From a virus, in the IMG/VR virus record IMGVR_UViG_3300032047_000003, positions 47,568 to 111,567 of that record: a DNA stretch of 64,000 nt; one strand, given 5' to 3'. Positions 1 to 64,000 of the stretch are shown here, piece by piece. The number at the start of each line of letters is the position of its first letter. Within the stretch, counting starts at the first letter, position 1. The translations under genes were made by a program, and so were the position numbers. The notes beneath the pieces are model-generated. The model searched no databases. It was given only the letters and a program-made list of their open reading frames with translations, and was not told the origin of the DNA.

Positions 1-394
1 AATAAACATTTTCCGAAATGTCTTCCACTATATCTCTTTCTAAATCTACATTTACACGTCCATTGGAAAGACCTTCTGTCAGATTAAAAGGGTTCAATTT
101 AGAGATAGGCCCTAATAATCTCCCTATACTAGGAATGTTCAAGCTATATCCTTTTTCATCGCTTCCTGGATTCAACTCAAAAGAAGTTTTTTTTGAAATA
201 TCTCCACTAAGTTTTCTATTCGTGCTAGAAACATACGGTTCACTTTCAGCCCAAATATCTCCTATTGTTTTTTCCAAAACATAAAGGTTGGCTCTTGTTT
301 GTATACTTATGCTATTGAACTTATTCGCACTTGGCTGTTCGCCGTCTACAAAGAAAGGAAAAATAGAAGAACCGCTTTTCTTTTTATCACTCAT
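1..394 (-). CDS. Partial virion/baseplate-associated protein, runs off the window start (MSDKKKSGSSIFPFFVDGEQPSANKFNSISIQ...)
   Basis: Not in the ORF track because it is truncated. ATG at 394 with GAGGT upstream, open to the window edge, and it continues the minus-strand operon. Confidence 0.75.
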   Translation of the reverse strand, partial: MSDKKKSGSSIFPFFVDGEQPSANKFNSISIQTRANLYVLEKTIGDIWAESEPYVSSTNRKLSGDISKKTSFELNPGSDEKGYSLNIPSIGRLLGPISKLNPFNLTEGLSNGRVNVDLERDIVEDISENVY

Positions 395-406
395 TTAAAA
401 TACCTC

Positions 407-2773
407 TTATTTAAAATTCAAACCCAAACTTAGTTTATTTTTAGTTAATGGGTTTATACTCAAAAAATTTAATCCACCTACGCCCGACGAAACATCATCC
501 GCTTGATCTATTATCCTAAAGCCATAAGGAACCGGTAACGATTCGTTGAAATCCACACCGTTAAGATACCTAGGAATATTTATTTTAGCCCTTACTCTAT
601 TAGAAACCACAGTGTTCCCAGTATATGGATCTTGACACCAAGCATACATAGTTACCATCCCGGGAGTAAGTATAACATAATCCCCAAGTTTTTCATCAGA
701 ATTATAAGGATCCGGTTCTTTTAATTTTTCTTCATATACCAAAACGTTATTGCTAATACTAGAAGGTCTAAGGGGGTAATAGGCTCCTTTGTCCCCTGTC
801 AGAGGGTGAGTTACGTCTTCATTCCATTTGAAAACAACTCTAGTTAAACCAATTTTAGAATTAGAGCTCCACTCTAAAGAATTTTTTCTAAAAGCATAAC
901 ACCTTGATCCCAAGTTACTTATAGTTCCATTGCTGTAGTTATTCTTTAAAAACACATACCAGTAATCTTTTTCTTCTAATATGTTACTAGTTTCTTCTTC
1001 AATCCAACCGGTCCCAGAAGAATTTTCTATAGACACCTTGGTATATTGATACAAATCGTCATAGTTTCTGTTTCCTGTTTTTTTAAATTTTAAATAAGTT
1101 CTGTTATCGAAAGAACCGTCTGGGTTTTGATACCGAATTGCTTTGCTTTCTATTTGAAGCAACTCGCCTCTTGTACCTGCATTATGATCGATCTTTAAAA
1201 CTTCATACAGCTGAACATCCTCTGCAGAGAGATTCAAAGGCAAGGGTTCTGTTTCAAATTCTGTATTGTTCGCGTTATATTTTGAAGAAATTATATCTTT
1301 TTTAATGTCTTCCCATTCGTAAGGAGCGTAATACCCTGCTTCAATTTCTCCATTGGAATTAGAAACATCTACTACTTGTTTTCCTCCATTCAAGAAACCT
1401 GGACCAGACTCTATTGCTATGTATATATCAATTCCTTCTACTCCTTCCATTTCACTGTCTAAAGCTTGAGCAACTGCTCTCGCAAATGAACTTCCATAAA
1501 AAAGACCTTCATAGTAGTTTACTCCAACTTCTTCAATCCCTTCAAGTCTTAAATCCAATTTGACAACATGAACATCTTTTGTGCTAATTTGAATTACACC
1601 AGAATTGTTTATATTCTCAGAAGGCTTTACGTTTAGCTTTTCATCATTTACTAAACTTTTGTTGCAAATTCTAGTTGAGTCCCTTCCGAATTCTAAATCA
1701 ATTCGAGGAATAGCGTTATACGATATATAAAATTTATAGCTTGAAGCTATGTTTTTGCTAAAACTTTTAAGGCCTAACGTCTTTCCCTCGTTTAGTGTAT
1801 CACCGCTATAAACGATATCCTCTAAAGAACTAGCGCCTTTAGAACCATAATAGAGGGTTTCTCCTTTTTTAGTTAAAATGAAACCAAAATTAGGATACGT
1901 TTTTAAATCTTCAAGATTTTTAATTCTTACTCTAGTGCTAAGGGTGCTTAAGGTTTCGTCTAGTATTAACTCAGGGTACACTTTAGACCCAACAGTAATT
2001 ACACCCAAGTCTTCATCTAGTTCAAAGTAGTACCCCTCTTCAGCTTCTAAAAACATGTTATTTGATTTTTCAAAAACAATCTTATTGTTTTCTGAAACGG
2101 CTACCACTCTTAAAGAGTTTTTTTCTAAAGGAAAGTATTCCGTGTATATCTTTCTTTCCGAATTGATACTGTACCCCTTGTCTTCCCAAGTTTTTTTGTA
2201 AAAAACCTCAGAGCCTACTGGCTTCTTATAGCTTTCATTAAACAAAACTTTAGGCCCCTCTATTTCGTAAACGTACTTTTTTTTACCTGTAGAAACTTTT
2301 TCTACAAATTTCTTAAAAGGGGTTTTTATTTTATTTTTATTTCTTCTCCATATCGCAACATTGATTTGATCAAAGTCTTCTTCGATCTCACAGAAGCCTC
2401 CGTCCGCTTTTAAACAATAAGAAAAATCTGAAAAAAGTTGAATTTTTTTATTGTAGATCCAATAGTCGCCTAACTCGTACTTCGGTATCCATTTTAAGCT
2501 ATCTTTTTCTTCATGTTGATATATCAAAGACAAAGGTATTTTTTCGTTAACGCCACTTTGCCAATCACTTGAAAGAACCCCATCCATTAAATAGGTTTTA
2601 TAATTTCCTAAAACTTCTGGATACATTTTGGATACTTGTGCACTGCTTCCAAAAAAAGATCTATCAAACTGCAACGAAGAGTTTTCTAGATCAAGATAGC
2701 TTCCATAGCTAAGTAGCTCTTGTATTTTATTTGTTACCGTACACTCTAAGTCCACTTCTACGCTTTTAAACAT
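407..2773 (-). CDS. Putative baseplate or tail-associated structural protein with a possible Ig-like (invasin/Big_1-like) segment
   Basis: 788 aa, downstream of the baseplate wedge genes. The segment AVAQALDSEMEGVEGIDIYIAIESGPG...SNSNGEIEAGY resembles an Ig-like repeat. Confidence 0.5.
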   Translation of the reverse strand: MFKSVEVDLECTVTNKIQELLSYGSYLDLENSSLQFDRSFFGSSAQVSKMYPEVLGNYKTYLMDGVLSSDWQSGVNEKIPLSLIYQHEEKDSLKWIPKYELGDYWIYNKKIQLFSDFSYCLKADGGFCEIEEDFDQINVAIWRRNKNKIKTPFKKFVEKVSTGKKKYVYEIEGPKVLFNESYKKPVGSEVFYKKTWEDKGYSINSERKIYTEYFPLEKNSLRVVAVSENNKIVFEKSNNMFLEAEEGYYFELDEDLGVITVGSKVYPELILDETLSTLSTRVRIKNLEDLKTYPNFGFILTKKGETLYYGSKGASSLEDIVYSGDTLNEGKTLGLKSFSKNIASSYKFYISYNAIPRIDLEFGRDSTRICNKSLVNDEKLNVKPSENINNSGVIQISTKDVHVVKLDLRLEGIEEVGVNYYEGLFYGSSFARAVAQALDSEMEGVEGIDIYIAIESGPGFLNGGKQVVDVSNSNGEIEAGYYAPYEWEDIKKDIISSKYNANNTEFETEPLPLNLSAEDVQLYEVLKIDHNAGTRGELLQIESKAIRYQNPDGSFDNRTYLKFKKTGNRNYDDLYQYTKVSIENSSGTGWIEEETSNILEEKDYWYVFLKNNYSNGTISNLGSRCYAFRKNSLEWSSNSKIGLTRVVFKWNEDVTHPLTGDKGAYYPLRPSSISNNVLVYEEKLKEPDPYNSDEKLGDYVILTPGMVTMYAWCQDPYTGNTVVSNRVRAKINIPRYLNGVDFNESLPVPYGFRIIDQADDVSSGVGGLNFLSINPLTKNKLSLGLNFK

Positions 2774-2776
2774 ATT

Positions 2777-3643
2777 CTATACATCCCAATGGTTAGAAAA
2801 ACTTTTAAAAAGTTCATTGTAGAATTCAATGCCTTTTTCGTTTAATTCTATTCTTTTTTGTTTTTCATTTTCTACTATATTGTTTTTTATCAAACTGTTA
2901 AAAGACTCATCTTTGCAACTTGAAATTTTAATATTTTGTTTTTTCAAAAAAAATGGAAAATCAGCATACCCTACAGAAAGGCTAGCGGTCGTTTTGTCAA
3001 AAAACAATAATTCTCCATTGAGCCTATTAAAGCAATAGTCTCCTTCCTCTACAACTTCTTCAAAAGTGTCAACCTTGTTATATGCTCTTTCGTTTAAATT
3101 CAAATCAAAATACATAATGTTTTCTATACCTGTATCGACTTTCTTTTTTTCTACAAAAGCAACATCTTTGTATTTTAAATTAGTTTCACATTTCAATTTA
3201 TATGCGCTATCGTATTCATTGATGTTGGCGCCGTAAACTTCAATACAATCGAAAACTCCAGTAGAATTTATGTATTGTTTTATTTCAGAAAAATCCAAAC
3301 TATCTCTATACTTAAACTTAAGCTCTTCTTCTTTGAAAACGTCTTTTACAATTATAAGATCACAAGCATCAATCCTTATACAGCTGTAAGGATATAATTC
3401 TTCCCCGTTGGCGTCCTTTGCTTTTTTAATCTCTAGCATGGGTGCTTCGGTCAAACCCAAACTATTGTTCAAAAAAGAACCTATGTCCTCTATCTTTGCA
3501 GACATTCCAGACCTGCATTGGTGCATTATTCTTTCTTGAAAAGACGCTGTGTCTTCTCCTCTTAGCCTTGTTAAAGAGTATTTAGATCCAATCTCATCAA
3601 TTTCGTTAAAAAAATTAATCTTTCTAGTTTTATATTCAGACAT
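2777..3643 (-). CDS. Putative baseplate protein
   Basis: 288 aa. The N-terminal IDEIGSKYSLTRLRGEDTASFQERI resembles the LDxxG...RxxGExDxxYRxRI pattern of wedge proteins; position in the baseplate cluster. Confidence 0.5.
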   Translation of the reverse strand: MSEYKTRKINFFNEIDEIGSKYSLTRLRGEDTASFQERIMHQCRSGMSAKIEDIGSFLNNSLGLTEAPMLEIKKAKDANGEELYPYSCIRIDACDLIIVKDVFKEEELKFKYRDSLDFSEIKQYINSTGVFDCIEVYGANINEYDSAYKLKCETNLKYKDVAFVEKKKVDTGIENIMYFDLNLNERAYNKVDTFEEVVEEGDYCFNRLNGELLFFDKTTASLSVGYADFPFFLKKQNIKISSCKDESFNSLIKNNIVENEKQKRIELNEKGIEFYNELFKSFSNHWDV

Positions 3644-5580
3644 TATGTAATCCTTGGCAAAGAATCGATATCAACTGCATCGATTTCTAACTTTAAATGC
3701 TTGTCGTTTTCACAATAAACAAAAAGCTTTTCTTTTAAATTGAAAAATAATTCTATTTTTTCATAATTCGAATTATCGCAAGCCGCAATGTAATCTAAAA
3801 CGGTTTTCTTTTCTCCATCTATGTAGTATTCCAAATTAATCTTTGAATTAACAGCAAGATCTCTTTCTGCTTCTTTTGACACAAATAACTTGTCTTTATT
3901 TTTGCTCTTCTCTACTTGTAACAAACAATGCCGCTCATTAATTTTCAAATTGATCTTGTCGGTTGCCTTACCGTTCGCATAAAAAGTATACGTATTGCTT
4001 TCTTTTTTGGAAACCAAATGAAAAGGCATTATAACCTCTACATCTGTTCTATCCCTTGTGACTAATTCTTCAAGCAACGGAGAGTAAGAAAAAGTATCAT
4101 GAAACTGATCGTATACCATATAAGAATTAGCTAAAGACAAGCAAAGAGCTTTGTCTTTATTAAAGAAGATCCCATCAAATTTTTCTGAATTCTCAAAAGA
4201 ATAACTTTTTTTAGGTTTCATATACTCGCAAAAAACAGTTGTTGCTATTACTTGAACTGGAAACTCTTCGTACTCTGCTTCTAAGTAAAACTCCCACTCT
4301 CCGTATTCATCAAAATAATTTTCAAAATCAAAAGAATAGGTGTCTGAATTTTTCCAAATATCTGTATTTAAAGATTGAGTTGTTTTAGAACTCGTCCAGG
4401 AGCCTTGGTCGTACCACTCAGTAACTCCTGAAGGTGATATTCTTTTAATTGAAAAACTTTTCACTTTTGCTCTTCTGTTTAAAAAAATCGCTCCAATGTC
4501 GTGTTCTTCTAAATATCCGCACCGATTAATCTCCCTGTAAAAGGACAGAAAAGAATTTCTATTATATGGCTCTGAAGGCCCTTTCATGTCGTGTAAATCG
4601 ATTTCGTATACATGGATATTATTTTCGTCAGACAAACAGTACAAATCGTAGTTCTGCTTATTGATTGCAAAATCAATAATTTTAATCTCTTTCAAATTCT
4701 CATCTAAAAAAAGACAATCTACGATATGTTCAGTCTTTTCAGAAGAACTCAATGTCTTGTCAAAAATATCTATTAGCTGTATTGCCTTTTCAAATTTTAA
4801 AAAACAGTATCCAGAATCTTCTTCTAAACTTAATTTTAAATTTGTCAAATCTATCCCAGAGCTTGTAAATTTATCAAGAACAACTTCTTTCTTATAATTA
4901 GGGCTCTTTCTGCTCGTTAAATAGATCTTTATGTCTCCTTCAAAACCATCAAAATCAATTTCTTCTAATCTTTTAAATCTCAAAGACGTAACAACTGGCT
5001 CTCTATTAAAAACAACTAAACTTTCTTCAATCTTATTAAAAAACTTATCCCTTCCTTTAATTACAAGCCCATACTCATTGTGGTGGCTAAGTCTTTTGAT
5101 TACTGATTCTTCATCTTGAAACTGAGATACAAAGCTGCTTATTCCTGAAAAATCAACCATTAAATTTTCGTCTTCATAAATGTCATTATAAAAATCGCTA
5201 GAGCTTTCCCAAATTAACCAATCGTTTACTTTGATTTCTTTTTTCAAAATCCAAGCTTCTGGATTTCTATTTAAAAAATCTTTAAAAGAAGGAATGTATT
5301 TTAACCTTTTTGAATCTTTGAAAACTGCAGGCTCTAAAAAATATCCGAATTCATTTGAACTAAAATCTTTATAAGATAAGTTTATTTTATTCAAAAAACT
5401 TACCTGCTTAACTGGATTGGAAAACTTTTTATAATTTCTAAATACTCTGTTTTCGTAATAGCTGTTTTCTAAAAAACCAGCTACACTATTATAGAGTTTA
5501 AATCCGTTTGACCCTTCTTCGTAATTAAACTTAAAGCTTTCCGGAAAATAAGAAACCATAAGATTGGTATAAAGACTCAT
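3643..5580 (-). CDS. Hypothetical baseplate-region protein
   Basis: 645 aa ORF overlapping the baseplate J-like gene by 1 nt. Function inferred from position only. Confidence 0.45.
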   Translation of the reverse strand: MSLYTNLMVSYFPESFKFNYEEGSNGFKLYNSVAGFLENSYYENRVFRNYKKFSNPVKQVSFLNKINLSYKDFSSNEFGYFLEPAVFKDSKRLKYIPSFKDFLNRNPEAWILKKEIKVNDWLIWESSSDFYNDIYEDENLMVDFSGISSFVSQFQDEESVIKRLSHHNEYGLVIKGRDKFFNKIEESLVVFNREPVVTSLRFKRLEEIDFDGFEGDIKIYLTSRKSPNYKKEVVLDKFTSSGIDLTNLKLSLEEDSGYCFLKFEKAIQLIDIFDKTLSSSEKTEHIVDCLFLDENLKEIKIIDFAINKQNYDLYCLSDENNIHVYEIDLHDMKGPSEPYNRNSFLSFYREINRCGYLEEHDIGAIFLNRRAKVKSFSIKRISPSGVTEWYDQGSWTSSKTTQSLNTDIWKNSDTYSFDFENYFDEYGEWEFYLEAEYEEFPVQVIATTVFCEYMKPKKSYSFENSEKFDGIFFNKDKALCLSLANSYMVYDQFHDTFSYSPLLEELVTRDRTDVEVIMPFHLVSKKESNTYTFYANGKATDKINLKINERHCLLQVEKSKNKDKLFVSKEAERDLAVNSKINLEYYIDGEKKTVLDYIAACDNSNYEKIELFFNLKEKLFVYCENDKHLKLEIDAVDIDSLPRIT

Positions 5581-6809
5581 TATATTCTCTCAACTTTTAT
5601 ATTTAAATCCCCTAAAGTGAAAAATTCATTCGGTTCCAACTCATAAACAAATTGAATCAATTTTAATCTTTCGCTTGTAGAAAGGTGAGCTCCGCCATAC
5701 CCTTTTCTTACATAAGCGGCTTCAATCATTTTAGACCTGTTAGTCCGATTTGAAATTCCAGAAAGTCTTGTAACTTTCTCTGAAACTTCATTGATCAGCG
5801 ATATCAAGCTTATATTATTTTCTTCAATTTGAGATATTATAAAATTTGAAGCAGCGCTATACACTTCATTTTTTATGTCTATTTCTTCTTCTAGCCCTAC
5901 AGAGCTACTTACCCAAATAGTAATATCTAAATCCAAATAAACCCTTACTCCAGGCATGGCTACAATATTAGAGTAAACGCCAAGAGAACTGTTCAATTGA
6001 TTTTGATACCTATTTACAGTAGATTGATTTATCTCCTTATTGCCTCCAAAAAGAAAAATTGCAGACTTTCCATAACCAAACCAATTCTTTACAAACCTTT
6101 GCGCAAATATTCCCGGTATTTCAAGAGCTTTAACTCTCACTGAATTCTCAGTAATTGCAAAATCCGAACTATATTTATTATATATTCTATAACGATAATT
6201 TTCGTCTCCCTCAAGATCTCTTCCATTAGTTATAGGAATTCTATTCGAACAATACAAGCTATTAGGAGTGCCGCTGTACTTGTTACAAGCATGCTCGGTC
6301 AACACGCTAGAGCTTACATTTGAGGCTTCTCCTGTAGATATTGCTTCAATCCCAACGTACATAAAAGAGGAATTTGCATTCAATATGGCTTTTTCTTTTG
6401 TTCTGTACTTTAGTAAATTTCCATTAGCGCCCGCTGCTCTTATTTCTGTTCCTTGATTTACAACAATATCGTTTCCAGAATTAATATCACCAAAACTCTG
6501 GCCTACTGTATAAAAGTAAAAATTATAATCAGAAGAATCTGTTTCCGCTCGGGTGATTCCTAAACGATCCATCCCATAAGTTCTTCCTATTTCGTCAAGA
6601 TCTGAACCTTTTGCGCTTGATATACTAATAGAGTCTAGTACTGCTAAAGTCTGATTATTTACTCTAGCGAGCTCAGCTCCTATAGGCTCAATAATACTTC
6701 TTATTACTGAATCGGAATTCCAATTATTAATACCAGTTTTGCTCTGAATGCTTTCTTTCATTTTATTATAAATATTCGAATAGCTATTTAAATTAAATTT
6801 TGTTGCCAT
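5580..6809 (-). CDS. Baseplate wedge protein, baseplate J / T4 gp6-like
   Basis: Motifs SAKGSDLDEIG...GMDR, AISTGEASNV and NGRDLEGDENYRYRI are typical of the Baseplate_J family. Confidence 0.85.
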   Translation of the reverse strand: MATKFNLNSYSNIYNKMKESIQSKTGINNWNSDSVIRSIIEPIGAELARVNNQTLAVLDSISISSAKGSDLDEIGRTYGMDRLGITRAETDSSDYNFYFYTVGQSFGDINSGNDIVVNQGTEIRAAGANGNLLKYRTKEKAILNANSSFMYVGIEAISTGEASNVSSSVLTEHACNKYSGTPNSLYCSNRIPITNGRDLEGDENYRYRIYNKYSSDFAITENSVRVKALEIPGIFAQRFVKNWFGYGKSAIFLFGGNKEINQSTVNRYQNQLNSSLGVYSNIVAMPGVRVYLDLDITIWVSSSVGLEEEIDIKNEVYSAASNFIISQIEENNISLISLINEVSEKVTRLSGISNRTNRSKMIEAAYVRKGYGGAHLSTSERLKLIQFVYELEPNEFFTLGDLNIKVERI

Positions 6810-6811
6810 TT

Positions 6812-7417
6812 TTAACTCCTGGGTAAATATTCTGCATAATCTATATTAGAAACACTAAGCAAATTAGAAGAAGTATTATAATTCATAGTGATTATAATTA
6901 CTCTGTCTTTTATTTTAGCTTTAAAAAACATCCTTTCCTTAGGATCTGTAAATCCACTCAAAAGCCAATTTAAACTCGCTTTTGCAATTACCGAAACATT
7001 GACTGTGCTTTCAGTATACCTTGTAACTATAACACGAACATCCAAACCGTTAAGCGCGTCATCTGAAAATAATGCACTTTCTACGCTTGTTTTTATTGCA
7101 TCCATTGCAGAATTACTCAATTCTGCACCATGGAATTCTACCAGATTTGAAGCCGGTCTAAAAAAAGATGCAGCTGCTTCTCTGCTTAAGGTCAAAAGTC
7201 CTTCTTTTAAATTTTCGGTAATGCTGTTTCCCCATTCTACTTCCGATAAAGTCAATCTGTCAAAAATGCACTTTGCGACTATATCCATTGGATCTACTGT
7301 ATGTGAAATATCAATATGGCCCAAGATTGGAGTTTGATTATAACCTGAATCTTGTGAAAAAATTAAATCTCCATCAGCACCCATTTTTAAATCTCTAGTG
7401 TTCCCTTCAAGTCTCAT
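6812..7417 (-). CDS. Putative baseplate wedge / sheath initiator (gp25/gpW-like)
   Basis: DLKMGADGDL N-terminus, IKTSVESAL segment, and position directly upstream of the J-like gene. Confidence 0.55.
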   Translation of the reverse strand: MRLEGNTRDLKMGADGDLIFSQDSGYNQTPILGHIDISHTVDPMDIVAKCIFDRLTLSEVEWGNSITENLKEGLLTLSREAAASFFRPASNLVEFHGAELSNSAMDAIKTSVESALFSDDALNGLDVRVIVTRYTESTVNVSVIAKASLNWLLSGFTDPKERMFFKAKIKDRVIIITMNYNTSSNLLSVSNIDYAEYLPRS

Positions 7418-7767
7418 TTTAAATTACTCCTCAAGATATAAGCAACTCCAGCAACAGAAATTGCAACTTTTGCAATACCGGTCATATCTGGTATTGCGCC
7501 TGGTGCTCCTGGAAACATTTTTGCTAAAACATTTGTTTCTTTTATTAAGCCCAAAAAGCTTTTATCTGGTCCGGCATAGCTTTTTTTTAATCCAGGTTTT
7601 AGAACTTCTGAAGACCCTCCTTCTGTTGGAATTCCAGAAGCAGGAGATATAAAAGATTTACTTCCCGCGCTTCCATTTCCAAAAGTTATGCTGGAATTGC
7701 CTTCAGGCGTAAAATTATAATTTAAAAAACTGTTGCCTCTACGACCTTGTGTAAAAGAATTTCTCAT
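7414..7767 (-). CDS. Hypothetical small protein with a hydrophobic C-terminus
   Basis: 117 aa, GAGGT RBS, C-terminal IAKVAISVAGVAYIL. Confidence 0.55.
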   Translation of the reverse strand: MRNSFTQGRRGNSFLNYNFTPEGNSSITFGNGSAGSKSFISPASGIPTEGGSSEVLKPGLKKSYAGPDKSFLGLIKETNVLAKMFPGAPGAIPDMTGIAKVAISVAGVAYILRSNLK

Positions 7768-7780
7768 ATTTACCTCTTAA

Positions 7781-8347
7781 TTAAGAATATAGCTTGCCCA
7801 TTAAAAAACTATTAGCACCGTCAATTATACCAGAAAAACCTCCCGAAAAAAAGCCCATACTTTCTTCCAGTGGGTTTTCTTCCGTTTTGTATATTTGCGA
7901 ATTCACATTCACTTGAGGTTCTTCGACTTCAATTTTATTTCTTGCCACTCTTTCCCCTTTGACATCTCCAATATCCAGAACCCCCCTAAGGCCTTCTTTG
8001 ATATCTTTGGGCAAAAAATCACCTCTATATTTACAAGTTAAATTTAACCCAAGGTAGTTTTCTTCGCAATAGCCTATTTTTTCATAAGCTTCTTCTTTGG
8101 TAATATTTGGAGTTACCATTTCTATTCTTTTTTCATCTTCAAAAAAAACTCTAAACTTTAAAAAATCCCTCGCTTTGTCATGAGAACTTCCTAAAAACCC
8201 CTCGTCTGGCGAAGAAACCCCAATCACTTTTCCTCTGTAAGTTTTAACCTCTTCCCTATTCCTTCGACTTAAATCTTCTTTGCTGATTTGATTTACTTGT
8301 AGAGCGTGTCTACTGGTAGAAATTGGACTTATCATTTTATAACTCAT
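7781..8347 (-). CDS. Hypothetical protein, possibly a spike/gpV OB-fold-like baseplate protein
   Basis: 188 aa after the hub gene. YRGKVIGVS...LKFRVFF loosely resembles the gp5/gpV OB-fold start; weak. Confidence 0.35.
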   Translation of the reverse strand: MSYKMISPISTSRHALQVNQISKEDLSRRNREEVKTYRGKVIGVSSPDEGFLGSSHDKARDFLKFRVFFEDEKRIEMVTPNITKEEAYEKIGYCEENYLGLNLTCKYRGDFLPKDIKEGLRGVLDIGDVKGERVARNKIEVEEPQVNVNSQIYKTEENPLEESMGFFSGGFSGIIDGANSFLMGKLYS

Positions 8348-8348
8348 A

Positions 8349-11300
8349 TTAATTACCTTTTATATATTGCAACAACTGTCCCGAATCTTTTAGATATTTC
8401 AATCCAGGATCGTTTGCTCTTTCTGGGTTTCTGGAAACTATATGTTTATAAAACTCAGTACCCATTGCTTCGTTTTCGTCAATCGTATCAAAAACGCCTC
8501 TAAATGCATCATCTATTCCTGACACAATATCTCCTAAAATATTTTGCCATACTGAAGTTGGAGACCTAGTACTTACCCCCGCAAATAAAGGCTTCCCTTC
8601 TTTTACAATGGGAACAATAGTAACTGCTTCACTTTCCAACAATTTAGAAAAAATTATTGGAGCTGCAATAAGGTAACTGGAGCTAAACCTATCTAAAACT
8701 TGACTCGAGTTGTAATAATACTGATTGTCAACACCTGCCATATACACTCCTCCTGAACCCCCAACCCCAGCTGCTTTTAAAAGCCCACCCGCATTAAGTT
8801 TCCACTTCCCCAGAAGCAGCAAAGATAAACCCGCACCTGTAAGGCCTATAGCCTTAGTCGCGAATTGACCAGCTGTACCTGTCGTAGGATTCAATGCATC
8901 GGCTGCAAAAAAAGCAGAAACTCCAAGGTCAAATAAACTTTCAACTGTAGAAACAGCTTGATCTTGAAAATCGCTAAAATCTGAATTCAAAGAAGGGTTC
9001 TGGTTTCCTAAATCCTTAAAAAGCTTTTCGAGATTAACAGTTGCTTTAACATTATTTTCCGTATTAGTTGTCTCTCCAAAAATATTTTTATCTATATCGA
9101 CAACTTCTTTATACTCAATAATTCCATTTCGCACTAAATCGCTATAGCGTTCTATCATCGAACTAGAAGCTTCATAAGACAAATTAAAACCATCTATATT
9201 CAAAGATACGTCTGGTGATTCTGGAATTATTCCTAATCTTTGCCCAAGAGTACCATACCCTATCTCTCCCAATTCTCGCGAAGTACTTTCATTCATTCTT
9301 TTTATTGCAGTGTCTAACTCTTCTTTATCCTTACTGGTTGTAAGAATTGCTGGCAGGTTTTTATCTCCACCATATTGCTCATTTACTGAGCTCGCATCTG
9401 AACTAGAGCCTCTGTCTATAACACTTCTTTCCCTTGCTATGGCTCCTCCTACATATACTTTTAAAGCTTCTAGTACTGGCCAACTTGAAGATTCATTTCC
9501 AACAACAATCGCGTTCGGAACTATTTCCGTTATATATCCTGTTTCAAAAGAAAATATATGGGTTACTGATTTTACTTCAACTGGCCCGGACATTTTACTT
9601 TGATCGTCAAATAAAAAACAAACATCCCATGGTTTTACAGAAGGGTCTCCTAATATGGATATCTCTCCAGAATACATTTCTTTAACTCCATATATTAAAC
9701 TTCCAATACCGTATCTTGTAGCCATGGCTCTATCTCTTATATCGTATTTGTCTACGTTTTGACTAATTAAATTGCTGTCAGGTATATTGGAACTTGCTTT
9801 CATAAAGACACTTTTTTTATTGTTCGCATCATGCATATCTTTGTAATATACGTTCACGGAATTAACTGCATTCCTTTGAGAAACTGTGAAGTTGTTTCTA
9901 ATCAAATTTTCCCTAGATCTAATTAGGTGATAATTTCTAAACGGAACAAAACGATTTTCTAACCCTGTTAAATACTCTTTTAAAAGTCTTCCTCTTAGTT
10001 CAATTGTATTTCTGTTTAATTCTAGATCGTCCTTACTAATCGTCTGACCCTCAACATACCTTTCATCGACATTATTTTCGTCAGCAAGAAAATTTTCGAT
10101 TTTAGAACCAAAAGTAGAAAACCTGTGATCCGCTCTATTATTTATAAACTCAATTAGTTTTTTTCTATCATTAATGTCAGAAAACGTTTCGTCTGCACGA
10201 ATATCCGTTTCTATCGATCTTGCTTTATCTTTAAGCTTCAGGCGAGCTTCCCCTTTAGCAGCCATTCGCTCAAACTTTCTTTTTAGCTCTCTTTGACTCA
10301 TCCCAGAATAACGTTTTGGTTTCTTCAACATCTCCTCCATCAAAAATAGTAAATTACTTCCGGTCTCATCCCAGGAATTGGTTTCATAATAATTCTGTCT
10401 ATCCTTAAGGTCTGCTTCAGTCACTATTGCGTCTGGATTGTAAACTCCAATTGCTATATTCCAAGTATCTGTAAATTTCCTTTTTGACATAGCGGCATGA
10501 TACTCGGCTCTGTTGTACGTAGTTTTTACTTGATTTGCAACAGCAAGTAAATTTCTTGCTTTTCCCTTGAATTTAGACATAAGATTTTTTCGAGCTTTTT
10601 TCTTAAATTCCTCGTATTCTGCATCAGATATCTTTTTGGTTTTGTAATCTTCGTTGTACCCTTGCTTGAAAAATCGTTTCAAATCATCTTCATCATCAAC
10701 ATTTGCTGTTAGCAGCTCTCTTACTGAATTCATTCTTTGAATAAAACCAGGAGTGGCCGGCTTGCTCCAGTATCTTTGAGATGGGATTCCAAAAAACATA
10801 GTATACCTAAACTCCTTTCCATAAGGAACTGCGCTGTAAATCCAACCAGGATGCCTTAGCGTCATTTCGTGAAAAACATCCCATATAGTGCTATTCTGAA
10901 GTTTATACCTACAAGCGTCAGGATGAACTCTTTTTAAATACAAAAGTGGGTTTACGTTTTGCCAGTCCTTTAAAAACTCCATTGCGCTTTTACCTTCAGC
11001 TCCAGAAAAATCCGAAAAAGCCATTTGGAACAACATTCCTACTTTTTCGCTAACAGTCTTTTCTATATGCGTAAGATTGTGCATGTAGTAAATTGGACTA
11101 GGAGGATACAAGTTGTCATCTGAAGGATTTAATTTAAAATAAACCAGTTCTTTGGTAAACCAATTTTGATAAAGCCTTCGATATTCTTTATGAGTATCTG
11201 TAAAACTCTTTCCAAAAATACCCCCTCCAATATAATCTACTGCAAAAAAGAAAAGAGAAGTTTTAAAAAATATTGCCGTAGAGTTAAAAGTTGCACTTAG

Positions 11301-14300
11301 AGCAGTTGTTCCTAAAAATAACGGCGTACTTCCCCCGGCTCCTCTGAAGCCTTGCAAATAAACACTTCTTGCAAATGAAGGTTGAGAAACAGCAGCTATC
11401 ATAAACCTTTCACTCGCTTTAAAAAGGTCAAAAACTCTTTTAGTCAATTGGGGATTAGCAAGAACATCATCTGCACCTGAGACTGCGGTTCTTCCTATAA
11501 TGGCAAAAATTTCATCTATTTCTTTCGTAAGCGTTTTAAACACAGCATAGCTGCTTCCTCTCGGCACAGCCTTTAAAGCAGTCTCTACACTTAGTAAAGA
11601 TTTTCTCAGTGCTGTTTGCGTTAAAGATGTCGTCGCTGCTGAAAGTACCTTTACTTCAGCTGCCACTGTCTTTACAACGCTACTAGCCGCTCTCACCAAA
11701 TCGTCTCCTATCCCAATAAAAAGATGCTTAAAAGCTCCTAAAGCAGCATCTCCACCTTGCGCAAGCCCTCTGCGCAGAGCAGTATATCCGCTAACAGTGC
11801 TGAAACCTCCTCTCATCAATGAACCAACCCTGTTAAGCCCCACTCTAGAAGCTAATCTTCCTAAGCTTCCTGACACGAAAGGAAAGAATCTGGGATTCAT
11901 TAAACTCGCAACTGCTGTCCTTATATAACTAAATGGAAGTCTCCATGCGGTTCTTGGCGCTAACTTAGACCCTCCTTCCACTGCTTTTACCGTAAACCCT
12001 CTTAAGCCAAATCCCGGAAGACCTACTTTTCCCAAACCAAGTCTTTTTGTAAAAAGAAAACTGATTCCAATACCCACTGAAGCAATAGCGGTTTCAAGCC
12101 CCCAATCAGACAAAAATCCTGCCCACTGTTTATAGCCTTGAAGAGCAGACGGATCGCTATTGTCCTTATACCTAAAGAAATCCAATCTAGCATCTTGAGC
12201 TTCGCCGTATTGAAAAATCCTACCAGTCTCCCATCTTCCAAAATGTTTTAATTCTGGAGAAAGCATTAAGCTGCCTAAAACTTGATGAGTAGCAAAATAC
12301 TCTTTATTTTTTGAGTCTTCTTCGATACCTTTTAAGTGTTGAACTAGTTCAGTCCCAAAACTTTGAACAACTATTTCGCAAGTATCTCCTGCTCCGCCCC
12401 AACTAATATCTGTCACTCTCCCTGAAATTAAAACCTCTAAGTTATCTGGATTGTTAGAATATCCAGCTCTAAGCTGGATATTCATTCCAGGCCTTAAAAC
12501 AACTGCACTGAAAGGTTGGTCTGTATCTGACTCTAAATTAGAGTTATCAGCAGAATAAGAAACCAAAGTATTCCTGTCTTTTTTTTCAGAAGACTTATTC
12601 TCTCTTTTTATTCTTTCTACTCTTTTTTTCGAAAAATAATCAACATCAATCGTAGCTCCTTTTCTTGTTCCATCTAAAGTGCCTGCAATATTTTGCAATG
12701 AAATGATTGCTGAGTCTGCAGCATTCTCCCTGGATCTTGAAACTGAAAAAGATCTAACCCCGTTAAAAGAATAAAAGTCATCCATGTTTATAAATCTACT
12801 TTCAAATTCGTCCTCTTCTATAAAGAATAATTTAAAAGTAGGATAAGCTCGAGAAAGTTTTTTCTTTTCCGTAAAAAGCCTCGCAGAGGAAGCCTTAGCT
12901 AAACTATTTAAACCTTCAAGTGAAAAAGTTTGATTATAATTTGTTTGAGCCCCAAGGCCTCTCAGCTTAACGTCATTGAGTAAGGTTTCTACAGCCTTGC
13001 TGTTTTCGCTTTTTTCTTCGATCAAATCGCCTACATATCCCGCTCCATTTCCAAACATATTCTCTATTTGCATTACTTCGTCTGATAGCATCGCTACAGA
13101 ATTGACTTCTTCAAGCAAGTTTCCATTTTCATGAACATACAAAGCACTTGAATCATAACTGTTGTTTTTCACAATTGCCTTTAGGGGCTCGACTCCTGTG
13201 ATTTCATGAACACGGTTGAAACCACTAATTGCATCTGAAGGGCTTTGAACCCCTTGCTGCCCGTCCATTATATAGGAAGTGTCTATTCCTACTGCCCACC
13301 CTCCTACAGTAGCTGCACTGTCATAAAGCATCCCACCGAAACCAGAAGCTCCATCAGTTATTTTTGCTGACCACGGCTTAGTTATGGAACGGTTGCCATC
13401 AGCATCTATGAATCTTAAATACCTGTAGAGGGAAGTTCTCTGAGCAACTACTTGCTCTCTTGTCTCGGCTACATAGCTATTATCGTAACTAGAGCCATCT
13501 CCATTTTGGTCAAATTTAAAAACAAAGCTATCTTTTCCTTCTGATTCTTGAATCAAAGTAACGATTTCTTTTTTCAACGAATCGGTCAAATCATTTCTTT
13601 TTGCCTGCCCTGTAAAAAACGGACTGTTCGCTTCTCCCAAGTTTTTATACAAAACGTAATGCCCGTTACTATCGTAATAAGTATCGTAAGGGTAAAGAAC
13701 GTTGTCGGTACCTTCATTGTTAGTGCTAAGACCTGAAGTGTTGTCGTTTGTAACATCTGTCGCATCTGAATCCGCAACCCTAATAGCAGTAATACTTTTG
13801 GACTCCATCTTTTTTAAATGTTTGTATGCTCCCTCTAAATAAACCTTTGAATTCCTTTCGATTTCATCTAGAAACTCTTTAGTTATTTTTGCTCCTCCAT
13901 CATTATAAATATCCCACATGTAAAAAGCGGCTCCAGTCTCAAAATTACTTTGAGTGTAAAAAGGATGATTGGGCAAACCTAAATCAGGATAACACTCTAT
14001 GCCGCTATATCTTTCAGAAGGAGGCACATAGTTATAAGACTCATTTAAAAAGTCGATTCCCAACGCATAACAAACTTCTCTGTTTTTTTTCACTTCTTCT
14101 ACAAAGCTTTTCAATTCATTTCTAAAAGCTTCAAGTTTTTTTAGTTCGTCGTCAGCATTTATATAGTTTGACAAATTGATTTCTTTTAAAACCTCAAGAT
14201 CTGTTCTAATATCTCTAAATCGAAAGTTATTTGAAAGAGCAGCGCCTTTAGCATAACGACTCTCGTTTGCTGTTTCGCTAAGATATTTTACATCAGTTCC

Positions 14301-17300
14301 CAACATGCTTTCAATTTTAAGGTTACCCTTATCGTCAACATCACTCTTGAAGTTCGAATGCAGCCTTGTCATTAATTCTTCGGCTTTTGTAGAGTAGTAC
14401 TTACTTAATGCAGAATTTGATCGATTTATAAGCATTGACGTGGCTGCCAGCTTGTTTAAAGTCTCTGCAGAAAGTTTACCTGTTGGATTTCCGAAAAGAT
14501 CAAATTCTTTAGTATATATTCCCGTTGAAGTAGGGTTTCCAGTCTTTAGACTCAGGCCATCCACCTTAATGGACTGCGATCCATAATGCGCAGATCTAAA
14601 AACCGCTTCAGTCCCTACTTCAATTCCCGATCCGATAAGACCGTAAGGAGTAAGTCTCGCCACATCTTTTCCAGTTTTTAGTGATCTTGCAACATCGTAC
14701 ACTAATAATCCTCCCCCTACCCCTTTTGCAATCGCCGCACCATTAGAAGCGCTGTAATCGAGTTTGTCAGGGTTATACTCTCCGTGAGCCGTAGTCTGAA
14801 ACATACCTCCAAAACCTCTTTCAATAGAATTGAGGCCTACATTGAAGCCAGATCGAAGATCGTCTAGTCCGAATTCATTAATAATTCTTGGTTCTAAAAA
14901 CCACTCGGAATACTGTTCAAAATATGACTCCAACTGCTTGAACATTATGAATTTTTGAATCTTAGGAGGAGCGTCTTTATACGCGTCTTTTGAAAATTTC
15001 ATATAAGCGTATGACTTAAGCAAAGTGAAATTATTCTCAAGTAAATCCATTCCTCCAACTTTTGCCAAATTAATAGTATCCAAATAGTTAATATATTTTC
15101 CATGAACTTGATCCCGAGCATCTTTAAAAGCCAAAGCTCTTAAAGTTAATTGGGTTACAGTCGTCCCATCAAAAGCACTTCCTTGATCTTCCCAAAATAG
15201 AGAGTTAAGTCCGGTATTCATTGCCCCACCCCAACCCATAGAACCTGATGTCGTTTCAAAATTTCCCAATCTTTGAACATTCGAAGATAAAAAAGTATTA
15301 ATCGCTTTTTCATCTTCTGGATGAACGTTCCATATCGCAGTGGGTCCTGGAGTCACATGTTCGATCCCCTTATCTAACCTAAGATAAAGTTGTTCCGATA
15401 TATTAAAGTTATGACTCAATTCTTCAGTTTCACCAAGAAGATGATCTGCTATAAAGGACGGACCAAACACAGGAATGCCTCCCTGCAGTTCAATCTTCAT
15501 GTAGTCATGGAGCAACTGGTCTACAGGGTGAAGGGGCGTATACATTGAATGCCCTCCGCGAGAATAAACTAAGGTGTTTTTATTAACGATTCCCCTTGCC
15601 TTCTTATGTATTTCTGTTATTCCTTGAGTCTCGACAATAGGAATCTCCTTAAATAAAAAACCTTGCGCCCATCCTCCATCCGCGGCTTCTTCTCTATATG
15701 CGCCAGGTTTTGAAATATTTTGCAGAATTGGATCCTCGGACAAATTGTTTTCCTTAGAAATGTAATCATAAAGGATTTCATTTAAAAGGTCTTGCGCCCT
15801 GATATACAGGTCCTTGGTGAGTTGAGAACGAACCGCGTCGTTATAAAGTCCCGCCTCCACCGCTGCATTCCACGCACGCTCAGCCAAAGCCCTACATGCT
15901 AAGAAATCATTCCGAAAATTATTTCCATCTGCAAGAACCCTGTTGCCGTCTCTATCAATGTAAAAAGGCATCGTGTCGTTGCCTATAATTTGTTTTCTAA
16001 AATTGTATATAATGGCCAATTCTTCTTGTTGTTTTTTATCCGCATTGTTTGGCAGGCCGTTGGTATCTATATTCAAGTTTATTAAATCTTCTTGTTTTAT
16101 TTCTATACTCGCATCTGTTTTTATACCTAACCTTTGATACTCGTCATTCAAACCACTTGATACCAACCTTATGACTTCGGAACTGGACAGTTCAATATTA
16201 CCCGAGCTGCCGATTGCTAAAAGAAATGTTGTAGAAAGAGCTCTATTTAACTCATAGTAGAAAGAAGCTTTAAGTGCGCTATCAGACCCTGAATTACTTG
16301 CTTTAAAATATTCTACTAAATCCACAGGGGTTTCAATTTCGGAAATTTCTGGAGCACTTCCATCAGCTGGCCCTGTAACTAAATTGAAAAAGAAAACGCT
16401 TGCAATTTTTTCGTATTCTTCTTCTAGATTGTCGTACTCATCATATAGAACTCCGTAGTCTATACTTTGCTGGAATCGCTCTAAATCTCCTTTTGTCCAA
16501 CCTAGAGCTCCGTTAAGGCTATCAAAAACTCCATCTCCAACAACTTTTTCTTTAAGGAAATTATAGTTATAGTAAATATAATTTCTCCATAAAGAAGGAC
16601 TAGCATTTAAATAATAACCTTCTACTTCAGATTCTTCTCCAGAGACATCGCTAGAGTTTATACTCCATTTATTTAAATCATATAAAGTTTCGTATGCTAC
16701 TTTTTTCGAAATACCGCCGGCACTTTCTTCTGCAATCGTATGCCGTATTTTGCTTTCTATCGTCCCTAAAAGTTGAATAAAATAAATTAATTCATTTATT
16801 GTATTTTCACCAGTAAGAGCTTCTCTATCCTTAAACCAAGGGTAATCATCATAGAACTCTCTAAAATCCTCTTCTTCTAAATAAGAAAAGAACCCACCGT
16901 CTATGGTTTCAATCTCTTCCCCCGCATTATAGTATTGCTTTACTATGCCTTCAAATTCATCTTCCCCTATCATATTTATAACTTCCTCTCCAAATCTGCT
17001 TTGTGCTATTTGTAACACTTTGTCTGAATCAGGCATAAGGTAGCCATTGTAGCTTACTTGAGGAGCAGATGCGTCAGCACTAAGCCGAGCAGGCGAATAG
17101 GATTTCTCTATAAAGTCTTTTGTATCAAGATCGTATTCTAGCACAGAATACTCTCCATTTTCCCATTTCCCCTTAAACTCTTTCAAATAGTTAATGACAA
17201 GAGCTTTTTTTGCTTCATCTTTAAGGCCTTCATAAGAGGCTTTTTTTATGGCCAGTAATACGTCTGAATACTCTATATCTTTCTTGATTAAACTCTTTCT

Positions 17301-20300
17301 TTCCTTTACTACTTGCAGTTGCTCCACCTGAAAGGGATTAGTTTCAGAAAGCTCCATTAGCATCAAATATCTTCCTGGAAAGCCTTCAACATTGCTCACT
17401 TGCGAACGGTTCACAACAACCCTTGGAGTTATGTCGACTCTTGTAGATGCGTCGAATTCGTTATCTTCATTCAATGTAAAAGACATGTCTACTGCTTTGA
17501 AACTTCCCAGAAGCCTAGTTAAAAAAGTATTCAAAGAAAAAGCATGACTGTCTGGCGCTTCCCTAAAATCTCTTGCTTGTTTTTGCAGCCTGTTTAAAAC
17601 AGAGTGCAAATGTTTCATCGGAAGGCTCATTGAATCCAAACCGTTGTCGCTTAATCCCGAATCAAAACTTTGAATTTCAAAAGCATAACCTGGCTCCATT
17701 GAGCCCATGTGCTGTGTTGTGGGAAATTCGTAACCCACTATTGGTATGCTAGCCACGATATTGGAAAAAGAAGCAGAGCAAGAAGTTACAAAAACTTCTT
17801 GATGGACTTTTTTGCTTCCAAGTTTGTGATATATCTCTTTTCTAATGTTTTCGTAATTCAAAATACTTGGGTCTGCTTGCAACCCTTTTTGAAATTCAAA
17901 CATCTCTTGCATTAAAGCTGCGTCTTCGTTCGAATCCAATATAGAGCTTAAGTTAGTTAAAGGAAGGTATTCGTTTTTATATAAAATATTTCCTGGACTA
18001 CCACCTCTTAAGTAAGGTTGAAACCCAAGTTCGCTTAATTTAATCATTTTATTTATATACGTTTTAAAAATTAAATTTTCATCTTTAGTCAACGACTTAA
18101 TGTCTATGTCTTTTTTCATTTGAAAATTATTTGCGTATGCTTCTACATCGGTTTTCAATCCTATCTTACTTGGGCCTTCTGGCTTTGATTCTTCTTTTGA
18201 AAATTTATGCATTAAGAGCGGATATGGCGGTAGCGCTTTCTTGCCTCCCGCAGCAAATACCCTTATTTCAAAATGCAAATGCTCTCCTTTAGAACCTCCC
18301 GTATTCCCCATAAAGCCAATAATGTCTCCTTTTTTGACCTGTTGACCTCTTTCTACAGCAATAAAAGCTAAATGCGCGTATTTGTGATAGAATACTTCGC
18401 CACCTCCAGTAGTGTCACTACTGGATAGCTCTGTGTAAAAACCATAGCCCGAAGCATTATTTTTTACAAATTCGACCACTGCGTCTTCCACTGCAAAGAT
18501 CGGAGCTACTCCCTTCCCTTGAATAGTCCTAAGAGCGCTCTTATGATCATCAGTTGCAAAAGGCTTACTTGAATCTGCTATAAAAGTTTCAAATTTGTCT
18601 TTAAAAGATCTTATTTGACCCCTTGCTTTAGAAGTAGTCCCGCTAACTTTTTCACCTTTTAAAACCTTTTTTAAATCTTCGTAACTCATGTAAGCTTCTT
18701 TCTTTACAGCAAGATCTATACCTTTATGAGGCCTGTTTTTTTTCTTTGATACTGGGTGTATTGGTCTAATCCCATAACCGTCTGTTATAACTGCAGTAGC
18801 TTTTTTATCTATTAGAGAGCCTAGGGGCGGGTACAAAGTTCCGCCGGAGTCTTCGTATTCTTGAATTGTTAAAATATTCTGACCGTAGCCTGTAAAACTG
18901 TAATCCTCTGGACTCGTTTTCGTTCCAAAATTCCATATTTTACTTACGTCTTTCGAGTTGACGTATTCTCTTCCGTATGAATGTCCATTTACTTTTCCAG
19001 TCTTGTACATTCCCTTTAAATTAAGCTGTCTGTTGTTAGGGAAAGCATAACTGGATAAAGGTACTATCTTGACTTCTTTTAAAAATTCTGCTTGAAGGTA
19101 TTTTCGCTTGCACCTTTCTACGAATGGGGGCATGTTAAGTCGAACAAAACCTCTGTAATTTAATTCAAAAGAAGCGTGATGTGAATGCATCTTAGATAAA
19201 ATGGAATTTACAATTGAACTATCTTCCAAATGAAAAGATTGAACTTGATACCAAAGGAAGTTGTCGTTATCTACCGAACTGCTTGTTCTGTGTCCTTTTG
19301 TAAATTTTAAATAAGAGTTACTGTATTCAGGTCCCTTAGAGTTAGCTTCTGCTTCTTCCACGCCCCACTCAGGGTGATATTCTGAAAAAACATCAATCCC
19401 GAAATCCGAAAACAATGCTTCAAACTGCAAGTCGTTAATATAACGCTTGTAGATATTACTGTGGTAAGCAAAAGTTGCAACAGAAGGAGACATGTTATCT
19501 GGAAGCTCCATTCCGTCCATGAGAACTCCAGAAAAATTATTTAAACTATTTTCTAAACTCATATTGTTTGTTGAAGCGTCCAGTAGTGAATTGAAATCCT
19601 TATACCTTAAATGCGGATAGTTTTTATAATGTTTTTTGTCAATCTGCATGTCCATATACCCCCTTTTTAATTCAGGGCCTATTACAACTGGAATGGTTCT
19701 TTGAATCCAACTCGCTCCTGACGATATTGGCAAGGTGTAATAGTCTTTTTTATAGAGGTAGTTTGGAGTATAAGGCAAATAATTAAACCATTTCATGTCA
19801 AGTTTAACAATAAACGTACCTGGCAGCCCCGCTGCTTCGTTTATGTGAAAGTTGGTAACAACAAATGCCATCTGTTGGAAAATGTTATCGCCTTTTTCTG
19901 GACTCAAAGAAGGGTCTATTGCATCTTTTATAAAATTGTTTTGCACGCTAATGAAAGGTGAATTTCTTATTTCTACGATAAGTCTATGCAAGTGAAGAAG
20001 CAAGTCTGGAGTGAATATTATATTCACGGTAACTTGACAAAAACCTTGCCCGCTCGGGACTTTTGTACTTTTCGAACTTCTTAAAGTTTTCCAGTTCCAA
20101 TAAACGTCTTCTTTTGATATGTTTATATTTGTAGGCGGAATATTAAGAGCAATGTCATTGATGATAAAATTAGATTTTGGGTCAATTGTATAAACTATAT
20201 TGTCGCTATTCTCGTTAGTAACATTAGATTTCCTTAACGAAGATTTGCCTCCTGGCAAAGCACTATTTTTATTGTAAGAATCTCGAAACAACCCTTTTCC

Positions 20301-20324
20301 TTTTTGCAACTTACTGCTTCCCAT
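8349..20324 (-). CDS. Giant baseplate hub-like protein with an M23 peptidoglycan endopeptidase domain
   Basis: 3991 aa. M23 motifs HKGID (~res 533), YAHL and GNTGGSKGEHLHFEIR (~res 682). The C-terminal third has hub-like blocks (RPGMNIQLRAGYS, STIWDVF, GEISILGDPSVKPWD, VKSVTHIFSFETGYIT). Confidence 0.75.
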   Translation of the reverse strand: MGSSKLQKGKGLFRDSYNKNSALPGGKSSLRKSNVTNENSDNIVYTIDPKSNFIINDIALNIPPTNINISKEDVYWNWKTLRSSKSTKVPSGQGFCQVTVNIIFTPDLLLHLHRLIVEIRNSPFISVQNNFIKDAIDPSLSPEKGDNIFQQMAFVVTNFHINEAAGLPGTFIVKLDMKWFNYLPYTPNYLYKKDYYTLPISSGASWIQRTIPVVIGPELKRGYMDMQIDKKHYKNYPHLRYKDFNSLLDASTNNMSLENSLNNFSGVLMDGMELPDNMSPSVATFAYHSNIYKRYINDLQFEALFSDFGIDVFSEYHPEWGVEEAEANSKGPEYSNSYLKFTKGHRTSSSVDNDNFLWYQVQSFHLEDSSIVNSILSKMHSHHASFELNYRGFVRLNMPPFVERCKRKYLQAEFLKEVKIVPLSSYAFPNNRQLNLKGMYKTGKVNGHSYGREYVNSKDVSKIWNFGTKTSPEDYSFTGYGQNILTIQEYEDSGGTLYPPLGSLIDKKATAVITDGYGIRPIHPVSKKKNRPHKGIDLAVKKEAYMSYEDLKKVLKGEKVSGTTSKARGQIRSFKDKFETFIADSSKPFATDDHKSALRTIQGKGVAPIFAVEDAVVEFVKNNASGYGFYTELSSSDTTGGGEVFYHKYAHLAFIAVERGQQVKKGDIIGFMGNTGGSKGEHLHFEIRVFAAGGKKALPPYPLLMHKFSKEESKPEGPSKIGLKTDVEAYANNFQMKKDIDIKSLTKDENLIFKTYINKMIKLSELGFQPYLRGGSPGNILYKNEYLPLTNLSSILDSNEDAALMQEMFEFQKGLQADPSILNYENIRKEIYHKLGSKKVHQEVFVTSCSASFSNIVASIPIVGYEFPTTQHMGSMEPGYAFEIQSFDSGLSDNGLDSMSLPMKHLHSVLNRLQKQARDFREAPDSHAFSLNTFLTRLLGSFKAVDMSFTLNEDNEFDASTRVDITPRVVVNRSQVSNVEGFPGRYLMLMELSETNPFQVEQLQVVKERKSLIKKDIEYSDVLLAIKKASYEGLKDEAKKALVINYLKEFKGKWENGEYSVLEYDLDTKDFIEKSYSPARLSADASAPQVSYNGYLMPDSDKVLQIAQSRFGEEVINMIGEDEFEGIVKQYYNAGEEIETIDGGFFSYLEEEDFREFYDDYPWFKDREALTGENTINELIYFIQLLGTIESKIRHTIAEESAGGISKKVAYETLYDLNKWSINSSDVSGEESEVEGYYLNASPSLWRNYIYYNYNFLKEKVVGDGVFDSLNGALGWTKGDLERFQQSIDYGVLYDEYDNLEEEYEKIASVFFFNLVTGPADGSAPEISEIETPVDLVEYFKASNSGSDSALKASFYYELNRALSTTFLLAIGSSGNIELSSSEVIRLVSSGLNDEYQRLGIKTDASIEIKQEDLINLNIDTNGLPNNADKKQQEELAIIYNFRKQIIGNDTMPFYIDRDGNRVLADGNNFRNDFLACRALAERAWNAAVEAGLYNDAVRSQLTKDLYIRAQDLLNEILYDYISKENNLSEDPILQNISKPGAYREEAADGGWAQGFLFKEIPIVETQGITEIHKKARGIVNKNTLVYSRGGHSMYTPLHPVDQLLHDYMKIELQGGIPVFGPSFIADHLLGETEELSHNFNISEQLYLRLDKGIEHVTPGPTAIWNVHPEDEKAINTFLSSNVQRLGNFETTSGSMGWGGAMNTGLNSLFWEDQGSAFDGTTVTQLTLRALAFKDARDQVHGKYINYLDTINLAKVGGMDLLENNFTLLKSYAYMKFSKDAYKDAPPKIQKFIMFKQLESYFEQYSEWFLEPRIINEFGLDDLRSGFNVGLNSIERGFGGMFQTTAHGEYNPDKLDYSASNGAAIAKGVGGGLLVYDVARSLKTGKDVARLTPYGLIGSGIEVGTEAVFRSAHYGSQSIKVDGLSLKTGNPTSTGIYTKEFDLFGNPTGKLSAETLNKLAATSMLINRSNSALSKYYSTKAEELMTRLHSNFKSDVDDKGNLKIESMLGTDVKYLSETANESRYAKGAALSNNFRFRDIRTDLEVLKEINLSNYINADDELKKLEAFRNELKSFVEEVKKNREVCYALGIDFLNESYNYVPPSERYSGIECYPDLGLPNHPFYTQSNFETGAAFYMWDIYNDGGAKITKEFLDEIERNSKVYLEGAYKHLKKMESKSITAIRVADSDATDVTNDNTSGLSTNNEGTDNVLYPYDTYYDSNGHYVLYKNLGEANSPFFTGQAKRNDLTDSLKKEIVTLIQESEGKDSFVFKFDQNGDGSSYDNSYVAETREQVVAQRTSLYRYLRFIDADGNRSITKPWSAKITDGASGFGGMLYDSAATVGGWAVGIDTSYIMDGQQGVQSPSDAISGFNRVHEITGVEPLKAIVKNNSYDSSALYVHENGNLLEEVNSVAMLSDEVMQIENMFGNGAGYVGDLIEEKSENSKAVETLLNDVKLRGLGAQTNYNQTFSLEGLNSLAKASSARLFTEKKKLSRAYPTFKLFFIEEDEFESRFINMDDFYSFNGVRSFSVSRSRENAADSAIISLQNIAGTLDGTRKGATIDVDYFSKKRVERIKRENKSSEKKDRNTLVSYSADNSNLESDTDQPFSAVVLRPGMNIQLRAGYSNNPDNLEVLISGRVTDISWGGAGDTCEIVVQSFGTELVQHLKGIEEDSKNKEYFATHQVLGSLMLSPELKHFGRWETGRIFQYGEAQDARLDFFRYKDNSDPSALQGYKQWAGFLSDWGLETAIASVGIGISFLFTKRLGLGKVGLPGFGLRGFTVKAVEGGSKLAPRTAWRLPFSYIRTAVASLMNPRFFPFVSGSLGRLASRVGLNRVGSLMRGGFSTVSGYTALRRGLAQGGDAALGAFKHLFIGIGDDLVRAASSVVKTVAAEVKVLSAATTSLTQTALRKSLLSVETALKAVPRGSSYAVFKTLTKEIDEIFAIIGRTAVSGADDVLANPQLTKRVFDLFKASERFMIAAVSQPSFARSVYLQGFRGAGGSTPLFLGTTALSATFNSTAIFFKTSLFFFAVDYIGGGIFGKSFTDTHKEYRRLYQNWFTKELVYFKLNPSDDNLYPPSPIYYMHNLTHIEKTVSEKVGMLFQMAFSDFSGAEGKSAMEFLKDWQNVNPLLYLKRVHPDACRYKLQNSTIWDVFHEMTLRHPGWIYSAVPYGKEFRYTMFFGIPSQRYWSKPATPGFIQRMNSVRELLTANVDDEDDLKRFFKQGYNEDYKTKKISDAEYEEFKKKARKNLMSKFKGKARNLLAVANQVKTTYNRAEYHAAMSKRKFTDTWNIAIGVYNPDAIVTEADLKDRQNYYETNSWDETGSNLLFLMEEMLKKPKRYSGMSQRELKRKFERMAAKGEARLKLKDKARSIETDIRADETFSDINDRKKLIEFINNRADHRFSTFGSKIENFLADENNVDERYVEGQTISKDDLELNRNTIELRGRLLKEYLTGLENRFVPFRNYHLIRSRENLIRNNFTVSQRNAVNSVNVYYKDMHDANNKKSVFMKASSNIPDSNLISQNVDKYDIRDRAMATRYGIGSLIYGVKEMYSGEISILGDPSVKPWDVCFLFDDQSKMSGPVEVKSVTHIFSFETGYITEIVPNAIVVGNESSSWPVLEALKVYVGGAIARERSVIDRGSSSDASSVNEQYGGDKNLPAILTTSKDKEELDTAIKRMNESTSRELGEIGYGTLGQRLGIIPESPDVSLNIDGFNLSYEASSSMIERYSDLVRNGIIEYKEVVDIDKNIFGETTNTENNVKATVNLEKLFKDLGNQNPSLNSDFSDFQDQAVSTVESLFDLGVSAFFAADALNPTTGTAGQFATKAIGLTGAGLSLLLLGKWKLNAGGLLKAAGVGGSGGVYMAGVDNQYYYNSSQVLDRFSSSYLIAAPIIFSKLLESEAVTIVPIVKEGKPLFAGVSTRSPTSVWQNILGDIVSGIDDAFRGVFDTIDENEAMGTEFYKHIVSRNPERANDPGLKYLKDSGQLLQYIKGN

Positions 20325-20326
20325 TT

Positions 20327-23300
20327 TTAATCTCCAAAAAACTTTCGTCGAATATAATTTTCACTTACAGGACCCCTTGTATCATTTATAGTAAAATGAC
20401 TTTGTCCTCCCATTGCTCCCACAATGTAAGATAGCTCTGATACTGATCTCATATTATGAGCCATTCCTCTCATTTGAAAACCACCTGGACTGTCTGCTAA
20501 AACTTGACCTATATTTATCTGCCTATTCATTATATCATTTTCTATCGAATTCTGCATATTTTGAACTGCTTCTTGACTCGGTCCCGCCTCAAAAGCGTTA
20601 CCTTCTCTGATAGCGGCTTTTAATTCTGGCGAAACCATTTCGCCTTCCATTGATAAAGGCACAGGGTCGTAACCACCATAACCCAAACCCGATCCAAGGG
20701 CCATAGTTGCAGCTAAACCAACCCCAAGACTTCCAATCCTTCCTCTGGAGCCAATTTCTACAGCATTCGTCCTCATAAGAGTACCAATAGTCCTCATCGC
20801 CTCTTCAAGGTCACTCATTGTGGTCTGCTCTATATTAGAACCCATTAGTTGCCCTTGAACATTGTTCCTTAGAAGCCCTTGAAACATTTCGTGATAAGCA
20901 CCGAGTTCTTGCTTGGAAGCAATACTTAAACGTCTTTCTGTTTTTGCATGCAAATAACCTGCTTCGCTTACATGAGGAAGCAAGCTTCTTAGATAAGGCA
21001 TTACATAGCTAAGAGCGTCTTCTGCAGAATTGGTTCCTCCCGGAGCAAACAGATTTATAACTTTTTGACCTTCCAGACTGTCCGCTAGTACGTCCACCCC
21101 ACCTCCCACTACATTTGTCTTACCAAATGTAACATCGAGATCTACTTCTCTAAAAAGATAGTCTTTAAAAAGTTTTTCGACAGTATCAAAAGCACTAACG
21201 TCTCCTTGTATTGCTGCATTAATATTTCTCGATATTGCTTCAGCCAAAGGTATATCAGTTGGAAGTTTTTTGGCTTTAATAACTGCGACTTCTTGTATTG
21301 CGGACAACAAGTTCAAAGCATCAGATGCAACCTTTCTTGTTGATTCATCAGCAGTATTAACGATTCCCAATCTTAAAGCGTCAAAACTAACATCAATTGG
21401 CCCTACGTTTTTACCCAGCTGCTCCTGTCTTGCCTTTACAGCGATTTCTTCAATAAGACTTCTATCAACATCCCCAATGGATCTTCTGAGATTGTCAATA
21501 CCTTCTCCTGCCATACTAAACAAAACCCTTGTTTTAGCTCTATAAAGAAGTTTTTGTTTTGCTATGTTTTCTAAATTAGCCTTACCCTTCTTCCCTAAAA
21601 GGTTTATTTCTTTTTCTCCTAGATTGCTTCTAGTAGGAAATAAAAGCTGGTAAATGTCCCCGTCAAAGTCACCTATCATACCACCCGCTAAAGATAAGTC
21701 CATTCTTTCCATCTTGCCACCATAGTGAACATCTACCATAAACTGAGGAATACTAATACGCCCACCGCCCACTCCAGGAGAAATTTCACCCATATGATTT
21801 CTCATTGCATCGAAAAAACTTCTTAGAACTTTATGCCTTTCCCCTTTGACTGTAACTCGATTTTTAATCTTTGTCATTCCCGCTTGGAGTTCTTGGTCGT
21901 AGTTGCCGCTAGCAATCGCTTGATCAATTCTTGTATTCTTTCCCTTGATATCGTCAATGCTTTGCTGTAGCTCAGCCATACTTTCTGGATCTGACATACT
22001 CAACAAGCTTTCTTCCATGCTTTCGATTTTTAACAAATTCCTTCCTTTCATATAATCCAGCACATGTTGATCACTAGGTGTTTGTATATTTTTCGGTCCT
22101 TGCTTTACAAAAGTCAGCAAATCTTTAAAACCTTTAACTTCATTACCTGTTAAATTATAAAAGTCCTGCGCAGCCCTTTTGCCGCCTTTAGTTTCAAGAA
22201 GCTTTTCAAAAATATTATCCTTCCCGCGCAATTCAGAAAGTTCTCTAAACGCTCCAACGAACTCTACGTGGGCGCTCCCCATCACGGGATGTCTCGATGC
22301 AATAGCAATATTTGCCAAACTTGGGCTAGATTGATCATATGAGCTTAGAAAGAAGTATTGAAGGGCATCTCTTGTTGCCCTTTTGCTATCTACCCTAGCT
22401 TTTTTAACTGCTTGCTTTGGATCAACTCCTTTTGATACTGCATTTTGCATTACATATTGAGCATTTACTCCAGATGAAAAACTAGACATTGCATTCAAAA
22501 AAGAAGTACTGTCTTGAAAAACAGCATGACCGAATGTTACTCTTTGAATTTTTCTCATTAAATATTTTTCTTCATTCGTATAATTGGTAGACCCTAAAGA
22601 CTTAGACAGATAACCTTTCATTTCGTCTTTACCGATAACAACATTGTTTAAAATATTCATCCCCTTTCTTTTTGCTGCATCTCTTTCCTTTTGACTTATT
22701 CGAGTGTTCTTGCTTTCCCTCATGGTAGAAACGTAAGTATCGTACGTTTGTTTATCTAAAGAAGAAGCAAAATCTGAAAATATGTCTACTCGTTTTTGAA
22801 GACCAACAGATTGGTTCATCCTGTAGTTGCCGCTTTTTGTTTTTTCGAAAACGTTTCCAGTTATTTCTATTTCTCCGCTTTCCCTGCCTATCTTCAAACC
22901 TAAAAACTCATCATGAAACCTACCAGTGTCTACAGTTCCACCTAACCCAAAAGTAGATCCAGACATTTTACCTCTTAAAGTCTTTCTAAAAGAGATACCA
23001 AAAAATTCACTCATTGAATCTTTAAAATCGTCCAGCCCTCTAAGGGCCATGCCTATCGCTTCAGTATTGCTTTGTGCTTTAGAAACTTCAACTAAACTTC
23101 TACTAAACCTACTTAGCGTTTTGATATAATCTGCGTCTATTTCTCTAAAAGCATCATCAGTAGGAATCAAAGTTCTTTCTCGTTCAAGAAGCTCCAAGAA
23201 GTTATCTCCACCTGGAAGATATATCTGTGAAGGAAAACCAGAAGAAGCCATTCTGTTTGTCAGCGTTTTGTCTCCTGACAAGTCTAATAAAAAACCACCT

Positions 23301-26300
23301 TTTTGTTTTGAAAGAAAACTTCTAATTTCTTTTTCTGATGAATTCTGAACAAACTCATCCACTGAAACTCTTGGAACGTCTTCTTCAAATAAACTTCTGC
23401 TTGCAAAAGACTCCATCGTCTTTGAATATTCCCTTGCCATTGCAATATCTTCACCAGTATTTTTCTTTCTCGAAAGAATAGAAAACATAAAGTTGGAAAC
23501 TTTTTCTTTGCTAACGCCCATTTCCTGAGTTAATTTATGAGACAAAAAATTATATAAACGCGGCTCAATTGATCCCATATTCTGTCCCAAGCTAGAACTT
23601 TGAGGACCGATTTCCAAATTAGTCAAACCTAATGCGACACCTTTCGAAACTTGTTTTTTTAATTTTTCTATGTACTTTTCGTAAGAACTGTTTTGGTCAA
23701 CTGGAAGGCCCATTTCTCTATGTGTGTCTCTTACTAAATTTTCAAAATCGCTTCCAGATACGCCTTCAACCGAATCGCCAAACATGCTTTTTGCAAAATA
23801 ACCAAAAGTCAATCCCTGCTTTTCTATTGCTGTATCGCTAATGTCGGTACCATATTTTTTAACTGCTAATTTTATTGCATTTTTTACCAAAGTATTATTT
23901 TGCTGAGATACGCTAAGATCGTTAAAAGCTTCTAGCGACATACCCCCTCTTTTGGTATCTGTCACTAAGCTTTCCAACTCTCTGCTAAAATCACTTTTAG
24001 CCACTCCCATTAAGATATCCAACGAGCTGCCAATTTGCTCTGCTAAGTTCATTGATGCTTTTTTCAACATAGCCGCATCAGTTGTAAAAACGCCGCTAAC
24101 ATTATTATTGGCTGAACCAACTCTTCCAATAATTGTATCGGTCAAACTAGAGCTTATTCCAGCTCTTTGTGTCAAAGTAGACCTCATGGTCTTTTCATTT
24201 GTTTTTTCAATTGTACCCTTGAACATAGTAGAAAAGATCTTCATAAAAGGATTATCTGTATCTCTGAAACCAGTAATCGAATACTTCCTAAGACCTCTTC
24301 CTTGACTGTCCAGTTCTTCCGTCAAGCCAAACTCTAAACCTTCAAGACCCGCATATCGCGGCAAGTATTGACGCCTTCCATCAATCATTCCAAGGTACAA
24401 TCCAAAATTATCTTCCTTTGCTCCAAACAATCTAAAGAAATCAGTTATATCAGAATATATTAACTGGTTGGATTCAATTCTAACTTTACCTTCTAGACCT
24501 TTTTTAGTAATTAAATCGCTAACCACCTTGGAAGTTTTTTGAGTTTCTCCTCCCTTCACAACGCTTCCAAAAAAATCTGTAACAAATTCGCCCTGAGCAT
24601 TTGTTCTCGTTCCAATATTGATATTTCGAATGCTTTCATCCCCCGTAGCAACTCTATGCTTTAGCTCTTCAAAAAGCACATTAGAGGCTCCCCCAAATTG
24701 TTGTGGATCGTAAACAGGTTTATTTATAGCTTTAGTAACTACTGTTTCTCCAAAATAATTTGCGGTACCTTCTCCTATTCCAAAAATATTTCTTCCCAAA
24801 TTAAAAACATCTTTATCTCCTTTTCTTGACCCAGCTAAGACGTCCATAACAGCAATGCCCTTTGGTCTTCGCATTTCTACGCCTCCTTCATAAAGATTGA
24901 TTGGCGGCGATTGATTTCCGGGATGCATATTGTATCCAGCCCTACGTTTGCCTCCTCCCTGTCTTAAAAACTCTTCTCTATTGTACATCTGCCTAAATCT
25001 TGCAGTAATCGGCTGAGTTGCTCTATTGGTTAAAAGCCCTCCAAACTGCCTTTGAGCAGTTTCTATAACTCCGTCAGCAAAATTGCCCCCATACATCTGT
25101 TGCAAGAAAGCGCTACGCAATCCAATATCTCCCATGCTTTGATTAAAATTACCAGAAGTAAATGGATTTGCTGAAAAGCCAAATAGATCCATTACTTGAG
25201 AAAGCATAGGTCTGAGATCCTTTTGATCTGCAGGCCCCAATCCTAAAGGGTTTATTATCTTCAAGCTATGTCCAGTTTGCCTATACTTTTGCTCTAGAAA
25301 CATGGAGGTAGTTTCAGAGCCCGTAGAGCCTGTCCGAGCGCCAAACCTATCGATAAACTCTAAAGATTGCTGCATATTTTGATTTATTAAACTTATATCT
25401 CTAGAAGAAACTTTATCAATTCCACCTCTTTTGTCGACATTCGATATAAACATTTCCGCCAACGCTTGCTCCGGAGTCATAAACTTTCCTTTGGAAATTT
25501 TATCTAAAATCATTTGTTTCCTACCTGCAACGTCTTTTATTTTTGCTACCTCATTTAAATCTGACGCCTTAGCGTAAACTCCAGAACCCGCATACATGGT
25601 ATTCATATTTCCATATCTAACTGGAAAAACTCCCTGACTGCTAAAATTACCCAAGCTCAAAGGTAAACTTTGAAGCTTTCTTCCACCTCTGTGTATTTCT
25701 ACATAAGGCACCACTCCCGTTGTACTGCCTACTCTTTCCGTTCTAGTGTTAAATTGAAACGAGACTCCCGATCCAGAAAAAGCACTTTCTAAAGCTTGAA
25801 AAACTTTTGTGTTTTTGTATTTATTTATTAAGCCACTGCCTGATTCTATTGAATTCAATCCAGGTTGTATTCCCGAAAGGTTAACCTTTTGAGGTTGAAC
25901 TAAAAGATCTGAAACGGGATGAAAAGGACTACTAGCGTATCCTGAAATTTTACTAATCCTATTGCTTCCAGAGGTTTCCGATTCAACAATTTCGTTAATT
26001 ATTTCTTTTAAAGAATCAGAGTTTTGAGTTAAATTTAATTCTCCTTGAAAAGACTGTTGAATTAAGTCTTCGACTACTTTCATCATAGTTCCAGTGCTAT
26101 CTGAAATATTTGGATCTGCTAATACGGTTTTTAAATTAGCCAAAAAAGCAGTTTGTTCTTCCGCTTGCCTGACTGCTAATTTTCCTAAAAACTCATCAAC
26201 ATTTTTGAATCTTTTAATCGCGTTTTCTTTTGCAGCGGCTTTCACTTGAGACCTGACCATCTGATACCGGTCGAAAGACTCACCTACTTTCGAATGCACA

Positions 26301-26491
26301 TCTCCCATCTGATTAGTAGGTAGATTTGCTAAAAAATTAGGATTATTAGACTTCATAGATTGAACGCTTTGATAGGACGCAAATCCTAATGGTCCTAAAC
26401 CAAAAGCAGTATTAAGTAAAGCATTTCCTTTTGCTTTTAAATCATCAACAGTGTCTGAATCTTTATTAAAAAACGGTAATTTAAAAGCCAT
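20327..26491 (-). CDS. Putative single-chain two-barrel (DPBB) virion RNA polymerase, ~2054 aa
   Basis: GDFDGD at 21656-21673, SRHP at 22286-22297, FRKTLRGK at 22967-22990 and KIFSTMFKG at 24215-24241, in the order expected for fused beta then beta-prime modules. Start moved to ATG 26491 behind GAGGTG. Confidence 0.7.
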   Translation of the reverse strand: MAFKLPFFNKDSDTVDDLKAKGNALLNTAFGLGPLGFASYQSVQSMKSNNPNFLANLPTNQMGDVHSKVGESFDRYQMVRSQVKAAAKENAIKRFKNVDEFLGKLAVRQAEEQTAFLANLKTVLADPNISDSTGTMMKVVEDLIQQSFQGELNLTQNSDSLKEIINEIVESETSGSNRISKISGYASSPFHPVSDLLVQPQKVNLSGIQPGLNSIESGSGLINKYKNTKVFQALESAFSGSGVSFQFNTRTERVGSTTGVVPYVEIHRGGRKLQSLPLSLGNFSSQGVFPVRYGNMNTMYAGSGVYAKASDLNEVAKIKDVAGRKQMILDKISKGKFMTPEQALAEMFISNVDKRGGIDKVSSRDISLINQNMQQSLEFIDRFGARTGSTGSETTSMFLEQKYRQTGHSLKIINPLGLGPADQKDLRPMLSQVMDLFGFSANPFTSGNFNQSMGDIGLRSAFLQQMYGGNFADGVIETAQRQFGGLLTNRATQPITARFRQMYNREEFLRQGGGKRRAGYNMHPGNQSPPINLYEGGVEMRRPKGIAVMDVLAGSRKGDKDVFNLGRNIFGIGEGTANYFGETVVTKAINKPVYDPQQFGGASNVLFEELKHRVATGDESIRNINIGTRTNAQGEFVTDFFGSVVKGGETQKTSKVVSDLITKKGLEGKVRIESNQLIYSDITDFFRLFGAKEDNFGLYLGMIDGRRQYLPRYAGLEGLEFGLTEELDSQGRGLRKYSITGFRDTDNPFMKIFSTMFKGTIEKTNEKTMRSTLTQRAGISSSLTDTIIGRVGSANNNVSGVFTTDAAMLKKASMNLAEQIGSSLDILMGVAKSDFSRELESLVTDTKRGGMSLEAFNDLSVSQQNNTLVKNAIKLAVKKYGTDISDTAIEKQGLTFGYFAKSMFGDSVEGVSGSDFENLVRDTHREMGLPVDQNSSYEKYIEKLKKQVSKGVALGLTNLEIGPQSSSLGQNMGSIEPRLYNFLSHKLTQEMGVSKEKVSNFMFSILSRKKNTGEDIAMAREYSKTMESFASRSLFEEDVPRVSVDEFVQNSSEKEIRSFLSKQKGGFLLDLSGDKTLTNRMASSGFPSQIYLPGGDNFLELLERERTLIPTDDAFREIDADYIKTLSRFSRSLVEVSKAQSNTEAIGMALRGLDDFKDSMSEFFGISFRKTLRGKMSGSTFGLGGTVDTGRFHDEFLGLKIGRESGEIEITGNVFEKTKSGNYRMNQSVGLQKRVDIFSDFASSLDKQTYDTYVSTMRESKNTRISQKERDAAKRKGMNILNNVVIGKDEMKGYLSKSLGSTNYTNEEKYLMRKIQRVTFGHAVFQDSTSFLNAMSSFSSGVNAQYVMQNAVSKGVDPKQAVKKARVDSKRATRDALQYFFLSSYDQSSPSLANIAIASRHPVMGSAHVEFVGAFRELSELRGKDNIFEKLLETKGGKRAAQDFYNLTGNEVKGFKDLLTFVKQGPKNIQTPSDQHVLDYMKGRNLLKIESMEESLLSMSDPESMAELQQSIDDIKGKNTRIDQAIASGNYDQELQAGMTKIKNRVTVKGERHKVLRSFFDAMRNHMGEISPGVGGGRISIPQFMVDVHYGGKMERMDLSLAGGMIGDFDGDIYQLLFPTRSNLGEKEINLLGKKGKANLENIAKQKLLYRAKTRVLFSMAGEGIDNLRRSIGDVDRSLIEEIAVKARQEQLGKNVGPIDVSFDALRLGIVNTADESTRKVASDALNLLSAIQEVAVIKAKKLPTDIPLAEAISRNINAAIQGDVSAFDTVEKLFKDYLFREVDLDVTFGKTNVVGGGVDVLADSLEGQKVINLFAPGGTNSAEDALSYVMPYLRSLLPHVSEAGYLHAKTERRLSIASKQELGAYHEMFQGLLRNNVQGQLMGSNIEQTTMSDLEEAMRTIGTLMRTNAVEIGSRGRIGSLGVGLAATMALGSGLGYGGYDPVPLSMEGEMVSPELKAAIREGNAFEAGPSQEAVQNMQNSIENDIMNRQINIGQVLADSPGGFQMRGMAHNMRSVSELSYIVGAMGGQSHFTINDTRGPVSENYIRRKFFGD

Positions 26492-29400
26492 ATTCACCTC
26501 TAATGTATTGCTCTATAATAGCACTTCTGTCATCATTCATGTAGAAAACTCCAGAAGTATTTGTTCCAAATCTATTTACATTCATTTGCCCTGTAAAAGG
26601 AACGTTGTCCAATTCAGATCTACCTGCAGTTCTTAAAACAGAACCTAAGTTTAAGCCTCTTCCCATTTCTTCTACAATTGGGTTTTCTACGCCTTCCAAA
26701 TAGGGCATTCGGGCCTGAAGCCTTAATCTTTGATTATACATGTCTAAGTCTCCTAAATCGATTCCAGTTCTATCTGCATATCTTATCTTTACGTCATCCA
26801 TTTCTACATCTTCGTGCCATCCCACCCAGTCTGTGCCTGGCATAGGTTTTTCGTAAAAATATTCTTCCAAGCTGGCCAACTTCATTTTTAAATACCTTTC
26901 ATCAATTTGATTTTTATAGCCTGGGTTTAAAGTTGGATCGCCAGCATCCAATCTACTCCAAAGACCTATGTAAAGGTCCCTGTTGTCTTCCGGAACCATT
27001 TCAAGAATTCTCTCTCTATCTTTTTCTGAAGCCATAGAAAAAGCATCAAAAAAAGCTTTTTCTCCTTCTGGCAATGCTTCGTAAATAGCCATAGCATGAG
27101 CCTGAGGATTAACCCCAAAAGTAGTCTTAGAAGCCCTGTAAAGAGCCTGCCTTTTTAAATTACTATCTCCCATTGCTTCAGCTCTATCTGCAATTTTCAT
27201 CTGTTGAATGAACTGCAATTTGTCAAAATATTCATTAGTTTCATTTGCTTTTCTTCTAAAACCTGGGACGTCGCTATAGCCCATTATATGAGCAGCAGAA
27301 TAGAAGGAAGGTCTAAACCAATCACGAATAGGCTTATCCCAAAAAGAATTAACCGTACCATAAAGTCTTTCTTGCTCATAAGACTCTATAGCAGAAATCC
27401 CCATGTAAGAAGGATCTGTTAATAGCTTTTGCGAAGGTCTAAATCCCATTGGAACCAAATATTCTGCAGGGGCTAGCCCTGTTTTTAAAACACTCCTAGC
27501 AGTTCTACCTATAGCCCTTGTTGTATCGCCCAGAAAGGGGATGTCATATGCATCTGGATCCATTTCCCTAATACTTTTGTCAGACATTTTTTCATTAAGC
27601 ATTTTGTCCGTTTTATCCATGTAGGATTCAACAGCTCTATTCATTTTGCCCGAAGCTCTTTGCTTGTACATGTTTTCTCTAAGCATAATAAACTCTCTAG
27701 AGTGAGGAGCTATATCTGCTAGAATGGAATATTTAAAAATATCTGGGTAGTTTTCAGGACTTATGTTTTTTAATTCAGGATGAATAGCAGCATAACCTGC
27801 TCCAGGAAGTCTTACCTCGCCATACTTTACATTTCTATATGGATCTCCATATTTAAACCTATCAGGCATCCAAGTAGGCATTGAATTGACAATTGGATTA
27901 TAGTGTTGAATCATAGACCTTTCTCTTGGCAGAAAACGTCTAATCGGTTCAGTAGTAAAGAACCCGCCGCCTAGTTCTTTTTTCCAAAAGTCTTCTTTTG
28001 CCGAAAACATTTTACCCGCACTTTCTAAAACAGGTCTTTGTATTCCAAAAGTTTCTTCTCCCGTAAGAGCTTTTGTATACATGTTTTTAGCCCAACCGGT
28101 AAGACCTTCAAGCTCTCTAAACTGATACTGCAATTCTCCCGCTACAAAACTGCTGGAAAACGGAGACATTGGCTTGCCAGGGCTAATACCCCCCAGCTTT
28201 CCGCTAGGCCCTTTGTATTCGTTTCTGTGAGCAAACTCAACGTCTCCTTGTTCGTTAACCCTCATAAACTCATTTACATGCATCAACTTTGGAGGTTTAA
28301 TTAAACGGCCTACCGTGGCTGACAAAAGCTTTCCAATTACCGGCACATTTTCAAAAGCTCCCCCAGTTATAGGATAGGGCCTGTCGTAGTAGTTTTCTCT
28401 TTCCAGTTGATAAGTAAAGTTTTCTAACAAAAAGTTGTGTATCGGAGATCGATTGACTTTATACCTTGCTTTATCTGTCGCCTGAGACATGTAAGCTACA
28501 TAGTCATGTGGTCTGAAATACGAAACACCCTTACCTTCATAAGAACTTCCGCCGCCCTCCCACCAGCGCCCTTTTCTCACCTCTACTAGTTGCCTTCCAG
28601 AGTATATTTCATTAAGCTCTGTAGGACCCTTCATAGACCCAAGAAGGCCACCAGTTACAAACTGTTGAGCTAGCAGACCTCCAAGAAATAAACTTCCGTA
28701 TCTGCCAAATTTAGTTTTATAGTTTAATTTCTTCGCAGCCTCAGTAAAGCCTTCACCTTCTTTTGTTGCTCCAAAAAACGAATGTATTATAGAAGCGTTA
28801 GCAGTTTCAATTTTCTTTCTAATCCCGCCAAACATTGAAGTGTCATCTATATACCTTGCGTCAATTTCTTCAAGCTTTCTTAAAAAAGACTGATTCATCG
28901 GATTGTTTAACCCTGATTCCATTTCTTTTTTAACTGCAAGTCCTTGCTCGAATCTTAACGACAGCTCTTCTTGAATCGCTGCAAGTCCTTTTTCACCGAA
29001 TTCCCTTTTGCTGACGTCCATAAGTAACGAAGACAATTTCATTCTTGAGAAATTAGATTCAGATTCCAATAACTCTCTAAGTAAAATATTTTCGTCAACC
29101 GTCATTGCGTCGATTAACGTTCTAGGCCCTTTAAAAATTCTATCTGCTTTTTCGGTTAAAAACCCTTCGCCCTTTATTCCTGCTTGCGTAAATTCTTTTG
29201 CTACTGGAAACTCTGTAAAAAACATCGATCTTACAGATTGCTTTTGGTAGTATCGTAAACCTCTACTAACTAAAGCATTTTCGTCAAATGCAATTTCAGG
29301 AGAAATGCCTAGTTTTATTTTTTGCGATTCATCTAACTTTTCATATATTCTGCTAGAGATAGGTTTGCCACTGGCTCCACTGGCTAGAGCCAAAGAAAGA

Positions 29401-30719
29401 CCTACAAAAGCCCCCGTCTTCCAATCGGAAACTCCTGGAAGAATGCCTTCCATAGTCCTCCTGTAAGAATTCATGAATGTGACTTCTCCTAAAGCTGCGG
29501 TTGCGATATGAGCATTCTTGTACATGGTATAGGCGCCGGCTCCAATTCCTTGATCGAAGCCGGGCAGTATAAGCTGAGCTGCAAAAGCAGCGCCTGCAAA
29601 CATTCTAGTTTTTTTAGGATCTAAAGTTTTAAATAGTTTTTGAGCAGCATGCCCACCCGCCAAAGAAGTCGCAGCGGAAAATACAACATTTCCTAAAAAA
29701 CCAGTTTCACTTCTCCAATAGTCGGCTTCTTTTAAACCTACTCCCAATGCACCGAGCTTAAAGGCTTTAAAGCCAAACCTCATAAACATTTCAGAAGCCC
29801 TTCCAGGCTTAACCGTAAGCCCTAAGCCAAAAGAGCTTTCTAATTTGCTTGAAAGCCTATTAACTACAGGGACTTGCTCTGTAGCAGTTTCAAGAAGTCT
29901 GTTGGTTCTGTCTAAGCCAAAAGCAAAAATACTTCTAAAGAAAGTAAACTTGTCGTTTGACTTCACAGACTTTATCGGAAGGAACATCGATTTGTTTTCT
30001 TTTTTTACGTCATCGATTACTTCTGAATAAGAAAATATCCTTTCAAATGCTCTTCTAGTATTGGTTCCAAAATCATCGGCAAAGCCTTGAGCCAAACCAT
30101 ACGCATAAGCTACCGGATTCGTAACTGGAAGTCGAGAGCCAAATCTTCCGCTCCTACTATCGAAAGAAGTTCGTTGAAGCAAAGACACCTTGTTCGAAAC
30201 AAGACGTCTTTCATCTCCCTGTTCGAAGAACAAAGAACCTTGAGTAGACCCTTTTTCTATCTCATAGGAAAAGCTATATCGACCCTTGCCTATGTCTAAG
30301 AAAGCAGACCCAAACTCTTCTTCAAGAACTTTTAACTCTTTTCCAAATTCTTTTTCAAGAAAAACTCTAGTCTCTTTAGAAGCAGACATTTTTTCATCAA
30401 AAACGTACTTATAGAAACCATCTTTTTCAACTAAATCAAGTCCAGAAGGCGAACTAAATGGAGATAAAAATTCAGCAGGTCTAAAGGTATTAAGTAAAGC
30501 GGCAGGCGAATTATACGCTATTTGGCGACCGTACCTTCTAACGTGATCTAGATAGGTTCCCTCTCCGTATTTTATCTGACTTGAAGCAAATGCCGCTCCG
30601 CCTAGGAGACCAAGACCTCCTAGGTAAAACGCACCTCTTTCGGTAGGGTTTTCGTAAGGTTCATATTGCGAAGCACTGTACAGTAAAGACTCGCTACCAT
30701 ATCCAATTCCAGGCGGCAT
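26481..30719 (-). CDS. Tape-measure-like or internal virion protein
   Basis: 1412 aa directly after the chaperone pair. Gly/Ala-rich hydrophobic segments in the N-terminal half; aromatic-rich C-terminal half (VRKGRWWEGGGSSYEG). Confidence 0.6.
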   Translation of the reverse strand: MPPGIGYGSESLLYSASQYEPYENPTERGAFYLGGLGLLGGAAFASSQIKYGEGTYLDHVRRYGRQIAYNSPAALLNTFRPAEFLSPFSSPSGLDLVEKDGFYKYVFDEKMSASKETRVFLEKEFGKELKVLEEEFGSAFLDIGKGRYSFSYEIEKGSTQGSLFFEQGDERRLVSNKVSLLQRTSFDSRSGRFGSRLPVTNPVAYAYGLAQGFADDFGTNTRRAFERIFSYSEVIDDVKKENKSMFLPIKSVKSNDKFTFFRSIFAFGLDRTNRLLETATEQVPVVNRLSSKLESSFGLGLTVKPGRASEMFMRFGFKAFKLGALGVGLKEADYWRSETGFLGNVVFSAATSLAGGHAAQKLFKTLDPKKTRMFAGAAFAAQLILPGFDQGIGAGAYTMYKNAHIATAALGEVTFMNSYRRTMEGILPGVSDWKTGAFVGLSLALASGASGKPISSRIYEKLDESQKIKLGISPEIAFDENALVSRGLRYYQKQSVRSMFFTEFPVAKEFTQAGIKGEGFLTEKADRIFKGPRTLIDAMTVDENILLRELLESESNFSRMKLSSLLMDVSKREFGEKGLAAIQEELSLRFEQGLAVKKEMESGLNNPMNQSFLRKLEEIDARYIDDTSMFGGIRKKIETANASIIHSFFGATKEGEGFTEAAKKLNYKTKFGRYGSLFLGGLLAQQFVTGGLLGSMKGPTELNEIYSGRQLVEVRKGRWWEGGGSSYEGKGVSYFRPHDYVAYMSQATDKARYKVNRSPIHNFLLENFTYQLERENYYDRPYPITGGAFENVPVIGKLLSATVGRLIKPPKLMHVNEFMRVNEQGDVEFAHRNEYKGPSGKLGGISPGKPMSPFSSSFVAGELQYQFRELEGLTGWAKNMYTKALTGEETFGIQRPVLESAGKMFSAKEDFWKKELGGGFFTTEPIRRFLPRERSMIQHYNPIVNSMPTWMPDRFKYGDPYRNVKYGEVRLPGAGYAAIHPELKNISPENYPDIFKYSILADIAPHSREFIMLRENMYKQRASGKMNRAVESYMDKTDKMLNEKMSDKSIREMDPDAYDIPFLGDTTRAIGRTARSVLKTGLAPAEYLVPMGFRPSQKLLTDPSYMGISAIESYEQERLYGTVNSFWDKPIRDWFRPSFYSAAHIMGYSDVPGFRRKANETNEYFDKLQFIQQMKIADRAEAMGDSNLKRQALYRASKTTFGVNPQAHAMAIYEALPEGEKAFFDAFSMASEKDRERILEMVPEDNRDLYIGLWSRLDAGDPTLNPGYKNQIDERYLKMKLASLEEYFYEKPMPGTDWVGWHEDVEMDDVKIRYADRTGIDLGDLDMYNQRLRLQARMPYLEGVENPIVEEMGRGLNLGSVLRTAGRSELDNVPFTGQMNVNRFGTNTSGVFYMNDDRSAIIEQYIRGEYGF

Positions 30720-30724
30720 AATAC

Positions 30725-31396
30725 TTATCTCCTTCTACTGTCCAATTTCCTCGCTTGACCTTTGGTTAGGTTCGAGCTCTTTTTGCTATCGGCTATATTA
30801 TTATAAGCGTCCTCAACATCCATTGGGTTTTGATTCTTCATTATAGCAGCATTTTCTGCTGCAAAGTCAATTCCATGAGATGGTTTATTTTTCTTTTTAG
30901 GCTGCTTGCCCACTTTGCTTAAATCCAAAAGCTCATAGTCGCTTTGTTTTTTCTTTAAAACATTTTCAGAAATACTAAACTTTTCAATAAACTCTACTCT
31001 CGTCCAAGACTCTATATCTTCTAAAGAGTACATGGGGAAAGCTGTTACTATCACTGCTCTCATATACTCATGCAAAGTATCGGGCGGATTCTTTCTTCTA
31101 AAAGAACTTATATCTGAAATGATCGTTTTCGTATCGCAATCACCAGATAAAAAAAGTATAAGCTTACCCAAAGAAACAGTTATTCCAGCATGCAAGGATT
31201 CAGGCAGCAAGCCTGTGTTACCTACATAGCAGTACTTGAAAACTTGTTCTTCTAACTCGTTTGGAAGGAAAATCCCAGACGATCTTAGCGAAACAATCTT
31301 TCTGTACTCTTTTATAGATAAAAGCTTGTATCTAAACACTCCAATTCCAGGAATTTGAGTAGAATAAAGGTCTGTTTTGAGTAAGCTTTCTAACAC
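30725..31396 (-). CDS. Tail assembly chaperone-like protein 2
   Basis: 223 aa, GTG start. Resembles the upstream gene (FRYKLLSIKEYRKI...EEQVFKYC...AGITVSL...LSG); lies before the tape-measure-like gene. Confidence 0.55.
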   Translation of the reverse strand: MLESLLKTDLYSTQIPGIGVFRYKLLSIKEYRKIVSLRSSGIFLPNELEEQVFKYCYVGNTGLLPESLHAGITVSLGKLILFLSGDCDTKTIISDISSFRRKNPPDTLHEYMRAVIVTAFPMYSLEDIESWTRVEFIEKFSISENVLKKKQSDYELLDLSKVGKQPKKKNKPSHGIDFAAENAAIMKNQNPMDVEDAYNNIADSKKSSNLTKGQARKLDSRRR

Positions 31397-31400
31397 GGAA

Positions 31401-32150
31401 TTACAACTGTGTCGTCAATAGCATCAATTGTTGCGGAGATAAAAATCCAGATTGAATCATAATTGCTTCATACAAGCCGTCTACAACTCCTGCTCTAGAG
31501 TTATAAAAGAACTCAACAGGCAATGGCTTTGGCCACAAAACGCAATTCTGTACAACTTTTTCTTTCAACATGTTTTCAATGTTAATGTCTCCAGTCTCTT
31601 GCGCTTTTCTTACAATTTCTTGAATTTTCTGATGTTGTCCCCTAGTAAGGAATGAATAAATATACACGTCTGACTCACTAAAAGCCATAACGTAAACAGA
31701 GTTTCTTCCTCTTTGCTGCTTCCACAAGTTGATCTGAGCTTCGTTCGGTGCGTTTTTTAACTTCCCTAAAGCGCCCAAAATTTGATTTTTCATTGCGTCT
31801 TCATTGCTTTCCGGAGCTGTTGCTTCTTCTGTTGCAGAATTGACAGCTGCTTTTTTTTCTGCCAGCTTTCTCTCTAGCTCTTCTAATTCGTTTTCTAAAC
31901 TTTGCGATTCCATCATTTCCTCTCTTTGAATTACTTTCTTTTGTTTTGAATTTTTTCTTACGATCTTTCTAGCGCCAGTATCGCTTTTCATTTTCTTTTC
32001 ACTTGGTAACTTTTTGTTGCTTTCGTTTATCTCTTCATTGAAGTCTTCCAAGTGTTCAAGTATTTCGTCACCCGTAGGGGAAACGCTTTTTAAAGCATTC
32101 ATTTGCTTTTGATTTAAATCTGCACCAAGTTTAATTTTTTCTTGATTCAT
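31401..32150 (-). CDS. Tail assembly chaperone-like protein 1
   Basis: 249 aa with a charged coiled-coil N-terminus and the core YIYSFLTRGQHQKI...EKVVQNCVLWP...AGVVDGL...SGF; canonical position after the tube genes. Confidence 0.6.
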   Translation of the reverse strand: MNQEKIKLGADLNQKQMNALKSVSPTGDEILEHLEDFNEEINESNKKLPSEKKMKSDTGARKIVRKNSKQKKVIQREEMMESQSLENELEELERKLAEKKAAVNSATEEATAPESNEDAMKNQILGALGKLKNAPNEAQINLWKQQRGRNSVYVMAFSESDVYIYSFLTRGQHQKIQEIVRKAQETGDINIENMLKEKVVQNCVLWPKPLPVEFFYNSRAGVVDGLYEAIMIQSGFLSPQQLMLLTTQL

Positions 32151-32162
32151 TCATTCTCCTTA

Positions 32163-32951
32163 TCAATTAGATATAATGTCTTTTCCAAAAAAAGAAAATT
32201 CTTGCAAAAGTACATCTTCGTTTATTTGTATTGTTCCGCCAATTTGATTAATATAACAAGATACAATTTCCATATGATTTTTTGCTGCAACTGTATTTTG
32301 CTCTGGTCGATCGCCAAAATATATCTTAATGTTAAATGGACCGCTTAACAAAGCGTTAATTGTACTTCTATTAGCAATCCCTGATGGAATTTTAACTGGA
32401 TTTTCTTTTGATTGCAAACTAAAATCCTCTAAAAGATTTTGCCCTAAAGAAATTGCATCAAATTTATCATATGTATCACTATACATTATCCGCTCAACAT
32501 ATTCATAAAAAGCGTCATGTTTATTAGGCAAAAGACTTACTCCTCCTTCATTACAAAAATTTTGCCTAATATGTTTCATATGATATTGATAAGCGTTCAT
32601 ATAACCATCAAGGCCTTCGCTACTCGCAGAATAAGGGGAACTGTAACTTCCTATACTTTCTCCTGCTTTAAACTTAGTATACTCTTTTCCACTTCCAGCT
32701 TTAATTCTTTTAGAAAGAATGCTTTTTGCTACTGTGTTGAATTCCACAAAGTTTACTACAAATGTTCCTCTAACTATTTTTTGACCAGGCGCTACAGCAT
32801 CAAAAGTTCTAGAAGCATATCCGTAAATGGGTGTTGAGCTATCTTGAAGCTGATAAGATATACCAGCAACATCCAGTTGCTCCTTTTCGCTAAAAAAAAC
32901 GCTTACATTCGCTCCACAAAAATATTCATAGTTATATTGCTTTACTGACAT
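32163..32951 (-). CDS. Tail tube-like protein (tube initiator paralog)
   Basis: YFCGANVSV...ISYQLQDSSTPIYGY...GQKIVRGTFV and ...QEFSFFGKDI align by eye with the tube protein. Confidence 0.65.
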   Translation of the reverse strand: MSVKQYNYEYFCGANVSVFFSEKEQLDVAGISYQLQDSSTPIYGYASRTFDAVAPGQKIVRGTFVVNFVEFNTVAKSILSKRIKAGSGKEYTKFKAGESIGSYSSPYSASSEGLDGYMNAYQYHMKHIRQNFCNEGGVSLLPNKHDAFYEYVERIMYSDTYDKFDAISLGQNLLEDFSLQSKENPVKIPSGIANRSTINALLSGPFNIKIYFGDRPEQNTVAAKNHMEIVSCYINQIGGTIQINEDVLLQEFSFFGKDIISN

Positions 32952-32954
32952 TAA

Positions 32955-34169
32955 TTACTCCTTATTTTCTTTATCTATACTTGCGTTAGTAGTAAACCCT
33001 ATATTGTCGTAACCTTCATCTGTTTTTACCACTATGGAGTATTCTTCTGTATTCGTATCGTAAATCACATCCACATTTTGCTCATCTAAATCATTCCTAT
33101 TTTCAAGTTCTTTTAAAAATTCATATGTAGAGCTTTCAGGATCTGACAGTTTTCTTAAAATAGCATTTTGAATTCCATCAAATTGGTTGGCTATTCTATT
33201 GTACTTTGATAAAGGTTTTATATCTTGAGCAATAAACTGATATGATATTTCTGTTACCATGTCGTTTACAGAAGTAACTATACCTTCTGAGATGAACCTT
33301 ATCCCCTCTATGTAAACGCCGACAGTGTTAAAATCTCCATTTGAATTATTCAAACTTGCTTTCCCTAAATTGAATGTTTGATTATTCTTTGGTCGCGACC
33401 AATCTACTTTTTGTTTTTTAATGTAATCCTTTTTAAATTCTTTTTTATCGATAACAACAGAATTATCACCAACCTTTATCTGTTTGACAGCCGATTCTTC
33501 AACTTGACGGTTGCCTCCACTAGTCAATTGAGAACCAATATACCTATTATCTTGATCTAGTTTTAAAACCGATGAAATATAAGTATCGTGGGTGGCCAAA
33601 TTCATCGATGGATCCTTTCCATATTTAAACGATACTTCATTATAATCAGCTATACTGTTTGGATCGTAATACTCTGATACATATTCTAAAAATAAATTGA
33701 AAGTTGGTATTAATGGAGCTATTCTGTTTACCATCTCAAGATCATCATTAGTACCACCGGCATCTAGCATAGTTTTCAAATCACTAAAATACCCCATGCC
33801 AAAGCTGTTATTCATATCTCTTGACCATTTCACTTTTTGATTGTTATCGGAAGTCAATTTCAAAAGACCCTTTAGAGGATTATCGTCTATTACTGTAACT
33901 ACAATTGTTCCGGCAATTTCTCTTACCGAACTAGCGTATCCCCTTACGCCTCTAGAACCCAAAGCTCTTGCTCTTCCGACAGGCTCATACACCTGGACTG
34001 AAACCGTACTCAAAGATTCAACCATTTCAGTTTTAAAACCTGAGTCTGAATCGTTTTCTACTACCCACCAGCCCTTAACATCGCTTCCCGAGTAAGAGTA
34101 TTTCACATCTAAGCTCGTTTTAGCTCTGTTTTGATTACCATCTTTAATACTTTTTTTATAATTGGCCAT
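32955..34169 (-). CDS. Tail tube-like protein with an insertion (tube initiator paralog)
   Basis: YSYSGSDVK...LSTVSVQV...REIAGTIV and IEGIRFISEGIVTSVNDMVTEISYQFIAQDI. Start moved to ATG 34169 (GGAG RBS) because the track start lies inside a hairpin. Confidence 0.65.
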   Translation of the reverse strand: MANYKKSIKDGNQNRAKTSLDVKYSYSGSDVKGWWVVENDSDSGFKTEMVESLSTVSVQVYEPVGRARALGSRGVRGYASSVREIAGTIVVTVIDDNPLKGLLKLTSDNNQKVKWSRDMNNSFGMGYFSDLKTMLDAGGTNDDLEMVNRIAPLIPTFNLFLEYVSEYYDPNSIADYNEVSFKYGKDPSMNLATHDTYISSVLKLDQDNRYIGSQLTSGGNRQVEESAVKQIKVGDNSVVIDKKEFKKDYIKKQKVDWSRPKNNQTFNLGKASLNNSNGDFNTVGVYIEGIRFISEGIVTSVNDMVTEISYQFIAQDIKPLSKYNRIANQFDGIQNAILRKLSDPESSTYEFLKELENRNDLDEQNVDVIYDTNTEEYSIVVKTDEGYDNIGFTTNASIDKENKE

Positions 34170-34179
34170 TGCAGTCTCC

Positions 34180-34230
34180 AAAAAGAATATCCTTCTCCTG
34201 GATATTATAACATATGTCAAGAGAAGGATA
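34180..34230 (-). terminator. Intrinsic terminator/attenuator after the tail tube gene
   Basis: Minus-strand arms TATCCTTCTCTTG and CAGGAGAAGGATA (13 bp with one G-U pair), followed by TTCTTTTT. Confidence 0.65.
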
Positions 34231-34259
34231 AAATTGTTTTTTAAACTAGAAAGATACTA

Positions 34260-34922
34260 TTAGTAACTTCCAGGATCTGCACTGAACGATCCGCTGCCAG
34301 ACATATCCCAAGAACCCATCGGTTGCCACGGCAACAAGGTTCTACAAACGTAGGTCATTTGATTCTCTATGACGATATCGTCAATAGAGAAACCAGAACC
34401 CTCGTTAAGGATTTCACAGCCATAAATTCTCATTTGAGCCGCTTTTCCATATTCGTTTACTGCAATAATAGTAGTATCGAATGGAGGCAGTTGATCCACG
34501 TAGCTCGTTTTCTGAAGTGACCAGTCAGCGCTCAAAGCGCTTGCGTTTGCTGACTGACTAGGCTCGTTCAAGTCATTCAAGCCTACTCCCGAATCACTAA
34601 CTCTCAAAGAGTCCAAGTCGTCTGCTGTTGCAAAGATTTCTTCTGAATCCGCCAAATACTGCTTGCTAGCAAAAGGCTCCTCAAACAATAAATGCTTATC
34701 AAGCATTAAAGAAATCATAGTTCCAGCAATACCTCTTTTTCCTCTCGAAAAAGAAAGTGGATCTACTTTACCCATGACATAAATTGGAGCTTTTTCCCTT
34801 TGGACTGCATACGAAACCGCTTGCATTTGTCCAATTGGAGTGCCGCCAATAATTACTTTGATATCTACACCAGAAAAACTGGTGTAGGTTCTCGCTAAAT
34901 CTAATGATGATTGATTACTCAT
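34260..34922 (-). CDS. Major tail tube protein
   Basis: 220 aa right after the sheath. YTSFSGVDIKV, AVSYAVQREKAPIYVMG, RGKRGIAGTMI, IYGCEILNEGSGFSIDD; followed by a terminator. Confidence 0.8.
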   Translation of the reverse strand: MSNQSSLDLARTYTSFSGVDIKVIIGGTPIGQMQAVSYAVQREKAPIYVMGKVDPLSFSRGKRGIAGTMISLMLDKHLLFEEPFASKQYLADSEEIFATADDLDSLRVSDSGVGLNDLNEPSQSANASALSADWSLQKTSYVDQLPPFDTTIIAVNEYGKAAQMRIYGCEILNEGSGFSIDDIVIENQMTYVCRTLLPWQPMGSWDMSGSGSFSADPGSY

Positions 34923-34934
34923 TTTTTACTTCTC

Positions 34935-37829
34935 CTATTGTAAATTAGATTCGTCTGCAATGAGACTTGTTATTATGTTGATGCTTTCAATTGCATACGG
35001 AGGCACCATTGTCAATCTTATTGTAATATTGCCCAACATTCTATCTTCTCTACTAAAGGCAATTTGAGCAACAGCTCCATTGTGAATCCCTGCAGTTTGT
35101 TCAGAACGCAAATATCCGTTTATTGCGGTTCTAAGAGAAGCCACATTAGCGGAGTTGTAAGCAAGACCTATGTAGTCTTGTGCCAGATTTCTAACACCTT
35201 GAACTACTCTGTTAACGGCTCTAATAGTAGACACTTTTCTGTAATCAGAGTATCTATGAGCCAAAGTTCTCATATTGTTTAAGTAAACCCCTCTCACTGG
35301 ATTGTAAACCACAGTAGTGTAACCGGCTTGAGCCAATTTACCAATACTTCTAGCCTGAATAGTGCTTGCAAAAGTAGCTCTAACTCCAGATACAGATCCA
35401 TTAACAGGACCAATCGGTTCATTTCCAATTGGAGTGATTCCAATCATACCGGTAACTACACCAGTCAAATCTCCGTAGTACTGATCGAATGCATTGCTGT
35501 GAGTCACCCACATAGCGGTTGGAACAATATATTTTCCAATGTCAACTCCAAAACCTTTTACATCAGTTGCTTCGTCGCTATCATCAATGCCGTAGGGCTC
35601 TATTCCTGAAGGAAGGTTGTCCCCTTTAGTAAGAATAAGTCCACCGTAAGCATAACCGTCAGAAGAACTCGCAATGGAACCTAACACTTGAGCGCGGTAG
35701 GCAGGAGCTCCTGCAGAAAACTTATAGCCAAGGATACCTTTACCACCTTCGGAAGCGGTATCAATTGCTAGTTTACCCGCAATAGAAGTGTATGTTGGAA
35801 TTTTTCCAATTGTAACAGCAGCATTAGGAGTAGCCGGCCCTTCAAAAGTCATACATGTCATAATAGTCTTCCATGTTGAAGAAGATTTATGGCACCAGCT
35901 TCCCATCAAGTGAGCAAAAGAACACTCTCTGAATTCTCCAGGAAGACCAGCTTCAAATAGAGCTGTAACTTCAGTTGGAATTTCCTCCCCAGTTAATTCT
36001 TCGTGATCAAGATAATTGTTAGTATAGTCCAGTTCGGCTTCAACAGGGAAGGCGCCTTGCAAAACTCCATCTATTTTTGCAACTGCCAATGAAGAATCAG
36101 CAGAAGCTGGAGTACCCGTACTAACAGCATTACTCAAAGTAAATGCACCCGTATCGCCAGTAATAGTAGGAGTACCAAATAGTGTATTCAACCCTGAGAG
36201 ATTTGTAGCAGCATCAAAAGTAATTGTTAATACTTGTCCATCAGAAGTAGTTGATTCTACAAGTGAATCTCCAGCACCGGCAACAATATGAACTTCATAT
36301 GGATCCAAAGTTCTGTCGAACTCAATATCAATAGACTCTGAAGCACTACCATTCAAAGTAGTTTGACCAAGCTGAGCAGAACCAGTAATGGCTTCTAGTA
36401 AGTGTGCAGAGTTTGCTGCGTGACTTACAGATATAGTTCCAGTAGTAATACCAGTCGCTGTTCGCACTCTTGCTTCCAGAAGGTTTTCCACGTAGTTTAT
36501 AACATCGCCTAATGTAGCACCAAGTTCACCAATTTCAATACTGATTGCATTAGCAACATAAGTTGGAGCATTTGCATCTAGAACAGAAACGGGATCTGCT
36601 GTTGTTGCAATCGATGTAGCACCACCATCTTTCCATTCAGGCCCTAAGGTTAAATCAAAGGTTGTAGTACCAGAAGCATGAGTAACACTAAAAGAAACAA
36701 CTTGATCTGGAACTTCTACCGTAAAAGTCTGGGTCATTGCATCAAACAAATCCCAGCCTTTTTTCGAAGACATGTAGTAATATTTTTCACCTTCGAATTC
36801 CGTTTGCCACAACCATCCAAGAACATTATTAGAATCAATGCTTAGGTCAGCAGAAGGCTTGGAGGGTCCGGTTCCAATTGGAAGTGAAGAAAAATCTACA
36901 GAAGAGTGAACTGGTTGCGCTCCTTGAAGTTCATGGTGCACGATCAATCCGCCTGAAACACTGTCAGCAATATTCGGTGAATCAAGGTGATACCCTCCAC
37001 AAGGGAGAATATAGTCAAATTCCTTAAACGTTAAAGACTCTAAAGCTCTATCCATAAAAACGTATTTCTGAACAAGGGGAATGGTTTGCCCATCGTTACC
37101 CTGTCTTTTAATAGTGGCTATAAAAGTGTCAGTGCTTTGTGTGTCGCTCCAAATGTAATGCTTTGCAAAATCAGCGATAGCATAATCCGAAGTTATACTA
37201 CTACTTGGTTCATAGCCTGATTCATCTACATCTAATAAGGGAAGAATTTCTCCTGGATGGAATACACCATCTGAACCAATTCCATGAACAAGCGGGTTCC
37301 CGCTCGAATCTGCAAAATCTCCAGTTTGTTCCACGAGAAAAGGTTTTTCTGCAATTTGAAGAATGGAATGACTATCCCAAACATATCCTTCTTCCTCGAT
37401 GTCATAGACGATTACTCTTTGTTCGTCCACGCCGTTAACAGTATGAGAAGTCAAAAGAACTTTAAGTCTAGCAGAAGCTTCTCTGTCACTATAATGAAGT
37501 GGGGTCAAAGTAATGGTTCCACCGGCAGAACTTTCTAATTCAATTTTTGGTGCAATCCCACCAATTCTCATAACATAAATGTAATAAGCTTCTGTTCCAG
37601 CTTGCGCTATAATTTCAGCTACTTTTTTCTGCATTTCAGTGTCTTGCCCGTACAGTCTTTTTACGTCTCCATCTTCAACAACAAGTTGAGGAAAATTAGT
37701 AGGACCTTCAGAAGCAGGCCCAACAATTAGAATTGTAGGTCTTGAACCGGTAGCAGCTAGGCTCAGGCCTCCGTCATTTAATTCTGAACGAACTAAACTT
37801 AAGCCTGAATAAAAACTAGGTTGTGACAT
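34935..37829 (-). CDS. Contractile tail sheath protein with a large insertion
   Basis: 964 aa. N-terminal ILIVGPASEGPTNFP and C-terminal YRKVSTIRAVNRVV...YIG...LRTAINGYL...IRLTMVPPYAIESINI are sheath-like. Confidence 0.85.
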   Translation of the reverse strand: MSQPSFYSGLSLVRSELNDGGLSLAATGSRPTILIVGPASEGPTNFPQLVVEDGDVKRLYGQDTEMQKKVAEIIAQAGTEAYYIYVMRIGGIAPKIELESSAGGTITLTPLHYSDREASARLKVLLTSHTVNGVDEQRVIVYDIEEEGYVWDSHSILQIAEKPFLVEQTGDFADSSGNPLVHGIGSDGVFHPGEILPLLDVDESGYEPSSSITSDYAIADFAKHYIWSDTQSTDTFIATIKRQGNDGQTIPLVQKYVFMDRALESLTFKEFDYILPCGGYHLDSPNIADSVSGGLIVHHELQGAQPVHSSVDFSSLPIGTGPSKPSADLSIDSNNVLGWLWQTEFEGEKYYYMSSKKGWDLFDAMTQTFTVEVPDQVVSFSVTHASGTTTFDLTLGPEWKDGGATSIATTADPVSVLDANAPTYVANAISIEIGELGATLGDVINYVENLLEARVRTATGITTGTISVSHAANSAHLLEAITGSAQLGQTTLNGSASESIDIEFDRTLDPYEVHIVAGAGDSLVESTTSDGQVLTITFDAATNLSGLNTLFGTPTITGDTGAFTLSNAVSTGTPASADSSLAVAKIDGVLQGAFPVEAELDYTNNYLDHEELTGEEIPTEVTALFEAGLPGEFRECSFAHLMGSWCHKSSSTWKTIMTCMTFEGPATPNAAVTIGKIPTYTSIAGKLAIDTASEGGKGILGYKFSAGAPAYRAQVLGSIASSSDGYAYGGLILTKGDNLPSGIEPYGIDDSDEATDVKGFGVDIGKYIVPTAMWVTHSNAFDQYYGDLTGVVTGMIGITPIGNEPIGPVNGSVSGVRATFASTIQARSIGKLAQAGYTTVVYNPVRGVYLNNMRTLAHRYSDYRKVSTIRAVNRVVQGVRNLAQDYIGLAYNSANVASLRTAINGYLRSEQTAGIHNGAVAQIAFSREDRMLGNITIRLTMVPPYAIESINIITSLIADESNLQ

Positions 37830-37838
37830 TTTAATCTC

Positions 37839-38579
37839 CTATTTATTAATAATATCTGTTTGTATATTTTGTATAATTGGGTTTGATTTAACTTCAAACT
37901 CTCTAAATCTAACAAAAAAATTCAAAGGTCGATAGAAAAGTCTTTGACCTGCGCTCATCATATACGTATCAGCGCCTCTATCTAGCCAATGAAATCTTTC
38001 TATCCCTTGGGTTTCAAATACCCAGGAATGGTTAATGAATAACTTTTCTAACCACAAAGCCCTCTTGTTGCATTCTTTATTTGTTTTGGCCCAACAAGTA
38101 AATTCAATTCTATGGTCTACTGGTCTTGACTCAACTAAAATGTTTCTATTCGGAGCATGTGGCGAATTGTAATCGTAGTAATAAGTTGACTTTCTGTGCG
38201 GCCTACCAGATGCTTTTATATTCATATTGGCAGGTTCACGCTTAATTAGTCTGAAGCAAATTATTTCGCTTCCAACTTTGTCGAATCTTTCCGGAGGGTA
38301 TTCCTCCGTAAGGATAACTCTATCTTCTGAATCTACACCTGATTTTTCCTGAGCATGATCTATAAGCTCACAAGCTAATCTGTAAAATCTATCTAAAGTC
38401 ATATTAGTTGAATTAGGCAAAAATCGATTTACATCAAACTCATAAGGATTGTCTATCTTTACAGATATTTCCTCTTGGTAAGAAACTTGATCTTCATTCA
38501 TGACGACAATGTTGTAATTAGATTTTTCAAAAATTGAATTATCTAATTTGTCGAATAACTTGCTAAATTCTTTTTTCAT
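37839..38579 (-). CDS. Putative tail terminator/completion protein
   Basis: 246 aa directly upstream of the sheath; IEFTCWAKTNKECNKRALWLE pattern. Confidence 0.55.
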   Translation of the reverse strand: MKKEFSKLFDKLDNSIFEKSNYNIVVMNEDQVSYQEEISVKIDNPYEFDVNRFLPNSTNMTLDRFYRLACELIDHAQEKSGVDSEDRVILTEEYPPERFDKVGSEIICFRLIKREPANMNIKASGRPHRKSTYYYDYNSPHAPNRNILVESRPVDHRIEFTCWAKTNKECNKRALWLEKLFINHSWVFETQGIERFHWLDRGADTYMMSAGQRLFYRPLNFFVRFREFEVKSNPIIQNIQTDIINK

Positions 38580-38581
38580 AT

Positions 38582-39157
38582 CTAATAATCGTTCCTAATG
38601 GCATCTTGCTCTTTGCAGTAAACTGATATAAATTCAATTCTCCCAAAATCAGATCTGTTTTCTGAAATTGTTTCAGGTCTATATATACTTTCTATAACAT
38701 ATGGTACTATTGGTTCGCCTTCATAATCAAGTTTTACTTCAATAATTTTATCACAATACTTTATACTTTCTAAATGTTCAAAATAAAAAACTTTATAATC
38801 CGTTCTTATTTCCCCTAACTTCAGCATTCTCGTCCTATTAGCAAGTCCACCATCGGCACCTATATAACTTGAGTAAGTTTCTTTCCATGCCTCATCCCAA
38901 AAATACCCTTCTCCAGAGCAAAAGTTGCATTCTTTGCTTGGTTCTAAGGTGACTTCCGACAAGCAAGTGCAAGGTATCCTTTTATTAGAATCATCTAATC
39001 TAAATATTCTAAGAAGTACTTTCTTTGCGTGAGGTAAAGTTGTTCCGTCACCAAACAAAAGAGACTGAAAGTTAGACCTTAAGTCTATCTCTTTCTGCCC
39101 TGGTGACTTTACAGAACTGTTTTTTTTAGGGTAAAGATTTCGTTTAAAAGACTTCAT
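38582..39157 (-). CDS. Putative head closure/neck protein with Cys motifs
   Basis: 191 aa with CTC...CNFCSGEGY; neck-gene position. Confidence 0.55.
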   Translation of the reverse strand: MKSFKRNLYPKKNSSVKSPGQKEIDLRSNFQSLLFGDGTTLPHAKKVLLRIFRLDDSNKRIPCTCLSEVTLEPSKECNFCSGEGYFWDEAWKETYSSYIGADGGLANRTRMLKLGEIRTDYKVFYFEHLESIKYCDKIIEVKLDYEGEPIVPYVIESIYRPETISENRSDFGRIEFISVYCKEQDAIRNDY

Positions 39158-40182
39158 TAATCTGGCTCCTTAATTCTTTTGCCGAATTCATCGACAATAA
39201 AATCTACAAAACCTTTTTTTGCTTTTATTTCGCCTTTAGCTACAGAGGAAAAATTTCCAGCTGGTTGCTTGTAGGGATATTTATAAGAAGAGTGCCAATT
39301 CCTTCCAATGAGTCCTCGGTTTGGATCCTTTATGCCTTTGACTGCATAAGTAGGGCTTAATCCCTGTCCAGGAACAATTCCTCCGCCAGCGTTTACAACC
39401 CTATACCACTCTTCTCTTATCTTTTTCAATTCCGGTATAACATCTTTAAAAGATGATTCGTTCTGAATCATCAGATCACCCAACTTTTTTGTTTTTCCTG
39501 CCAGGTTTACAGGCAGCATCAACGCTCTTAAAACCGTATCGTAAATTACGAATTTGGTTCTTGCCAGATTGTACATTTCTCTACTTCTTACTTTTGCTCC
39601 AGTTATTGCATTTGCTTCCATTGAAGCCCAATGTATAAACAAGCTTAAGGTGTCGTCGGGAATAGGGTCTAGCATTTGTCCAACTTCAAGTCTTACTAAA
39701 TCCGGAGAAGCGTAATAAGGGCTATACTTTGTACTGAAAGAAAGCTGATATTCTTCTCCTAAAGTGTTTCCTGAAGTATCGGCAATATCAGGAGAAAGAA
39801 GAATTACAACTAAAGTGTTTTTACCAATTACTTGAAGTTCTATTTTATTTTTTCTTTTAATATTAAAAGAAAAATAAGCATAACTTTTTATACCGTTTAT
39901 TTCTACGACCCATAGGTCGTTCCAGGTTCCAGCATCTACATCTGGAACAAGATAGCTTGCTTCATAAAAACCCTCACCGACCTTTTCTATAGAAGTAAGG
40001 GAATCATAAGCTTCACTATAGTCATCCTCGTCTACAATGGTCTCAAAGTCTTTGGAGGGCACCTCGCTGTAAATGTAAACTGTACCTTTGTCTATTGAAA
40101 CAGGCAGTCCTGAAGGATCACTAAACATCGCTCTTAAAGTTACATATTGTCCAACAGGAGCAGTTTTTCTAGAATAAGACAT
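39157..40182 (-). CDS. Putative head-tail adaptor with a beta-rich N-terminal domain
   Basis: 341 aa. The C-terminal half YYASPDLVRL...KTKKLGDLMI is adaptor-like; position after the capsid genes. Confidence 0.55.
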   Translation of the reverse strand: MSYSRKTAPVGQYVTLRAMFSDPSGLPVSIDKGTVYIYSEVPSKDFETIVDEDDYSEAYDSLTSIEKVGEGFYEASYLVPDVDAGTWNDLWVVEINGIKSYAYFSFNIKRKNKIELQVIGKNTLVVILLSPDIADTSGNTLGEEYQLSFSTKYSPYYASPDLVRLEVGQMLDPIPDDTLSLFIHWASMEANAITGAKVRSREMYNLARTKFVIYDTVLRALMLPVNLAGKTKKLGDLMIQNESSFKDVIPELKKIREEWYRVVNAGGGIVPGQGLSPTYAVKGIKDPNRGLIGRNWHSSYKYPYKQPAGNFSSVAKGEIKAKKGFVDFIVDEFGKRIKEPD

Positions 40183-40183
40183 A

Positions 40184-41287
40184 TTACAACTCTATGATTA
40201 TTTTATTATCTTCTACTGTAAGTTTCTTTCTTAACTGTTTTGGTTCCTGCTGTGAGTTTCCTCCAGAATAAAAACCAGAAACAGGATAAGTGTAAACTAT
40301 TACAGTTTCATCATCAACGGTAGATTCGTCTACATCGTTGTCAAAAGTCAACGTTATTGTTTTATCTTGAAAAAGCATATTTGTGCTTCCATCGTCCGGA
40401 CTCATCTCTAACAATGACAAGCCACCTTCTTCTGAAGTAAGAACTATTTTGGTCCCAATCGGACTAGTTGACATTGTTTCCGGAACCTCTTCTATAAAAT
40501 CAGAAGAAGTTTTAAAACTAAACTGATAAGAGTCTTCCATAAATTCAGGTTTATAAACCTCTATAGAATAAACATCTCCTTTTTCAAAAGAGCTTCCAGA
40601 AAATCTAACCTGCAAGTTCTTTTTTATCTTTCTAAACCTTCTGGAGGAAACCTTTCCTTCGTCAGAAGAAGTTTTTCCTGATTTTTCAAACCAACAAGAA
40701 TATTCACAAGTTCCAATGTTCCCTGCTTTCGTAATTTCTATAAACAACTTGTCATCCGTATTGGAATCATATCCACCATACACATGAACAAAGCCCGTTG
40801 AAGAATTGACCAGGCTGTAGTCAGGATCGTATAAAGTTCTTTTTGTAATTCCTTTTTTTAAATTATCTTCAACTTCTCCTATAGCAAAAACTTTATAATT
40901 ATTTTTTTCAGACAATAATTTTTTAGGAATTAAACAAACTTTATAATAAGCGGACAGATACTCTTCTGCTTCGAAAGAAGTTATTTCACTTGTTTCCAGT
41001 TCTTCCCCTGTATCCGGATTGACATAAACCCCTTCAATAGAATACTCAACTATACCTTTAAATCCAGCAGTTTTTAAAAAATCCGACTCTCCGATGTCGC
41101 TTTGGTTCAGCCAAATGGTATCATTCGGTCCAGTCATTATTTCAGACTCTTCTCCATAAACAACTACATTGTTCCTTACGCTTTCTAAATCAACTGATTT
41201 GTCAAAAGTAATACATATCTTTGCTCCAACAGGAACAGAAGTAGATTCATTACTTGGAAATACGCTTATTATCTTTGGGGCGCTCAT
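40184..41287 (-). CDS. Virion protein with Ig-like (Big_5-like) domains
   Basis: APKIISVFPSNESTSVPVGAKICITFDKSVD and MSPDDGSTNM...ITLTFDNDVDESTV are two similar Ig-like starts. Start moved to ATG 41287. Confidence 0.65.
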   Translation of the reverse strand: MSAPKIISVFPSNESTSVPVGAKICITFDKSVDLESVRNNVVVYGEESEIMTGPNDTIWLNQSDIGESDFLKTAGFKGIVEYSIEGVYVNPDTGEELETSEITSFEAEEYLSAYYKVCLIPKKLLSEKNNYKVFAIGEVEDNLKKGITKRTLYDPDYSLVNSSTGFVHVYGGYDSNTDDKLFIEITKAGNIGTCEYSCWFEKSGKTSSDEGKVSSRRFRKIKKNLQVRFSGSSFEKGDVYSIEVYKPEFMEDSYQFSFKTSSDFIEEVPETMSTSPIGTKIVLTSEEGGLSLLEMSPDDGSTNMLFQDKTITLTFDNDVDESTVDDETVIVYTYPVSGFYSGGNSQQEPKQLRKKLTVEDNKIIIEL

Positions 41288-41414
41288 TTTTTTCTTCACC
41301 TTTATTATCTTTTTCAAGAATCTCTTGCTTTGCACCGGATTTAATTTCTACAGTTTCCCAACCTTCATCAAAAACGCTTTTGTCAAAAGGATTTTTACTT
41401 TCTTTTTTCCACAT
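41250..41414 (-). CDS. Small charged protein, 54 aa (MWKKESKNPFDKSVFDEGWETVEIK...)
   Basis: Below the ORF track cutoff. GGAG RBS, ATG 41414, TAA 41250; fills the gap after the capsid terminator. Confidence 0.6.
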   Translation of the reverse strand: MWKKESKNPFDKSVFDEGWETVEIKSGAKQEILEKDNKGEEKNERPKDNKRISK

Positions 41415-41429
41415 ATTGTTCTCCAGTTA

Positions 41430-41464
41430 AATTAACAAAGGGAGGCAGAACCTCCGCCTCCCTT
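41430..41464 (-). terminator. Intrinsic terminator after the major capsid gene
   Basis: Minus strand AAGGGAGGCGGA-GGT-TCTGCCTCCCTT followed by TGTTAATTT. Confidence 0.75.
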
Positions 41465-41497
41465 ATGGTTTTTGTAAAAGTACTACTCTAAGTTAAC

Positions 41498-42805
41498 TTA
41501 GAGAGGTGAAGCGGCAGGATTATGTGCAGCAACTGTAGCGTCAGGACTAAAAGTACCATCCCACTCGTTAGCAGCAGCTTTAACATTCTTAAGTACACCA
41601 ACACCTTGACCTTCGTGCGCAACAGCAAAGCCATAACGTTCACGAATCTTAACTTTAACAACTTCAGTATTTTCATCTCTCCATTCTACGGTAGTAGGAT
41701 CTTCATCAACAAGATGAAAGCCAACGTTCCCTGAAGAAAGAAGGAAGATGTCTCCGACCATTTCATCTGGATCAAATGGACACAGAGGTGAAACAAGAAT
41801 TCTAAAGTTGAACGGGAAGTAAGATGGCAAATTGGGAGCAGAAGTAGCTTGCTGTGAGCGACCTGCTAAAGGTGTAGCAGCTGCACTAGCGGGATTGCCG
41901 CCAGGAACAATTGAACGACCGTTAGAAGGACCCATAGCACCCATAGCGCCATTATTATATGGAAGCTGAGGACCTGGATTGCCAGTGTAAGGGTTAAAGT
42001 AAGACCCGCCACCATGCGCAAGCATCATATTTCTGAGAACAGGATCTTGAACCATAGCATAGTAGAACAATGGATGCATCAATAGGGTATCAGCAGCAAA
42101 GCCTTCTTCAGCCATGTGAGCCATACCTTTCATCAAGTTATCCATTGTCAAAGAGCCATTTGCAGCCAGTGCATTGTTAGTTGCGTCAAAACCACGACCA
42201 GAAGTAGAACCGTAAAGAGACTCTGCTGGAGTGAGATTGTCAAAAAGAGTAGTACCAAGAGCTCTCAAGAAAGAGGCTGCTTTTTGTTCTTTGTGACGAG
42301 CAAGAGCATTCCCCATAAGCTTAAGGTTCATTGCCATGATATCGTAAGTAGAGTAACGAAGCGCTTCATCAGTAAATGAAGCAGCGATACCTGACTTTCC
42401 GATATAAGCAGTCGAAACCGCACCACCGATTTGAAAGTTAACTTCAGGGTAAGTACCATGCTCTTGTACATCTTGCGCATAAACTGCACCGATAGCACCA
42501 GCTAATACTTGAGTTGACATTCCTTCTGCTTGAACTCTATTGAACAAAGAAGTAATAATCAATGAAGGTTCTACAGGCTCTCTAATAAGAATTTCCATAG
42601 ACTTCTGAAGCAAAGGCGTGATCTCTGAAGATCTTACTAAGTCTTTTTGATTGGGAGCGATGACTTCTACAAATTCTGACCAAGAAACTTTCTCTTCAGA
42701 ATCTGGAAGCTGTCCGTTGTTAGCGATCATGTCTGCAAGATAACGAGCACTTTGTCGCTCTCCTCCAGGAAGATCAATAGTTTTATTTCCAAATTTGATA
42801 TTCAT
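41498..42805 (-). CDS. Major capsid protein (HK97 fold)
   Basis: 435 aa. EHGTYPE, KSGIAASFTDEALRYSTYD, ALARHKEQKA, LLMHP and VKIRERYGFAV; AGGAG RBS; terminator downstream. Confidence 0.88.
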   Translation of the reverse strand: MNIKFGNKTIDLPGGERQSARYLADMIANNGQLPDSEEKVSWSEFVEVIAPNQKDLVRSSEITPLLQKSMEILIREPVEPSLIITSLFNRVQAEGMSTQVLAGAIGAVYAQDVQEHGTYPEVNFQIGGAVSTAYIGKSGIAASFTDEALRYSTYDIMAMNLKLMGNALARHKEQKAASFLRALGTTLFDNLTPAESLYGSTSGRGFDATNNALAANGSLTMDNLMKGMAHMAEEGFAADTLLMHPLFYYAMVQDPVLRNMMLAHGGGSYFNPYTGNPGPQLPYNNGAMGAMGPSNGRSIVPGGNPASAAATPLAGRSQQATSAPNLPSYFPFNFRILVSPLCPFDPDEMVGDIFLLSSGNVGFHLVDEDPTTVEWRDENTEVVKVKIRERYGFAVAHEGQGVGVLKNVKAAANEWDGTFSPDATVAAHNPAASPL

Positions 42806-42825
42806 AATATAATCTCCTTTATATA

Positions 42826-44274
42826 TTAAAATCTTACGATAATTGTTGCTAACTCGTCCGCGACAACTTCGCCGGAAAGAGTAATCATGTCTGAGAAACC
42901 TTTAGTAGCAGTACCTGGCATTTTCGCAGAAGCAGAAAATGAAGAACCTTTAAATGCAGTTTCTACTCTATCTAATAAACCTCTAGGCTCACGAATAATT
43001 TCCATTACTCTACCTAAAGAATTAACATTTGAAGTATGAAGTTGGTGAGCATCCACATCCGTTTTCCCCATTAGACAGAAGTTTGATTGATTGTCATAAG
43101 ACAACTTCATTCCTGGTCTTACGGGACCAGATATATGTGCGTGTCTGTATTGTTGAGAAACTCCTTCTTTTGCAAAGAAACTCACATCCGTCATAGTAGT
43201 AGTTATAATTGTACCAGTAGTCCAATCTGCAGCAGAATCATACATAAGCACAATTCCAGCTTCAGCATCTATAAGAAAGTCTCCCGCTCTTTTAACTAAA
43301 GCGATTGAATTTTTTTCAGATGTCAAAAAGCCACTTCCTTCTGCAAATGGAGTTCTATCAGTATTCGAAGATACACCAGCAGGATCCAACATCAATCCTT
43401 GAATATTTGAACCAATGTCTTCGTAACGCTTAAGAGCTACCAAATCCGCATTAGCCAACTCAGTACCAGTAGCCTGACCAAAAATGGGACCAGATGAATA
43501 AGCACTTGAAGCGCTAATAGCAGTAGCGCCACTAGAGCTACTTTCAGCAATAACAGGTAGTCTCAATTGAACTTCAGTCAAAAACTGAATCAAATGTTGC
43601 TTTTGATAGTTCGTGAACACAAGCTCGTCTGGAGTATCTCCAGCCCAAACGAATACATCATAAGCTGCAACACCAACTGGTTCAGAAAAGAAAGCATTGA
43701 TTACAAGTAAGCAATCATCAAGCAAATCACTTGCAGTCTTACTACCTGTATGTTCAAGAGTAGCTGTACCGCCACTAAATGGAGCAGTACTTCCTAAATC
43801 TCTACTCACATTTACTAATCCTTGATCCAACAACCCTTGGGCAATTTGATCAATAAATAGCGTGCCAGCAGCTGCAGCTTCTCCAGTAGCAATACTGTAT
43901 ACACCGTATGCAACGTCAGTTGAGTCATAAGTTATAATGGAATGGGTACTAGCACCACCAGGTAAACCGCCAACACTAATGTCTGCACTAAAACTAGTAG
44001 TAGCTACATTACCGCCACTTTTTATTTGCTGGCAAGCAGCCTTAATACACATGTCAGCAACTCTCCCAGTTGCATCTAAACAAACAACCTTTCCAGAAGA
44101 AATAACGAATGCATCTTTTGAAGCTTCGCCAGTCCATTGTACGGGTAAATATCTTGCAGGTTTCCATTCTCCTGCGGGAACAGCAATGTGCGGTTGGACA
44201 ACGTTATTAGGAGTGATGTTGTCCATCACGTCATTGCGAGTTTTAAATGTTGAACTAAATCTTTTAATAGCCAT
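42826..44274 (-). CDS. Putative head decoration/cement protein
   Basis: 482 aa between protease and capsid; VISSGKVVCLD and PVGVAAYD; AGGAG RBS. Confidence 0.6.
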   Translation of the reverse strand: MAIKRFSSTFKTRNDVMDNITPNNVVQPHIAVPAGEWKPARYLPVQWTGEASKDAFVISSGKVVCLDATGRVADMCIKAACQQIKSGGNVATTSFSADISVGGLPGGASTHSIITYDSTDVAYGVYSIATGEAAAAGTLFIDQIAQGLLDQGLVNVSRDLGSTAPFSGGTATLEHTGSKTASDLLDDCLLVINAFFSEPVGVAAYDVFVWAGDTPDELVFTNYQKQHLIQFLTEVQLRLPVIAESSSSGATAISASSAYSSGPIFGQATGTELANADLVALKRYEDIGSNIQGLMLDPAGVSSNTDRTPFAEGSGFLTSEKNSIALVKRAGDFLIDAEAGIVLMYDSAADWTTGTIITTTMTDVSFFAKEGVSQQYRHAHISGPVRPGMKLSYDNQSNFCLMGKTDVDAHQLHTSNVNSLGRVMEIIREPRGLLDRVETAFKGSSFSASAKMPGTATKGFSDMITLSGEVVADELATIIVRF

Positions 44275-44299
44275 TTTTTTAATTCTCCTTAATAATTAA

Positions 44300-46117
44300 T
44301 TAAATATATTTTTTTGGGTCAAAGCCCTTTTTGAGATAACGAGATTTTACAAAGTAAAAATTGTTTGCTTTGAGCTCCCCATCTTCTTCTAGTATTTTTT
44401 TGTAATCTTTAATAAAATTCTTTTCATAACTTCCAAGTTCAGAATTCTTCTTTACATCTGTAATTGAAGATTCATCGGTAGAAGCAATTGAAGGATTTTC
44501 GACAGTATTGTCTTCAGTAATAATAACTTCTTCTTCTTTAGAATCCAAAGAAAGTTTTTCTTTTAAAGCCTTAATTTCTTTTTTTAATGAAGAAATTTCT
44601 TTATCAAAGTCCTGATTCACTTCTTTAGTTTCGCATTTCATTGAAGTAGACTTTCTGTCTACGCAATCAAGTACTTTCTTTTTCTGTTGATCTGAAAGCT
44701 TTGCTCTACCAATAAGTCTTTTTGCTGCAGTTACGTGAGCGCAATCATTTACCGGAAACGAACGTTCGGGTCCACAAAAGACGGAATCAGGAAGCTCTTT
44801 TCTTTGCTCAGTAGTTAAAGCTTTATCTCCAAGCTCAAAAGTAAGAGCACAATCTAAAAGATACCAGTCTACTTCAATGTCTTCATTGATCAATTGATTG
44901 ATATCTCCATCTGTGTCCCCAACTACTTTTTCTTCACTTGCTGTTTCATCCTGTACGCTAGCTTGTAGCCCCCGTACGCCGGCCCCATCGCCACTTTCTT
45001 TTTCTTGCTTTTCGTCAGCTTGCTCATCTTTCTGTTCGTTAACTTGCTCAAGGTCTTTGGATTCAACTTCTTTTTCTTCTTTTTTGATTTCGCTTTTTTC
45101 TTCATCTTCTCTCTCCTTTAGTTTAGAAAAAATATCAGAAAATTTTTCAGTAATAATCCGAGTTACTTTTTCTACTATTTTGTCTTCCAAAGATTCTTCT
45201 TGAGTTTGAGTTTCCGAATCAGAATTATCTTCAGCAGTCTTTTCGACTACTTTTTCTTCTTCTATTTTCATATCAGTCTCCTCTAAACTGTAAAATGAAT
45301 CAGTAATTATAATACCAGAAGAATCAATTTTGAAATCAGATGAATCAAAATTTTCTAAACCGTCTTCGGATATTAACTCCATTGATTGTAATTGTGACAA
45401 ATCGTCCGCAGGCATATTTACTACAGAGCCTTCCATAACATTAAAAGCTCCAGTAACAAAAACGCATACATCTCCGTCATAAATTTTTCCATGTCTATGT
45501 TCGCACATATCTCCTTTAGCCCAATCTGAACTGCAAATAGAACACACATGCCTATCTGTGCTCGATCCTGCAGAAAAAGTGATGTATCTTCCATCCAAAA
45601 ACTTTTGAATAGCTTCTTTATCTGTGATCTGAGCTTTAACCCTCATCCTTCCCATTCCAGGCCAATCCTTGTTAGACAAGAGATTGTATTTTTTCATTGC
45701 CTGATAAATGTTTTCTGGAGAGTCAGAATCATAAGCAGCTTTAACTTCCATAAAGTCTTCTATTCTATTGAAAAACCCTATTGCTTCGTTTGACAAGTCT
45801 TCCCATTCTGCAGAAACAAATCTTCCAATAGGATCTCTAGATTTATCATGATGCTGCAAAATAGGCTTAGGGTAAGGTTTTAAAACAGTATTTATTCCTG
45901 CTTGCTGTCCAGCTGTAGGGTAGATCCTATTATTAATTCTTCTTCCAGAGTGAGACAAATCGTAAGTAATAAATAAACCCTTTTTAGTTTTTTTAGTTTT
46001 TGTAAACTCGTCTAAAAGGATTTCTTTTTCCGAGTCTGTCATAGAGACAAGTTTTTCATCTGGTTTTATAGATATAAAGTCATTTAATTTAAACATGTAT
46101 GATACCATCGTTTTCAT
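44300..46117 (-). CDS. Prohead protease fused to a scaffold-like region
   Basis: HSGRRINNRIYP, PILQHHD...DPIGR, AIQKFLDGRYITFSAGS and EGSVVNMPAD, then an acidic linker and coiled coil. The true start may be ATG 46096. Confidence 0.8.
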   Translation of the reverse strand: MKTMVSYMFKLNDFISIKPDEKLVSMTDSEKEILLDEFTKTKKTKKGLFITYDLSHSGRRINNRIYPTAGQQAGINTVLKPYPKPILQHHDKSRDPIGRFVSAEWEDLSNEAIGFFNRIEDFMEVKAAYDSDSPENIYQAMKKYNLLSNKDWPGMGRMRVKAQITDKEAIQKFLDGRYITFSAGSSTDRHVCSICSSDWAKGDMCEHRHGKIYDGDVCVFVTGAFNVMEGSVVNMPADDLSQLQSMELISEDGLENFDSSDFKIDSSGIIITDSFYSLEETDMKIEEEKVVEKTAEDNSDSETQTQEESLEDKIVEKVTRIITEKFSDIFSKLKEREDEEKSEIKKEEKEVESKDLEQVNEQKDEQADEKQEKESGDGAGVRGLQASVQDETASEEKVVGDTDGDINQLINEDIEVDWYLLDCALTFELGDKALTTEQRKELPDSVFCGPERSFPVNDCAHVTAAKRLIGRAKLSDQQKKKVLDCVDRKSTSMKCETKEVNQDFDKEISSLKKEIKALKEKLSLDSKEEEVIITEDNTVENPSIASTDESSITDVKKNSELGSYEKNFIKDYKKILEEDGELKANNFYFVKSRYLKKGFDPKKYI

Positions 46118-47753
46118 TTAATATTTCTAATACAATTTTATCCAAGACATTGGATTCTATACCATTGTTAATAATACAATTGTATTCATCTTTTTGCAAT
46201 AATTCAAGCTTTTCCAAAAAAAGTATTTTATTTTTTTTAATAATATCATCTATATTATAATTAATATCTTTATTAGAATAATACATTATACTTTTTTCTT
46301 CAACTTTTTTTAAAGTTTCTTGTAAAAAGTCTTGACTTGCTTTCGGGCCGTCAAGCTTACCGTGTTGGTTTTCAGGTCTAGAAATAGACTCACTTAATTT
46401 TTGAGCTCCCTCAGCCGATGGAGCTTTAACTGGTGGAACCTTTAACTCCGCTAAAGGGAGAGTGTGTTTTTCATAATAAGTTCCTTCCTGTTGTATTTCT
46501 GGCCTAAGGCCCAATCTCATTCTTCCTTCGTTTAAGCTAATAAGATTATTGGTATAAAGCTGAATTGCTTGATTTTCTTGCTTTGATTTGATTTCGAAAT
46601 CTACCACACCGAATCTTATTTCAACTCTATTTCCATCCTCTAGGGGGTCGAGGCCACCTTCTAGTAAAAGCTCATTAAAAACATTATATTCTATAAAGTT
46701 CTTTAAAGTTTTCTGCATCGCTTCAACGTCTTGAATCGCGGATTTAGACAAAGCGTTTGCAGTGCTTCTGTTGGCCGTATCTCCCTCTCCCATATCAACT
46801 CCAGAAACTCCAAGACCAGTAAAAATTCTTTTTTTGAAATACTCCAAATATTGTTGTATCGCTAAAGCTTTTCCTTGAGAGCCAATAGCAGTAATTTTAT
46901 GCCTATGGTCCGAAACGTAAACACCTCCTGCGGGCATATATTCAACAGTATTTTTTACTATGTCGGTTTCTTTGTGACCTTCAGGAGAATACCTTTCTGG
47001 AAAAGCATCTGAACCCACTTGATAATGGAACAAGGGATACAAATTGCTTTCTATCAATGACTCAACATTTTCTTCCAACCGCCTAAGTAAGGCGATGTCG
47101 TCCAATACTGTTAACGTGTCAGGGGTTCCCATTGCAAAGCCAGGTTTTTTATTATCGTAAAAATGAATAACATCTCTAGGGTAAAAATCCTTCCACTCTC
47201 CGCTTGGAGTTTCTTGTCTTATCTTTTTTATATCTCCATTCCGTTTAGTTTTAAAAGCTAAAGTTTCGAAAGGTAATATAAAGTAACCTGCAACTGGTTC
47301 TACTTCGATTTCAGTTCCAGGGATTTTGCGCATCTTTCCAGAAGATGCAAAATTGTTTCTTGATTTAACCCACATGCAATTAGAAAACCTAAACAAATCG
47401 TGAGCAGTTTCGCCTATTAAAATATCCCAAGGCTTTCCAGAAGCATATTCTATTTCTTTTATTCTTCTTTTTATATATCTTACTGCTTCTGGATTCTCTC
47501 CAGTTATTTCCCAGCCAGAAACTATCAATCTGTTCGTTTTTCTTTTCAAAGCCCTATATAAAAAAGAATCTGTATCTTGAGCTATTTGTATTTCTGCTAA
47601 GTTGTATTCAGGCTTAAACCAAATCCCTCTATGTCTTTCTGTATAAGATAGAGTCTTATTAGTTATTTTTTTAAAACCTGGTTTCGAAAGAATGCTGTCT
47701 TTTAAAGGAGCACTTTTTTTTGATAAAACTTTTTCATAAAACTTGTAATTCAT
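46089..47753 (-). CDS. Portal protein
   Basis: 554 aa; DVIHF...GFAMGTP, LDDIALLRRLEE, IFTGLGVSGVDMGEGDTANRSTA; directly upstream of the protease. Confidence 0.85.
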   Translation of the reverse strand: MNYKFYEKVLSKKSAPLKDSILSKPGFKKITNKTLSYTERHRGIWFKPEYNLAEIQIAQDTDSFLYRALKRKTNRLIVSGWEITGENPEAVRYIKRRIKEIEYASGKPWDILIGETAHDLFRFSNCMWVKSRNNFASSGKMRKIPGTEIEVEPVAGYFILPFETLAFKTKRNGDIKKIRQETPSGEWKDFYPRDVIHFYDNKKPGFAMGTPDTLTVLDDIALLRRLEENVESLIESNLYPLFHYQVGSDAFPERYSPEGHKETDIVKNTVEYMPAGGVYVSDHRHKITAIGSQGKALAIQQYLEYFKKRIFTGLGVSGVDMGEGDTANRSTANALSKSAIQDVEAMQKTLKNFIEYNVFNELLLEGGLDPLEDGNRVEIRFGVVDFEIKSKQENQAIQLYTNNLISLNEGRMRLGLRPEIQQEGTYYEKHTLPLAELKVPPVKAPSAEGAQKLSESISRPENQHGKLDGPKASQDFLQETLKKVEEKSIMYYSNKDINYNIDDIIKKNKILFLEKLELLQKDEYNCIINNGIESNVLDKIVLEILNENDGIIHV

Positions 47754-47770
47754 TTTTCAAAAAATTCCTT

Positions 47771-49489
47771 TTAGGTAAAATCGTTGTCGTATATATCTAA
47801 AAGCCAATTTAGATTTCCTTCTGCACTGTACTTATAGTTTAGGTTTTGACTTCTTTCTTCTTGAGTGACTTCATTCACTATACCACATTTAATTGAATCA
47901 ATATCATATATACCACTATCTATTCTAACTTGTCCATTTTCTAAAGCTTCAATATCAAAAATACTATTAGTGTTATAAAGATATTTTAGCAAAGCGTCAA
48001 AACCCTTGAAGTCTCCCTTTTCTAAAGATTCGCAAACACCCCCACTAAATGAAAACTTTGAATCAGCCATAGAAAGTAACAAATTTACCATATCGCTCAA
48101 AAACAAAATAAGACCTCCGAGCTTTACAGTAGTGCTAAAACCTTGGCTCATCATAGTGTCCAAGCTTTTAATTGACAAAAGCAATGAAGACAAAAGTCCT
48201 TTTATGTAGCTTTCCGCACTATTCAACACTGCAAGTAATCTTCCTATTATTTCAGTATTTGCAGCTCCAATAGTATTGCCCGCCGCCTGATAGGCTTTTG
48301 CAGCTCCCTTCATATTCCCGGCAGGTTTATTCAAACCAAACATTCTTTCCAAAGACTCCCCTTCTTGCCCATATTCAAAAGCAAATGAATTAAGTACGCC
48401 TTTCTTTTTGAAATTGCTACCCGAAGGATAATTTTTCGAAGAAAAGTTCAAGGACTTTGCATTAAATTCTGGACCTGTTTTTAAAGAACTTGTACCCTTC
48501 ATAGTATTTTCACTAAACGAATAGTCTCCAAAAAAATAGTTACTAGCAGTAGGCGCTGGGTGGTTGCCAGATATATTGTCTTTTTGGCCTGCAATTATGC
48601 GTCCAGTAGAGCTATTCCAGTTGTCTGATTCTTTAAAGACCTGTTTAAACGAATCGGTCGTTACCCTGTCTACAAGATTTCCTGTTTCAGCTAAAATTTG
48701 TTGAGTTTGAGTAATCAAATCTTTTGCGAAAAATAAATATTTTTTAATGCAATCGAAAACGTACCCAACTTGTCTCATTATTTCTTCTGCAAAAACACCT
48801 GCTATATCTGCAACTCCTTTTACTAAGGGTCCTAAAAGCGTACTCCAGTTCAAAGTCATTTCTAAAGCTGCCATGGAATATCTACCCATAAGCATAGTCA
48901 ATAAACCAAGCATAGCCTTTAGGTCATATTTGCATGTTCTGTTTGCGAACCCATCCAAAAAAGGACACAACCCGTTAACAAACGAGTACGGGTCTAGCTG
49001 CTGCATTAAAGAATCCATAGTAGAGTCAAGGGAATTAAGTAAGTCCCTAAATCCGTCCATAGCAAATATAGGCTTAAAGGAAAACTCGCTAGTTGGTCTT
49101 TCTCCACAGTCTATACACTTTTCTATATCAGATTGACTGTCTATTTTTGCTATTTCCTTTTCCTTCTCGCCCAGATCCATTGTAATTGGATCCTGACCGA
49201 TAGGATTATTATACGTTTGATACTGGTACTCTGTGTCGTCCGAACAAGCGACCTCACCTATCAATTCCTCTAGTTCTTCAACCTCTCTTGGCTCTTCGAT
49301 TCCTACGTCCGCATAATCGATAGAATCCATTCCTATGCTGATTATTTGTCTCGAAGACTCTATTATATTCAAAAAAGAAGCATAGGATCCAGCTACTGGA
49401 TCCGTCTCATAAGCTCTCTGCTGGTATCTTTCTATAATATAGTTTACGTCACTTAATTCTAAGTCGTATCTTGAAGGCTCAGACTGCAT
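47771..49489 (-). CDS. Hypothetical protein with Cys pairs and amphipathic/hydrophobic helices
   Basis: 572 aa; CIDC motif; hydrophobic segments LKAMLGLLTMLMG and LGGLILFLSDMVNLLLSM. Confidence 0.55.
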   Translation of the reverse strand: MQSEPSRYDLELSDVNYIIERYQQRAYETDPVAGSYASFLNIIESSRQIISIGMDSIDYADVGIEEPREVEELEELIGEVACSDDTEYQYQTYNNPIGQDPITMDLGEKEKEIAKIDSQSDIEKCIDCGERPTSEFSFKPIFAMDGFRDLLNSLDSTMDSLMQQLDPYSFVNGLCPFLDGFANRTCKYDLKAMLGLLTMLMGRYSMAALEMTLNWSTLLGPLVKGVADIAGVFAEEIMRQVGYVFDCIKKYLFFAKDLITQTQQILAETGNLVDRVTTDSFKQVFKESDNWNSSTGRIIAGQKDNISGNHPAPTASNYFFGDYSFSENTMKGTSSLKTGPEFNAKSLNFSSKNYPSGSNFKKKGVLNSFAFEYGQEGESLERMFGLNKPAGNMKGAAKAYQAAGNTIGAANTEIIGRLLAVLNSAESYIKGLLSSLLLSIKSLDTMMSQGFSTTVKLGGLILFLSDMVNLLLSMADSKFSFSGGVCESLEKGDFKGFDALLKYLYNTNSIFDIEALENGQVRIDSGIYDIDSIKCGIVNEVTQEERSQNLNYKYSAEGNLNWLLDIYDNDFT

Positions 49490-49491
49490 TT

Positions 49492-49815
49492 TTAATCCTC
49501 TTCTAAATCTATTAAATCTTTATAGACTTCACTGCCGTCTATACTTCTAGACAAAAACTCTTTATATTCGTAAGCTTTTTCAATAGCACTTTCTTTTGAA
49601 GAAAAATCTATTTCTTCGATTATTTCTGGATCTACATATTCAAGTATACTGATTATGATTCTTTCAAAATCTTCCCAACACACAAAATCTCTTCCAATTT
49701 TTGGAAAAAGCTTTTCATATAAAGACTCTAAGTTCTTTCCAGAAACAGAAGACACTCCACCCTCGTCAAGCATATCTACATCTTGACCGTTTATTGACTT
49801 TTTAAAAAAACTCAT
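49492..49815 (-). CDS. Hypothetical acidic protein
   Basis: 107 aa, overlaps the upstream gene by 1 nt within the operon. Confidence 0.6.
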   Translation of the reverse strand: MSFFKKSINGQDVDMLDEGGVSSVSGKNLESLYEKLFPKIGRDFVCWEDFERIIISILEYVDPEIIEEIDFSSKESAIEKAYEYKEFLSRSIDGSEVYKDLIDLEED

Positions 49816-50312
49816 CAGTCTTCAGATCCTTCCATGAAAGAAGCCGATTCTGCCCTCTCTATTTCTTTCTTTCTTTTTAAAGCTTTTTGATAGTCATCAA
49901 AAGTAATTTCTCTTTTAATTTCTCCAAAAAACCTTTTGGAAGCTCTTTTTAATTTTTTATTTTTAACAACAGGAAGTATATAATCTATACCTCTTTTTTC
50001 CATAGATTTTTTAATTGCAACTTCTGCTAAATCTATTTTAGCTTCTACTCGATTCTTTAAACCTAATAAATTTTTATATTCCGTGTCAATCGATTCTTTT
50101 TCTTCTTTAGTTATTTTTTTAGGCGTATCTAGAAAATACTCTCTATATTTGTTTTTTATTAGGGACTGGTACGCTTTTTTTGGCCCTTCAATAGTCTGAA
50201 ATATTCTTTTTGTATTTTCTTCAAAGTATTGAATGTCTTTATCCACTTGTCCAAATTTATCAAATTTTTGAAAGAGATTTATATTTGAGTTGTTGTTGAA
50301 ATTTTTCTTCAT
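49815..50312 (-). CDS. Hypothetical basic protein
   Basis: 165 aa, Lys-rich, overlapping start/stop with neighbours. Confidence 0.6.
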   Translation of the reverse strand: MKKNFNNNSNINLFQKFDKFGQVDKDIQYFEENTKRIFQTIEGPKKAYQSLIKNKYREYFLDTPKKITKEEKESIDTEYKNLLGLKNRVEAKIDLAEVAIKKSMEKRGIDYILPVVKNKKLKRASKRFFGEIKREITFDDYQKALKRKKEIERAESASFMEGSED

Positions 50313-50743
50313 AGCACCACTTGTTTTTCGTTAAAACTTATTTCAAAGTATATATTTTTTTTGATTTGCGCATTAGTGTTTCCGGGGCAATAAATCCTAA
50401 ACCAAACTGGATGAAAAGTACTAGTGTCCGAAGATTCAAGGGTGCCGATATTTGGCAGATGTACTTCTTCTCCCCCTTCTATTTCGTCCCACTCCTCTCT
50501 GCTTGGCTTGGACTTTCCATACATAAGCTTTACGCTCCACCCCGTATTACCTTCCGCTCCGCTATCATTATAATACGCTGATCTAAATCTTGGTTTTATT
50601 ATTATATTAGAGTAATACGTTGCTGGATCAAAATTCCGTATATAAAATAAATTTTGAAATTCTTCACCTGAATGCCCATTGTGAAAACTTTTCAAAGGGT
50701 CATTTGCCAATGCACTGTATTCATGATCATAAAAGCTTAACAT
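50309..50743 (-). CDS. Hypothetical beta-rich protein
   Basis: 144 aa; YIRN...YYSNI, HPVWFRIYCP; coupled to neighbours. Confidence 0.6.
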   Translation of the reverse strand: MLSFYDHEYSALANDPLKSFHNGHSGEEFQNLFYIRNFDPATYYSNIIIKPRFRSAYYNDSGAEGNTGWSVKLMYGKSKPSREEWDEIEGGEEVHLPNIGTLESSDTSTFHPVWFRIYCPGNTNAQIKKNIYFEISFNEKQVVL

Positions 50744-51741
50744 TAAAATCTACTTCCTCGAGTACTATTAAAACCTCTTCTTTTGTTTTTTCTTCCACTT
50801 GAATGACTGTAACCCACCATAGCTCCAGTGAGACCAGCTCCACCTACTATCAAACCTCTGTTTCTGCTGCTAATTGAATTTTGTGCAATATCTTTATGCA
50901 TGTTGTAACCAGCGGCTGGTATTTGCCTTCGTTGGGTTGTCAAGGTCTCTGGATAGACGGAGGCAGTGTTTTCGAAATTTTGATAGCTCTCATTTGCTTT
51001 AAACTCAAAGTACTGGTCTTTGTTTCCCGGAATATCTAAATCATACGCATCGCCACTTTCTTTCCGTTTGTTTATGTAGGCATTAAATTCATCATTATTC
51101 ATAGCTCGAAAATCATCGCTTTCCGTTCCGCGCGCATAAATGACTTGCTCATCGGCCATCTTAGTATTTCCCTGTATTCCGTAATCGCTTTCAAGTTTTG
51201 CCATTCTGCTCACTTCAGACTCTGTCGGATTATCTTTACCCGCTAAAGTCGAGTACTCGTCCAATAATCGCGACTCTCTTTTTTCTGCACCTTCAGAAAG
51301 ACTGTTGAAAAATCGAGTCATCCCTCCACCTTCTTGACCTTCCAGTTTGGTAATCTGCTCGCTTATTTTTGCCATTTTTTCTGGATCATCAGCAGCAGCT
51401 GTAAGCTTAGTATTTAGTTTTTCAAGCCTTTCAGCTTTTTTAACAGCAGCCCCACTGTCCATGGTCCTGCCAATTGCAAGTCCAAAGTCGTTCAAGTAGC
51501 CGCCTCTGGTAGTTAGAGATCTTACAGCAGCACCACCTGCCAGCCCCATGGCACCACCCTTCATAACGGAGCCCAAAAAGTCTTCCTGGTCTCCCGCCAT
51601 CAAGTTCATCATCCCGCCAGCTGCAGCACCTAAAAAACCGCCACCGCCATACATTCCGGCTATCTTTCCTGCTTCTTGAGCTGTTTCTCCAGTAAGGCTT
51701 TGATGCATACTGTAGCCAGCGGTGCGCAATTTATTAATCAT
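50743..51741 (-). CDS. Gly-rich putative internal virion protein
   Basis: 332 aa; glycine-zipper-like GGGGFLGAAAGG, GGAMGLAGGAA and GLIVGGAGLTGAMVG; Arg-rich tail. Confidence 0.5.
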   Translation of the reverse strand: MINKLRTAGYSMHQSLTGETAQEAGKIAGMYGGGGFLGAAAGGMMNLMAGDQEDFLGSVMKGGAMGLAGGAAVRSLTTRGGYLNDFGLAIGRTMDSGAAVKKAERLEKLNTKLTAAADDPEKMAKISEQITKLEGQEGGGMTRFFNSLSEGAEKRESRLLDEYSTLAGKDNPTESEVSRMAKLESDYGIQGNTKMADEQVIYARGTESDDFRAMNNDEFNAYINKRKESGDAYDLDIPGNKDQYFEFKANESYQNFENTASVYPETLTTQRRQIPAAGYNMHKDIAQNSISSRNRGLIVGGAGLTGAMVGYSHSSGRKNKRRGFNSTRGSRF

Positions 51742-51744
51742 AGC

Positions 51745-51924
51745 TTACCCCTCGGATTTTTTCACATAGGTCTTCTTGGATTTACTCTTTGCAGACGATT
51801 TTGCTTTCTTTAGCGCTTCAATTTCTTTTTCAAGCTTTAGGTTTTTTTCTTTTTCAAGTTGCAGTTGCAACTCTATTGTCTTTATTTTTGATTGCAGTTG
51901 CAATAAAAGTTTTTCTGATCTCAT
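51745..51924 (-). CDS. Small coiled-coil protein with a Lys/Ser-rich tail, 59 aa (MRSEKLLLQLQSKIK...)
   Basis: Below the ORF track cutoff. AGGAG RBS, ATG 51924, TAA 51745; fills the gap after the terminase. Confidence 0.7.
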   Translation of the reverse strand: MRSEKLLLQLQSKIKTIELQLQLEKEKNLKLEKEIEALKKAKSSAKSKSKKTYVKKSEG

Positions 51925-51933
51925 TTCAATCTC

Positions 51934-54126
51934 CTATTTCCATGATCTTTTTTTTCTTTTTCTCCCCGGAGCAAATCTCCCAGGACTAGACGTTGGTCTA
52001 AAATTATTGTTTTTATTCTCTATAGATTCTAGTATACTAGATCTTTCTTCATATTTAAAGCTATTGCCTCTATTTTTTCTTTCGAATGTTTCAGGATATT
52101 CCCAGACTCCTTGCCCATAGTATTTTTGCTTTATATTAAAATCTTCTTCTTCTGAACCAGACCCTCTCATTATTTTCAAAACATTAAATGCAGAAGGCAC
52201 TCTTGCATTTTTTAAACTTTGGCTTATTTTTCCTGCTTCTTCCCCTGGACTTACATAACCCATTTCAGACTCATCGTCTCTATATATCATTCCGGGTATT
52301 GAAAAATCCCCGTTTTTTGTATTCGAATAAACAGAAACTTCTAAGCTCAAACCTCCTAGTGCCAATAATAGCGCGTCTAGCCGATGATCGCCAATATATT
52401 TATTGTCCATTCCGTAAACTGGCTTTCCGTTCTGAGGATTTCTTTTTACTACTACATAGTTCTGCAATTGCTTAAAAAGTCTTTTGTCTGAAGAGGGAAA
52501 GAAAAACTCTCCACTCTCAAGAACCCTAATAGCGTTTTCTACTAAAAAGTATTTCCCTATTTTACTTGTCCGCTCACCGCTTAAAGGGTCTGCCAATTCT
52601 ATCTTTTTTGAAAAATTAAAAGACACTAATCTGTCTCCCAATAAAATAGTCTGCGCATCTTCTCGCGTTTTATCTTGTTTTCCGCGCAGTCTATTGGAAT
52701 GTAATTTAAGGTCTTCGATTATCGTATGACCATATCCTTCATCTGCGTAAATATAATCAGGTTTCCATTTGTAATTCAATCTAATCACTTCTTTCATCCA
52801 CCTTTGAGCAGAATAATCAGAAGCAGGAACATTTATTGCGTCCAAAGCAAACCAAAAGCCTTTGGTATGTGAGTATGCTACAATATAGAACTCAGTTCCA
52901 GCATTCTTGTTCCAGTCAATACCAATGCAAATGCTCAAGTCTTCTCTCGTTGTTCCAAATTTTTGAAAAACGCCATGCATGTCGTACTCGTATTCTCTTT
53001 TAGCAGCTGATATCCACGAAGGTTTAAATACGCCATAAGAGCCTTCTATAAATTCCGCCATATACTCCGCTCTAAAACCCTCCTTGGTGTTTTCTTTTAA
53101 AAGTTCTTCTTTGATATCATCCCAGTGCGGAAGTACTGAAGAAGGATAGTAGTCTTCTTTGAAATCCTCTCTCTCTAAACACCATTGGTAAAACTTACCT
53201 CTTTTCCCAATTGGGGTAGACGTTGCAATTAACATTACGCCGGGCTTAGTTAAAAGAATTGGTGTAACAACTTTGTCTAATATGTCCTCCGGAATCATAT
53301 CCATTTCGTCCATATATATAATGTCTGCGGATTGTCCACGCATAGTACCCCCGCCAGAACCATCTTGCTTCACCCCTAAACCAGAAACAAAACCCTTCAC
53401 AGAAGCGCCATTCTTTAGCTCCATCTTATACATTGGCGTTTTTACGTACAAGCTATCTCCTGTTCCTGTTTCAACTTGCATAGCAAGCTCTGGATTCCTT
53501 TTAATCAAGGCTTCCATTTCGTCAAATATATTTGTCAACTGAGCTTGATAAGGCGTAACTATCATTATCGCTGGCCCTTCTAAAATTTCTTGACCACTAG
53601 AATTAAACCCTTTGCTTACGACATGATTGTACAGCAAGTATACAAGTTTAAGCCCTATAGCAAAAGTTTTTCCAGATCTACGGCCTTCTCTTATTACTGC
53701 TCTTTTTGCAGTGCACCTTAACTGTTCTTTTTGATAGTCTCTAATGCACCATTCCTCGCTTTTATCGGAAAAGCCAAACATTAACTCAGCCCAAGATACA
53801 GGGTCTATAGTAGAAAGCATTAACTTTTTTGCACGATCGTAAGGTATATCTGAGTTCTTAGATATTTCCTTTATTTTAGTAGCAGAGCCCTTAGGCAACC
53901 CTTTAGGAATGAAAGAGCACTTGACTTTAAATTCACCTTCTCCTTCTGAGTCTTTATATTTCTCTATTTGTCTAATTTGACAGTTTATACAACTCCTATG
54001 TACATCCGTTCGAATGCCATACTCTTCTTTGTAATATTGAACTGTTTCTTCTTTAAGTTTGGCCGCCGGATCTTGATGCACATAGCCATACTCATTCTCT
54101 CTATAAAGTTTCTTTATATCATCCAT
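51934..54126 (-). CDS. terL: Terminase large subunit
   Basis: Walker A GRRSGKT, Walker B IIYMDE, coupling motif ATSTP, nuclease motifs GIDWN, ADEGYG and DHRLDA. Confidence 0.93.
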   Translation of the reverse strand: MDDIKKLYRENEYGYVHQDPAAKLKEETVQYYKEEYGIRTDVHRSCINCQIRQIEKYKDSEGEGEFKVKCSFIPKGLPKGSATKIKEISKNSDIPYDRAKKLMLSTIDPVSWAELMFGFSDKSEEWCIRDYQKEQLRCTAKRAVIREGRRSGKTFAIGLKLVYLLYNHVVSKGFNSSGQEILEGPAIMIVTPYQAQLTNIFDEMEALIKRNPELAMQVETGTGDSLYVKTPMYKMELKNGASVKGFVSGLGVKQDGSGGGTMRGQSADIIYMDEMDMIPEDILDKVVTPILLTKPGVMLIATSTPIGKRGKFYQWCLEREDFKEDYYPSSVLPHWDDIKEELLKENTKEGFRAEYMAEFIEGSYGVFKPSWISAAKREYEYDMHGVFQKFGTTREDLSICIGIDWNKNAGTEFYIVAYSHTKGFWFALDAINVPASDYSAQRWMKEVIRLNYKWKPDYIYADEGYGHTIIEDLKLHSNRLRGKQDKTREDAQTILLGDRLVSFNFSKKIELADPLSGERTSKIGKYFLVENAIRVLESGEFFFPSSDKRLFKQLQNYVVVKRNPQNGKPVYGMDNKYIGDHRLDALLLALGGLSLEVSVYSNTKNGDFSIPGMIYRDDESEMGYVSPGEEAGKISQSLKNARVPSAFNVLKIMRGSGSEEEDFNIKQKYYGQGVWEYPETFERKNRGNSFKYEERSSILESIENKNNNFRPTSSPGRFAPGRKRKKRSWK

Positions 54127-55136
54127 TAAAAGTATCCTCTTCTAGTCATTGCCATTGAAGCTTCCATTCCTAAAGCGCTTCTAGCGTTTAAATGAGAGTT
54201 TCTCATTGCCATTACGCTTCTCTGTCTCATGGTGTTGGCGTTTCTTGTAAAAAAAGCTGCAGTGTCACCTGCAGTATCAATTCGCCTAGACATTACTCTT
54301 CTTTGGTAGCCTTTTTGAACCATCTGAGTTCCTGAAGAAATTACCCTTGAGCCGACGTTGGCTACTGCCGCTATTGCTGCTACTCCACCAAGCGCAATGG
54401 TATTCCCAATAACTCCTCCTGCCTTAGCTCCCAGAAACGCACCCGCAAAAGCTCCAGGAGTTCCACCGATGGCCTGTCCAAGGCTTGCACCGATACCAGC
54501 TCTTAAACCACCTCCAATCATAGAGCCAAAACCCTTCATTGAAGTTCTAGTAAAAGCATGTTTTCCGCTAATTTTAGCACCTTCTTCAAGTCCGCTTCCA
54601 GCTCTAATCATCTTCCTTTGAGTTTCAGTCAAGCTGGCTGAGTTTACAATGATGTTTTTTTGAGTGACCATACTGTCCATAGTCGCAGACATTACTGCAG
54701 CATCGTAAACCAAAGCGTTCGCAGCACCACTTATTCCGTCTTCTTGGTATCCTTGATAAGCAAAATATCCACTCAAACCAATTCCAAGCAAACTCATACC
54801 AGAGCCAAGAAGAGCACCTGCTGGATTCTTTCCAGCTATTCCTAAAGATTCAATTCCAGATGTAATCCCAAATTTACCCCCTTGAGAAATCCTAGCAGAT
54901 TGGCTTCCAAATGTGGAGAAATTAGTACCTCGAATTTTTCCACTATTTACCATGTTCTCGGTAAGTGATTGCCCCGCATACCTACTGACCTTTAGTTCTT
55001 TTCCAACTTGTCCTAAGTAAACATCGCCTGCGTCTGGATTCGCCCCTAGCATTAAAGAGACACCACTCCTTAAGTAGTCTGGACTAGAAGCACTAATTCC
55101 TTTAAATGTAGCTATTGTAGCTAAAAAATCAAACAT
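54126..55136 (-). CDS. Gly/Ala-rich putative internal virion or membrane-active protein
   Basis: 336 aa; GxxxG runs (GASLGQAIGGTPGAFAGAFLGAKAGG); basic C-terminus ANTMRQRSVMAMRNSHLNARSALGMEA. Confidence 0.5.
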   Translation of the reverse strand: MFDFLATIATFKGISASSPDYLRSGVSLMLGANPDAGDVYLGQVGKELKVSRYAGQSLTENMVNSGKIRGTNFSTFGSQSARISQGGKFGITSGIESLGIAGKNPAGALLGSGMSLLGIGLSGYFAYQGYQEDGISGAANALVYDAAVMSATMDSMVTQKNIIVNSASLTETQRKMIRAGSGLEEGAKISGKHAFTRTSMKGFGSMIGGGLRAGIGASLGQAIGGTPGAFAGAFLGAKAGGVIGNTIALGGVAAIAAVANVGSRVISSGTQMVQKGYQRRVMSRRIDTAGDTAAFFTRNANTMRQRSVMAMRNSHLNARSALGMEASMAMTRRGYF

Positions 55137-55138
55137 AA

Positions 55139-58100
55139 TTACATCCTATGGTGTCCAATTGGACCAGATCTCATTCTTCTTAAAGCGTCTTTTTGGCCTC
55201 TAGCCATGTTTTGCCTTCTTCTGAACTTTATATTTTTTTCTACCCCGTATGTTTCCATAGCATGGTACTTTCTTTTACTGTAGATGCTGTTAGTCCCGCC
55301 AGTAGAATCTATAGCCATCGACTTGTTCAACTTAGAGACTTGCTTTATCTTTAACTTATTCTTTAATCTTCCGCCCTTGCTTTCCATCATTCTAGCCATA
55401 TCGCTTAACATTTCCAATTGATAAGATTTATGAGGTGCTGTTTTAGCTCCGAAGTATATAGGGCTTTTGTAATCAGGACTTAGTCCTTTTTCTCTTATGT
55501 CAGATCCAATAGAAGCCGCTTCCATAGCCATAGCCGAGTTATACATTCCTGCTTGATCAGCGTAATTCATTAAAGAATAAAGATTCATTAAATTTGCATT
55601 TTTTGAAACTTTTTCCGTATTGACCAAAGTGTTAAATGTTATAGTCTTTCCACTTCTTTTAACCACGTCGCTATACGCTTGAAAATAAGGGTTACCCCAC
55701 ATTGCATGATTGTTGCCTTGCGCAAGTTTCGATGCAGAATTAAAGACTTGCATGTCGTAACTTTGCTCAACGCCCTTGCCTCTAAAAGGCAAATAGGAAA
55801 CGTAACCTCTTCTAAGTAATTCTAAAGATAGGTTTTTGTCATCCGCAATAATATGTCCAACTTGACGCCCGTAAGTTACATTGTTCCTGTCAACATAAAC
55901 TGAAACGTTTCTAGAGCTATTCAGCATAGCCTGCAATGCGCTCTTGGCTTCCATTGCAAAGGGTTGAGCTTTTCTATCGCCGTGTGCGGTTTCTGGAGCA
56001 TCAATACCAGCCAAACGTATAGATATCGGCTTTTCGTTCATCCCAAAAAAAGATGTTAATCCGTTTTGAGGCCCTCTTCTCTTTAAAACTATTGTATCGG
56101 CATCGCTAACTTCTATTCTGTATTTTTCTAAATTTAATTTTACGAGATTAGCGTCCCTTCTTATGCCAGCAAGAGAAAAGTTTCCTTCAACTCCCGCTCC
56201 TAAGTTGTAGTTGTCGTAAGCTCCTCCAGAAGTCGCAATGGTGTTCATTAAAGAACCAAGTCTAATTTTAGAAAAAAGCCGTCCTATATTTCCTTCTTCA
56301 GTATAGTGCCGTATTCCAAACTGCATCCTTAAATAGTTCTCTCTATCTTTTAAAAGTTTTTGTTGTTCGAATACCGTAAAGGAATACTCTGGCCCTTGGT
56401 AAGGTGAACCGAAATCAGTCATTACCTTACGCATCATAGAAAGAATACCGTTGTGTCCCATTCCGTCGGATCTACGCTCGTCACTCATTCCATAGAAATC
56501 CTTTTGAGTGCTAAGCCATTTCTGGTAGTTCATCGTTCTTAAGGTTTGAATGCCTTCTTTTTGACCGGCCATCCCATCTGAAAAATTATTCAAAAACGCT
56601 CCAGCTGCTCCAACTAAAGCCATTCCGCCTAATACTTTCCCTCCCATTCTTGCCATAGCTTTGTCTTTAAAAGTAAAAGTTTTGTGCAAACCTCTTATGG
56701 AGTCTTCTTGACTGAAGTTTACTTTTCCGGCTTCTCCTAGCACTCTGTCATATCTTAAATCGGTCACAGAATCAAAAACTTCTAAAACTCCACCTTCTAC
56801 TACTCTTTTGACGGTAGGTGAAGGCTGTGCAGCTGTTACTTTTGGAGGCTCTACTGTTGGAACTGGTTGCGATACAGGAGGGGGAGGAGGCGTAGCATTT
56901 TTTGCTTGATGTAAAATCTCTTGCTGCCTAACAACAGTCTGAACTTCTTCTTCAGTTAGACCAGCAACTTTTCCCATGATTTCATTTGTTCGATGAGAAA
57001 GCTGCATCTGGTAAGCAGACATATTGTCGACATCTAAATTGCCCGGTCCCGTTATACCAGCTATTGAGGTATCGGACGATGCAGAAACAAGACCTGCTTG
57101 ATCCATCTTTCTAAAAACATCATTTACGTAGTTCCTCAAAAGCTCTGCATCTGAAAGCTCCTCCGCGGCTTCTTTTCTAAGGGCGGACAAGATCGGAGCG
57201 TAATTTGGGTCGATTGCTTTGCTGTGCCTATCGATATCTCCAAAGATATGCGTAACTACATCTGCCAAGCTACTTAGCTTTACTTTGCCTTTGGTTTGAT
57301 CAAGATATGACGTTTTTACTTTCTTGATTTCAAAATCTGAAAACCTTCCTTGGTCGTCAAAAATAGGCACTAATCTTTCTTTCGTACCCATCTTTCTTAC
57401 GCCGGTAGTTTGTATCGTAAAACCATGACGATTGATATCTTCTGCAGCTGAAAGAAGTCTCTTTTCAAACTGCATTTTTTGAATTTCCGGAGCAGTCCTA
57501 TTGTAAAGATAGTGGAATATTTTTGCTTCCCTAGCCTGCGCACCTCTAACGGTATGATCGTATAAAGCCTTCATGTTTTTCTTATGAACTAAATTGTCTT
57601 CATAAAAAGAAGAAAAGCCATAAGATTTTTTAAGAACATAATCTTCTACAGGTGTATCTTCTATTGCCCTGTGGGTTTCTGATTCAAATAAAGCCTTTAT
57701 TATTTTATCTTGTTTAAATAAATCGCTTTCATCTGCAGCGAGGTTTGCTCCTACTTCTGCAGCTCTATACAGGCGGTAAGCAACGTCAACAGATAGTGTT
57801 AGGGGTTTTTTTACTTCCGTTGAAGTTGGACCCATTCCGATCAAATAAGACTGGTGGGCTTTTACGATGTCAAGTATATCTCCTACGTCTCCACCACGCA
57901 TATAGTCTCGATACGCCCTAAATACCGATCGAAAAGTAAAGCCTTTGAAGCCAACCATCGCTTTTGCTTTTGCTTCTGAAATCTGCGGATTTGAAACAGT
58001 AAACATATCTGCAGTGTAAGGGGATGTACCACCTACGACTATCTCTCTCATTCCAGCAAATCTCCCCTCTTTTACTCCTGCTTGAATTTGATCGATAAAC

Positions 58101-59401
58101 TCTCTTTTAGTTATGTCGCCCGCGCGGTATTTTGAATATAAACTCTTACTGAAAGCTCCTTGATCCGTAAATTGTGCTTCTAGCGCCATAGCATGAGAAC
58201 CAAATATCTTAGATTCAAAGTTTGCATTTGCAATCCATATAGCCTTGCCTCTCATTATTTCAGTAAAGCTGATTGCGCCTGATGTTACTTCTGCAGTTTT
58301 TCTTTCTAGCTGCGTCATTGTGATCGATTGACCAGTAATTAGCTCTTGCAAAGATACGTTTTCCGCTACAGCAAGTTTTTCTAAATTTGAAAGAAGTGGA
58401 CTTGCCATTTTTTCTTGTATCGTTCTGCCTTCGATCGATTGGTCAAATATTTTAGCCAGGTAAGGGTAGGCTAAAAACGCTTCGTCTAAAGATTTTACAG
58501 CGGCTTGAGCTAAGTCTCTTGTTCCGTCTTTTCTATATCCTAAAGGTTTCATTACTTTTTCGAAGAAAAAGCTATCGCCTCTTGCTACTTTTTGAAGAAG
58601 CTTTGTTTTTCTGGCTTCAGGAATGTCTTCTCTTGTAAGTACTTTTCCTATACCGCCTTCGTCTACCATTTCCTCTATTGCTTGCAGCGCTCTAACCCTT
58701 GCTTTTTCAATTTCTTGTTTCTTTTCATTTGCGCTAACACCTGAACCTAAGCTTTCAATCCTGTCTAGTTCCGCCGTGTAAATAGCTTTGGCAACAATTG
58801 TATCACCCCAACTTATGGCTCTTCCTTTACCACCGTCTGCATTCTGATATACCTTCATCAAAGTGGTAATGTTTTTAGCTTTGGTTTCATTTTGGCGAAT
58901 AGAGCTTGCTGCCACTTTTGCAGCACCAAATATTTTTAAATTATTCGAATCAACAATACCTTTTGCTGCTTTTTTAATTTGTCTTGCCATTTTAGAAGGG
59001 CTGTTGCTACCAATAGCGTCGCTATAGCCAACGCCTCTTTCCATTTCGGAAACAATTCTTTGAATACCAGCATCTTTCTCCGAAAGCTGTTTTAGTATAT
59101 CAAGCCGCTTAATATCTTCTGGGCCCAATTGAGCGCTTTGCGCCTCGCCGCTGGTAAGTCCTGACTCAAAACCGATCCTAAAAAAATCAGCCATATAGTC
59201 TTTCCCGGAAGTAGTCATCCTTTTAGAATCTACTCCAGGCGTATACCCCAGCTTTACCGCGTAATTCGGTTCTATTAAAAACTGGTATCCAGAACGACTA
59301 TGAACATCGTACAAGGCGACTTCGTGCACAGGGGACCCAACCCCAATGCCTATTGTTTCCGTATCCAAAATAACGGCGTTTTTTATTGGATCAAATTTCA
59401 T
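55139..59401 (-). CDS. Large dual nuclease: split DEDDh 3'-5' exonuclease plus SNase (thermonuclease) domain
   Basis: 1420 aa. ILDTETIG (ExoI), IANANFE (~res 391, ExoII-like), HRAIED (~res 577, ExoIII). SNase motifs DADT, IRLAGIDAPE, QPFAMEA, TYGR and LLRRGY (~res 1095-1245). Confidence 0.72.
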   Translation of the reverse strand: MKFDPIKNAVILDTETIGIGVGSPVHEVALYDVHSRSGYQFLIEPNYAVKLGYTPGVDSKRMTTSGKDYMADFFRIGFESGLTSGEAQSAQLGPEDIKRLDILKQLSEKDAGIQRIVSEMERGVGYSDAIGSNSPSKMARQIKKAAKGIVDSNNLKIFGAAKVAASSIRQNETKAKNITTLMKVYQNADGGKGRAISWGDTIVAKAIYTAELDRIESLGSGVSANEKKQEIEKARVRALQAIEEMVDEGGIGKVLTREDIPEARKTKLLQKVARGDSFFFEKVMKPLGYRKDGTRDLAQAAVKSLDEAFLAYPYLAKIFDQSIEGRTIQEKMASPLLSNLEKLAVAENVSLQELITGQSITMTQLERKTAEVTSGAISFTEIMRGKAIWIANANFESKIFGSHAMALEAQFTDQGAFSKSLYSKYRAGDITKREFIDQIQAGVKEGRFAGMREIVVGGTSPYTADMFTVSNPQISEAKAKAMVGFKGFTFRSVFRAYRDYMRGGDVGDILDIVKAHQSYLIGMGPTSTEVKKPLTLSVDVAYRLYRAAEVGANLAADESDLFKQDKIIKALFESETHRAIEDTPVEDYVLKKSYGFSSFYEDNLVHKKNMKALYDHTVRGAQAREAKIFHYLYNRTAPEIQKMQFEKRLLSAAEDINRHGFTIQTTGVRKMGTKERLVPIFDDQGRFSDFEIKKVKTSYLDQTKGKVKLSSLADVVTHIFGDIDRHSKAIDPNYAPILSALRKEAAEELSDAELLRNYVNDVFRKMDQAGLVSASSDTSIAGITGPGNLDVDNMSAYQMQLSHRTNEIMGKVAGLTEEEVQTVVRQQEILHQAKNATPPPPPVSQPVPTVEPPKVTAAQPSPTVKRVVEGGVLEVFDSVTDLRYDRVLGEAGKVNFSQEDSIRGLHKTFTFKDKAMARMGGKVLGGMALVGAAGAFLNNFSDGMAGQKEGIQTLRTMNYQKWLSTQKDFYGMSDERRSDGMGHNGILSMMRKVMTDFGSPYQGPEYSFTVFEQQKLLKDRENYLRMQFGIRHYTEEGNIGRLFSKIRLGSLMNTIATSGGAYDNYNLGAGVEGNFSLAGIRRDANLVKLNLEKYRIEVSDADTIVLKRRGPQNGLTSFFGMNEKPISIRLAGIDAPETAHGDRKAQPFAMEAKSALQAMLNSSRNVSVYVDRNNVTYGRQVGHIIADDKNLSLELLRRGYVSYLPFRGKGVEQSYDMQVFNSASKLAQGNNHAMWGNPYFQAYSDVVKRSGKTITFNTLVNTEKVSKNANLMNLYSLMNYADQAGMYNSAMAMEAASIGSDIREKGLSPDYKSPIYFGAKTAPHKSYQLEMLSDMARMMESKGGRLKNKLKIKQVSKLNKSMAIDSTGGTNSIYSKRKYHAMETYGVEKNIKFRRRQNMARGQKDALRRMRSGPIGHHRM

Positions 59402-59422
59402 CTATAGCTCTCTAACTAGTAT

Positions 59423-60187
59423 TCAGTCGTCTAGCAATATGTCTTCATCGTCTATGTCGCCTTCCGCTTCTATAGATTTCAAAGTTTCCCTTAGCTTTTT
59501 TAACTCGCTTAAAATTTTAGACTCTTCTTTAGCATTTCCCACCTTTAGCATCCACTCTGCTTTTCTTTGCCTGGTTTCCATTAGCTGATCTAAATACTTT
59601 TGCCTTCTTTTTTCTAGCTTATCCATAAACTCTACTGCTGGGTGAAGCTTTGCCTGCTCTGCCGTATCTCCATTCTCATTGAAGCCCATAATATCGATCC
59701 TCATAAAGTCGCGTCCTTGACCGGATCTATCGCCAACTGACATTATCATCATTGCGCGATTTTTGTAAAGGTCTATCAACGCTAATTCGTTAACAACGGA
59801 CATCTCGATCGGATCGTTAGGATCTACATTCAATCTCTCTAAGTACTGAATTGTCTTTTGCTGCATAAAAATTTTCTCTAGCAAGCACTCGTTCCCGATG
59901 GGGAACATTCTTGCATCTGGGAACACTAATTCTCCATTTTGTTCCCGCTCGGGAATAGGGCACTTGTCTATAAAAGGGCAACGCTCAGGACCGCCGCAAA
60001 CTATAGGAGCAATAGATTGGAAAGTGTTCTTGGTAGAATTCAAAGAATTTATCACTCTCCTTCTTATTCCATCAGGTAAACGTTTTATGTAAGCTTCATA
60101 ATCGTTGTCCACTTTCATCAACTCTTGTATTGCTTCATCTTTAGTTTGCAACTTATTGATCACTAATTCATTTTTTTTCTTCTTCAT
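59423..60187 (-). CDS. Probable terminase small subunit (Cys-cluster protein)
   Basis: 254 aa near the operon start; CGGPERCPFIDKCP...CLLE, helical core, and LHPAVEFMDKLEKRR...LMETRQRK, which resembles P27-type small terminase C-termini. Confidence 0.5.
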   Translation of the reverse strand: MKKKKNELVINKLQTKDEAIQELMKVDNDYEAYIKRLPDGIRRRVINSLNSTKNTFQSIAPIVCGGPERCPFIDKCPIPEREQNGELVFPDARMFPIGNECLLEKIFMQQKTIQYLERLNVDPNDPIEMSVVNELALIDLYKNRAMMIMSVGDRSGQGRDFMRIDIMGFNENGDTAEQAKLHPAVEFMDKLEKRRQKYLDQLMETRQRKAEWMLKVGNAKEESKILSELKKLRETLKSIEAEGDIDDEDILLDD

Positions 60188-60431
60188 CTAGCCTGCCTTC
60201 CATTTTAAGGATCATGGTTTTGATTTCATCAAGTTCTTGCCTTAATTTTAACATTTCTTTCTTTTCAAAAGTATTCCTTTTCATAACTTTTGCATAACTG
60301 CAATCATGTCCCCTAGGGGAAGAATCTACCATATGGTGGTATCCATACAAATCTCTAAATGACAGGCCAGCTGCTGTATTTCTTATAGCTTTTAAAGTCT
60401 TAGATAAATTGTAAAAATCTTCATTGTTCAT
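60168..60431 (-). CDS. Hypothetical protein, first gene of the structural operon
   Basis: 87 aa, AAGGAG RBS, C-terminal coiled coil. Confidence 0.65.
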   Translation of the reverse strand: MNNEDFYNLSKTLKAIRNTAAGLSFRDLYGYHHMVDSSPRGHDCSYAKVMKRNTFEKKEMLKLRQELDEIKTMILKMEGRLDEEEKK

Positions 60432-60451
60432 TAAGTGTCTCCTTCTGTAGA

Positions 60452-60480
60452 ATTATATCATATAATAACATCAATCTCAA
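60452..60480 (-). promoter_or_regulatory. Sigma70/SigA-type promoter with extended -10 driving the structural operon
   Basis: Minus strand TTGAGA, 17 nt spacer ending in TGA, then TATAAT, 20 nt upstream of the ATG at 60431. Confidence 0.8.
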
Positions 60481-60807
60481 TTATTGGCTATTTGAGGTGC
60501 GCGGGAAATCGCCTATATAGAAAAAATATATTTTTAAAAAAATTTTGCTATAAGCAATTTTTAAAAAGTTGAAAAATATTTTCAAAATCAAAATTAAAAG
60601 CATGGGGAAGGAAAATGCGAAACTTAAAAGCCAAAAGGAAAGTGAAATATATGTTGGATATAGGGTAGGTATTATATATGTTTTATTTTGCATAGTGGTA
60701 GTTGCGTGCCTACCGGGGTTTACCTGAGTCTTTTTTATTTTGCTTTAGTGGAGCGTGGCGTGCCAGGGGAAACTCGAACAGTCACTAACTTAGTCGTGGA
60801 GGTAAAC

Positions 60808-61158
60808 ATGACAAAACTTGAAAAGCTACGTAATCAGTCCTTGTACTGGTTGCGAAAGGTTTGGTGGAGAGTGACGATGCCGGTGCGTCGTGTGCTTGAC
60901 ACTAGATCTTGTCTGATCACAATTAATTCTATCTACGATGGAATTGATTGGGATCGGGAACCTACTCGCGAAGAGTATTGGTACATTGCATTGGAAATTG
61001 ATGGGATCTGCGATTCCATGATACTCCAATGGGATGTTGACTTTACTCAAAACGAGAAGGTATGCAAGATCTATGAATTCCTCGGAATTCACGCAAATCT
61101 ACATGATGGCTTTACTTGGGCAGAAGCACTTCATGTGTTTGAAACTGCATACGAGTAA
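60808..61158 (+). CDS. Hypothetical early protein, 116 aa, Trp-rich
   Basis: Start moved from 60688 to ATG 60808 behind GGAGGT (MTKLEKLRNQ...). Confidence 0.75.
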   Translation: MTKLEKLRNQSLYWLRKVWWRVTMPVRRVLDTRSCLITINSIYDGIDWDREPTREEYWYIALEIDGICDSMILQWDVDFTQNEKVCKIYEFLGIHANLHDGFTWAEALHVFETAYE

Positions 61159-61175
61159 AGTCAAGTGACAGTAGG

Positions 61176-61206
61176 AAAGGCACACTTCGGTGTGTCTTTT
61201 TTATTT
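61176..61206 (+). terminator. Intrinsic terminator with a cUUCGg loop
   Basis: AAAGGCACAC-TTCG-GTGTGTCTTTTTTATTT. Confidence 0.85.
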
Positions 61207-61276
61207 ATTGCTTTAGTGGAGGTGGCGCGCCAGGGGAAACTCGAACAGTCTATCAACACAGTCATGGAGGTTAATC

Positions 61277-61534
61277 ATGGCAAAATTCATTGAGACGTTA
61301 ATAGTAGTATGGCAACAGGCACCCTTACTCTACCTAGTAGTAGTATGGGCAGTAGCAGCAGCAATGTTGTGTGATCGCGTTAGCACAAAGAGATTCATCG
61401 CTGGTAATACAGCAATGGTGCTCGGAGTGCTAGCCTATTGGGGGCCTATTGTAGATCCCCAGTTCGCTTGGATTTACATTGCTCTATGCGGTGCACCTTG
61501 TTTGGTAGCAGCCGTAATAGCTTGTAAGGAATAA
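61277..61534 (+). CDS. Small membrane protein, about 3 TM segments
   Basis: 85 aa, GGAGGT RBS, three hydrophobic stretches. Confidence 0.75.
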   Translation: MAKFIETLIVVWQQAPLLYLVVVWAVAAAMLCDRVSTKRFIAGNTAMVLGVLAYWGPIVDPQFAWIYIALCGAPCLVAAVIACKE

Positions 61535-61553
61535 ACTACTATTGTCGTATGAA

Positions 61554-61592
61554 AGGTGCTCGGAGTGTATACTCTGAGCATCTTTTTTATTT
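61554..61592 (+). terminator. Intrinsic terminator
   Basis: AGGTGCTCGGAGT-GTAT-ACTCTGAGCATCT followed by TTTTTATTT. Confidence 0.85.
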
Positions 61593-61603
61593 AACACTTT
61601 AGT

Positions 61604-61730
61604 GGATATCTATGCTTCAAGAATAAGCAATGGATTTCCATGCATGTAATTGTGTTTTTAAGACAGCTTATCTCTATAAGCTCGTGGACTTAGACTACAA
61701 ACGCCTGCAGAAATGCAGGTCTTTTTTCTT
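61604..61730 (+). ncRNA. Candidate small non-coding RNA occupying one cassette
   Basis: Starts at the motif GG and ends at a GAAA-loop terminator. No RBS seen; internal hairpins ATGG-ATTT-CCAT and AGCTTAT-CTCT-ATAAGCT. Confidence 0.4.
61703..61730 (+). terminator. Intrinsic terminator with a GAAA loop
   Basis: GCCTGCA-GAAA-TGCAGGT then CTTTTTTCTT. Confidence 0.8.
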
Positions 61731-61819
61731 CCTTACTTCAATAGTTCTTTTTTTTATTTTGTTTCAATGGAAAGTGGGCTGCCAGAAAGACCGCATCAAC
61801 TTAGTCATGGAGGTAAATC

Positions 61820-62146
61820 ATGGCAAAACTAAATAAAGAAAGAAGAGAGCGTTATGCTCTTTTGTCTAATATAATCACAGTGCTAGCGATAGCATGGTGG
61901 TTCATTGCAACTCTTGGACTTTCGACCTGTGTGGGTTGGACACTGTGCTACATTGTAGGAGTGTTCTTCCTGACAGCTGCGTCAGAAAGTGCTGTGCCTA
62001 TTGGCATAGATGGAGTGTTGGGAAGATACTTGTCTATATTCTTTTGGTACGGTATCATTACCGGCTGGATATGGGTAGCAGTATTTAACTTTGACAATAT
62101 CTGTAAAGATACAATGAGTTGGATAAAAGATGTATTAATGATCTAA
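61820..62146 (+). CDS. Small membrane protein, about 3 TM segments
   Basis: 108 aa, GGAGGT RBS, basic N-terminus then hydrophobic helices. Confidence 0.75.
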   Translation: MAKLNKERRERYALLSNIITVLAIAWWFIATLGLSTCVGWTLCYIVGVFFLTAASESAVPIGIDGVLGRYLSIFFWYGIITGWIWVAVFNFDNICKDTMSWIKDVLMI

Positions 62147-62170
62147 CTCTCTCTTCCTTCGAAAAGATTT

Positions 62171-62215
62171 CCCTATGGATTGCTATTGTAGTTCATAGGG
62201 TCTTTTTTGTTTTTT
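62171..62215 (+). terminator. Intrinsic terminator
   Basis: CCCTATGGATTGC-TATT-GTAGTTCATAGGG then TCTTTTTTGTTTTTT. Confidence 0.8.
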
Positions 62216-62270
62216 ATTTTAGTGGAGTTAGCGCAGTGCAAGACTCCAAAACAATAAACCAGGTAAAACA

Positions 62271-62546
62271 ATGAACCTTGTTAAAGAAATCTATACACAC
62301 ATTGATGTGTTCTACAAATTCAACCTTTCTTGTCTGGCCCTTATGTGGCCAGCAATATGGCTGATACAGGAACTAGCGCTCGATATGGCGATGGAAGCTG
62401 TGCTTTTCGGAGCGGGTATCGCTGGAGGCGCCAGTGTGCTGATCTTTGTAGGACTGTCAATAATGTGTGTTGTTGACACTTATAGAAGCTACAGAGCCCA
62501 AAAGAGTTTTGAAGAAGAATACCCATCCCTCAAGGATTGGTGTTAA
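62271..62546 (+). CDS. Small membrane protein, about 2 TM segments
   Basis: 91 aa, AGGT RBS, hydrophobic AVLFGAGIAGGASVLIFVGLSIMCVV. Confidence 0.72.
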   Translation: MNLVKEIYTHIDVFYKFNLSCLALMWPAIWLIQELALDMAMEAVLFGAGIAGGASVLIFVGLSIMCVVDTYRSYRAQKSFEEEYPSLKDWC

Positions 62547-62576
62547 GCTTTCGGTTTGTAGCTTGTAGAAAGTACT

Positions 62577-62609
62577 GAGATCACGATTAATTCGTGATCT
62601 TTTTATTTT
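62577..62609 (+). terminator. Intrinsic terminator
   Basis: GAGATCACGA-TTAAT-TCGTGATCTT then TTTATTTT. Confidence 0.8.
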
Positions 62610-62650
62610 CCTTTAACGGTAATTCTGCCAAAAAACATTCGAGGTGACAC

Positions 62651-62950
62651 ATGGCTAATTGTCTATGTGGGTCCTGGAGAAGAACTTCTTTTGGTTCGGT
62701 TTGTCGTCAGTGCGGCAAACACAAACAGAAGAAGAGGACCAAAAAGTCTTCTCAAGGAAAGTCTTTTGATGCAATTCTGCATCAAATACAGTCCGAGTAC
62801 AATAGTACTGATGGTGATCCAAAAGAGCACTGTCAGGTACTGTCGTACGAAATCGTTAACGGTGAATACGTCGTAACGGCAATTCAATACGATAGCGAGG
62901 CTGCTAGAAACGGGAGATTCCCCAAGTCAATTACGACTTGGAAGTACTAA
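62651..62950 (+). CDS. Small Zn-ribbon-like basic protein
   Basis: 99 aa, GAGGTG RBS, CLC...CRQC followed by KHKQKKRTKK. Confidence 0.7.
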   Translation: MANCLCGSWRRTSFGSVCRQCGKHKQKKRTKKSSQGKSFDAILHQIQSEYNSTDGDPKEHCQVLSYEIVNGEYVVTAIQYDSEAARNGRFPKSITTWKY

Positions 62951-62962
62951 AAAAGTGTAATT

Positions 62963-62995
62963 CCTAGACGAAAGTCTAGGTTTCTTTTTTATTTT
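62963..62995 (+). terminator. Intrinsic terminator with a GAAA loop
   Basis: CCTAGAC-GAAA-GTCTAGG then TTTCTTTTTTATTTT. Confidence 0.85.
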
Positions 62996-63074
62996 CTCTT
63001 CTTTTTTCTTAGATGGCGGTAACTGCCTGTGGGAAACCCGAAGTGTACAATCAATCCAGCTGTGGAGGTAAATC

Positions 63075-63467
63075 ATGGCAAAACTAACTCAATTACTTAT
63101 GGCAGTCATAGCGATTGCTTTATTATCATGTCTCGTTCGTGAAAGCGCAGAAGCAAACGAAAACTTTTGGTGGGATATCTACGTCTGTGAAGAAGAAGCT
63201 TCATCTTGGGAGGGACCAATTCCTAATGCAGAATACCGATGTACAAAGAAAGACGCTTTGTACAATTGGAGTCACTGCTATATCGAATTTTCGGAGAACA
63301 AAACATGGTTTGTTGGCGATCTTTTAGATCGTCGTTACTTTGATCGGTATCACGAATTTGAAACAACAAAAACTTATTTCGCAATTACGCAAAATAAGAA
63401 TAGTCTTCATAATTGGTATCGTCATATCTTAGTAAAAGATGCTGTAAAGGCGTGTCGTCATAAGTAA
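63075..63467 (+). CDS. Exported protein or lipoprotein
   Basis: 130 aa, GGAGGT RBS. Signal-like MAKLTQLLMAVIAIALLSC (possible lipobox) or AEA cleavage site; four further Cys residues. Confidence 0.7.
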   Translation: MAKLTQLLMAVIAIALLSCLVRESAEANENFWWDIYVCEEEASSWEGPIPNAEYRCTKKDALYNWSHCYIEFSENKTWFVGDLLDRRYFDRYHEFETTKTYFAITQNKNSLHNWYRHILVKDAVKACRHK

Positions 63468-63480
63468 TAGTAACAACGGA

Positions 63481-63527
63481 AAGGTGCAGAGAGCTCGCAG
63501 GGCTGCATCTTAATCTTTTTTTTATTT
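63481..63527 (+). terminator. Probable intrinsic terminator
   Basis: Arms AAGGTGCAG and CTGCATCTT around a 13 nt loop, then AATCTTTTTTTTATTT. Confidence 0.65.
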
Positions 63528-63621
63528 CCCTTTAATGGTACCTTGGCCTTTGGGACAGGTGTGCAAGTGTCGAATGATCGGGGCGAGGGCTGTGGTGGCC
63601 TTTAACGCATGGGGGTATATC

Positions 63622-64000
63622 ATGTCTGAAGAAACCAAAAAACAAGAAACAAGAAAGATCACAACCGATGATGCGAAGGCATTGCGATTGGTATTGAACC
63701 GATTCTTAGTGTTACAAGAAATTCCATCCAATTGGCAATTTGTTGAAACTCATAAGGAAGGGGAAACAACCTGGGTTATATCTGAAACGTTTATGACAAC
63801 CTTTGAGGACTTGATCGCAGATGCCAAAAAAGCATTGAAATCAATCAAGGAACAAGGTAAAGTCAAAGGTAAGCAGCTTGCAAGAGTTGTCCTTGCTAAG
63901 TGTCCAAAGAGCACAAAGCGAAACGGGAAGCCATTCGGTATGTGTTTCATTGTGACCAAAGAACATCTTACGTTACCACGTTTTGATGGATTTCGACAAA
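63622..64000 (+). CDS. Partial hypothetical protein (MSEETKKQETRKITTDDAKALRLVLNRF...)
   Basis: Not in the ORF track because it is truncated. GGGGGT RBS, ATG 63622, open to the window end. Confidence 0.75.
   Translation, partial: MSEETKKQETRKITTDDAKALRLVLNRFLVLQEIPSNWQFVETHKEGETTWVISETFMTTFEDLIADAKKALKSIKEQGKVKGKQLARVVLAKCPKSTKRNGKPFGMCFIVTKEHLTLPRFDGFRQ

What the first reader, a model, noticed from the sequence alone, without database searches (positions are those of the whole stretch)
20327..26491. Divergent single-chain RNA polymerase encoded inside the tail module
Seen: KIFSTMFKG (~res 753, track numbering), FRKTLRGK (~1170), SRHP (~1401) and GDFDGD (~1609), in that order. Established: two-barrel RNA polymerases use two beta-side lysines (E. 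coli beta GDKxxxRHGNKG) and the beta-prime motifs FRxNLLGK, NRxP and NADFDGD; crAss-like phages package single-chain virion RNA polymerases. Inference: this is a fused beta/beta-prime-like enzyme carried in the virion. Its position between the tape-measure-like and hub genes of a myovirus is unusual and would invite annotation as a second tape measure. I cannot exclude that homologs are already described.
Basis: partly seen in the sequence, partly recalled or inferred. Interest (0 to 1): 0.92.

Follow-up and report, generated by a model that had tools for sequence, protein, structure and literature searches.

The report
Hidden RNA polymerase in phage tail module
A 2,054-residue gene in the tape-measure position of an uncultured contractile-tailed phage folds like the catalytic core of cell-type RNA polymerases and keeps their active-site residues, so the phage probably carries its own transcription enzyme into the host.

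Summary
One minus-strand ORF (20327-26491, 2,054 aa from the ATG) holds the four motifs at the stated residues and in the stated order.

No sequence method names the protein: Pfam, PHROGs, PDB by sequence and by profile, and 50,697 phage records all gave nothing. It does head a metagenomic family of 78 clusters at 50% identity. Across 53 members (20-76% identity) only 9 of 1,051 core columns are invariant. Five of them are RxP and DxDxD, and the two lysines are kept in 52 and 51 of 53.

The neighbouring genes are orthologues of Bacillus phage 0305phi8-36 gp145 (a virion protein) and gp147 (the hub). The polymerase therefore occupies that phage's tape-measure slot (gp146). This three-gene module is conserved in distant relatives.

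Delivery in the virion is inferred, not shown. The closest functional precedent is the tape-measure-fused virion polymerase of Thermus phage P23-45.

This scan has noted tail-slot polymerases in other phage genomes, but none that shares sequence with this family. I class it as a new variant of a known kind.

The parts
20327..26491 (-). ORF of the polymerase-like protein (2,054 aa from the ATG at 26491; an in-frame GTG lies at 26497; the stop is at 20327-20329). It overlaps the end of the upstream gene by 11 nt and ends 2 nt before the start of the downstream gene.
24212..24397 (-). Beta-like barrel (DPBB-B) region, residues about 701-762. The model predicts six strands, and the last two carry K753-x-F-x4-K760.
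   Evidence: Model secondary structure. K753 is kept in 52/53 and K760 in 51/53. Structural alignments to QDE-1, P74-26 gp62 and P23-45 gp96 start at model residues 44-50, which is this region.
21641..22972 (-). Beta-prime-like barrel (DPBB-A), residues about 1176-1619, split by two long helical insertions. It carries LxGKxxGS (1174-1181), RHP (1402-1404) and GDFDGD (1609-1614).
21656..21673 (-). GDFDGD, the putative Mg-binding loop. D1610, D1612 and D1614 are invariant in 53/53.
21353..21595 (-). A 40-residue helix directly after the DFDGD barrel (residues 1635-1674, bridge-helix-like), then a helix-turn-helix (1681-1715, trigger-loop-like) with invariant E1692 and near-invariant K1696 and G1699.
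   Evidence: Model. The RNAP matches extend to model residues 1046-1051. Conservation. Naming these elements is inference.
20330..20395 (-). C-terminal tag FTINDTRGPVSENYIRRKFFGD. N-D-x-R ... Y-I-x-R ... G is invariant or nearly invariant across the family. A similar tag ends the upstream 1,412-aa protein and its orthologues.
26481..30719 (-). Upstream giant gene (1,412 aa), orthologue of 0305phi8-36 gp145, which is a virion structural protein by mass spectrometry.
   Evidence: phmmer E 5e-47
8349..20324 (-). Downstream giant gene (3,991 aa) with an M23 peptidase domain at residues 604-689, orthologue of the 0305phi8-36 gp147 baseplate hub protein.
   Evidence: phmmer E 1e-33
60731..63540 (+). 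Array of small plus-strand genes. Each is preceded by TTTATTT-N(0-8)-YTTTARYGG and follows a terminator-like hairpin. These are candidate promoters for a phage-specific polymerase. This is context for the finding, not proof.

Best explanation
The gene encodes a very divergent single-chain, two-barrel (cell-type) DNA-dependent RNA polymerase. An N-terminal barrel supplies two lysines (K753, K760). A second barrel, interrupted by two long insertions, supplies the RxP and DFDGD (Mg-binding) motifs, and is followed by bridge-helix-like and trigger-loop-like helices. The gene lies in the late tail operon, in the slot that holds the tape measure in the related Bacillus phage 0305phi8-36, and it appears translationally coupled to two giant virion-type genes. 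The enzyme is therefore most likely built into the particle. It would be delivered through the contractile tail with the DNA, together with the gp145-like protein and the M23-peptidase hub protein. There it would transcribe the first genes independently of the host polymerase. The best candidates for those genes are the small plus-strand cassettes at 60.7-63.6 kb with their private TTTATTT...YTTTARYGG motif. Shown here: the fold, the conservation of catalytic residues, the synteny and the conserved module. Inferred: enzymatic activity, DNA as template, packaging in the virion, and which promoters it uses.

For: Conservation. The family has 78 representative clusters. In 53 members the DxDxD and RxP residues are invariant, and K753 and K760 are kept in 52 and 51 of 53. 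The orthologue in the complete relative G004 gives a sub-threshold hit to Pfam RNA_pol_Rpb1_2 at exactly the NADFDGD segment (E 0.004 for that genome, 14.3 bits).

Context. Sheath, tube, chaperone-like, hub and gpJ-like genes flank the gene on the same strand. The neighbours are orthologues of 0305phi8-36 gp142, gp143, gp145, gp147 and gp151. This places the gene in the gp146 slot ('hypothetical tape measure'), and the GenBank record notes gp145 and gp146 as virion proteins by mass spectrometry. The three-gene module (about 1,400 aa, about 1,800 aa RNAP, about 3,000-4,000 aa) recurs in IMG/VR relatives that are only 24-31% identical. Gene junctions of 11 nt overlap and 2 nt gap argue for co-expression with late structural genes.

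Other points. No other RNAP-like gene or sigma region 2 was detected in the window's record, and no other RNAP-like gene in the complete relative. There are six strict copies of a private motif, all on the plus strand in one 3-kb array of small genes. In that array sigma-70-like sites are no more frequent than in shuffles (10 against 9.7), while terminators are enriched (14 against 2.8). The precedent for a tail-associated two-barrel virion RNAP is P23-45 gp96 (PMC10770324).
Against: There is no experimental evidence for activity or for presence in virions, and no cultured relative carries the gene. The first barrel was not matched as a separate DPBB domain; only its last strands are covered by the RNAP alignments. 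The N-terminal model gave no RNAP-related match. I could not inspect model coordinates, so the geometry of the lysines facing the aspartates is unverified. The best structural neighbours (QDE-1, RDR2) are RNA-dependent or dual-template enzymes. P74-26 gp62 is the homologue of a non-virion polymerase. The window's record is only about 73% complete, so a second polymerase could lie outside it. The private motif was not found in four distant relatives. A globular core of about 1,050 residues is hard to reconcile with passage through, or storage in, a tail tube unless it is unfolded or stored elsewhere.
Confidence: 0.62

Rival explanations
1. It is an active two-barrel RNA polymerase but is not packaged. 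It is made with the late genes and serves as a non-virion polymerase for late or middle transcription, or is made for the next round only through read-through expression.
Against: The gene is embedded in the tail operon and tightly coupled to it. It lies between orthologues of proven virion proteins. It shares a conserved C-terminal tag with the neighbouring virion-type protein. A polymerase first made late cannot start infection unless it is carried in.
Confidence: 0.15
2. It is mainly a structural tail or ejection protein (a tape measure or pilot protein). Its polymerase-like core is an exapted, catalytically irrelevant scaffold.
For: It occupies the tape-measure slot. The N-terminal 200 residues are long helices. 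The only resemblance to 0305phi8-36 gp146 is at the C-terminal end (not significant) plus a short N-terminal BLAST match (E 8e-4).
Against: The only invariant positions of the core across 53 very divergent members are the catalytic ones (DxDxD, RxP, E1692, K1743, two glycines), and both lysines are almost invariant. That pattern indicates selection on catalysis, not on a scaffold.
Confidence: 0.1
3. It is a two-barrel polymerase with another template or product. It could be an RNA-dependent RNA polymerase like QDE-1 and RDR2, a primase-like enzyme, or a PolD-like DNA polymerase.
For: QDE-1 and RDR2 are the first and third structural matches.
Against: crAss gp66 and P23-45 gp96 and gp64 belong to the same QDE-1-like clade, yet they are DNA-dependent RNAPs (PMC10770324; bioRxiv 10.1101/2020.03.07.982082). 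A dsDNA phage has no known need for an RdRP. No PolD chain appeared among the 50 rows shown.
Confidence: 0.08

Closest known systems
Thermus phage P23-45 gp96 (also P74-26, G20c, TSP4): virion two-barrel RNAP fused to the tail tape measure protein (PDB 8H2M/8H2N; Chaban et al. 2024, PMC10770324)
   Different: The host virus here is a contractile-tailed phage, not a siphovirus. The polymerase is a separate gene, with the M23 peptidase on the next gene. Its core lies in the middle of the protein (about 700-1750) rather than at the N-terminus. No sequence similarity is detectable: the family HMM found nothing in the TSP4 genome. Structurally it is nearer to QDE-1 and gp62 than to gp96.
Thermus phage P74-26 gp62 / P23-45 gp64 non-virion RNAP (PDB 8F5M)
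   Different: gp62 and gp64 have about 600 residues, are early, and are not in virions (PMC10770324). This protein has 2,054 residues and lies in the late tail operon.
Neurospora crassa QDE-1 and plant RDR2 (eukaryotic RNAi polymerases; PDB 7Y7P, 7W84)
   Different: They are eukaryotic, RNA-templated or dual-template enzymes. There is no sequence-level match, and Pfam PF05183 is not hit by any of 26 family members.
crAss-like phage phi14:2 gp66 virion RNAP (PDB 6VR4; Drobysheva et al., bioRxiv 10.1101/2020.03.07.982082)
   Different: gp66 belongs to podoviruses. Its loop is DFDID, with Ile where this family has Gly (39/53) or Ala (12/53). No sequence similarity is detectable.
Bacillus phage 0305phi8-36 gp146 (hypothetical tape measure) and gp99 (RdRP/YonO-like RNAP)
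   Same: gp146 occupies the same slot between orthologous neighbours (gp145 and gp147) and is a virion protein by mass spectrometry. gp99 shows that this old myovirus lineage uses two-barrel polymerases (PMC2147016; PMC7824862).
   Different: gp146 has no DxDxD motif and only a non-significant C-terminal resemblance. gp99 is encoded among early genes and shows no profile similarity to this family.

Membership tests
Two-barrel (DPBB) RNA polymerase superfamily | Beta-prime-like double-psi beta-barrel carrying the metal-binding DxDxD loop | tested here: met
Two-barrel (DPBB) RNA polymerase superfamily | Second (beta-like) barrel, N-terminal to the first in single-chain forms, supplying two basic residues | tested here: inconclusive
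   K753 (52/53) and K760 (51/53) lie in the last two of six predicted strands. The RNAP alignments begin at model residues 13-50 and so cover only part of this barrel. No separate DPBB match was obtained for it, and the coordinates could not be inspected.
Two-barrel (DPBB) RNA polymerase superfamily | R-x-P motif of the beta-prime-like barrel (NRxP in beta-prime, RNPxxH in RdRPs) | tested here: met
   R1402 and P1404 are invariant in 53/53. H1410 is H in 41 and N in 11 of 53.
Two-barrel (DPBB) RNA polymerase superfamily | Bridge helix and trigger loop following the DxDxD barrel | tested here: inconclusive
   A 40-residue helix (1635-1674) and a helix-turn-helix with invariant E1692 follow the barrel. 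The RNAP matches extend through this region. No residue-level equivalence was available.
Two-barrel (DPBB) RNA polymerase superfamily | Template-dependent, Mg-dependent RNA synthesis | not testable with these tools
   Needs a biochemical assay.
Pfam RNA_pol_Rpb1_2 (PF00623), RNA_pol_Rpb2_6 (PF00562), RdRP (PF05183) | Score above the curated Pfam threshold | tested here: not met
   The window protein has no Pfam hit, nor does any of 26 family members. The only signal is a sub-threshold 14.3-bit hit of PF00623 (cut-off 25.3) on the G004 orthologue. PF00562 gave none.
Tape-measure-fused virion RNAP of P23-45 type | Polymerase and tape measure in one polypeptide | tested here: not met
   The gene is a separate ORF with its own stop codon. 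The search for homologues of 3,599-5,000 aa found none, which is weak evidence. The longer family members (2,389-3,057 aa) are listed; the three scanned (2,481-3,057 aa) carry no Pfam domain.
Tape-measure-fused virion RNAP of P23-45 type | Presence in virions and transcription of pre-early genes | not testable with these tools
   Inferred only from the late tail-operon position and from synteny with virion proteins of 0305phi8-36.
crAss-like virion RNAP (gp66 family) | DFDID-type loop and sequence homology to gp66 orthologues | tested here: not met
Phage tail tape measure protein | Position between the tail chaperones and the hub | tested here: met
   The gene lies in the 0305phi8-36 gp146 slot, between orthologues of gp145 and gp147.
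Phage tail tape measure protein | Long, mostly helical ruler region making up most of the protein | tested here: not met
   Residues 240-1750 are confidently modelled as mixed alpha/beta globular domains. Only about residues 14-190 are long helices. There is no PHROG or Pfam tape-measure hit.

The most novel reading that the evidence does not exclude
In an old lineage of long-tailed contractile phages (the 0305phi8-36 group), the tape-measure slot has been taken over by a complete RNA polymerase. That polymerase and the neighbouring gp145-like protein are loaded into the tail through a shared C-terminal tag of about 20 residues. Together with the M23-peptidase hub giant they form a three-protein injection and transcription machine. 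This machine starts transcription at private promoters clustered at the genome end that enters first, and may help pull the DNA in. If so, tail-borne transcription would be a general strategy of contractile-tailed phages and not a peculiarity of one Thermus siphovirus.
Probability: 0.3. Interest if true: 0.8.

Novelty: new variant of a known kind. Interest (0 to 1): 0.62.

Why it matters
Virion-delivered two-barrel RNA polymerases have been shown experimentally in crAss-like podoviruses, in phiKZ/AR9-type jumbo phages (as multisubunit enzymes) and in one Thermus siphovirus lineage. This finding adds a sequence-unrecognisable family of at least 78 clusters at 50% identity, so far seen only in metagenomes. 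It lies in the tape-measure slot of contractile-tailed phages and comes with a conserved three-gene module and a candidate loading tag. It shows that current annotation (Pfam, PHROGs) misses a whole polymerase family and would label it a tail protein. It also offers candidate private promoters that can be tested. Finally, it raises a concrete mechanical question: how does a globular enzyme of about 230 kDa travel through, or wait in, a contractile tail?

Tried and rejected
**Sequence searches on the protein.**
- Pfam and PHROGs gave no hit.
- tblastn against 50,697 phage records found nothing.
- phmmer and a family-profile hmmsearch against PDB sequences returned only helical or designed-protein noise.
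- A Pfam scan of 26 family members found nothing relevant.

**Structure searches.**
- Foldseek of the core model against the PDB returned only helical repeat proteins, none with E <= 0.001.
- Foldseek against BFVD gave no significant hit. Two weak rows were 'minor tail protein' entries.

**Searches in other genomes.**
- The family HMM found no match in the TerL-related cultured phages 0305phi8-36, Moorella MTATph1, Acinetobacter ME3 and Thermus TSP4.
- hhalign of the family against 0305phi8-36 gp99 gave nothing. Against gp146 it gave only a non-significant alignment of the two C-terminal ends.
- No fused forms of 3,599-5,000 aa were found.
- No relatives were found in 185,579 species' genomes, so there is no prophage copy and no host clue.

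**A second polymerase.**
- The 605-aa ORF at 44300-46117 carries GDTDGDINQL, but hhalign probability is 1.8%. Its ESM-Atlas neighbours are prohead-protease (S78/DUF6582) families. I rejected it as a chance motif.
- The family HMM finds one copy per genome.
- PF00562 and PF04542 were not found.
- The PF00940 search is uninformative, because the controls did not ring.

**Promoter motif and contexts.**
- The private promoter motif had no copies in four distant relatives.
Full report
**1. What is in the sequence**

The window is one strand-biased block of phage late genes on the minus strand. In order they are TerL (51934-54126), portal (46089-47753), major capsid protein (41498-42805), tail sheath (34935-37829) and tube-like genes. 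Then come four genes of 220-420 aa and three giant ORFs of 1,412, 2,056 and 3,991 aa. Small baseplate genes follow, including a Baseplate_J protein (5580-6809).

The finding is the middle giant ORF, 20327-26497. It most likely starts at the ATG at 26491, which follows GAGGTG, and the database copy also starts there and has 2,054 aa. Its start overlaps the upstream gene by 11 nt. Its stop lies 2 nt before the downstream start.

**2. Sequence methods are blind to it, but it heads a real family**

Pfam, PHROGs, tblastn against 50,697 phage records, and sequence and profile searches of the PDB all gave nothing.

The word-indexed protein search found 8 homologues of 28-75% identity. An exhaustive phmmer search of the core (residues 700-1750) found 78 representative clusters, most of them 1,650-2,000 aa long.

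I aligned 53 members that are 20-76% identical to the window protein (mean column identity 16%). Only nine columns of the 1,051-residue core are invariant: R1402, P1404, G1577, G1579, D1610, D1612, D1614, E1692 and K1743. K753, F755 and K760 are kept in 51-52 of 53. G1176 and G1180 are kept in 51-52 of 53, within LxGKxxGS.

So three of the four motifs are the most conserved features of the family. The fourth (FRKTLRGK) is conserved only in its GKxxGS half.

**3. Fold**

AlphaFold2 on this alignment gave a confident model of residues 700-1750 (pLDDT 89.1, pTM 0.86).

Foldseek found nothing in the PDB or in BFVD. The exhaustive VIA-align search of 48,161 chains did. Its 13 best rows are all two-barrel polymerases:

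|---|---|---|
| QDE-1 | 13.7 | 252 aa, 3.7 A |
| Thermus phage P74-26 gp62 | 12.0 | 229 aa, 4.0 A |
| maize RDR2 | 11.5 | 291 aa, 5.0 A |
| Pol II Rpb1 | 8.5 | 281 aa, 5.4 A |
| vaccinia RNAP | 8.4 | 187 aa, 3.4 A |
| Pol I | 8.1 | 304 aa, 6.0 A |
| archaeal RNAP | 8.0 | 171 aa, 4.1 A |

This barrel is split by two helical insertions: LxGKxxGS at 1174-1181, RHP at 1402-1404 and DFDGD at 1610-1614. A 40-residue helix and a helix-turn-helix follow it, in the places of the bridge helix and trigger loop. That naming is inference.

The lysine motif lies in the last two of six strands at residues 701-762. The RNAP alignments start there (model residues 13-50). In gp96 they begin at residue 523, before the connector (613-679) that the paper describes as separating its two barrels (PMC10770324). 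I count the second barrel as probable but not independently matched.

A second model (residues 3-770, pLDDT 81.7) gave only helical-bundle matches.

That test is therefore passed.

**4. Context: it sits in the tape-measure slot**

TerL is less than 30% identical to anything cultured. Its best hits are Moorella phage MTATph1, Acinetobacter phage ME3 and Bacillus phage 0305phi8-36, with a weak hit to Thermus phage TSP4.

Comparison with the annotated tail module of 0305phi8-36 gives this map:

| Window protein | 0305phi8-36 protein | Evidence |
|---|---|---|
| 262 aa | gp142 | E 2e-10 |
| 249 aa | gp143, tail chaperonin | E 8e-7 |
| 1,412 aa | gp145, virion protein by mass spectrometry | E 5e-47 |
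| 3,991 aa | gp147, baseplate hub with cell-wall-degrading domains | E 1e-33 |
| 409 aa | gp151, gpJ-like | E 2e-5 |

The polymerase gene lies exactly where 0305phi8-36 has gp146, its 'hypothetical tape measure protein', which is also a virion protein by mass spectrometry. gp146 has no DxDxD motif. It resembles the polymerase only in a short BLAST match (E 8e-4) and in a non-significant alignment of the two C-terminal ends (hhalign E 0.06).

Hardies et al. noted that only the last 60 residues are alignable between the tape-measure-slot proteins of this lineage (PMC2147016). That fits the next observation.

The polymerase family ends in an invariant tag, I-N-D-T-R-x-P-I-T-x-N-Y-I-D-R-x-x-G (D2037, R2039 and R2049 in numbering from the ATG). 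A similar tag ends the 1,412-aa protein and its orthologues.

The three-gene module recurs in IMG/VR relatives whose polymerases are only 24-31% identical, including a complete 161-kb genome with terminal repeats.

**5. How it most likely works**

The enzyme is co-expressed with late tail genes and flanked by orthologues of proven virion proteins. It is also the only RNAP-like gene detectable in the window's record (73% complete) and in the complete relative. The simplest reading is that it is packaged and delivered to start transcription. N4, crAss-like phages, phiKZ/AR9 and P23-45 all work this way.

The other end of the window fits this reading. After a strand switch at about 60.5 kb there is an array of small plus-strand genes. 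Each follows a terminator-like hairpin and is preceded by TTTATTT-N(0-8)-YTTTARYGG. There are six strict copies, and none elsewhere in the 111.6 kb. Terminators are enriched in this array (14 against 2.8 +/- 1.6 in shuffles). Sigma-70-like sites are not (10 against 9.7 +/- 3.0).

The link between this motif and the polymerase is inference. The motif is absent from four distant relatives.

Two things remain unexplained. One is how a globular core of about 1,050 residues is stored in or passed through a contractile tail. The other is which protein now measures the tail. The gp145-like protein carries the same C-terminal tag and is a candidate.

**6. Comparison with what is known, and novelty**

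Functionally the closest precedent is P23-45 gp96. It is a DFDGD two-barrel RNAP fused to a tape measure that also bears a metallopeptidase. Here the polymerase is a separate gene in a myovirus, the peptidase is on the next gene, and no sequence similarity is detectable.

Searches of the held literature found no description of a two-barrel RNAP in a myovirus tail module. That is only an absence in that library.

This scan has noted tail-slot polymerases in other uncultured contractile-tailed phages. A sequence look-up found no look-alike of this family outside this genome.

I class the finding as a new variant of a known kind. My confidence is about 0.9 that it is a two-barrel RNAP homologue, about 0.8 that it is catalytically active, and about 0.6 that it is delivered in the virion.

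Noticed in passing
window 20330-20395 (-) and 26481-26546 (-); also L001 and L004 orthologues: The polymerase and the upstream 1,412-aa protein end in a similar tag of about 22 aa (..[IM]ND[DT]R..[EQN]YI[RD]..G..). In the polymerase family it is as invariant as the catalytic site. It is also seen at the C-termini of 0305phi8-36 gp145 and gp146 in looser form. It may be a signal for loading into the tail or for anchoring in the hub.
   Followed up: partly
window 60731-63540 (+): There are six strict (and about three looser) copies of TTTATTT-N0-8-YTTTARYGG. Each follows a terminator-like hairpin and precedes a small ORF. All are on the plus strand, and none occurs elsewhere in the 111.6-kb record. 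Several downstream leaders are also conserved (GCCAGGGGAAACTCGAACAGTC...GGAGGTAAA).
   Followed up: partly
window 60452-60480 (-): A near-consensus sigma-70 promoter (TTGAGA-17-TATAAT with an extended -10 TG, 11 of 12) faces the minus-strand gene block at the strand-switch point. This suggests that the host polymerase reads at least the first minus-strand genes.
   Followed up: no
window 44300-46117 (-): A 605-aa ORF after the portal contains GDTDGDINQL, which resembles the polymerase loop. It is most likely a prohead protease/scaffold-type protein (ESM-Atlas neighbours S78/DUF6582), and the motif is chance.
   Followed up: yes
window 55139-59401 (-): A 1,420-aa ORF upstream of the terminase region carries a staphylococcal-nuclease (SNase, PF00565) domain at residues 1128-1236. 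The rest has no match.
   Followed up: no
window 32955-34220 (-) and 34260-34922 (-): Two adjacent genes hit the same PHROGs (9206 and 34314). They are probably a tail tube gene and its paralogue, as in 0305phi8-36 gp140 and gp141.
   Followed up: no
window 8349-20324 (-): The 3,991-aa hub-like giant combines an M23 peptidase (residues 604-689, similar to those of phage internal and ejection proteins 9k2v_E and 9m7n_A) with regions homologous to 0305phi8-36 gp147. Its length is about twice that of gp147.
   Followed up: partly

What the first reader, a model, noticed from the sequence alone, without database searches (positions are those of the whole stretch)
60681..63621. Array of single-gene cassettes, each headed by a conserved non-sigma motif: candidate promoters of the virion RNA polymerase
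Seen: nine units with a TTTTATTT-containing tract followed by a YTTTARYGG-like motif (starts 60690, 60743, 61211, 61597, 61762, 62217, 62611, 63008, 63530). Most lie directly after the previous unit's terminator hairpin, and I see no TTGACA/TATAAT pairs there. Because each gene is closed by a terminator, each likely needs its own promoter. Inference: the motif is a phage-specific promoter with transcription starting at GG. The upstream hairpin might also be part of the promoter, as for coliphage N4 virion RNA polymerase.
Basis: partly seen in the sequence, partly recalled or inferred. Interest (0 to 1): 0.85.

Follow-up and report, generated by a model that had tools for sequence, protein, structure and literature searches.

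The report
Phage-specific early promoter cassette array
An uncultured marine phage heads each of its first small genes, and the gene of a probable second RNA polymerase, with one 24-base T-rich signal unlike a bacterial promoter; it is most likely the start signal for a polymerase the phage injects, which can be tested in vitro.

Summary
Seven exact and two degenerate copies of a T-rich tract plus YTTYARYGG lie at the stated coordinates. All are on the + strand, and most sit just after an intrinsic-terminator hairpin and ahead of a gene with a Shine-Dalgarno site.

A metagenome contig of the same phage (L105) runs 8.9 kb past the window end and adds three copies, making 12. Leave-one-out PWM scores exceed 19 bits for 8 of the 12. 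Nothing else in the 120.5 kb I could read scores above 12.1 bits. Similarity among copies is confined to -22..+1.

No sigma-70 hexamer pair accompanies any copy. The divergent structural operon, by contrast, starts at a near-consensus TTGAGA-N17-TGnTATAAT.

One copy (u11) precedes a 1345-aa ORFan with an invariant RxP...DxDGD signature. This is a probable second, non-virion two-barrel RNA polymerase.

My best reading (confidence about 0.5) is a composite stop/start element whose promoter is read by the injected 2056-aa GDFDGD protein, a cascade like that of Thermus phage P23-45.

The N4-type hairpin idea is not supported. The RNAP folds could not be confirmed here, and no 5' ends or relatives' DNA were available.

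This scan has noted similar cassette arrays in other phages.

The parts
60681..60698 (+). u1: degenerate copy (GTTTTATTTTGCATAGTGG). First unit of the rightward arm, no hairpin upstream and no ORF; followed about 45 nt later by a T-tract.
   Evidence: (leave-one-out -1.4 bits because of a 1-nt indel)
60729..60751 (+). u2: TTTTTTATTTTG-CTTTAGTGG. GG at 60750, 58 nt before the ATG at 60808.
   Evidence: (leave-one-out 24.5)
61195..61219 (+). u3: motif copy directly after the terminator hairpin at 61170-61205. GG at 61218, ATG at 61277.
   Evidence: (25.7)
61581..61605 (+). u4: motif copy after the hairpin at 61551-61586. It heads an ORF-less unit of about 127 nt that ends at the terminator 61703-61727.
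   Evidence: 12.8; RNA fold z -3.4
61745..61770 (+). u5: TTTTTTTTATTTTG-TTTCAATGG, 42 nt from the nearest hairpin. GG at 61769, ATG at 61820.
   Evidence: (24.7)
62202..62225 (+). u6: TTTTTTGTTTTTTA-TTTTAGTGG after the hairpin at 62171-62200. GG at 62224, ATG at 62271.
   Evidence: (21.6)
62598..62619 (+). u7: TTTTTATTTTC-CTTTAACGG after the hairpin at 62577-62601. GG at 62618, ATG at 62651.
   Evidence: (19.6). Homology to a related strain begins exactly here.
62985..63016 (+). u8: degenerate copy (CTTAGATGG) with a 9-nt insertion in the T-tract that a related strain lacks. GG at 63015, ATG at 63075.
   Evidence: 9 nt left out at 62993; 5.2
63515..63538 (+). u9: TTTTTTTTATTTCC-CTTTAATGG after the hairpin at about 63483-63509. 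GG at 63537, ATG at 63623.
   Evidence: (24.3)
60808..63467 (+). Six single-gene cassettes: ORFs 60808-61158, 61277-61534, 61820-62146, 62271-62546, 62651-62950 and 63075-63467. They encode small ORFans of 85-130 aa, and most start sites have a GGAGG-type Shine-Dalgarno sequence.
   Evidence: (no Pfam or PHROG family)
63623..64000 (+). Seventh cassette gene, cut by the window end. It continues to L105:1459 and is followed by units u10 (L105:1511-1534), u11 (L105:2041-2063) and u12 (L105:6918-6937).
60452..60480 (-). Host-type promoter TTGAGA-N17-TGaTATAAT, the best sigma-70 match in 120 kb. It heads the divergent leftward (structural) operon and serves as the internal contrast.
20327..26497 (-). 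Gene of a 2056-aa protein in the virion block with an invariant GDFDGD (aa 1607-1612): the candidate injected two-barrel RNA polymerase.
   Evidence: No Pfam, PHROG or PDB sequence hit. My fold attempt was inconclusive.

Best explanation
Each unit is a composite stop/start element. A hairpin plus T-tract ends the previous transcript. A roughly 24-bp signal, a T-run from -21 to -9 with a single A near -12/-13 followed by C-T-T-Y-A-R-T-G-G from -7 to +2, starts the next one at or next to the invariant GG.

The signal is not a host sigma-70 promoter. It is most likely read by a phage RNA polymerase that is present before any phage protein is made, namely the 2056-aa GDFDGD protein encoded among the virion and ejection genes and injected with the DNA.

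That enzyme would transcribe about ten self-contained pre-early cassettes (small ORFans and at least one small RNA). From copy u11 it would also transcribe the gene of a 1345-aa ADFDGD protein, a second non-virion polymerase that takes over later classes. Structural genes start from a host-type promoter.

Shown: the motif, its confinement to one region and strand, the terminators, the absence of sigma-70 hexamers, the two invariant DFDGD signatures, and the gene order.

Inferred: that the motif is a promoter, that transcription starts at GG, and which enzyme reads it.
For: There are 12 copies, all on the + strand and all in the first 9 kb of the rightward arm, with none elsewhere in 120.5 kb.

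The core is enriched 27-fold over shuffled T-rich intergenic DNA.

Similarity among copies is confined to -22..+1, at 65-75% pairwise against 26% in the flanks. It is therefore a selected site, not a recent duplication.

Eight copies lie 33-86 nt upstream of a start codon with a Shine-Dalgarno site.

u1 opens the arm with nothing upstream to terminate. u1, u5, u11 and u12 keep the T-run without an adjacent hairpin.

No sigma-70-like pair lies in any of these spacers, while the divergent operon has an 11/12 match with an extended -10.

No sigma-70 r2, T7-type RNAP or beta-prime Pfam domain was found in the 111-kb record.

GDFDGD is invariant in the virion-block protein family.

u11 lies upstream of the 1345-aa protein. 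Its RxP...DxDGD is invariant across 11 members down to 18% identity. Its only hhalign hit in E. coli beta-prime is the catalytic barrel: aa 629-764 against beta-prime 370-494, E 0.012.

In a strain about 90% identical, found in an RNA library, the three covered cores are unchanged. Homology to this phage begins exactly at the T-tract, and the 9-nt insertion in u8 is absent there, which restores the usual spacing.

Precedent: in P23-45 the virion RNAP reads AT-rich promoters at one genome end, including that of the non-virion RNAP gene (PMC10770324).
Against: No transcript 5' ends were available. The only RNA data were assembled contigs that run across cassettes and may be DNA carry-over.

The RNAP fold of neither large protein was confirmed here. 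pLDDT was 48 and 32, Foldseek gave nothing meaningful, and profile searches of PDB sequences were empty. The hhalign E of 0.012 is only suggestive.

TATTTT at -13..-8 fits the TAnnnT form of a -10 box, so host RNAP with a missing or injected factor is not excluded.

About 34 kb of the genome (CheckV completeness 73%) is unread. It could hold more copies, a sigma factor or another polymerase.

No relatives' early regions could be fetched, so motif-enzyme co-variation is untested.

In phi14:2, no common motif was found upstream of the transcripts made by its virion RNAP (bioRxiv 10.1101/2020.03.07.982082). A defined promoter is therefore not a given for such enzymes.
Confidence: 0.5

Rival explanations
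1. The motif is the promoter of the 1345-aa non-virion polymerase (a middle class). The virion enzyme or host RNAP first expresses that gene from another signal, for example the GACTACAAG boxes in its 720-nt leader.
For: The 1345-aa protein has the better beta-prime-like signature. A second motif, GACTACAAG, occurs twice between u11 and the gene, and again after u12, so tandem promoters of two classes are possible.
Against: The motif array starts at the very head of the rightward arm, upstream of the polymerase gene. The cassettes are small ORFans of the take-over type. In P23-45 the AT-rich, end-proximal class belongs to the virion enzyme. This reading also needs an unidentified first promoter for the gene.
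Confidence: 0.17
2. Host RNA polymerase reads the element as a -10-only promoter: TATTTT at -13..-8, a T-rich UP-like tract, and a start at GG. It may be helped by an injected or early phage factor.
For: TATTT lies at -13/-12 in 8 of 12 units, with the key A and T positions of a -10 hexamer. The host clearly uses canonical sigma-70 promoters and Shine-Dalgarno sites. Intrinsic terminators of the bacterial type close every cassette.
Against: There is no -35 and no TGn extension. The position of the A shifts (-9 in u6, -11 in u3). The best conserved part is the YTTYARYGG core at -7..+2, where sigma-70 promoters are not conserved. The phage's own host-type promoter looks entirely different. No sigma-like gene was found in 111 kb.
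Confidence: 0.15
3. The element is not a promoter. It is an extended termination or processing signal, or only a recombination junction (PeSL-like homology patch) that lets strains swap cassettes.
For: Homology between this phage and a strain about 90% identical starts exactly at the T-tract of u7 and u8, with different cassettes upstream. P23-45 has a conserved 26-nt motif at the termination sites of its virion RNAP. T-runs terminate several two-barrel RNAPs (my own knowledge).
Against: u1 has nothing upstream to terminate. Terminators elsewhere in the genome lack the YTTYARYGG core. The element keeps a fixed orientation and sits 33-86 nt before start codons. Every cassette is terminator-closed, so a start signal must exist in these roughly 100-nt spacers, and nothing else in them is conserved. 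A junction role is compatible with being a promoter, as it is for PeSLs.
Confidence: 0.1
4. It is an N4-type promoter: the upstream hairpin is extruded and is part of what the virion polymerase recognises.
For: Hairpins lie upstream of most units.
Against: Four of 12 units lack an adjacent hairpin. Stems are 7-16 bp with 4-nt loops, ending about 20 nt or more before the GG, at variable distance. There is no inverted repeat centred near -11, and -17..-5 is a T-run. N4 promoters are a GC-rich heptamer at -11 flanked by short inverted repeats with a 3-nt loop (PMC4496689). The candidate enzyme is of the two-barrel type, not T7/N4-like (one search found no T7-type domain; the N4 family itself is not covered by that model).
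Confidence: 0.03

Closest known systems
Pre-early AT-rich promoters of Thermus phage P23-45, read by the virion two-barrel RNAP gp96, with the non-virion RNAP gene gp64 among the pre-early genes (PMC10770324)
   Same: A strongly conserved A/T-rich motif sits at the head of one genome arm. It drives small first-entering genes and the gene of a second phage polymerase. There are two DxDGD-type polymerase candidates, one in the virion module and one early, and late genes are left to a host-type promoter.
   Different: Here the virion candidate is a free-standing 2056-aa gene between two other giant genes of a marine phage, not an N-terminal fusion to a tape measure. There is no detectable sequence similarity to gp96 or gp64. 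Cassettes end in ordinary hairpin/T-tract terminators rather than a special 26-nt motif. Nothing here has been tested at the bench.
PeSL (promoter-early stem-loop) composite terminator/promoter cassettes of T4-type phages (PMC2839356, PMC4122927)
   Same: A stem-loop terminator is followed directly by an early promoter, repeated between small ORFan genes in a plastic region. Related strains differ by whole cassettes, with break points at the element.
   Different: PeSL promoters are sigma-70 type (TTGACA-N17-TATAAT variants) read by host RNAP. Here no -35/-10 pair exists, and the conserved part is a T-run plus YTTYARYGG.
Early promoters P1-P3 of coliphage N4, read by its injected virion RNAP (PMC4496689)
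   Same: The concept is the same: an injected polymerase reads a few phage-specific signals at the first-entering genes, and a second phage polymerase is encoded among them.
   Different: N4 promoters are extruded hairpins (5-7 bp stem, 3-nt loop, GC-rich centre at -11) read by a T7-like single-subunit enzyme. Here there is no such hairpin, and the candidate enzyme has a DFDGD motif.
Virion RNAP gp66 of crAss-like phage phi14:2 (bioRxiv 10.1101/2020.03.07.982082; Nature 2021)
   Same: A giant virion-packaged protein whose only recognisable mark is a DFDxD motif, held to transcribe early genes.
   Different: For phi14:2, no common motif was found upstream of early transcripts. Here a sharp 12-copy motif exists. 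This phage is not crAss-like: its TerL is nearest to jumbo myovirus types, and its genes use Shine-Dalgarno sites.

Membership tests
Phage-specific (non-sigma-70) early promoter class | One conserved sequence repeated upstream of co-oriented genes and far above chance | tested here: met
   12 copies. Leave-one-out PWM exceeds 19 bits for 8 of them. The core occurs 10 times against 0.37 expected in shuffled intergenic DNA..
Phage-specific (non-sigma-70) early promoter class | Confined to one temporal or positional gene class | tested here: met
   All copies lie in the first 9 kb of the rightward arm. No site above 12.1 bits occurs in the other 111 kb read. About 34 kb of the genome is unread.
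Phage-specific (non-sigma-70) early promoter class | Primary transcript 5' ends at a fixed distance from the motif | not testable with these tools
   Only assembled contigs of one RNA library were available.
Phage-specific (non-sigma-70) early promoter class | Conserved, or co-varying with the polymerase, in related phages | tested here: inconclusive
   A strain about 90% identical keeps 3 of 3 covered cores, but this is weak: about 14% of the time that would happen by chance.
Promoters of an injected two-barrel virion RNAP (P23-45 type) | The phage encodes a two-barrel RNAP in its virion module | tested here: inconclusive
   GDFDGD is invariant in 5 family members, and the gene lies between ejection-type giant genes. 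There were no sequence hits, and my AF2 model was too poor (pLDDT 48). An earlier agent's note (e1-6054924) reports an RNAP fold; I did not reproduce it.
Promoters of an injected two-barrel virion RNAP (P23-45 type) | The motif class includes the promoter of a second (non-virion) RNAP gene | tested here: met
   u11 lies 721 nt upstream of the 1345-aa ORF with invariant RxP...DxDGD. The RNAP identity of that ORF is itself only suggested (hhalign E 0.012).
Promoters of an injected two-barrel virion RNAP (P23-45 type) | Transcription is rifampicin-resistant and independent of new protein synthesis | not testable with these tools
   The phage is uncultured and its host is unknown.
PeSL cassettes of T4-type phages | A terminator stem-loop immediately followed by a promoter, between small genes | tested here: met
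PeSL cassettes of T4-type phages | The promoter is a sigma-70 -35/-10 pair | tested here: not met
   No pair of 10/12 or better lies in any spacer.
PeSL cassettes of T4-type phages | The elements are break points of cassette exchange between related phages | tested here: met
   Two contigs of a related strain diverge exactly upstream of the T-tracts of u7 and u8. This rests on one relative only.
N4-type hairpin promoters | A short inverted repeat (5-7 bp stem, 3-nt loop) centred near -11, within -17..-5 | tested here: not met
   -17..-5 is a T-run. The hairpins present are terminators with 7-16 bp stems and 4-nt loops further upstream, and they are absent from 4 units.
Bacterial sigma-70 promoters | TTGACA-like and TATAAT-like hexamers 16-18 bp apart, or an extended TGnTATAAT | tested here: not met
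   Only a TAnnnT-like TATTTT at -13..-8 is present.

The most novel reading that the evidence does not exclude
A lineage of uncultured marine phages of about 154 kb runs a two-polymerase cascade with enzymes that no sequence profile recognises. A free-standing injected two-barrel RNAP (2054 aa) reads a defined double-stranded signal of about 24 bp (T-run plus CTTYARTGG, starting at GG). From it the enzyme expresses swappable pre-early cassettes and a 1345-aa non-virion RNAP. That would provide a sharply defined promoter for a new family of virion RNAPs, ready for in vitro work.
Probability: 0.4. Interest if true: 0.72.

Novelty: new variant of a known kind. Interest (0 to 1): 0.6.

Why it matters
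What injected two-barrel RNA polymerases recognise is still poorly known. For the crAss-like phage phi14:2, no common motif was found upstream of early transcripts. For P23-45, the promoter assignment rests on ChIP and TSS maps.

Here a 12-copy motif of about 24 bases sits beside two candidate polymerases that no database profile detects. That gives a directly testable enzyme-promoter pair: run-off transcription on short PCR templates, with point mutants at -3A and at the GG. It also suggests a second example of a virion-to-non-virion polymerase cascade, in an unrelated marine phage.

The terminator/promoter boxes also appear to be the joints at which strains swap early genes. This extends the PeSL principle beyond host-type promoters.

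Short, self-contained, orthogonal promoter/terminator pairs of this kind are also of practical use if the enzyme proves active.

Tried and rejected
Searches for relatives' DNA
The contigs of the vRNAP homologues (P0002-5) and nvRNAP homologues (P0006-14) could therefore not be fetched.
- The search for related loci found no relatives: the 1420-aa neighbour, A2 and A3 in IMG/VR, A2 in metagenome contigs, and A3 in GTDB genomes.
- Motif scans of IMG/VR gave only single-copy chance hits. A PWM over 269 fetched loci gave at most 2 hits outside L105, and the two-hit loci I inspected (L191, L243) did not look like relatives.
It did, however, yield L105.

Attempts to confirm the polymerases
- AF2 of the nvRNAP (aa 101-1300) and the virion protein (aa 801-2000) on shallow alignments gave pLDDT 32 and 48. 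Foldseek hits (ryanodine receptors, exportins) are meaningless.
- PDB sequence and profile searches, Pfam, PHROGs and tblastn against phages were all empty for both proteins.
- hhalign of the two families against each other found nothing. A2 against beta-prime also found nothing.
- The ESM Atlas gave only a sub-threshold RdRP-family lead, score 0.84.

RNA and read data
- Rfam had no hit in the array or in L105.
- The shared leader of u2, u3, u5 and u8 shows no convincing conserved RNA structure.
- The RNA-library contigs (X24) span terminators, so they say nothing about starts. Uncovered parts in the laid runs are not evidence of anything.

Ideas ruled out
- The idea that the phage is crAss-like was rejected: its TerL is nearest to jumbo myovirus types, and Shine-Dalgarno use is widespread.
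- The 3991-aa protein is an M23-bearing ejection or hub-type protein, with no sign of an N4-like RNAP.

Full report
**What the window is**

The window is the last 64 kb of a 111,567-bp linear IMG/VR virus record that CheckV rates 73% complete. It comes from marine metagenomes.

The record is not closed. It begins inside a dUTPase gene, and an identical copy of its 2054-aa protein sits on a 154-kb contig elsewhere.

Genes from window 2 to 60431 run leftward. They include a large terminase, a major-head-like protein and three giant genes:
- a 1412-aa protein;
- a 2056-aa protein with GDFDGD;
- a 3991-aa protein with an M23 peptidase, related to phage internal and ejection proteins.

The terminase is nearest, at 25-29% identity, to those of large myoviruses such as Moorella MTATph1, Acinetobacter ME3 and Bacillus 0305phi8-36. 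SD-like tetramers precede 78 of 107 genes. The phage is therefore not crAss-like, and its host uses ordinary ribosome-binding sites.

All nine stated positions carry the element. The composite pattern gives 6 hits against 0.19 expected, all on the + strand between 60734 and 63538. A looser version finds only these sites in the whole record.

By chance, one of my metagenome scans returned L105, a 10,261-bp contig of the same phage. L105:1-1340 equals window 62661-64000 except for its first base. It extends the sequence 8.9 kb beyond the window and adds three more units.

With 12 units:
- The position counts read T (at least 80%) from -21 to -9, with one A near -12/-13. Position -8 is variable. 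Then come C8 T11 T11 Y11 A11 R12 T11 G12 G12 (out of 12) from -7 to +2.
- Leave-one-out PWM scores are above 19 bits for 8 units. u4 scores 12.8 and u12 14.0. The two indel-bearing copies are low (u8 5.2, u1 -1.4).
- The best other site on either strand of 120.5 kb scores 12.1 bits.
- The core 9-mer occurs 10 times in 2,676 nt of these spacers. Dinucleotide shuffles of the same T-rich DNA give 0.37.
- Pairwise identity among units is 65-75% from -22 to +1 and 26% (background) on both sides. The element is therefore a selected site of about 24 bp, not a trace of recent duplication. Only u2, u3, u5 and u8 also share a leader and the GGAGGTAAATCATGGCAAAA start context.

**Anatomy of a unit**

Terminator-like hairpins are four-fold enriched in the region. 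They abut u3, u4, u6, u7, u9 and u10.

Eight units lie 33-86 nt upstream of a start codon with an SD site. u11 and u12 have long leaders of 721 and 288 nt.

u1 and u4 head ORF-less units. The u4 unit is a 127-nt RNA with a fold z-score of -3.4 that ends in its own terminator.

The cassette proteins are ORFans of 85-165 aa.

**Not a host promoter, and not an N4-type hairpin**

No sigma-70-like pair of 10/12 or better lies in any of the spacers. The leftward operon, only about 230 bp from u1, starts at TTGAGA-N17-TGaTATAAT. That is the best correctly placed match in the whole sequence.

No sigma-70 r2, T7-type or beta-prime Pfam domain was found in the 111-kb record.

The upstream hairpins are ordinary terminators:
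- stems of 7-16 bp with 4-nt loops;
- ending 20 nt or more before the GG;
- absent next to u1, u5, u11 and u12.

The -17..-5 stretch is a T-run without dyad symmetry. N4 promoters, by contrast, have a GC-rich centre at -11 flanked by short inverted repeats with a 3-nt loop (PMC4496689).

**A second polymerase candidate just beyond the window**

After u11 and a 720-nt ORF-free leader comes a 1345-aa ORF carrying VADFDGD. Its family is tiny, with five clusters at 50% identity among 1.84 billion proteins.

R690-x-P692 and D727-x-D729-G730-D731 are invariant down to 18% identity. The spacing from RxP to the first Asp is 37 residues. From memory, the corresponding spacing in bacterial beta-prime is about 35.

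hhalign of the family against E. coli beta-prime returns one hit only, the catalytic barrel: aa 629-764 against beta-prime 370-494. E improved from 0.1 to 0.012 when more divergent members were added. This is suggestive, not proof.

My AlphaFold models of this protein and of the virion protein were too poor to use (pLDDT 32 and 48). All sequence and profile searches against PDB, Pfam, PHROGs and known phages were empty.

An earlier agent of this scan reported an RNAP fold for the 2054-aa protein (e1-6054924). I could not reproduce that with my segment and shallow alignment, so I treat it as a lead.

**Mechanism proposed**

Every cassette is closed by a terminator, so a start signal must lie in each spacer of about 100 nt. 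The motif is the only conserved thing there.

The gene of the second polymerase is itself behind a copy of the motif, and the array opens the arm. The simplest order of events is as follows:
1. An enzyme present at time zero reads the motif.
2. That enzyme makes the cassettes and the 1345-aa polymerase.
3. The 1345-aa polymerase takes over.
4. The structural operon uses the host-type promoter.

The enzyme at time zero is either host RNAP or an injected protein. Because the motif is so unlike the phage's own host-type promoter, I favour the 2056-aa GDFDGD protein, which is encoded between ejection-type giant genes.

This mirrors Thermus phage P23-45. There, the virion RNAP reads a strongly conserved AT-rich motif near one genome end, including the promoter of the non-virion RNAP gene, and the latter reads a different, GC-richer motif (PMC10770324).

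A possible counterpart of that second class exists here. GACTACAAG occurs four times, plus one variant, only in + strand non-coding DNA downstream of u11 and u12.

I put about 0.8 on the element being a transcription start signal and about 0.5 on the full reading with the injected enzyme.

Rivals:
- The 1345-aa enzyme reads the motif (0.17).
- Host RNAP uses TATTTT at -13..-8 as a -10-only promoter, possibly with a factor (0.15).
- The element is a non-promoter termination, processing or recombination signal (0.1).

**Cassette exchange**

In an RNA library, two contigs of a strain about 90% identical align from 62601 and from 62982, that is, from the T-tracts of u7 and u8. Unrelated sequence lies upstream of both, although it also ends in a hairpin and T-run.

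That strain lacks the 9-nt insertion that spoils u8 here. All three covered cores are unchanged.

This is the behaviour described for PeSL terminator/promoter boxes of T4-type phages (PMC2839356, PMC4122927). Those carry sigma-70 promoters. Because the data are assembled contigs, they say nothing about transcript ends or expression.

**Comparison and novelty**

The architecture is PeSL-like. The logic is like that of P23-45 and N4. The sequence of the signal and both candidate enzymes are new.

For the crAss-like phage phi14:2, no common motif was found upstream of the transcripts made by its virion RNAP. A sharp motif next to an unrecognised virion RNAP candidate is therefore useful.

This scan has already noted similar promoter/terminator cassette arrays in other phages, mostly crAss-like. 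The kind is thus recurrent, and this is a new variant in a different lineage.

**Limits**

There are no 5' ends, no bench data and no DNA from relatives. About 34 kb of the genome is unread, and the host is unknown.

Noticed in passing
L105:2783-6820 (+), i.e. 2.8-6.8 kb into a contig that overlaps window 62661-64000: A 1345-aa ORFan with invariant RxP...ADFDGD. Its only hhalign hit in E. coli beta-prime is the catalytic barrel (E 0.012). The family has only 5 clusters at 50% identity in 1.84 billion proteins. It is a candidate non-virion two-barrel RNA polymerase that no profile database recognises.
   Followed up: partly
L105:2378, 2391, 7047, 9945 (GACTACAAG) and 10035 (GACTCCAAG), + strand: A second short motif found only in non-coding DNA downstream of units u11 and u12 and at the end of L105. 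It occurs nowhere else in 120 kb. It may be a second promoter class (compare the GC-richer nvRNAP promoters of P23-45) or an RNA motif. At 7047 it forms the 3' arm of an 8-bp hairpin.
   Followed up: partly
window 61604-61730 (+): Unit u4 has no ORF. It would give a 127-nt RNA ending at its own terminator, with predicted fold z-score -3.4. This is a candidate early small RNA with no Rfam match.
   Followed up: partly
L105:2064-2782 (+): A 720-nt ORF-free leader lies between u11 and the polymerase gene. It holds GCTGTA-type direct repeats (2219-2317), a 12-nt exact repeat TACTGTAGCGTA (2270, 2286) and several hairpins. u11 itself sits in the loop of an 8-bp inverted repeat (2024-2031 / 2063-2070). 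These may be regulatory sites, or an origin.
   Followed up: no
window 60566-60668: Contigs of three independent DNA assemblies (X2, X3, X6) stop at about 60566-60573 and resume at about 60654-60668, in the AT-rich spacer between the host-type promoter and u1. The cause could be low complexity, or a physical genome end next to the early array. This was not resolved.
   Followed up: no
window 60452-60480 (-): A near-consensus extended sigma-70 promoter (TTGAGA-N17-TGaTATAAT) heads the whole leftward structural block. It is the only strong, correctly placed host-type promoter found in 120 kb.
   Followed up: yes
window 62993-63002: The T-tract of u8 has a 9-nt insertion relative to a related strain, which reads TTTTTTATTTTTTTCTTAGATGG. 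The copy in this genome may be weakened.
   Followed up: partly
window 34170-34259 (-): The spacer contains TTGACA and TATAAT only 5 nt apart, inside an 8-bp inverted repeat (TCCTTCTC...GAGAAGGA). This is not a usable sigma-70 promoter; it is more likely a hairpin signal.
   Followed up: no
genome C1:1-370 (47.5 kb before the window): The record starts inside a dUTPase gene, followed by a ThyX-like gene. The contig is a fragment, and about 34 kb between L105 and this point is missing.
   Followed up: partly
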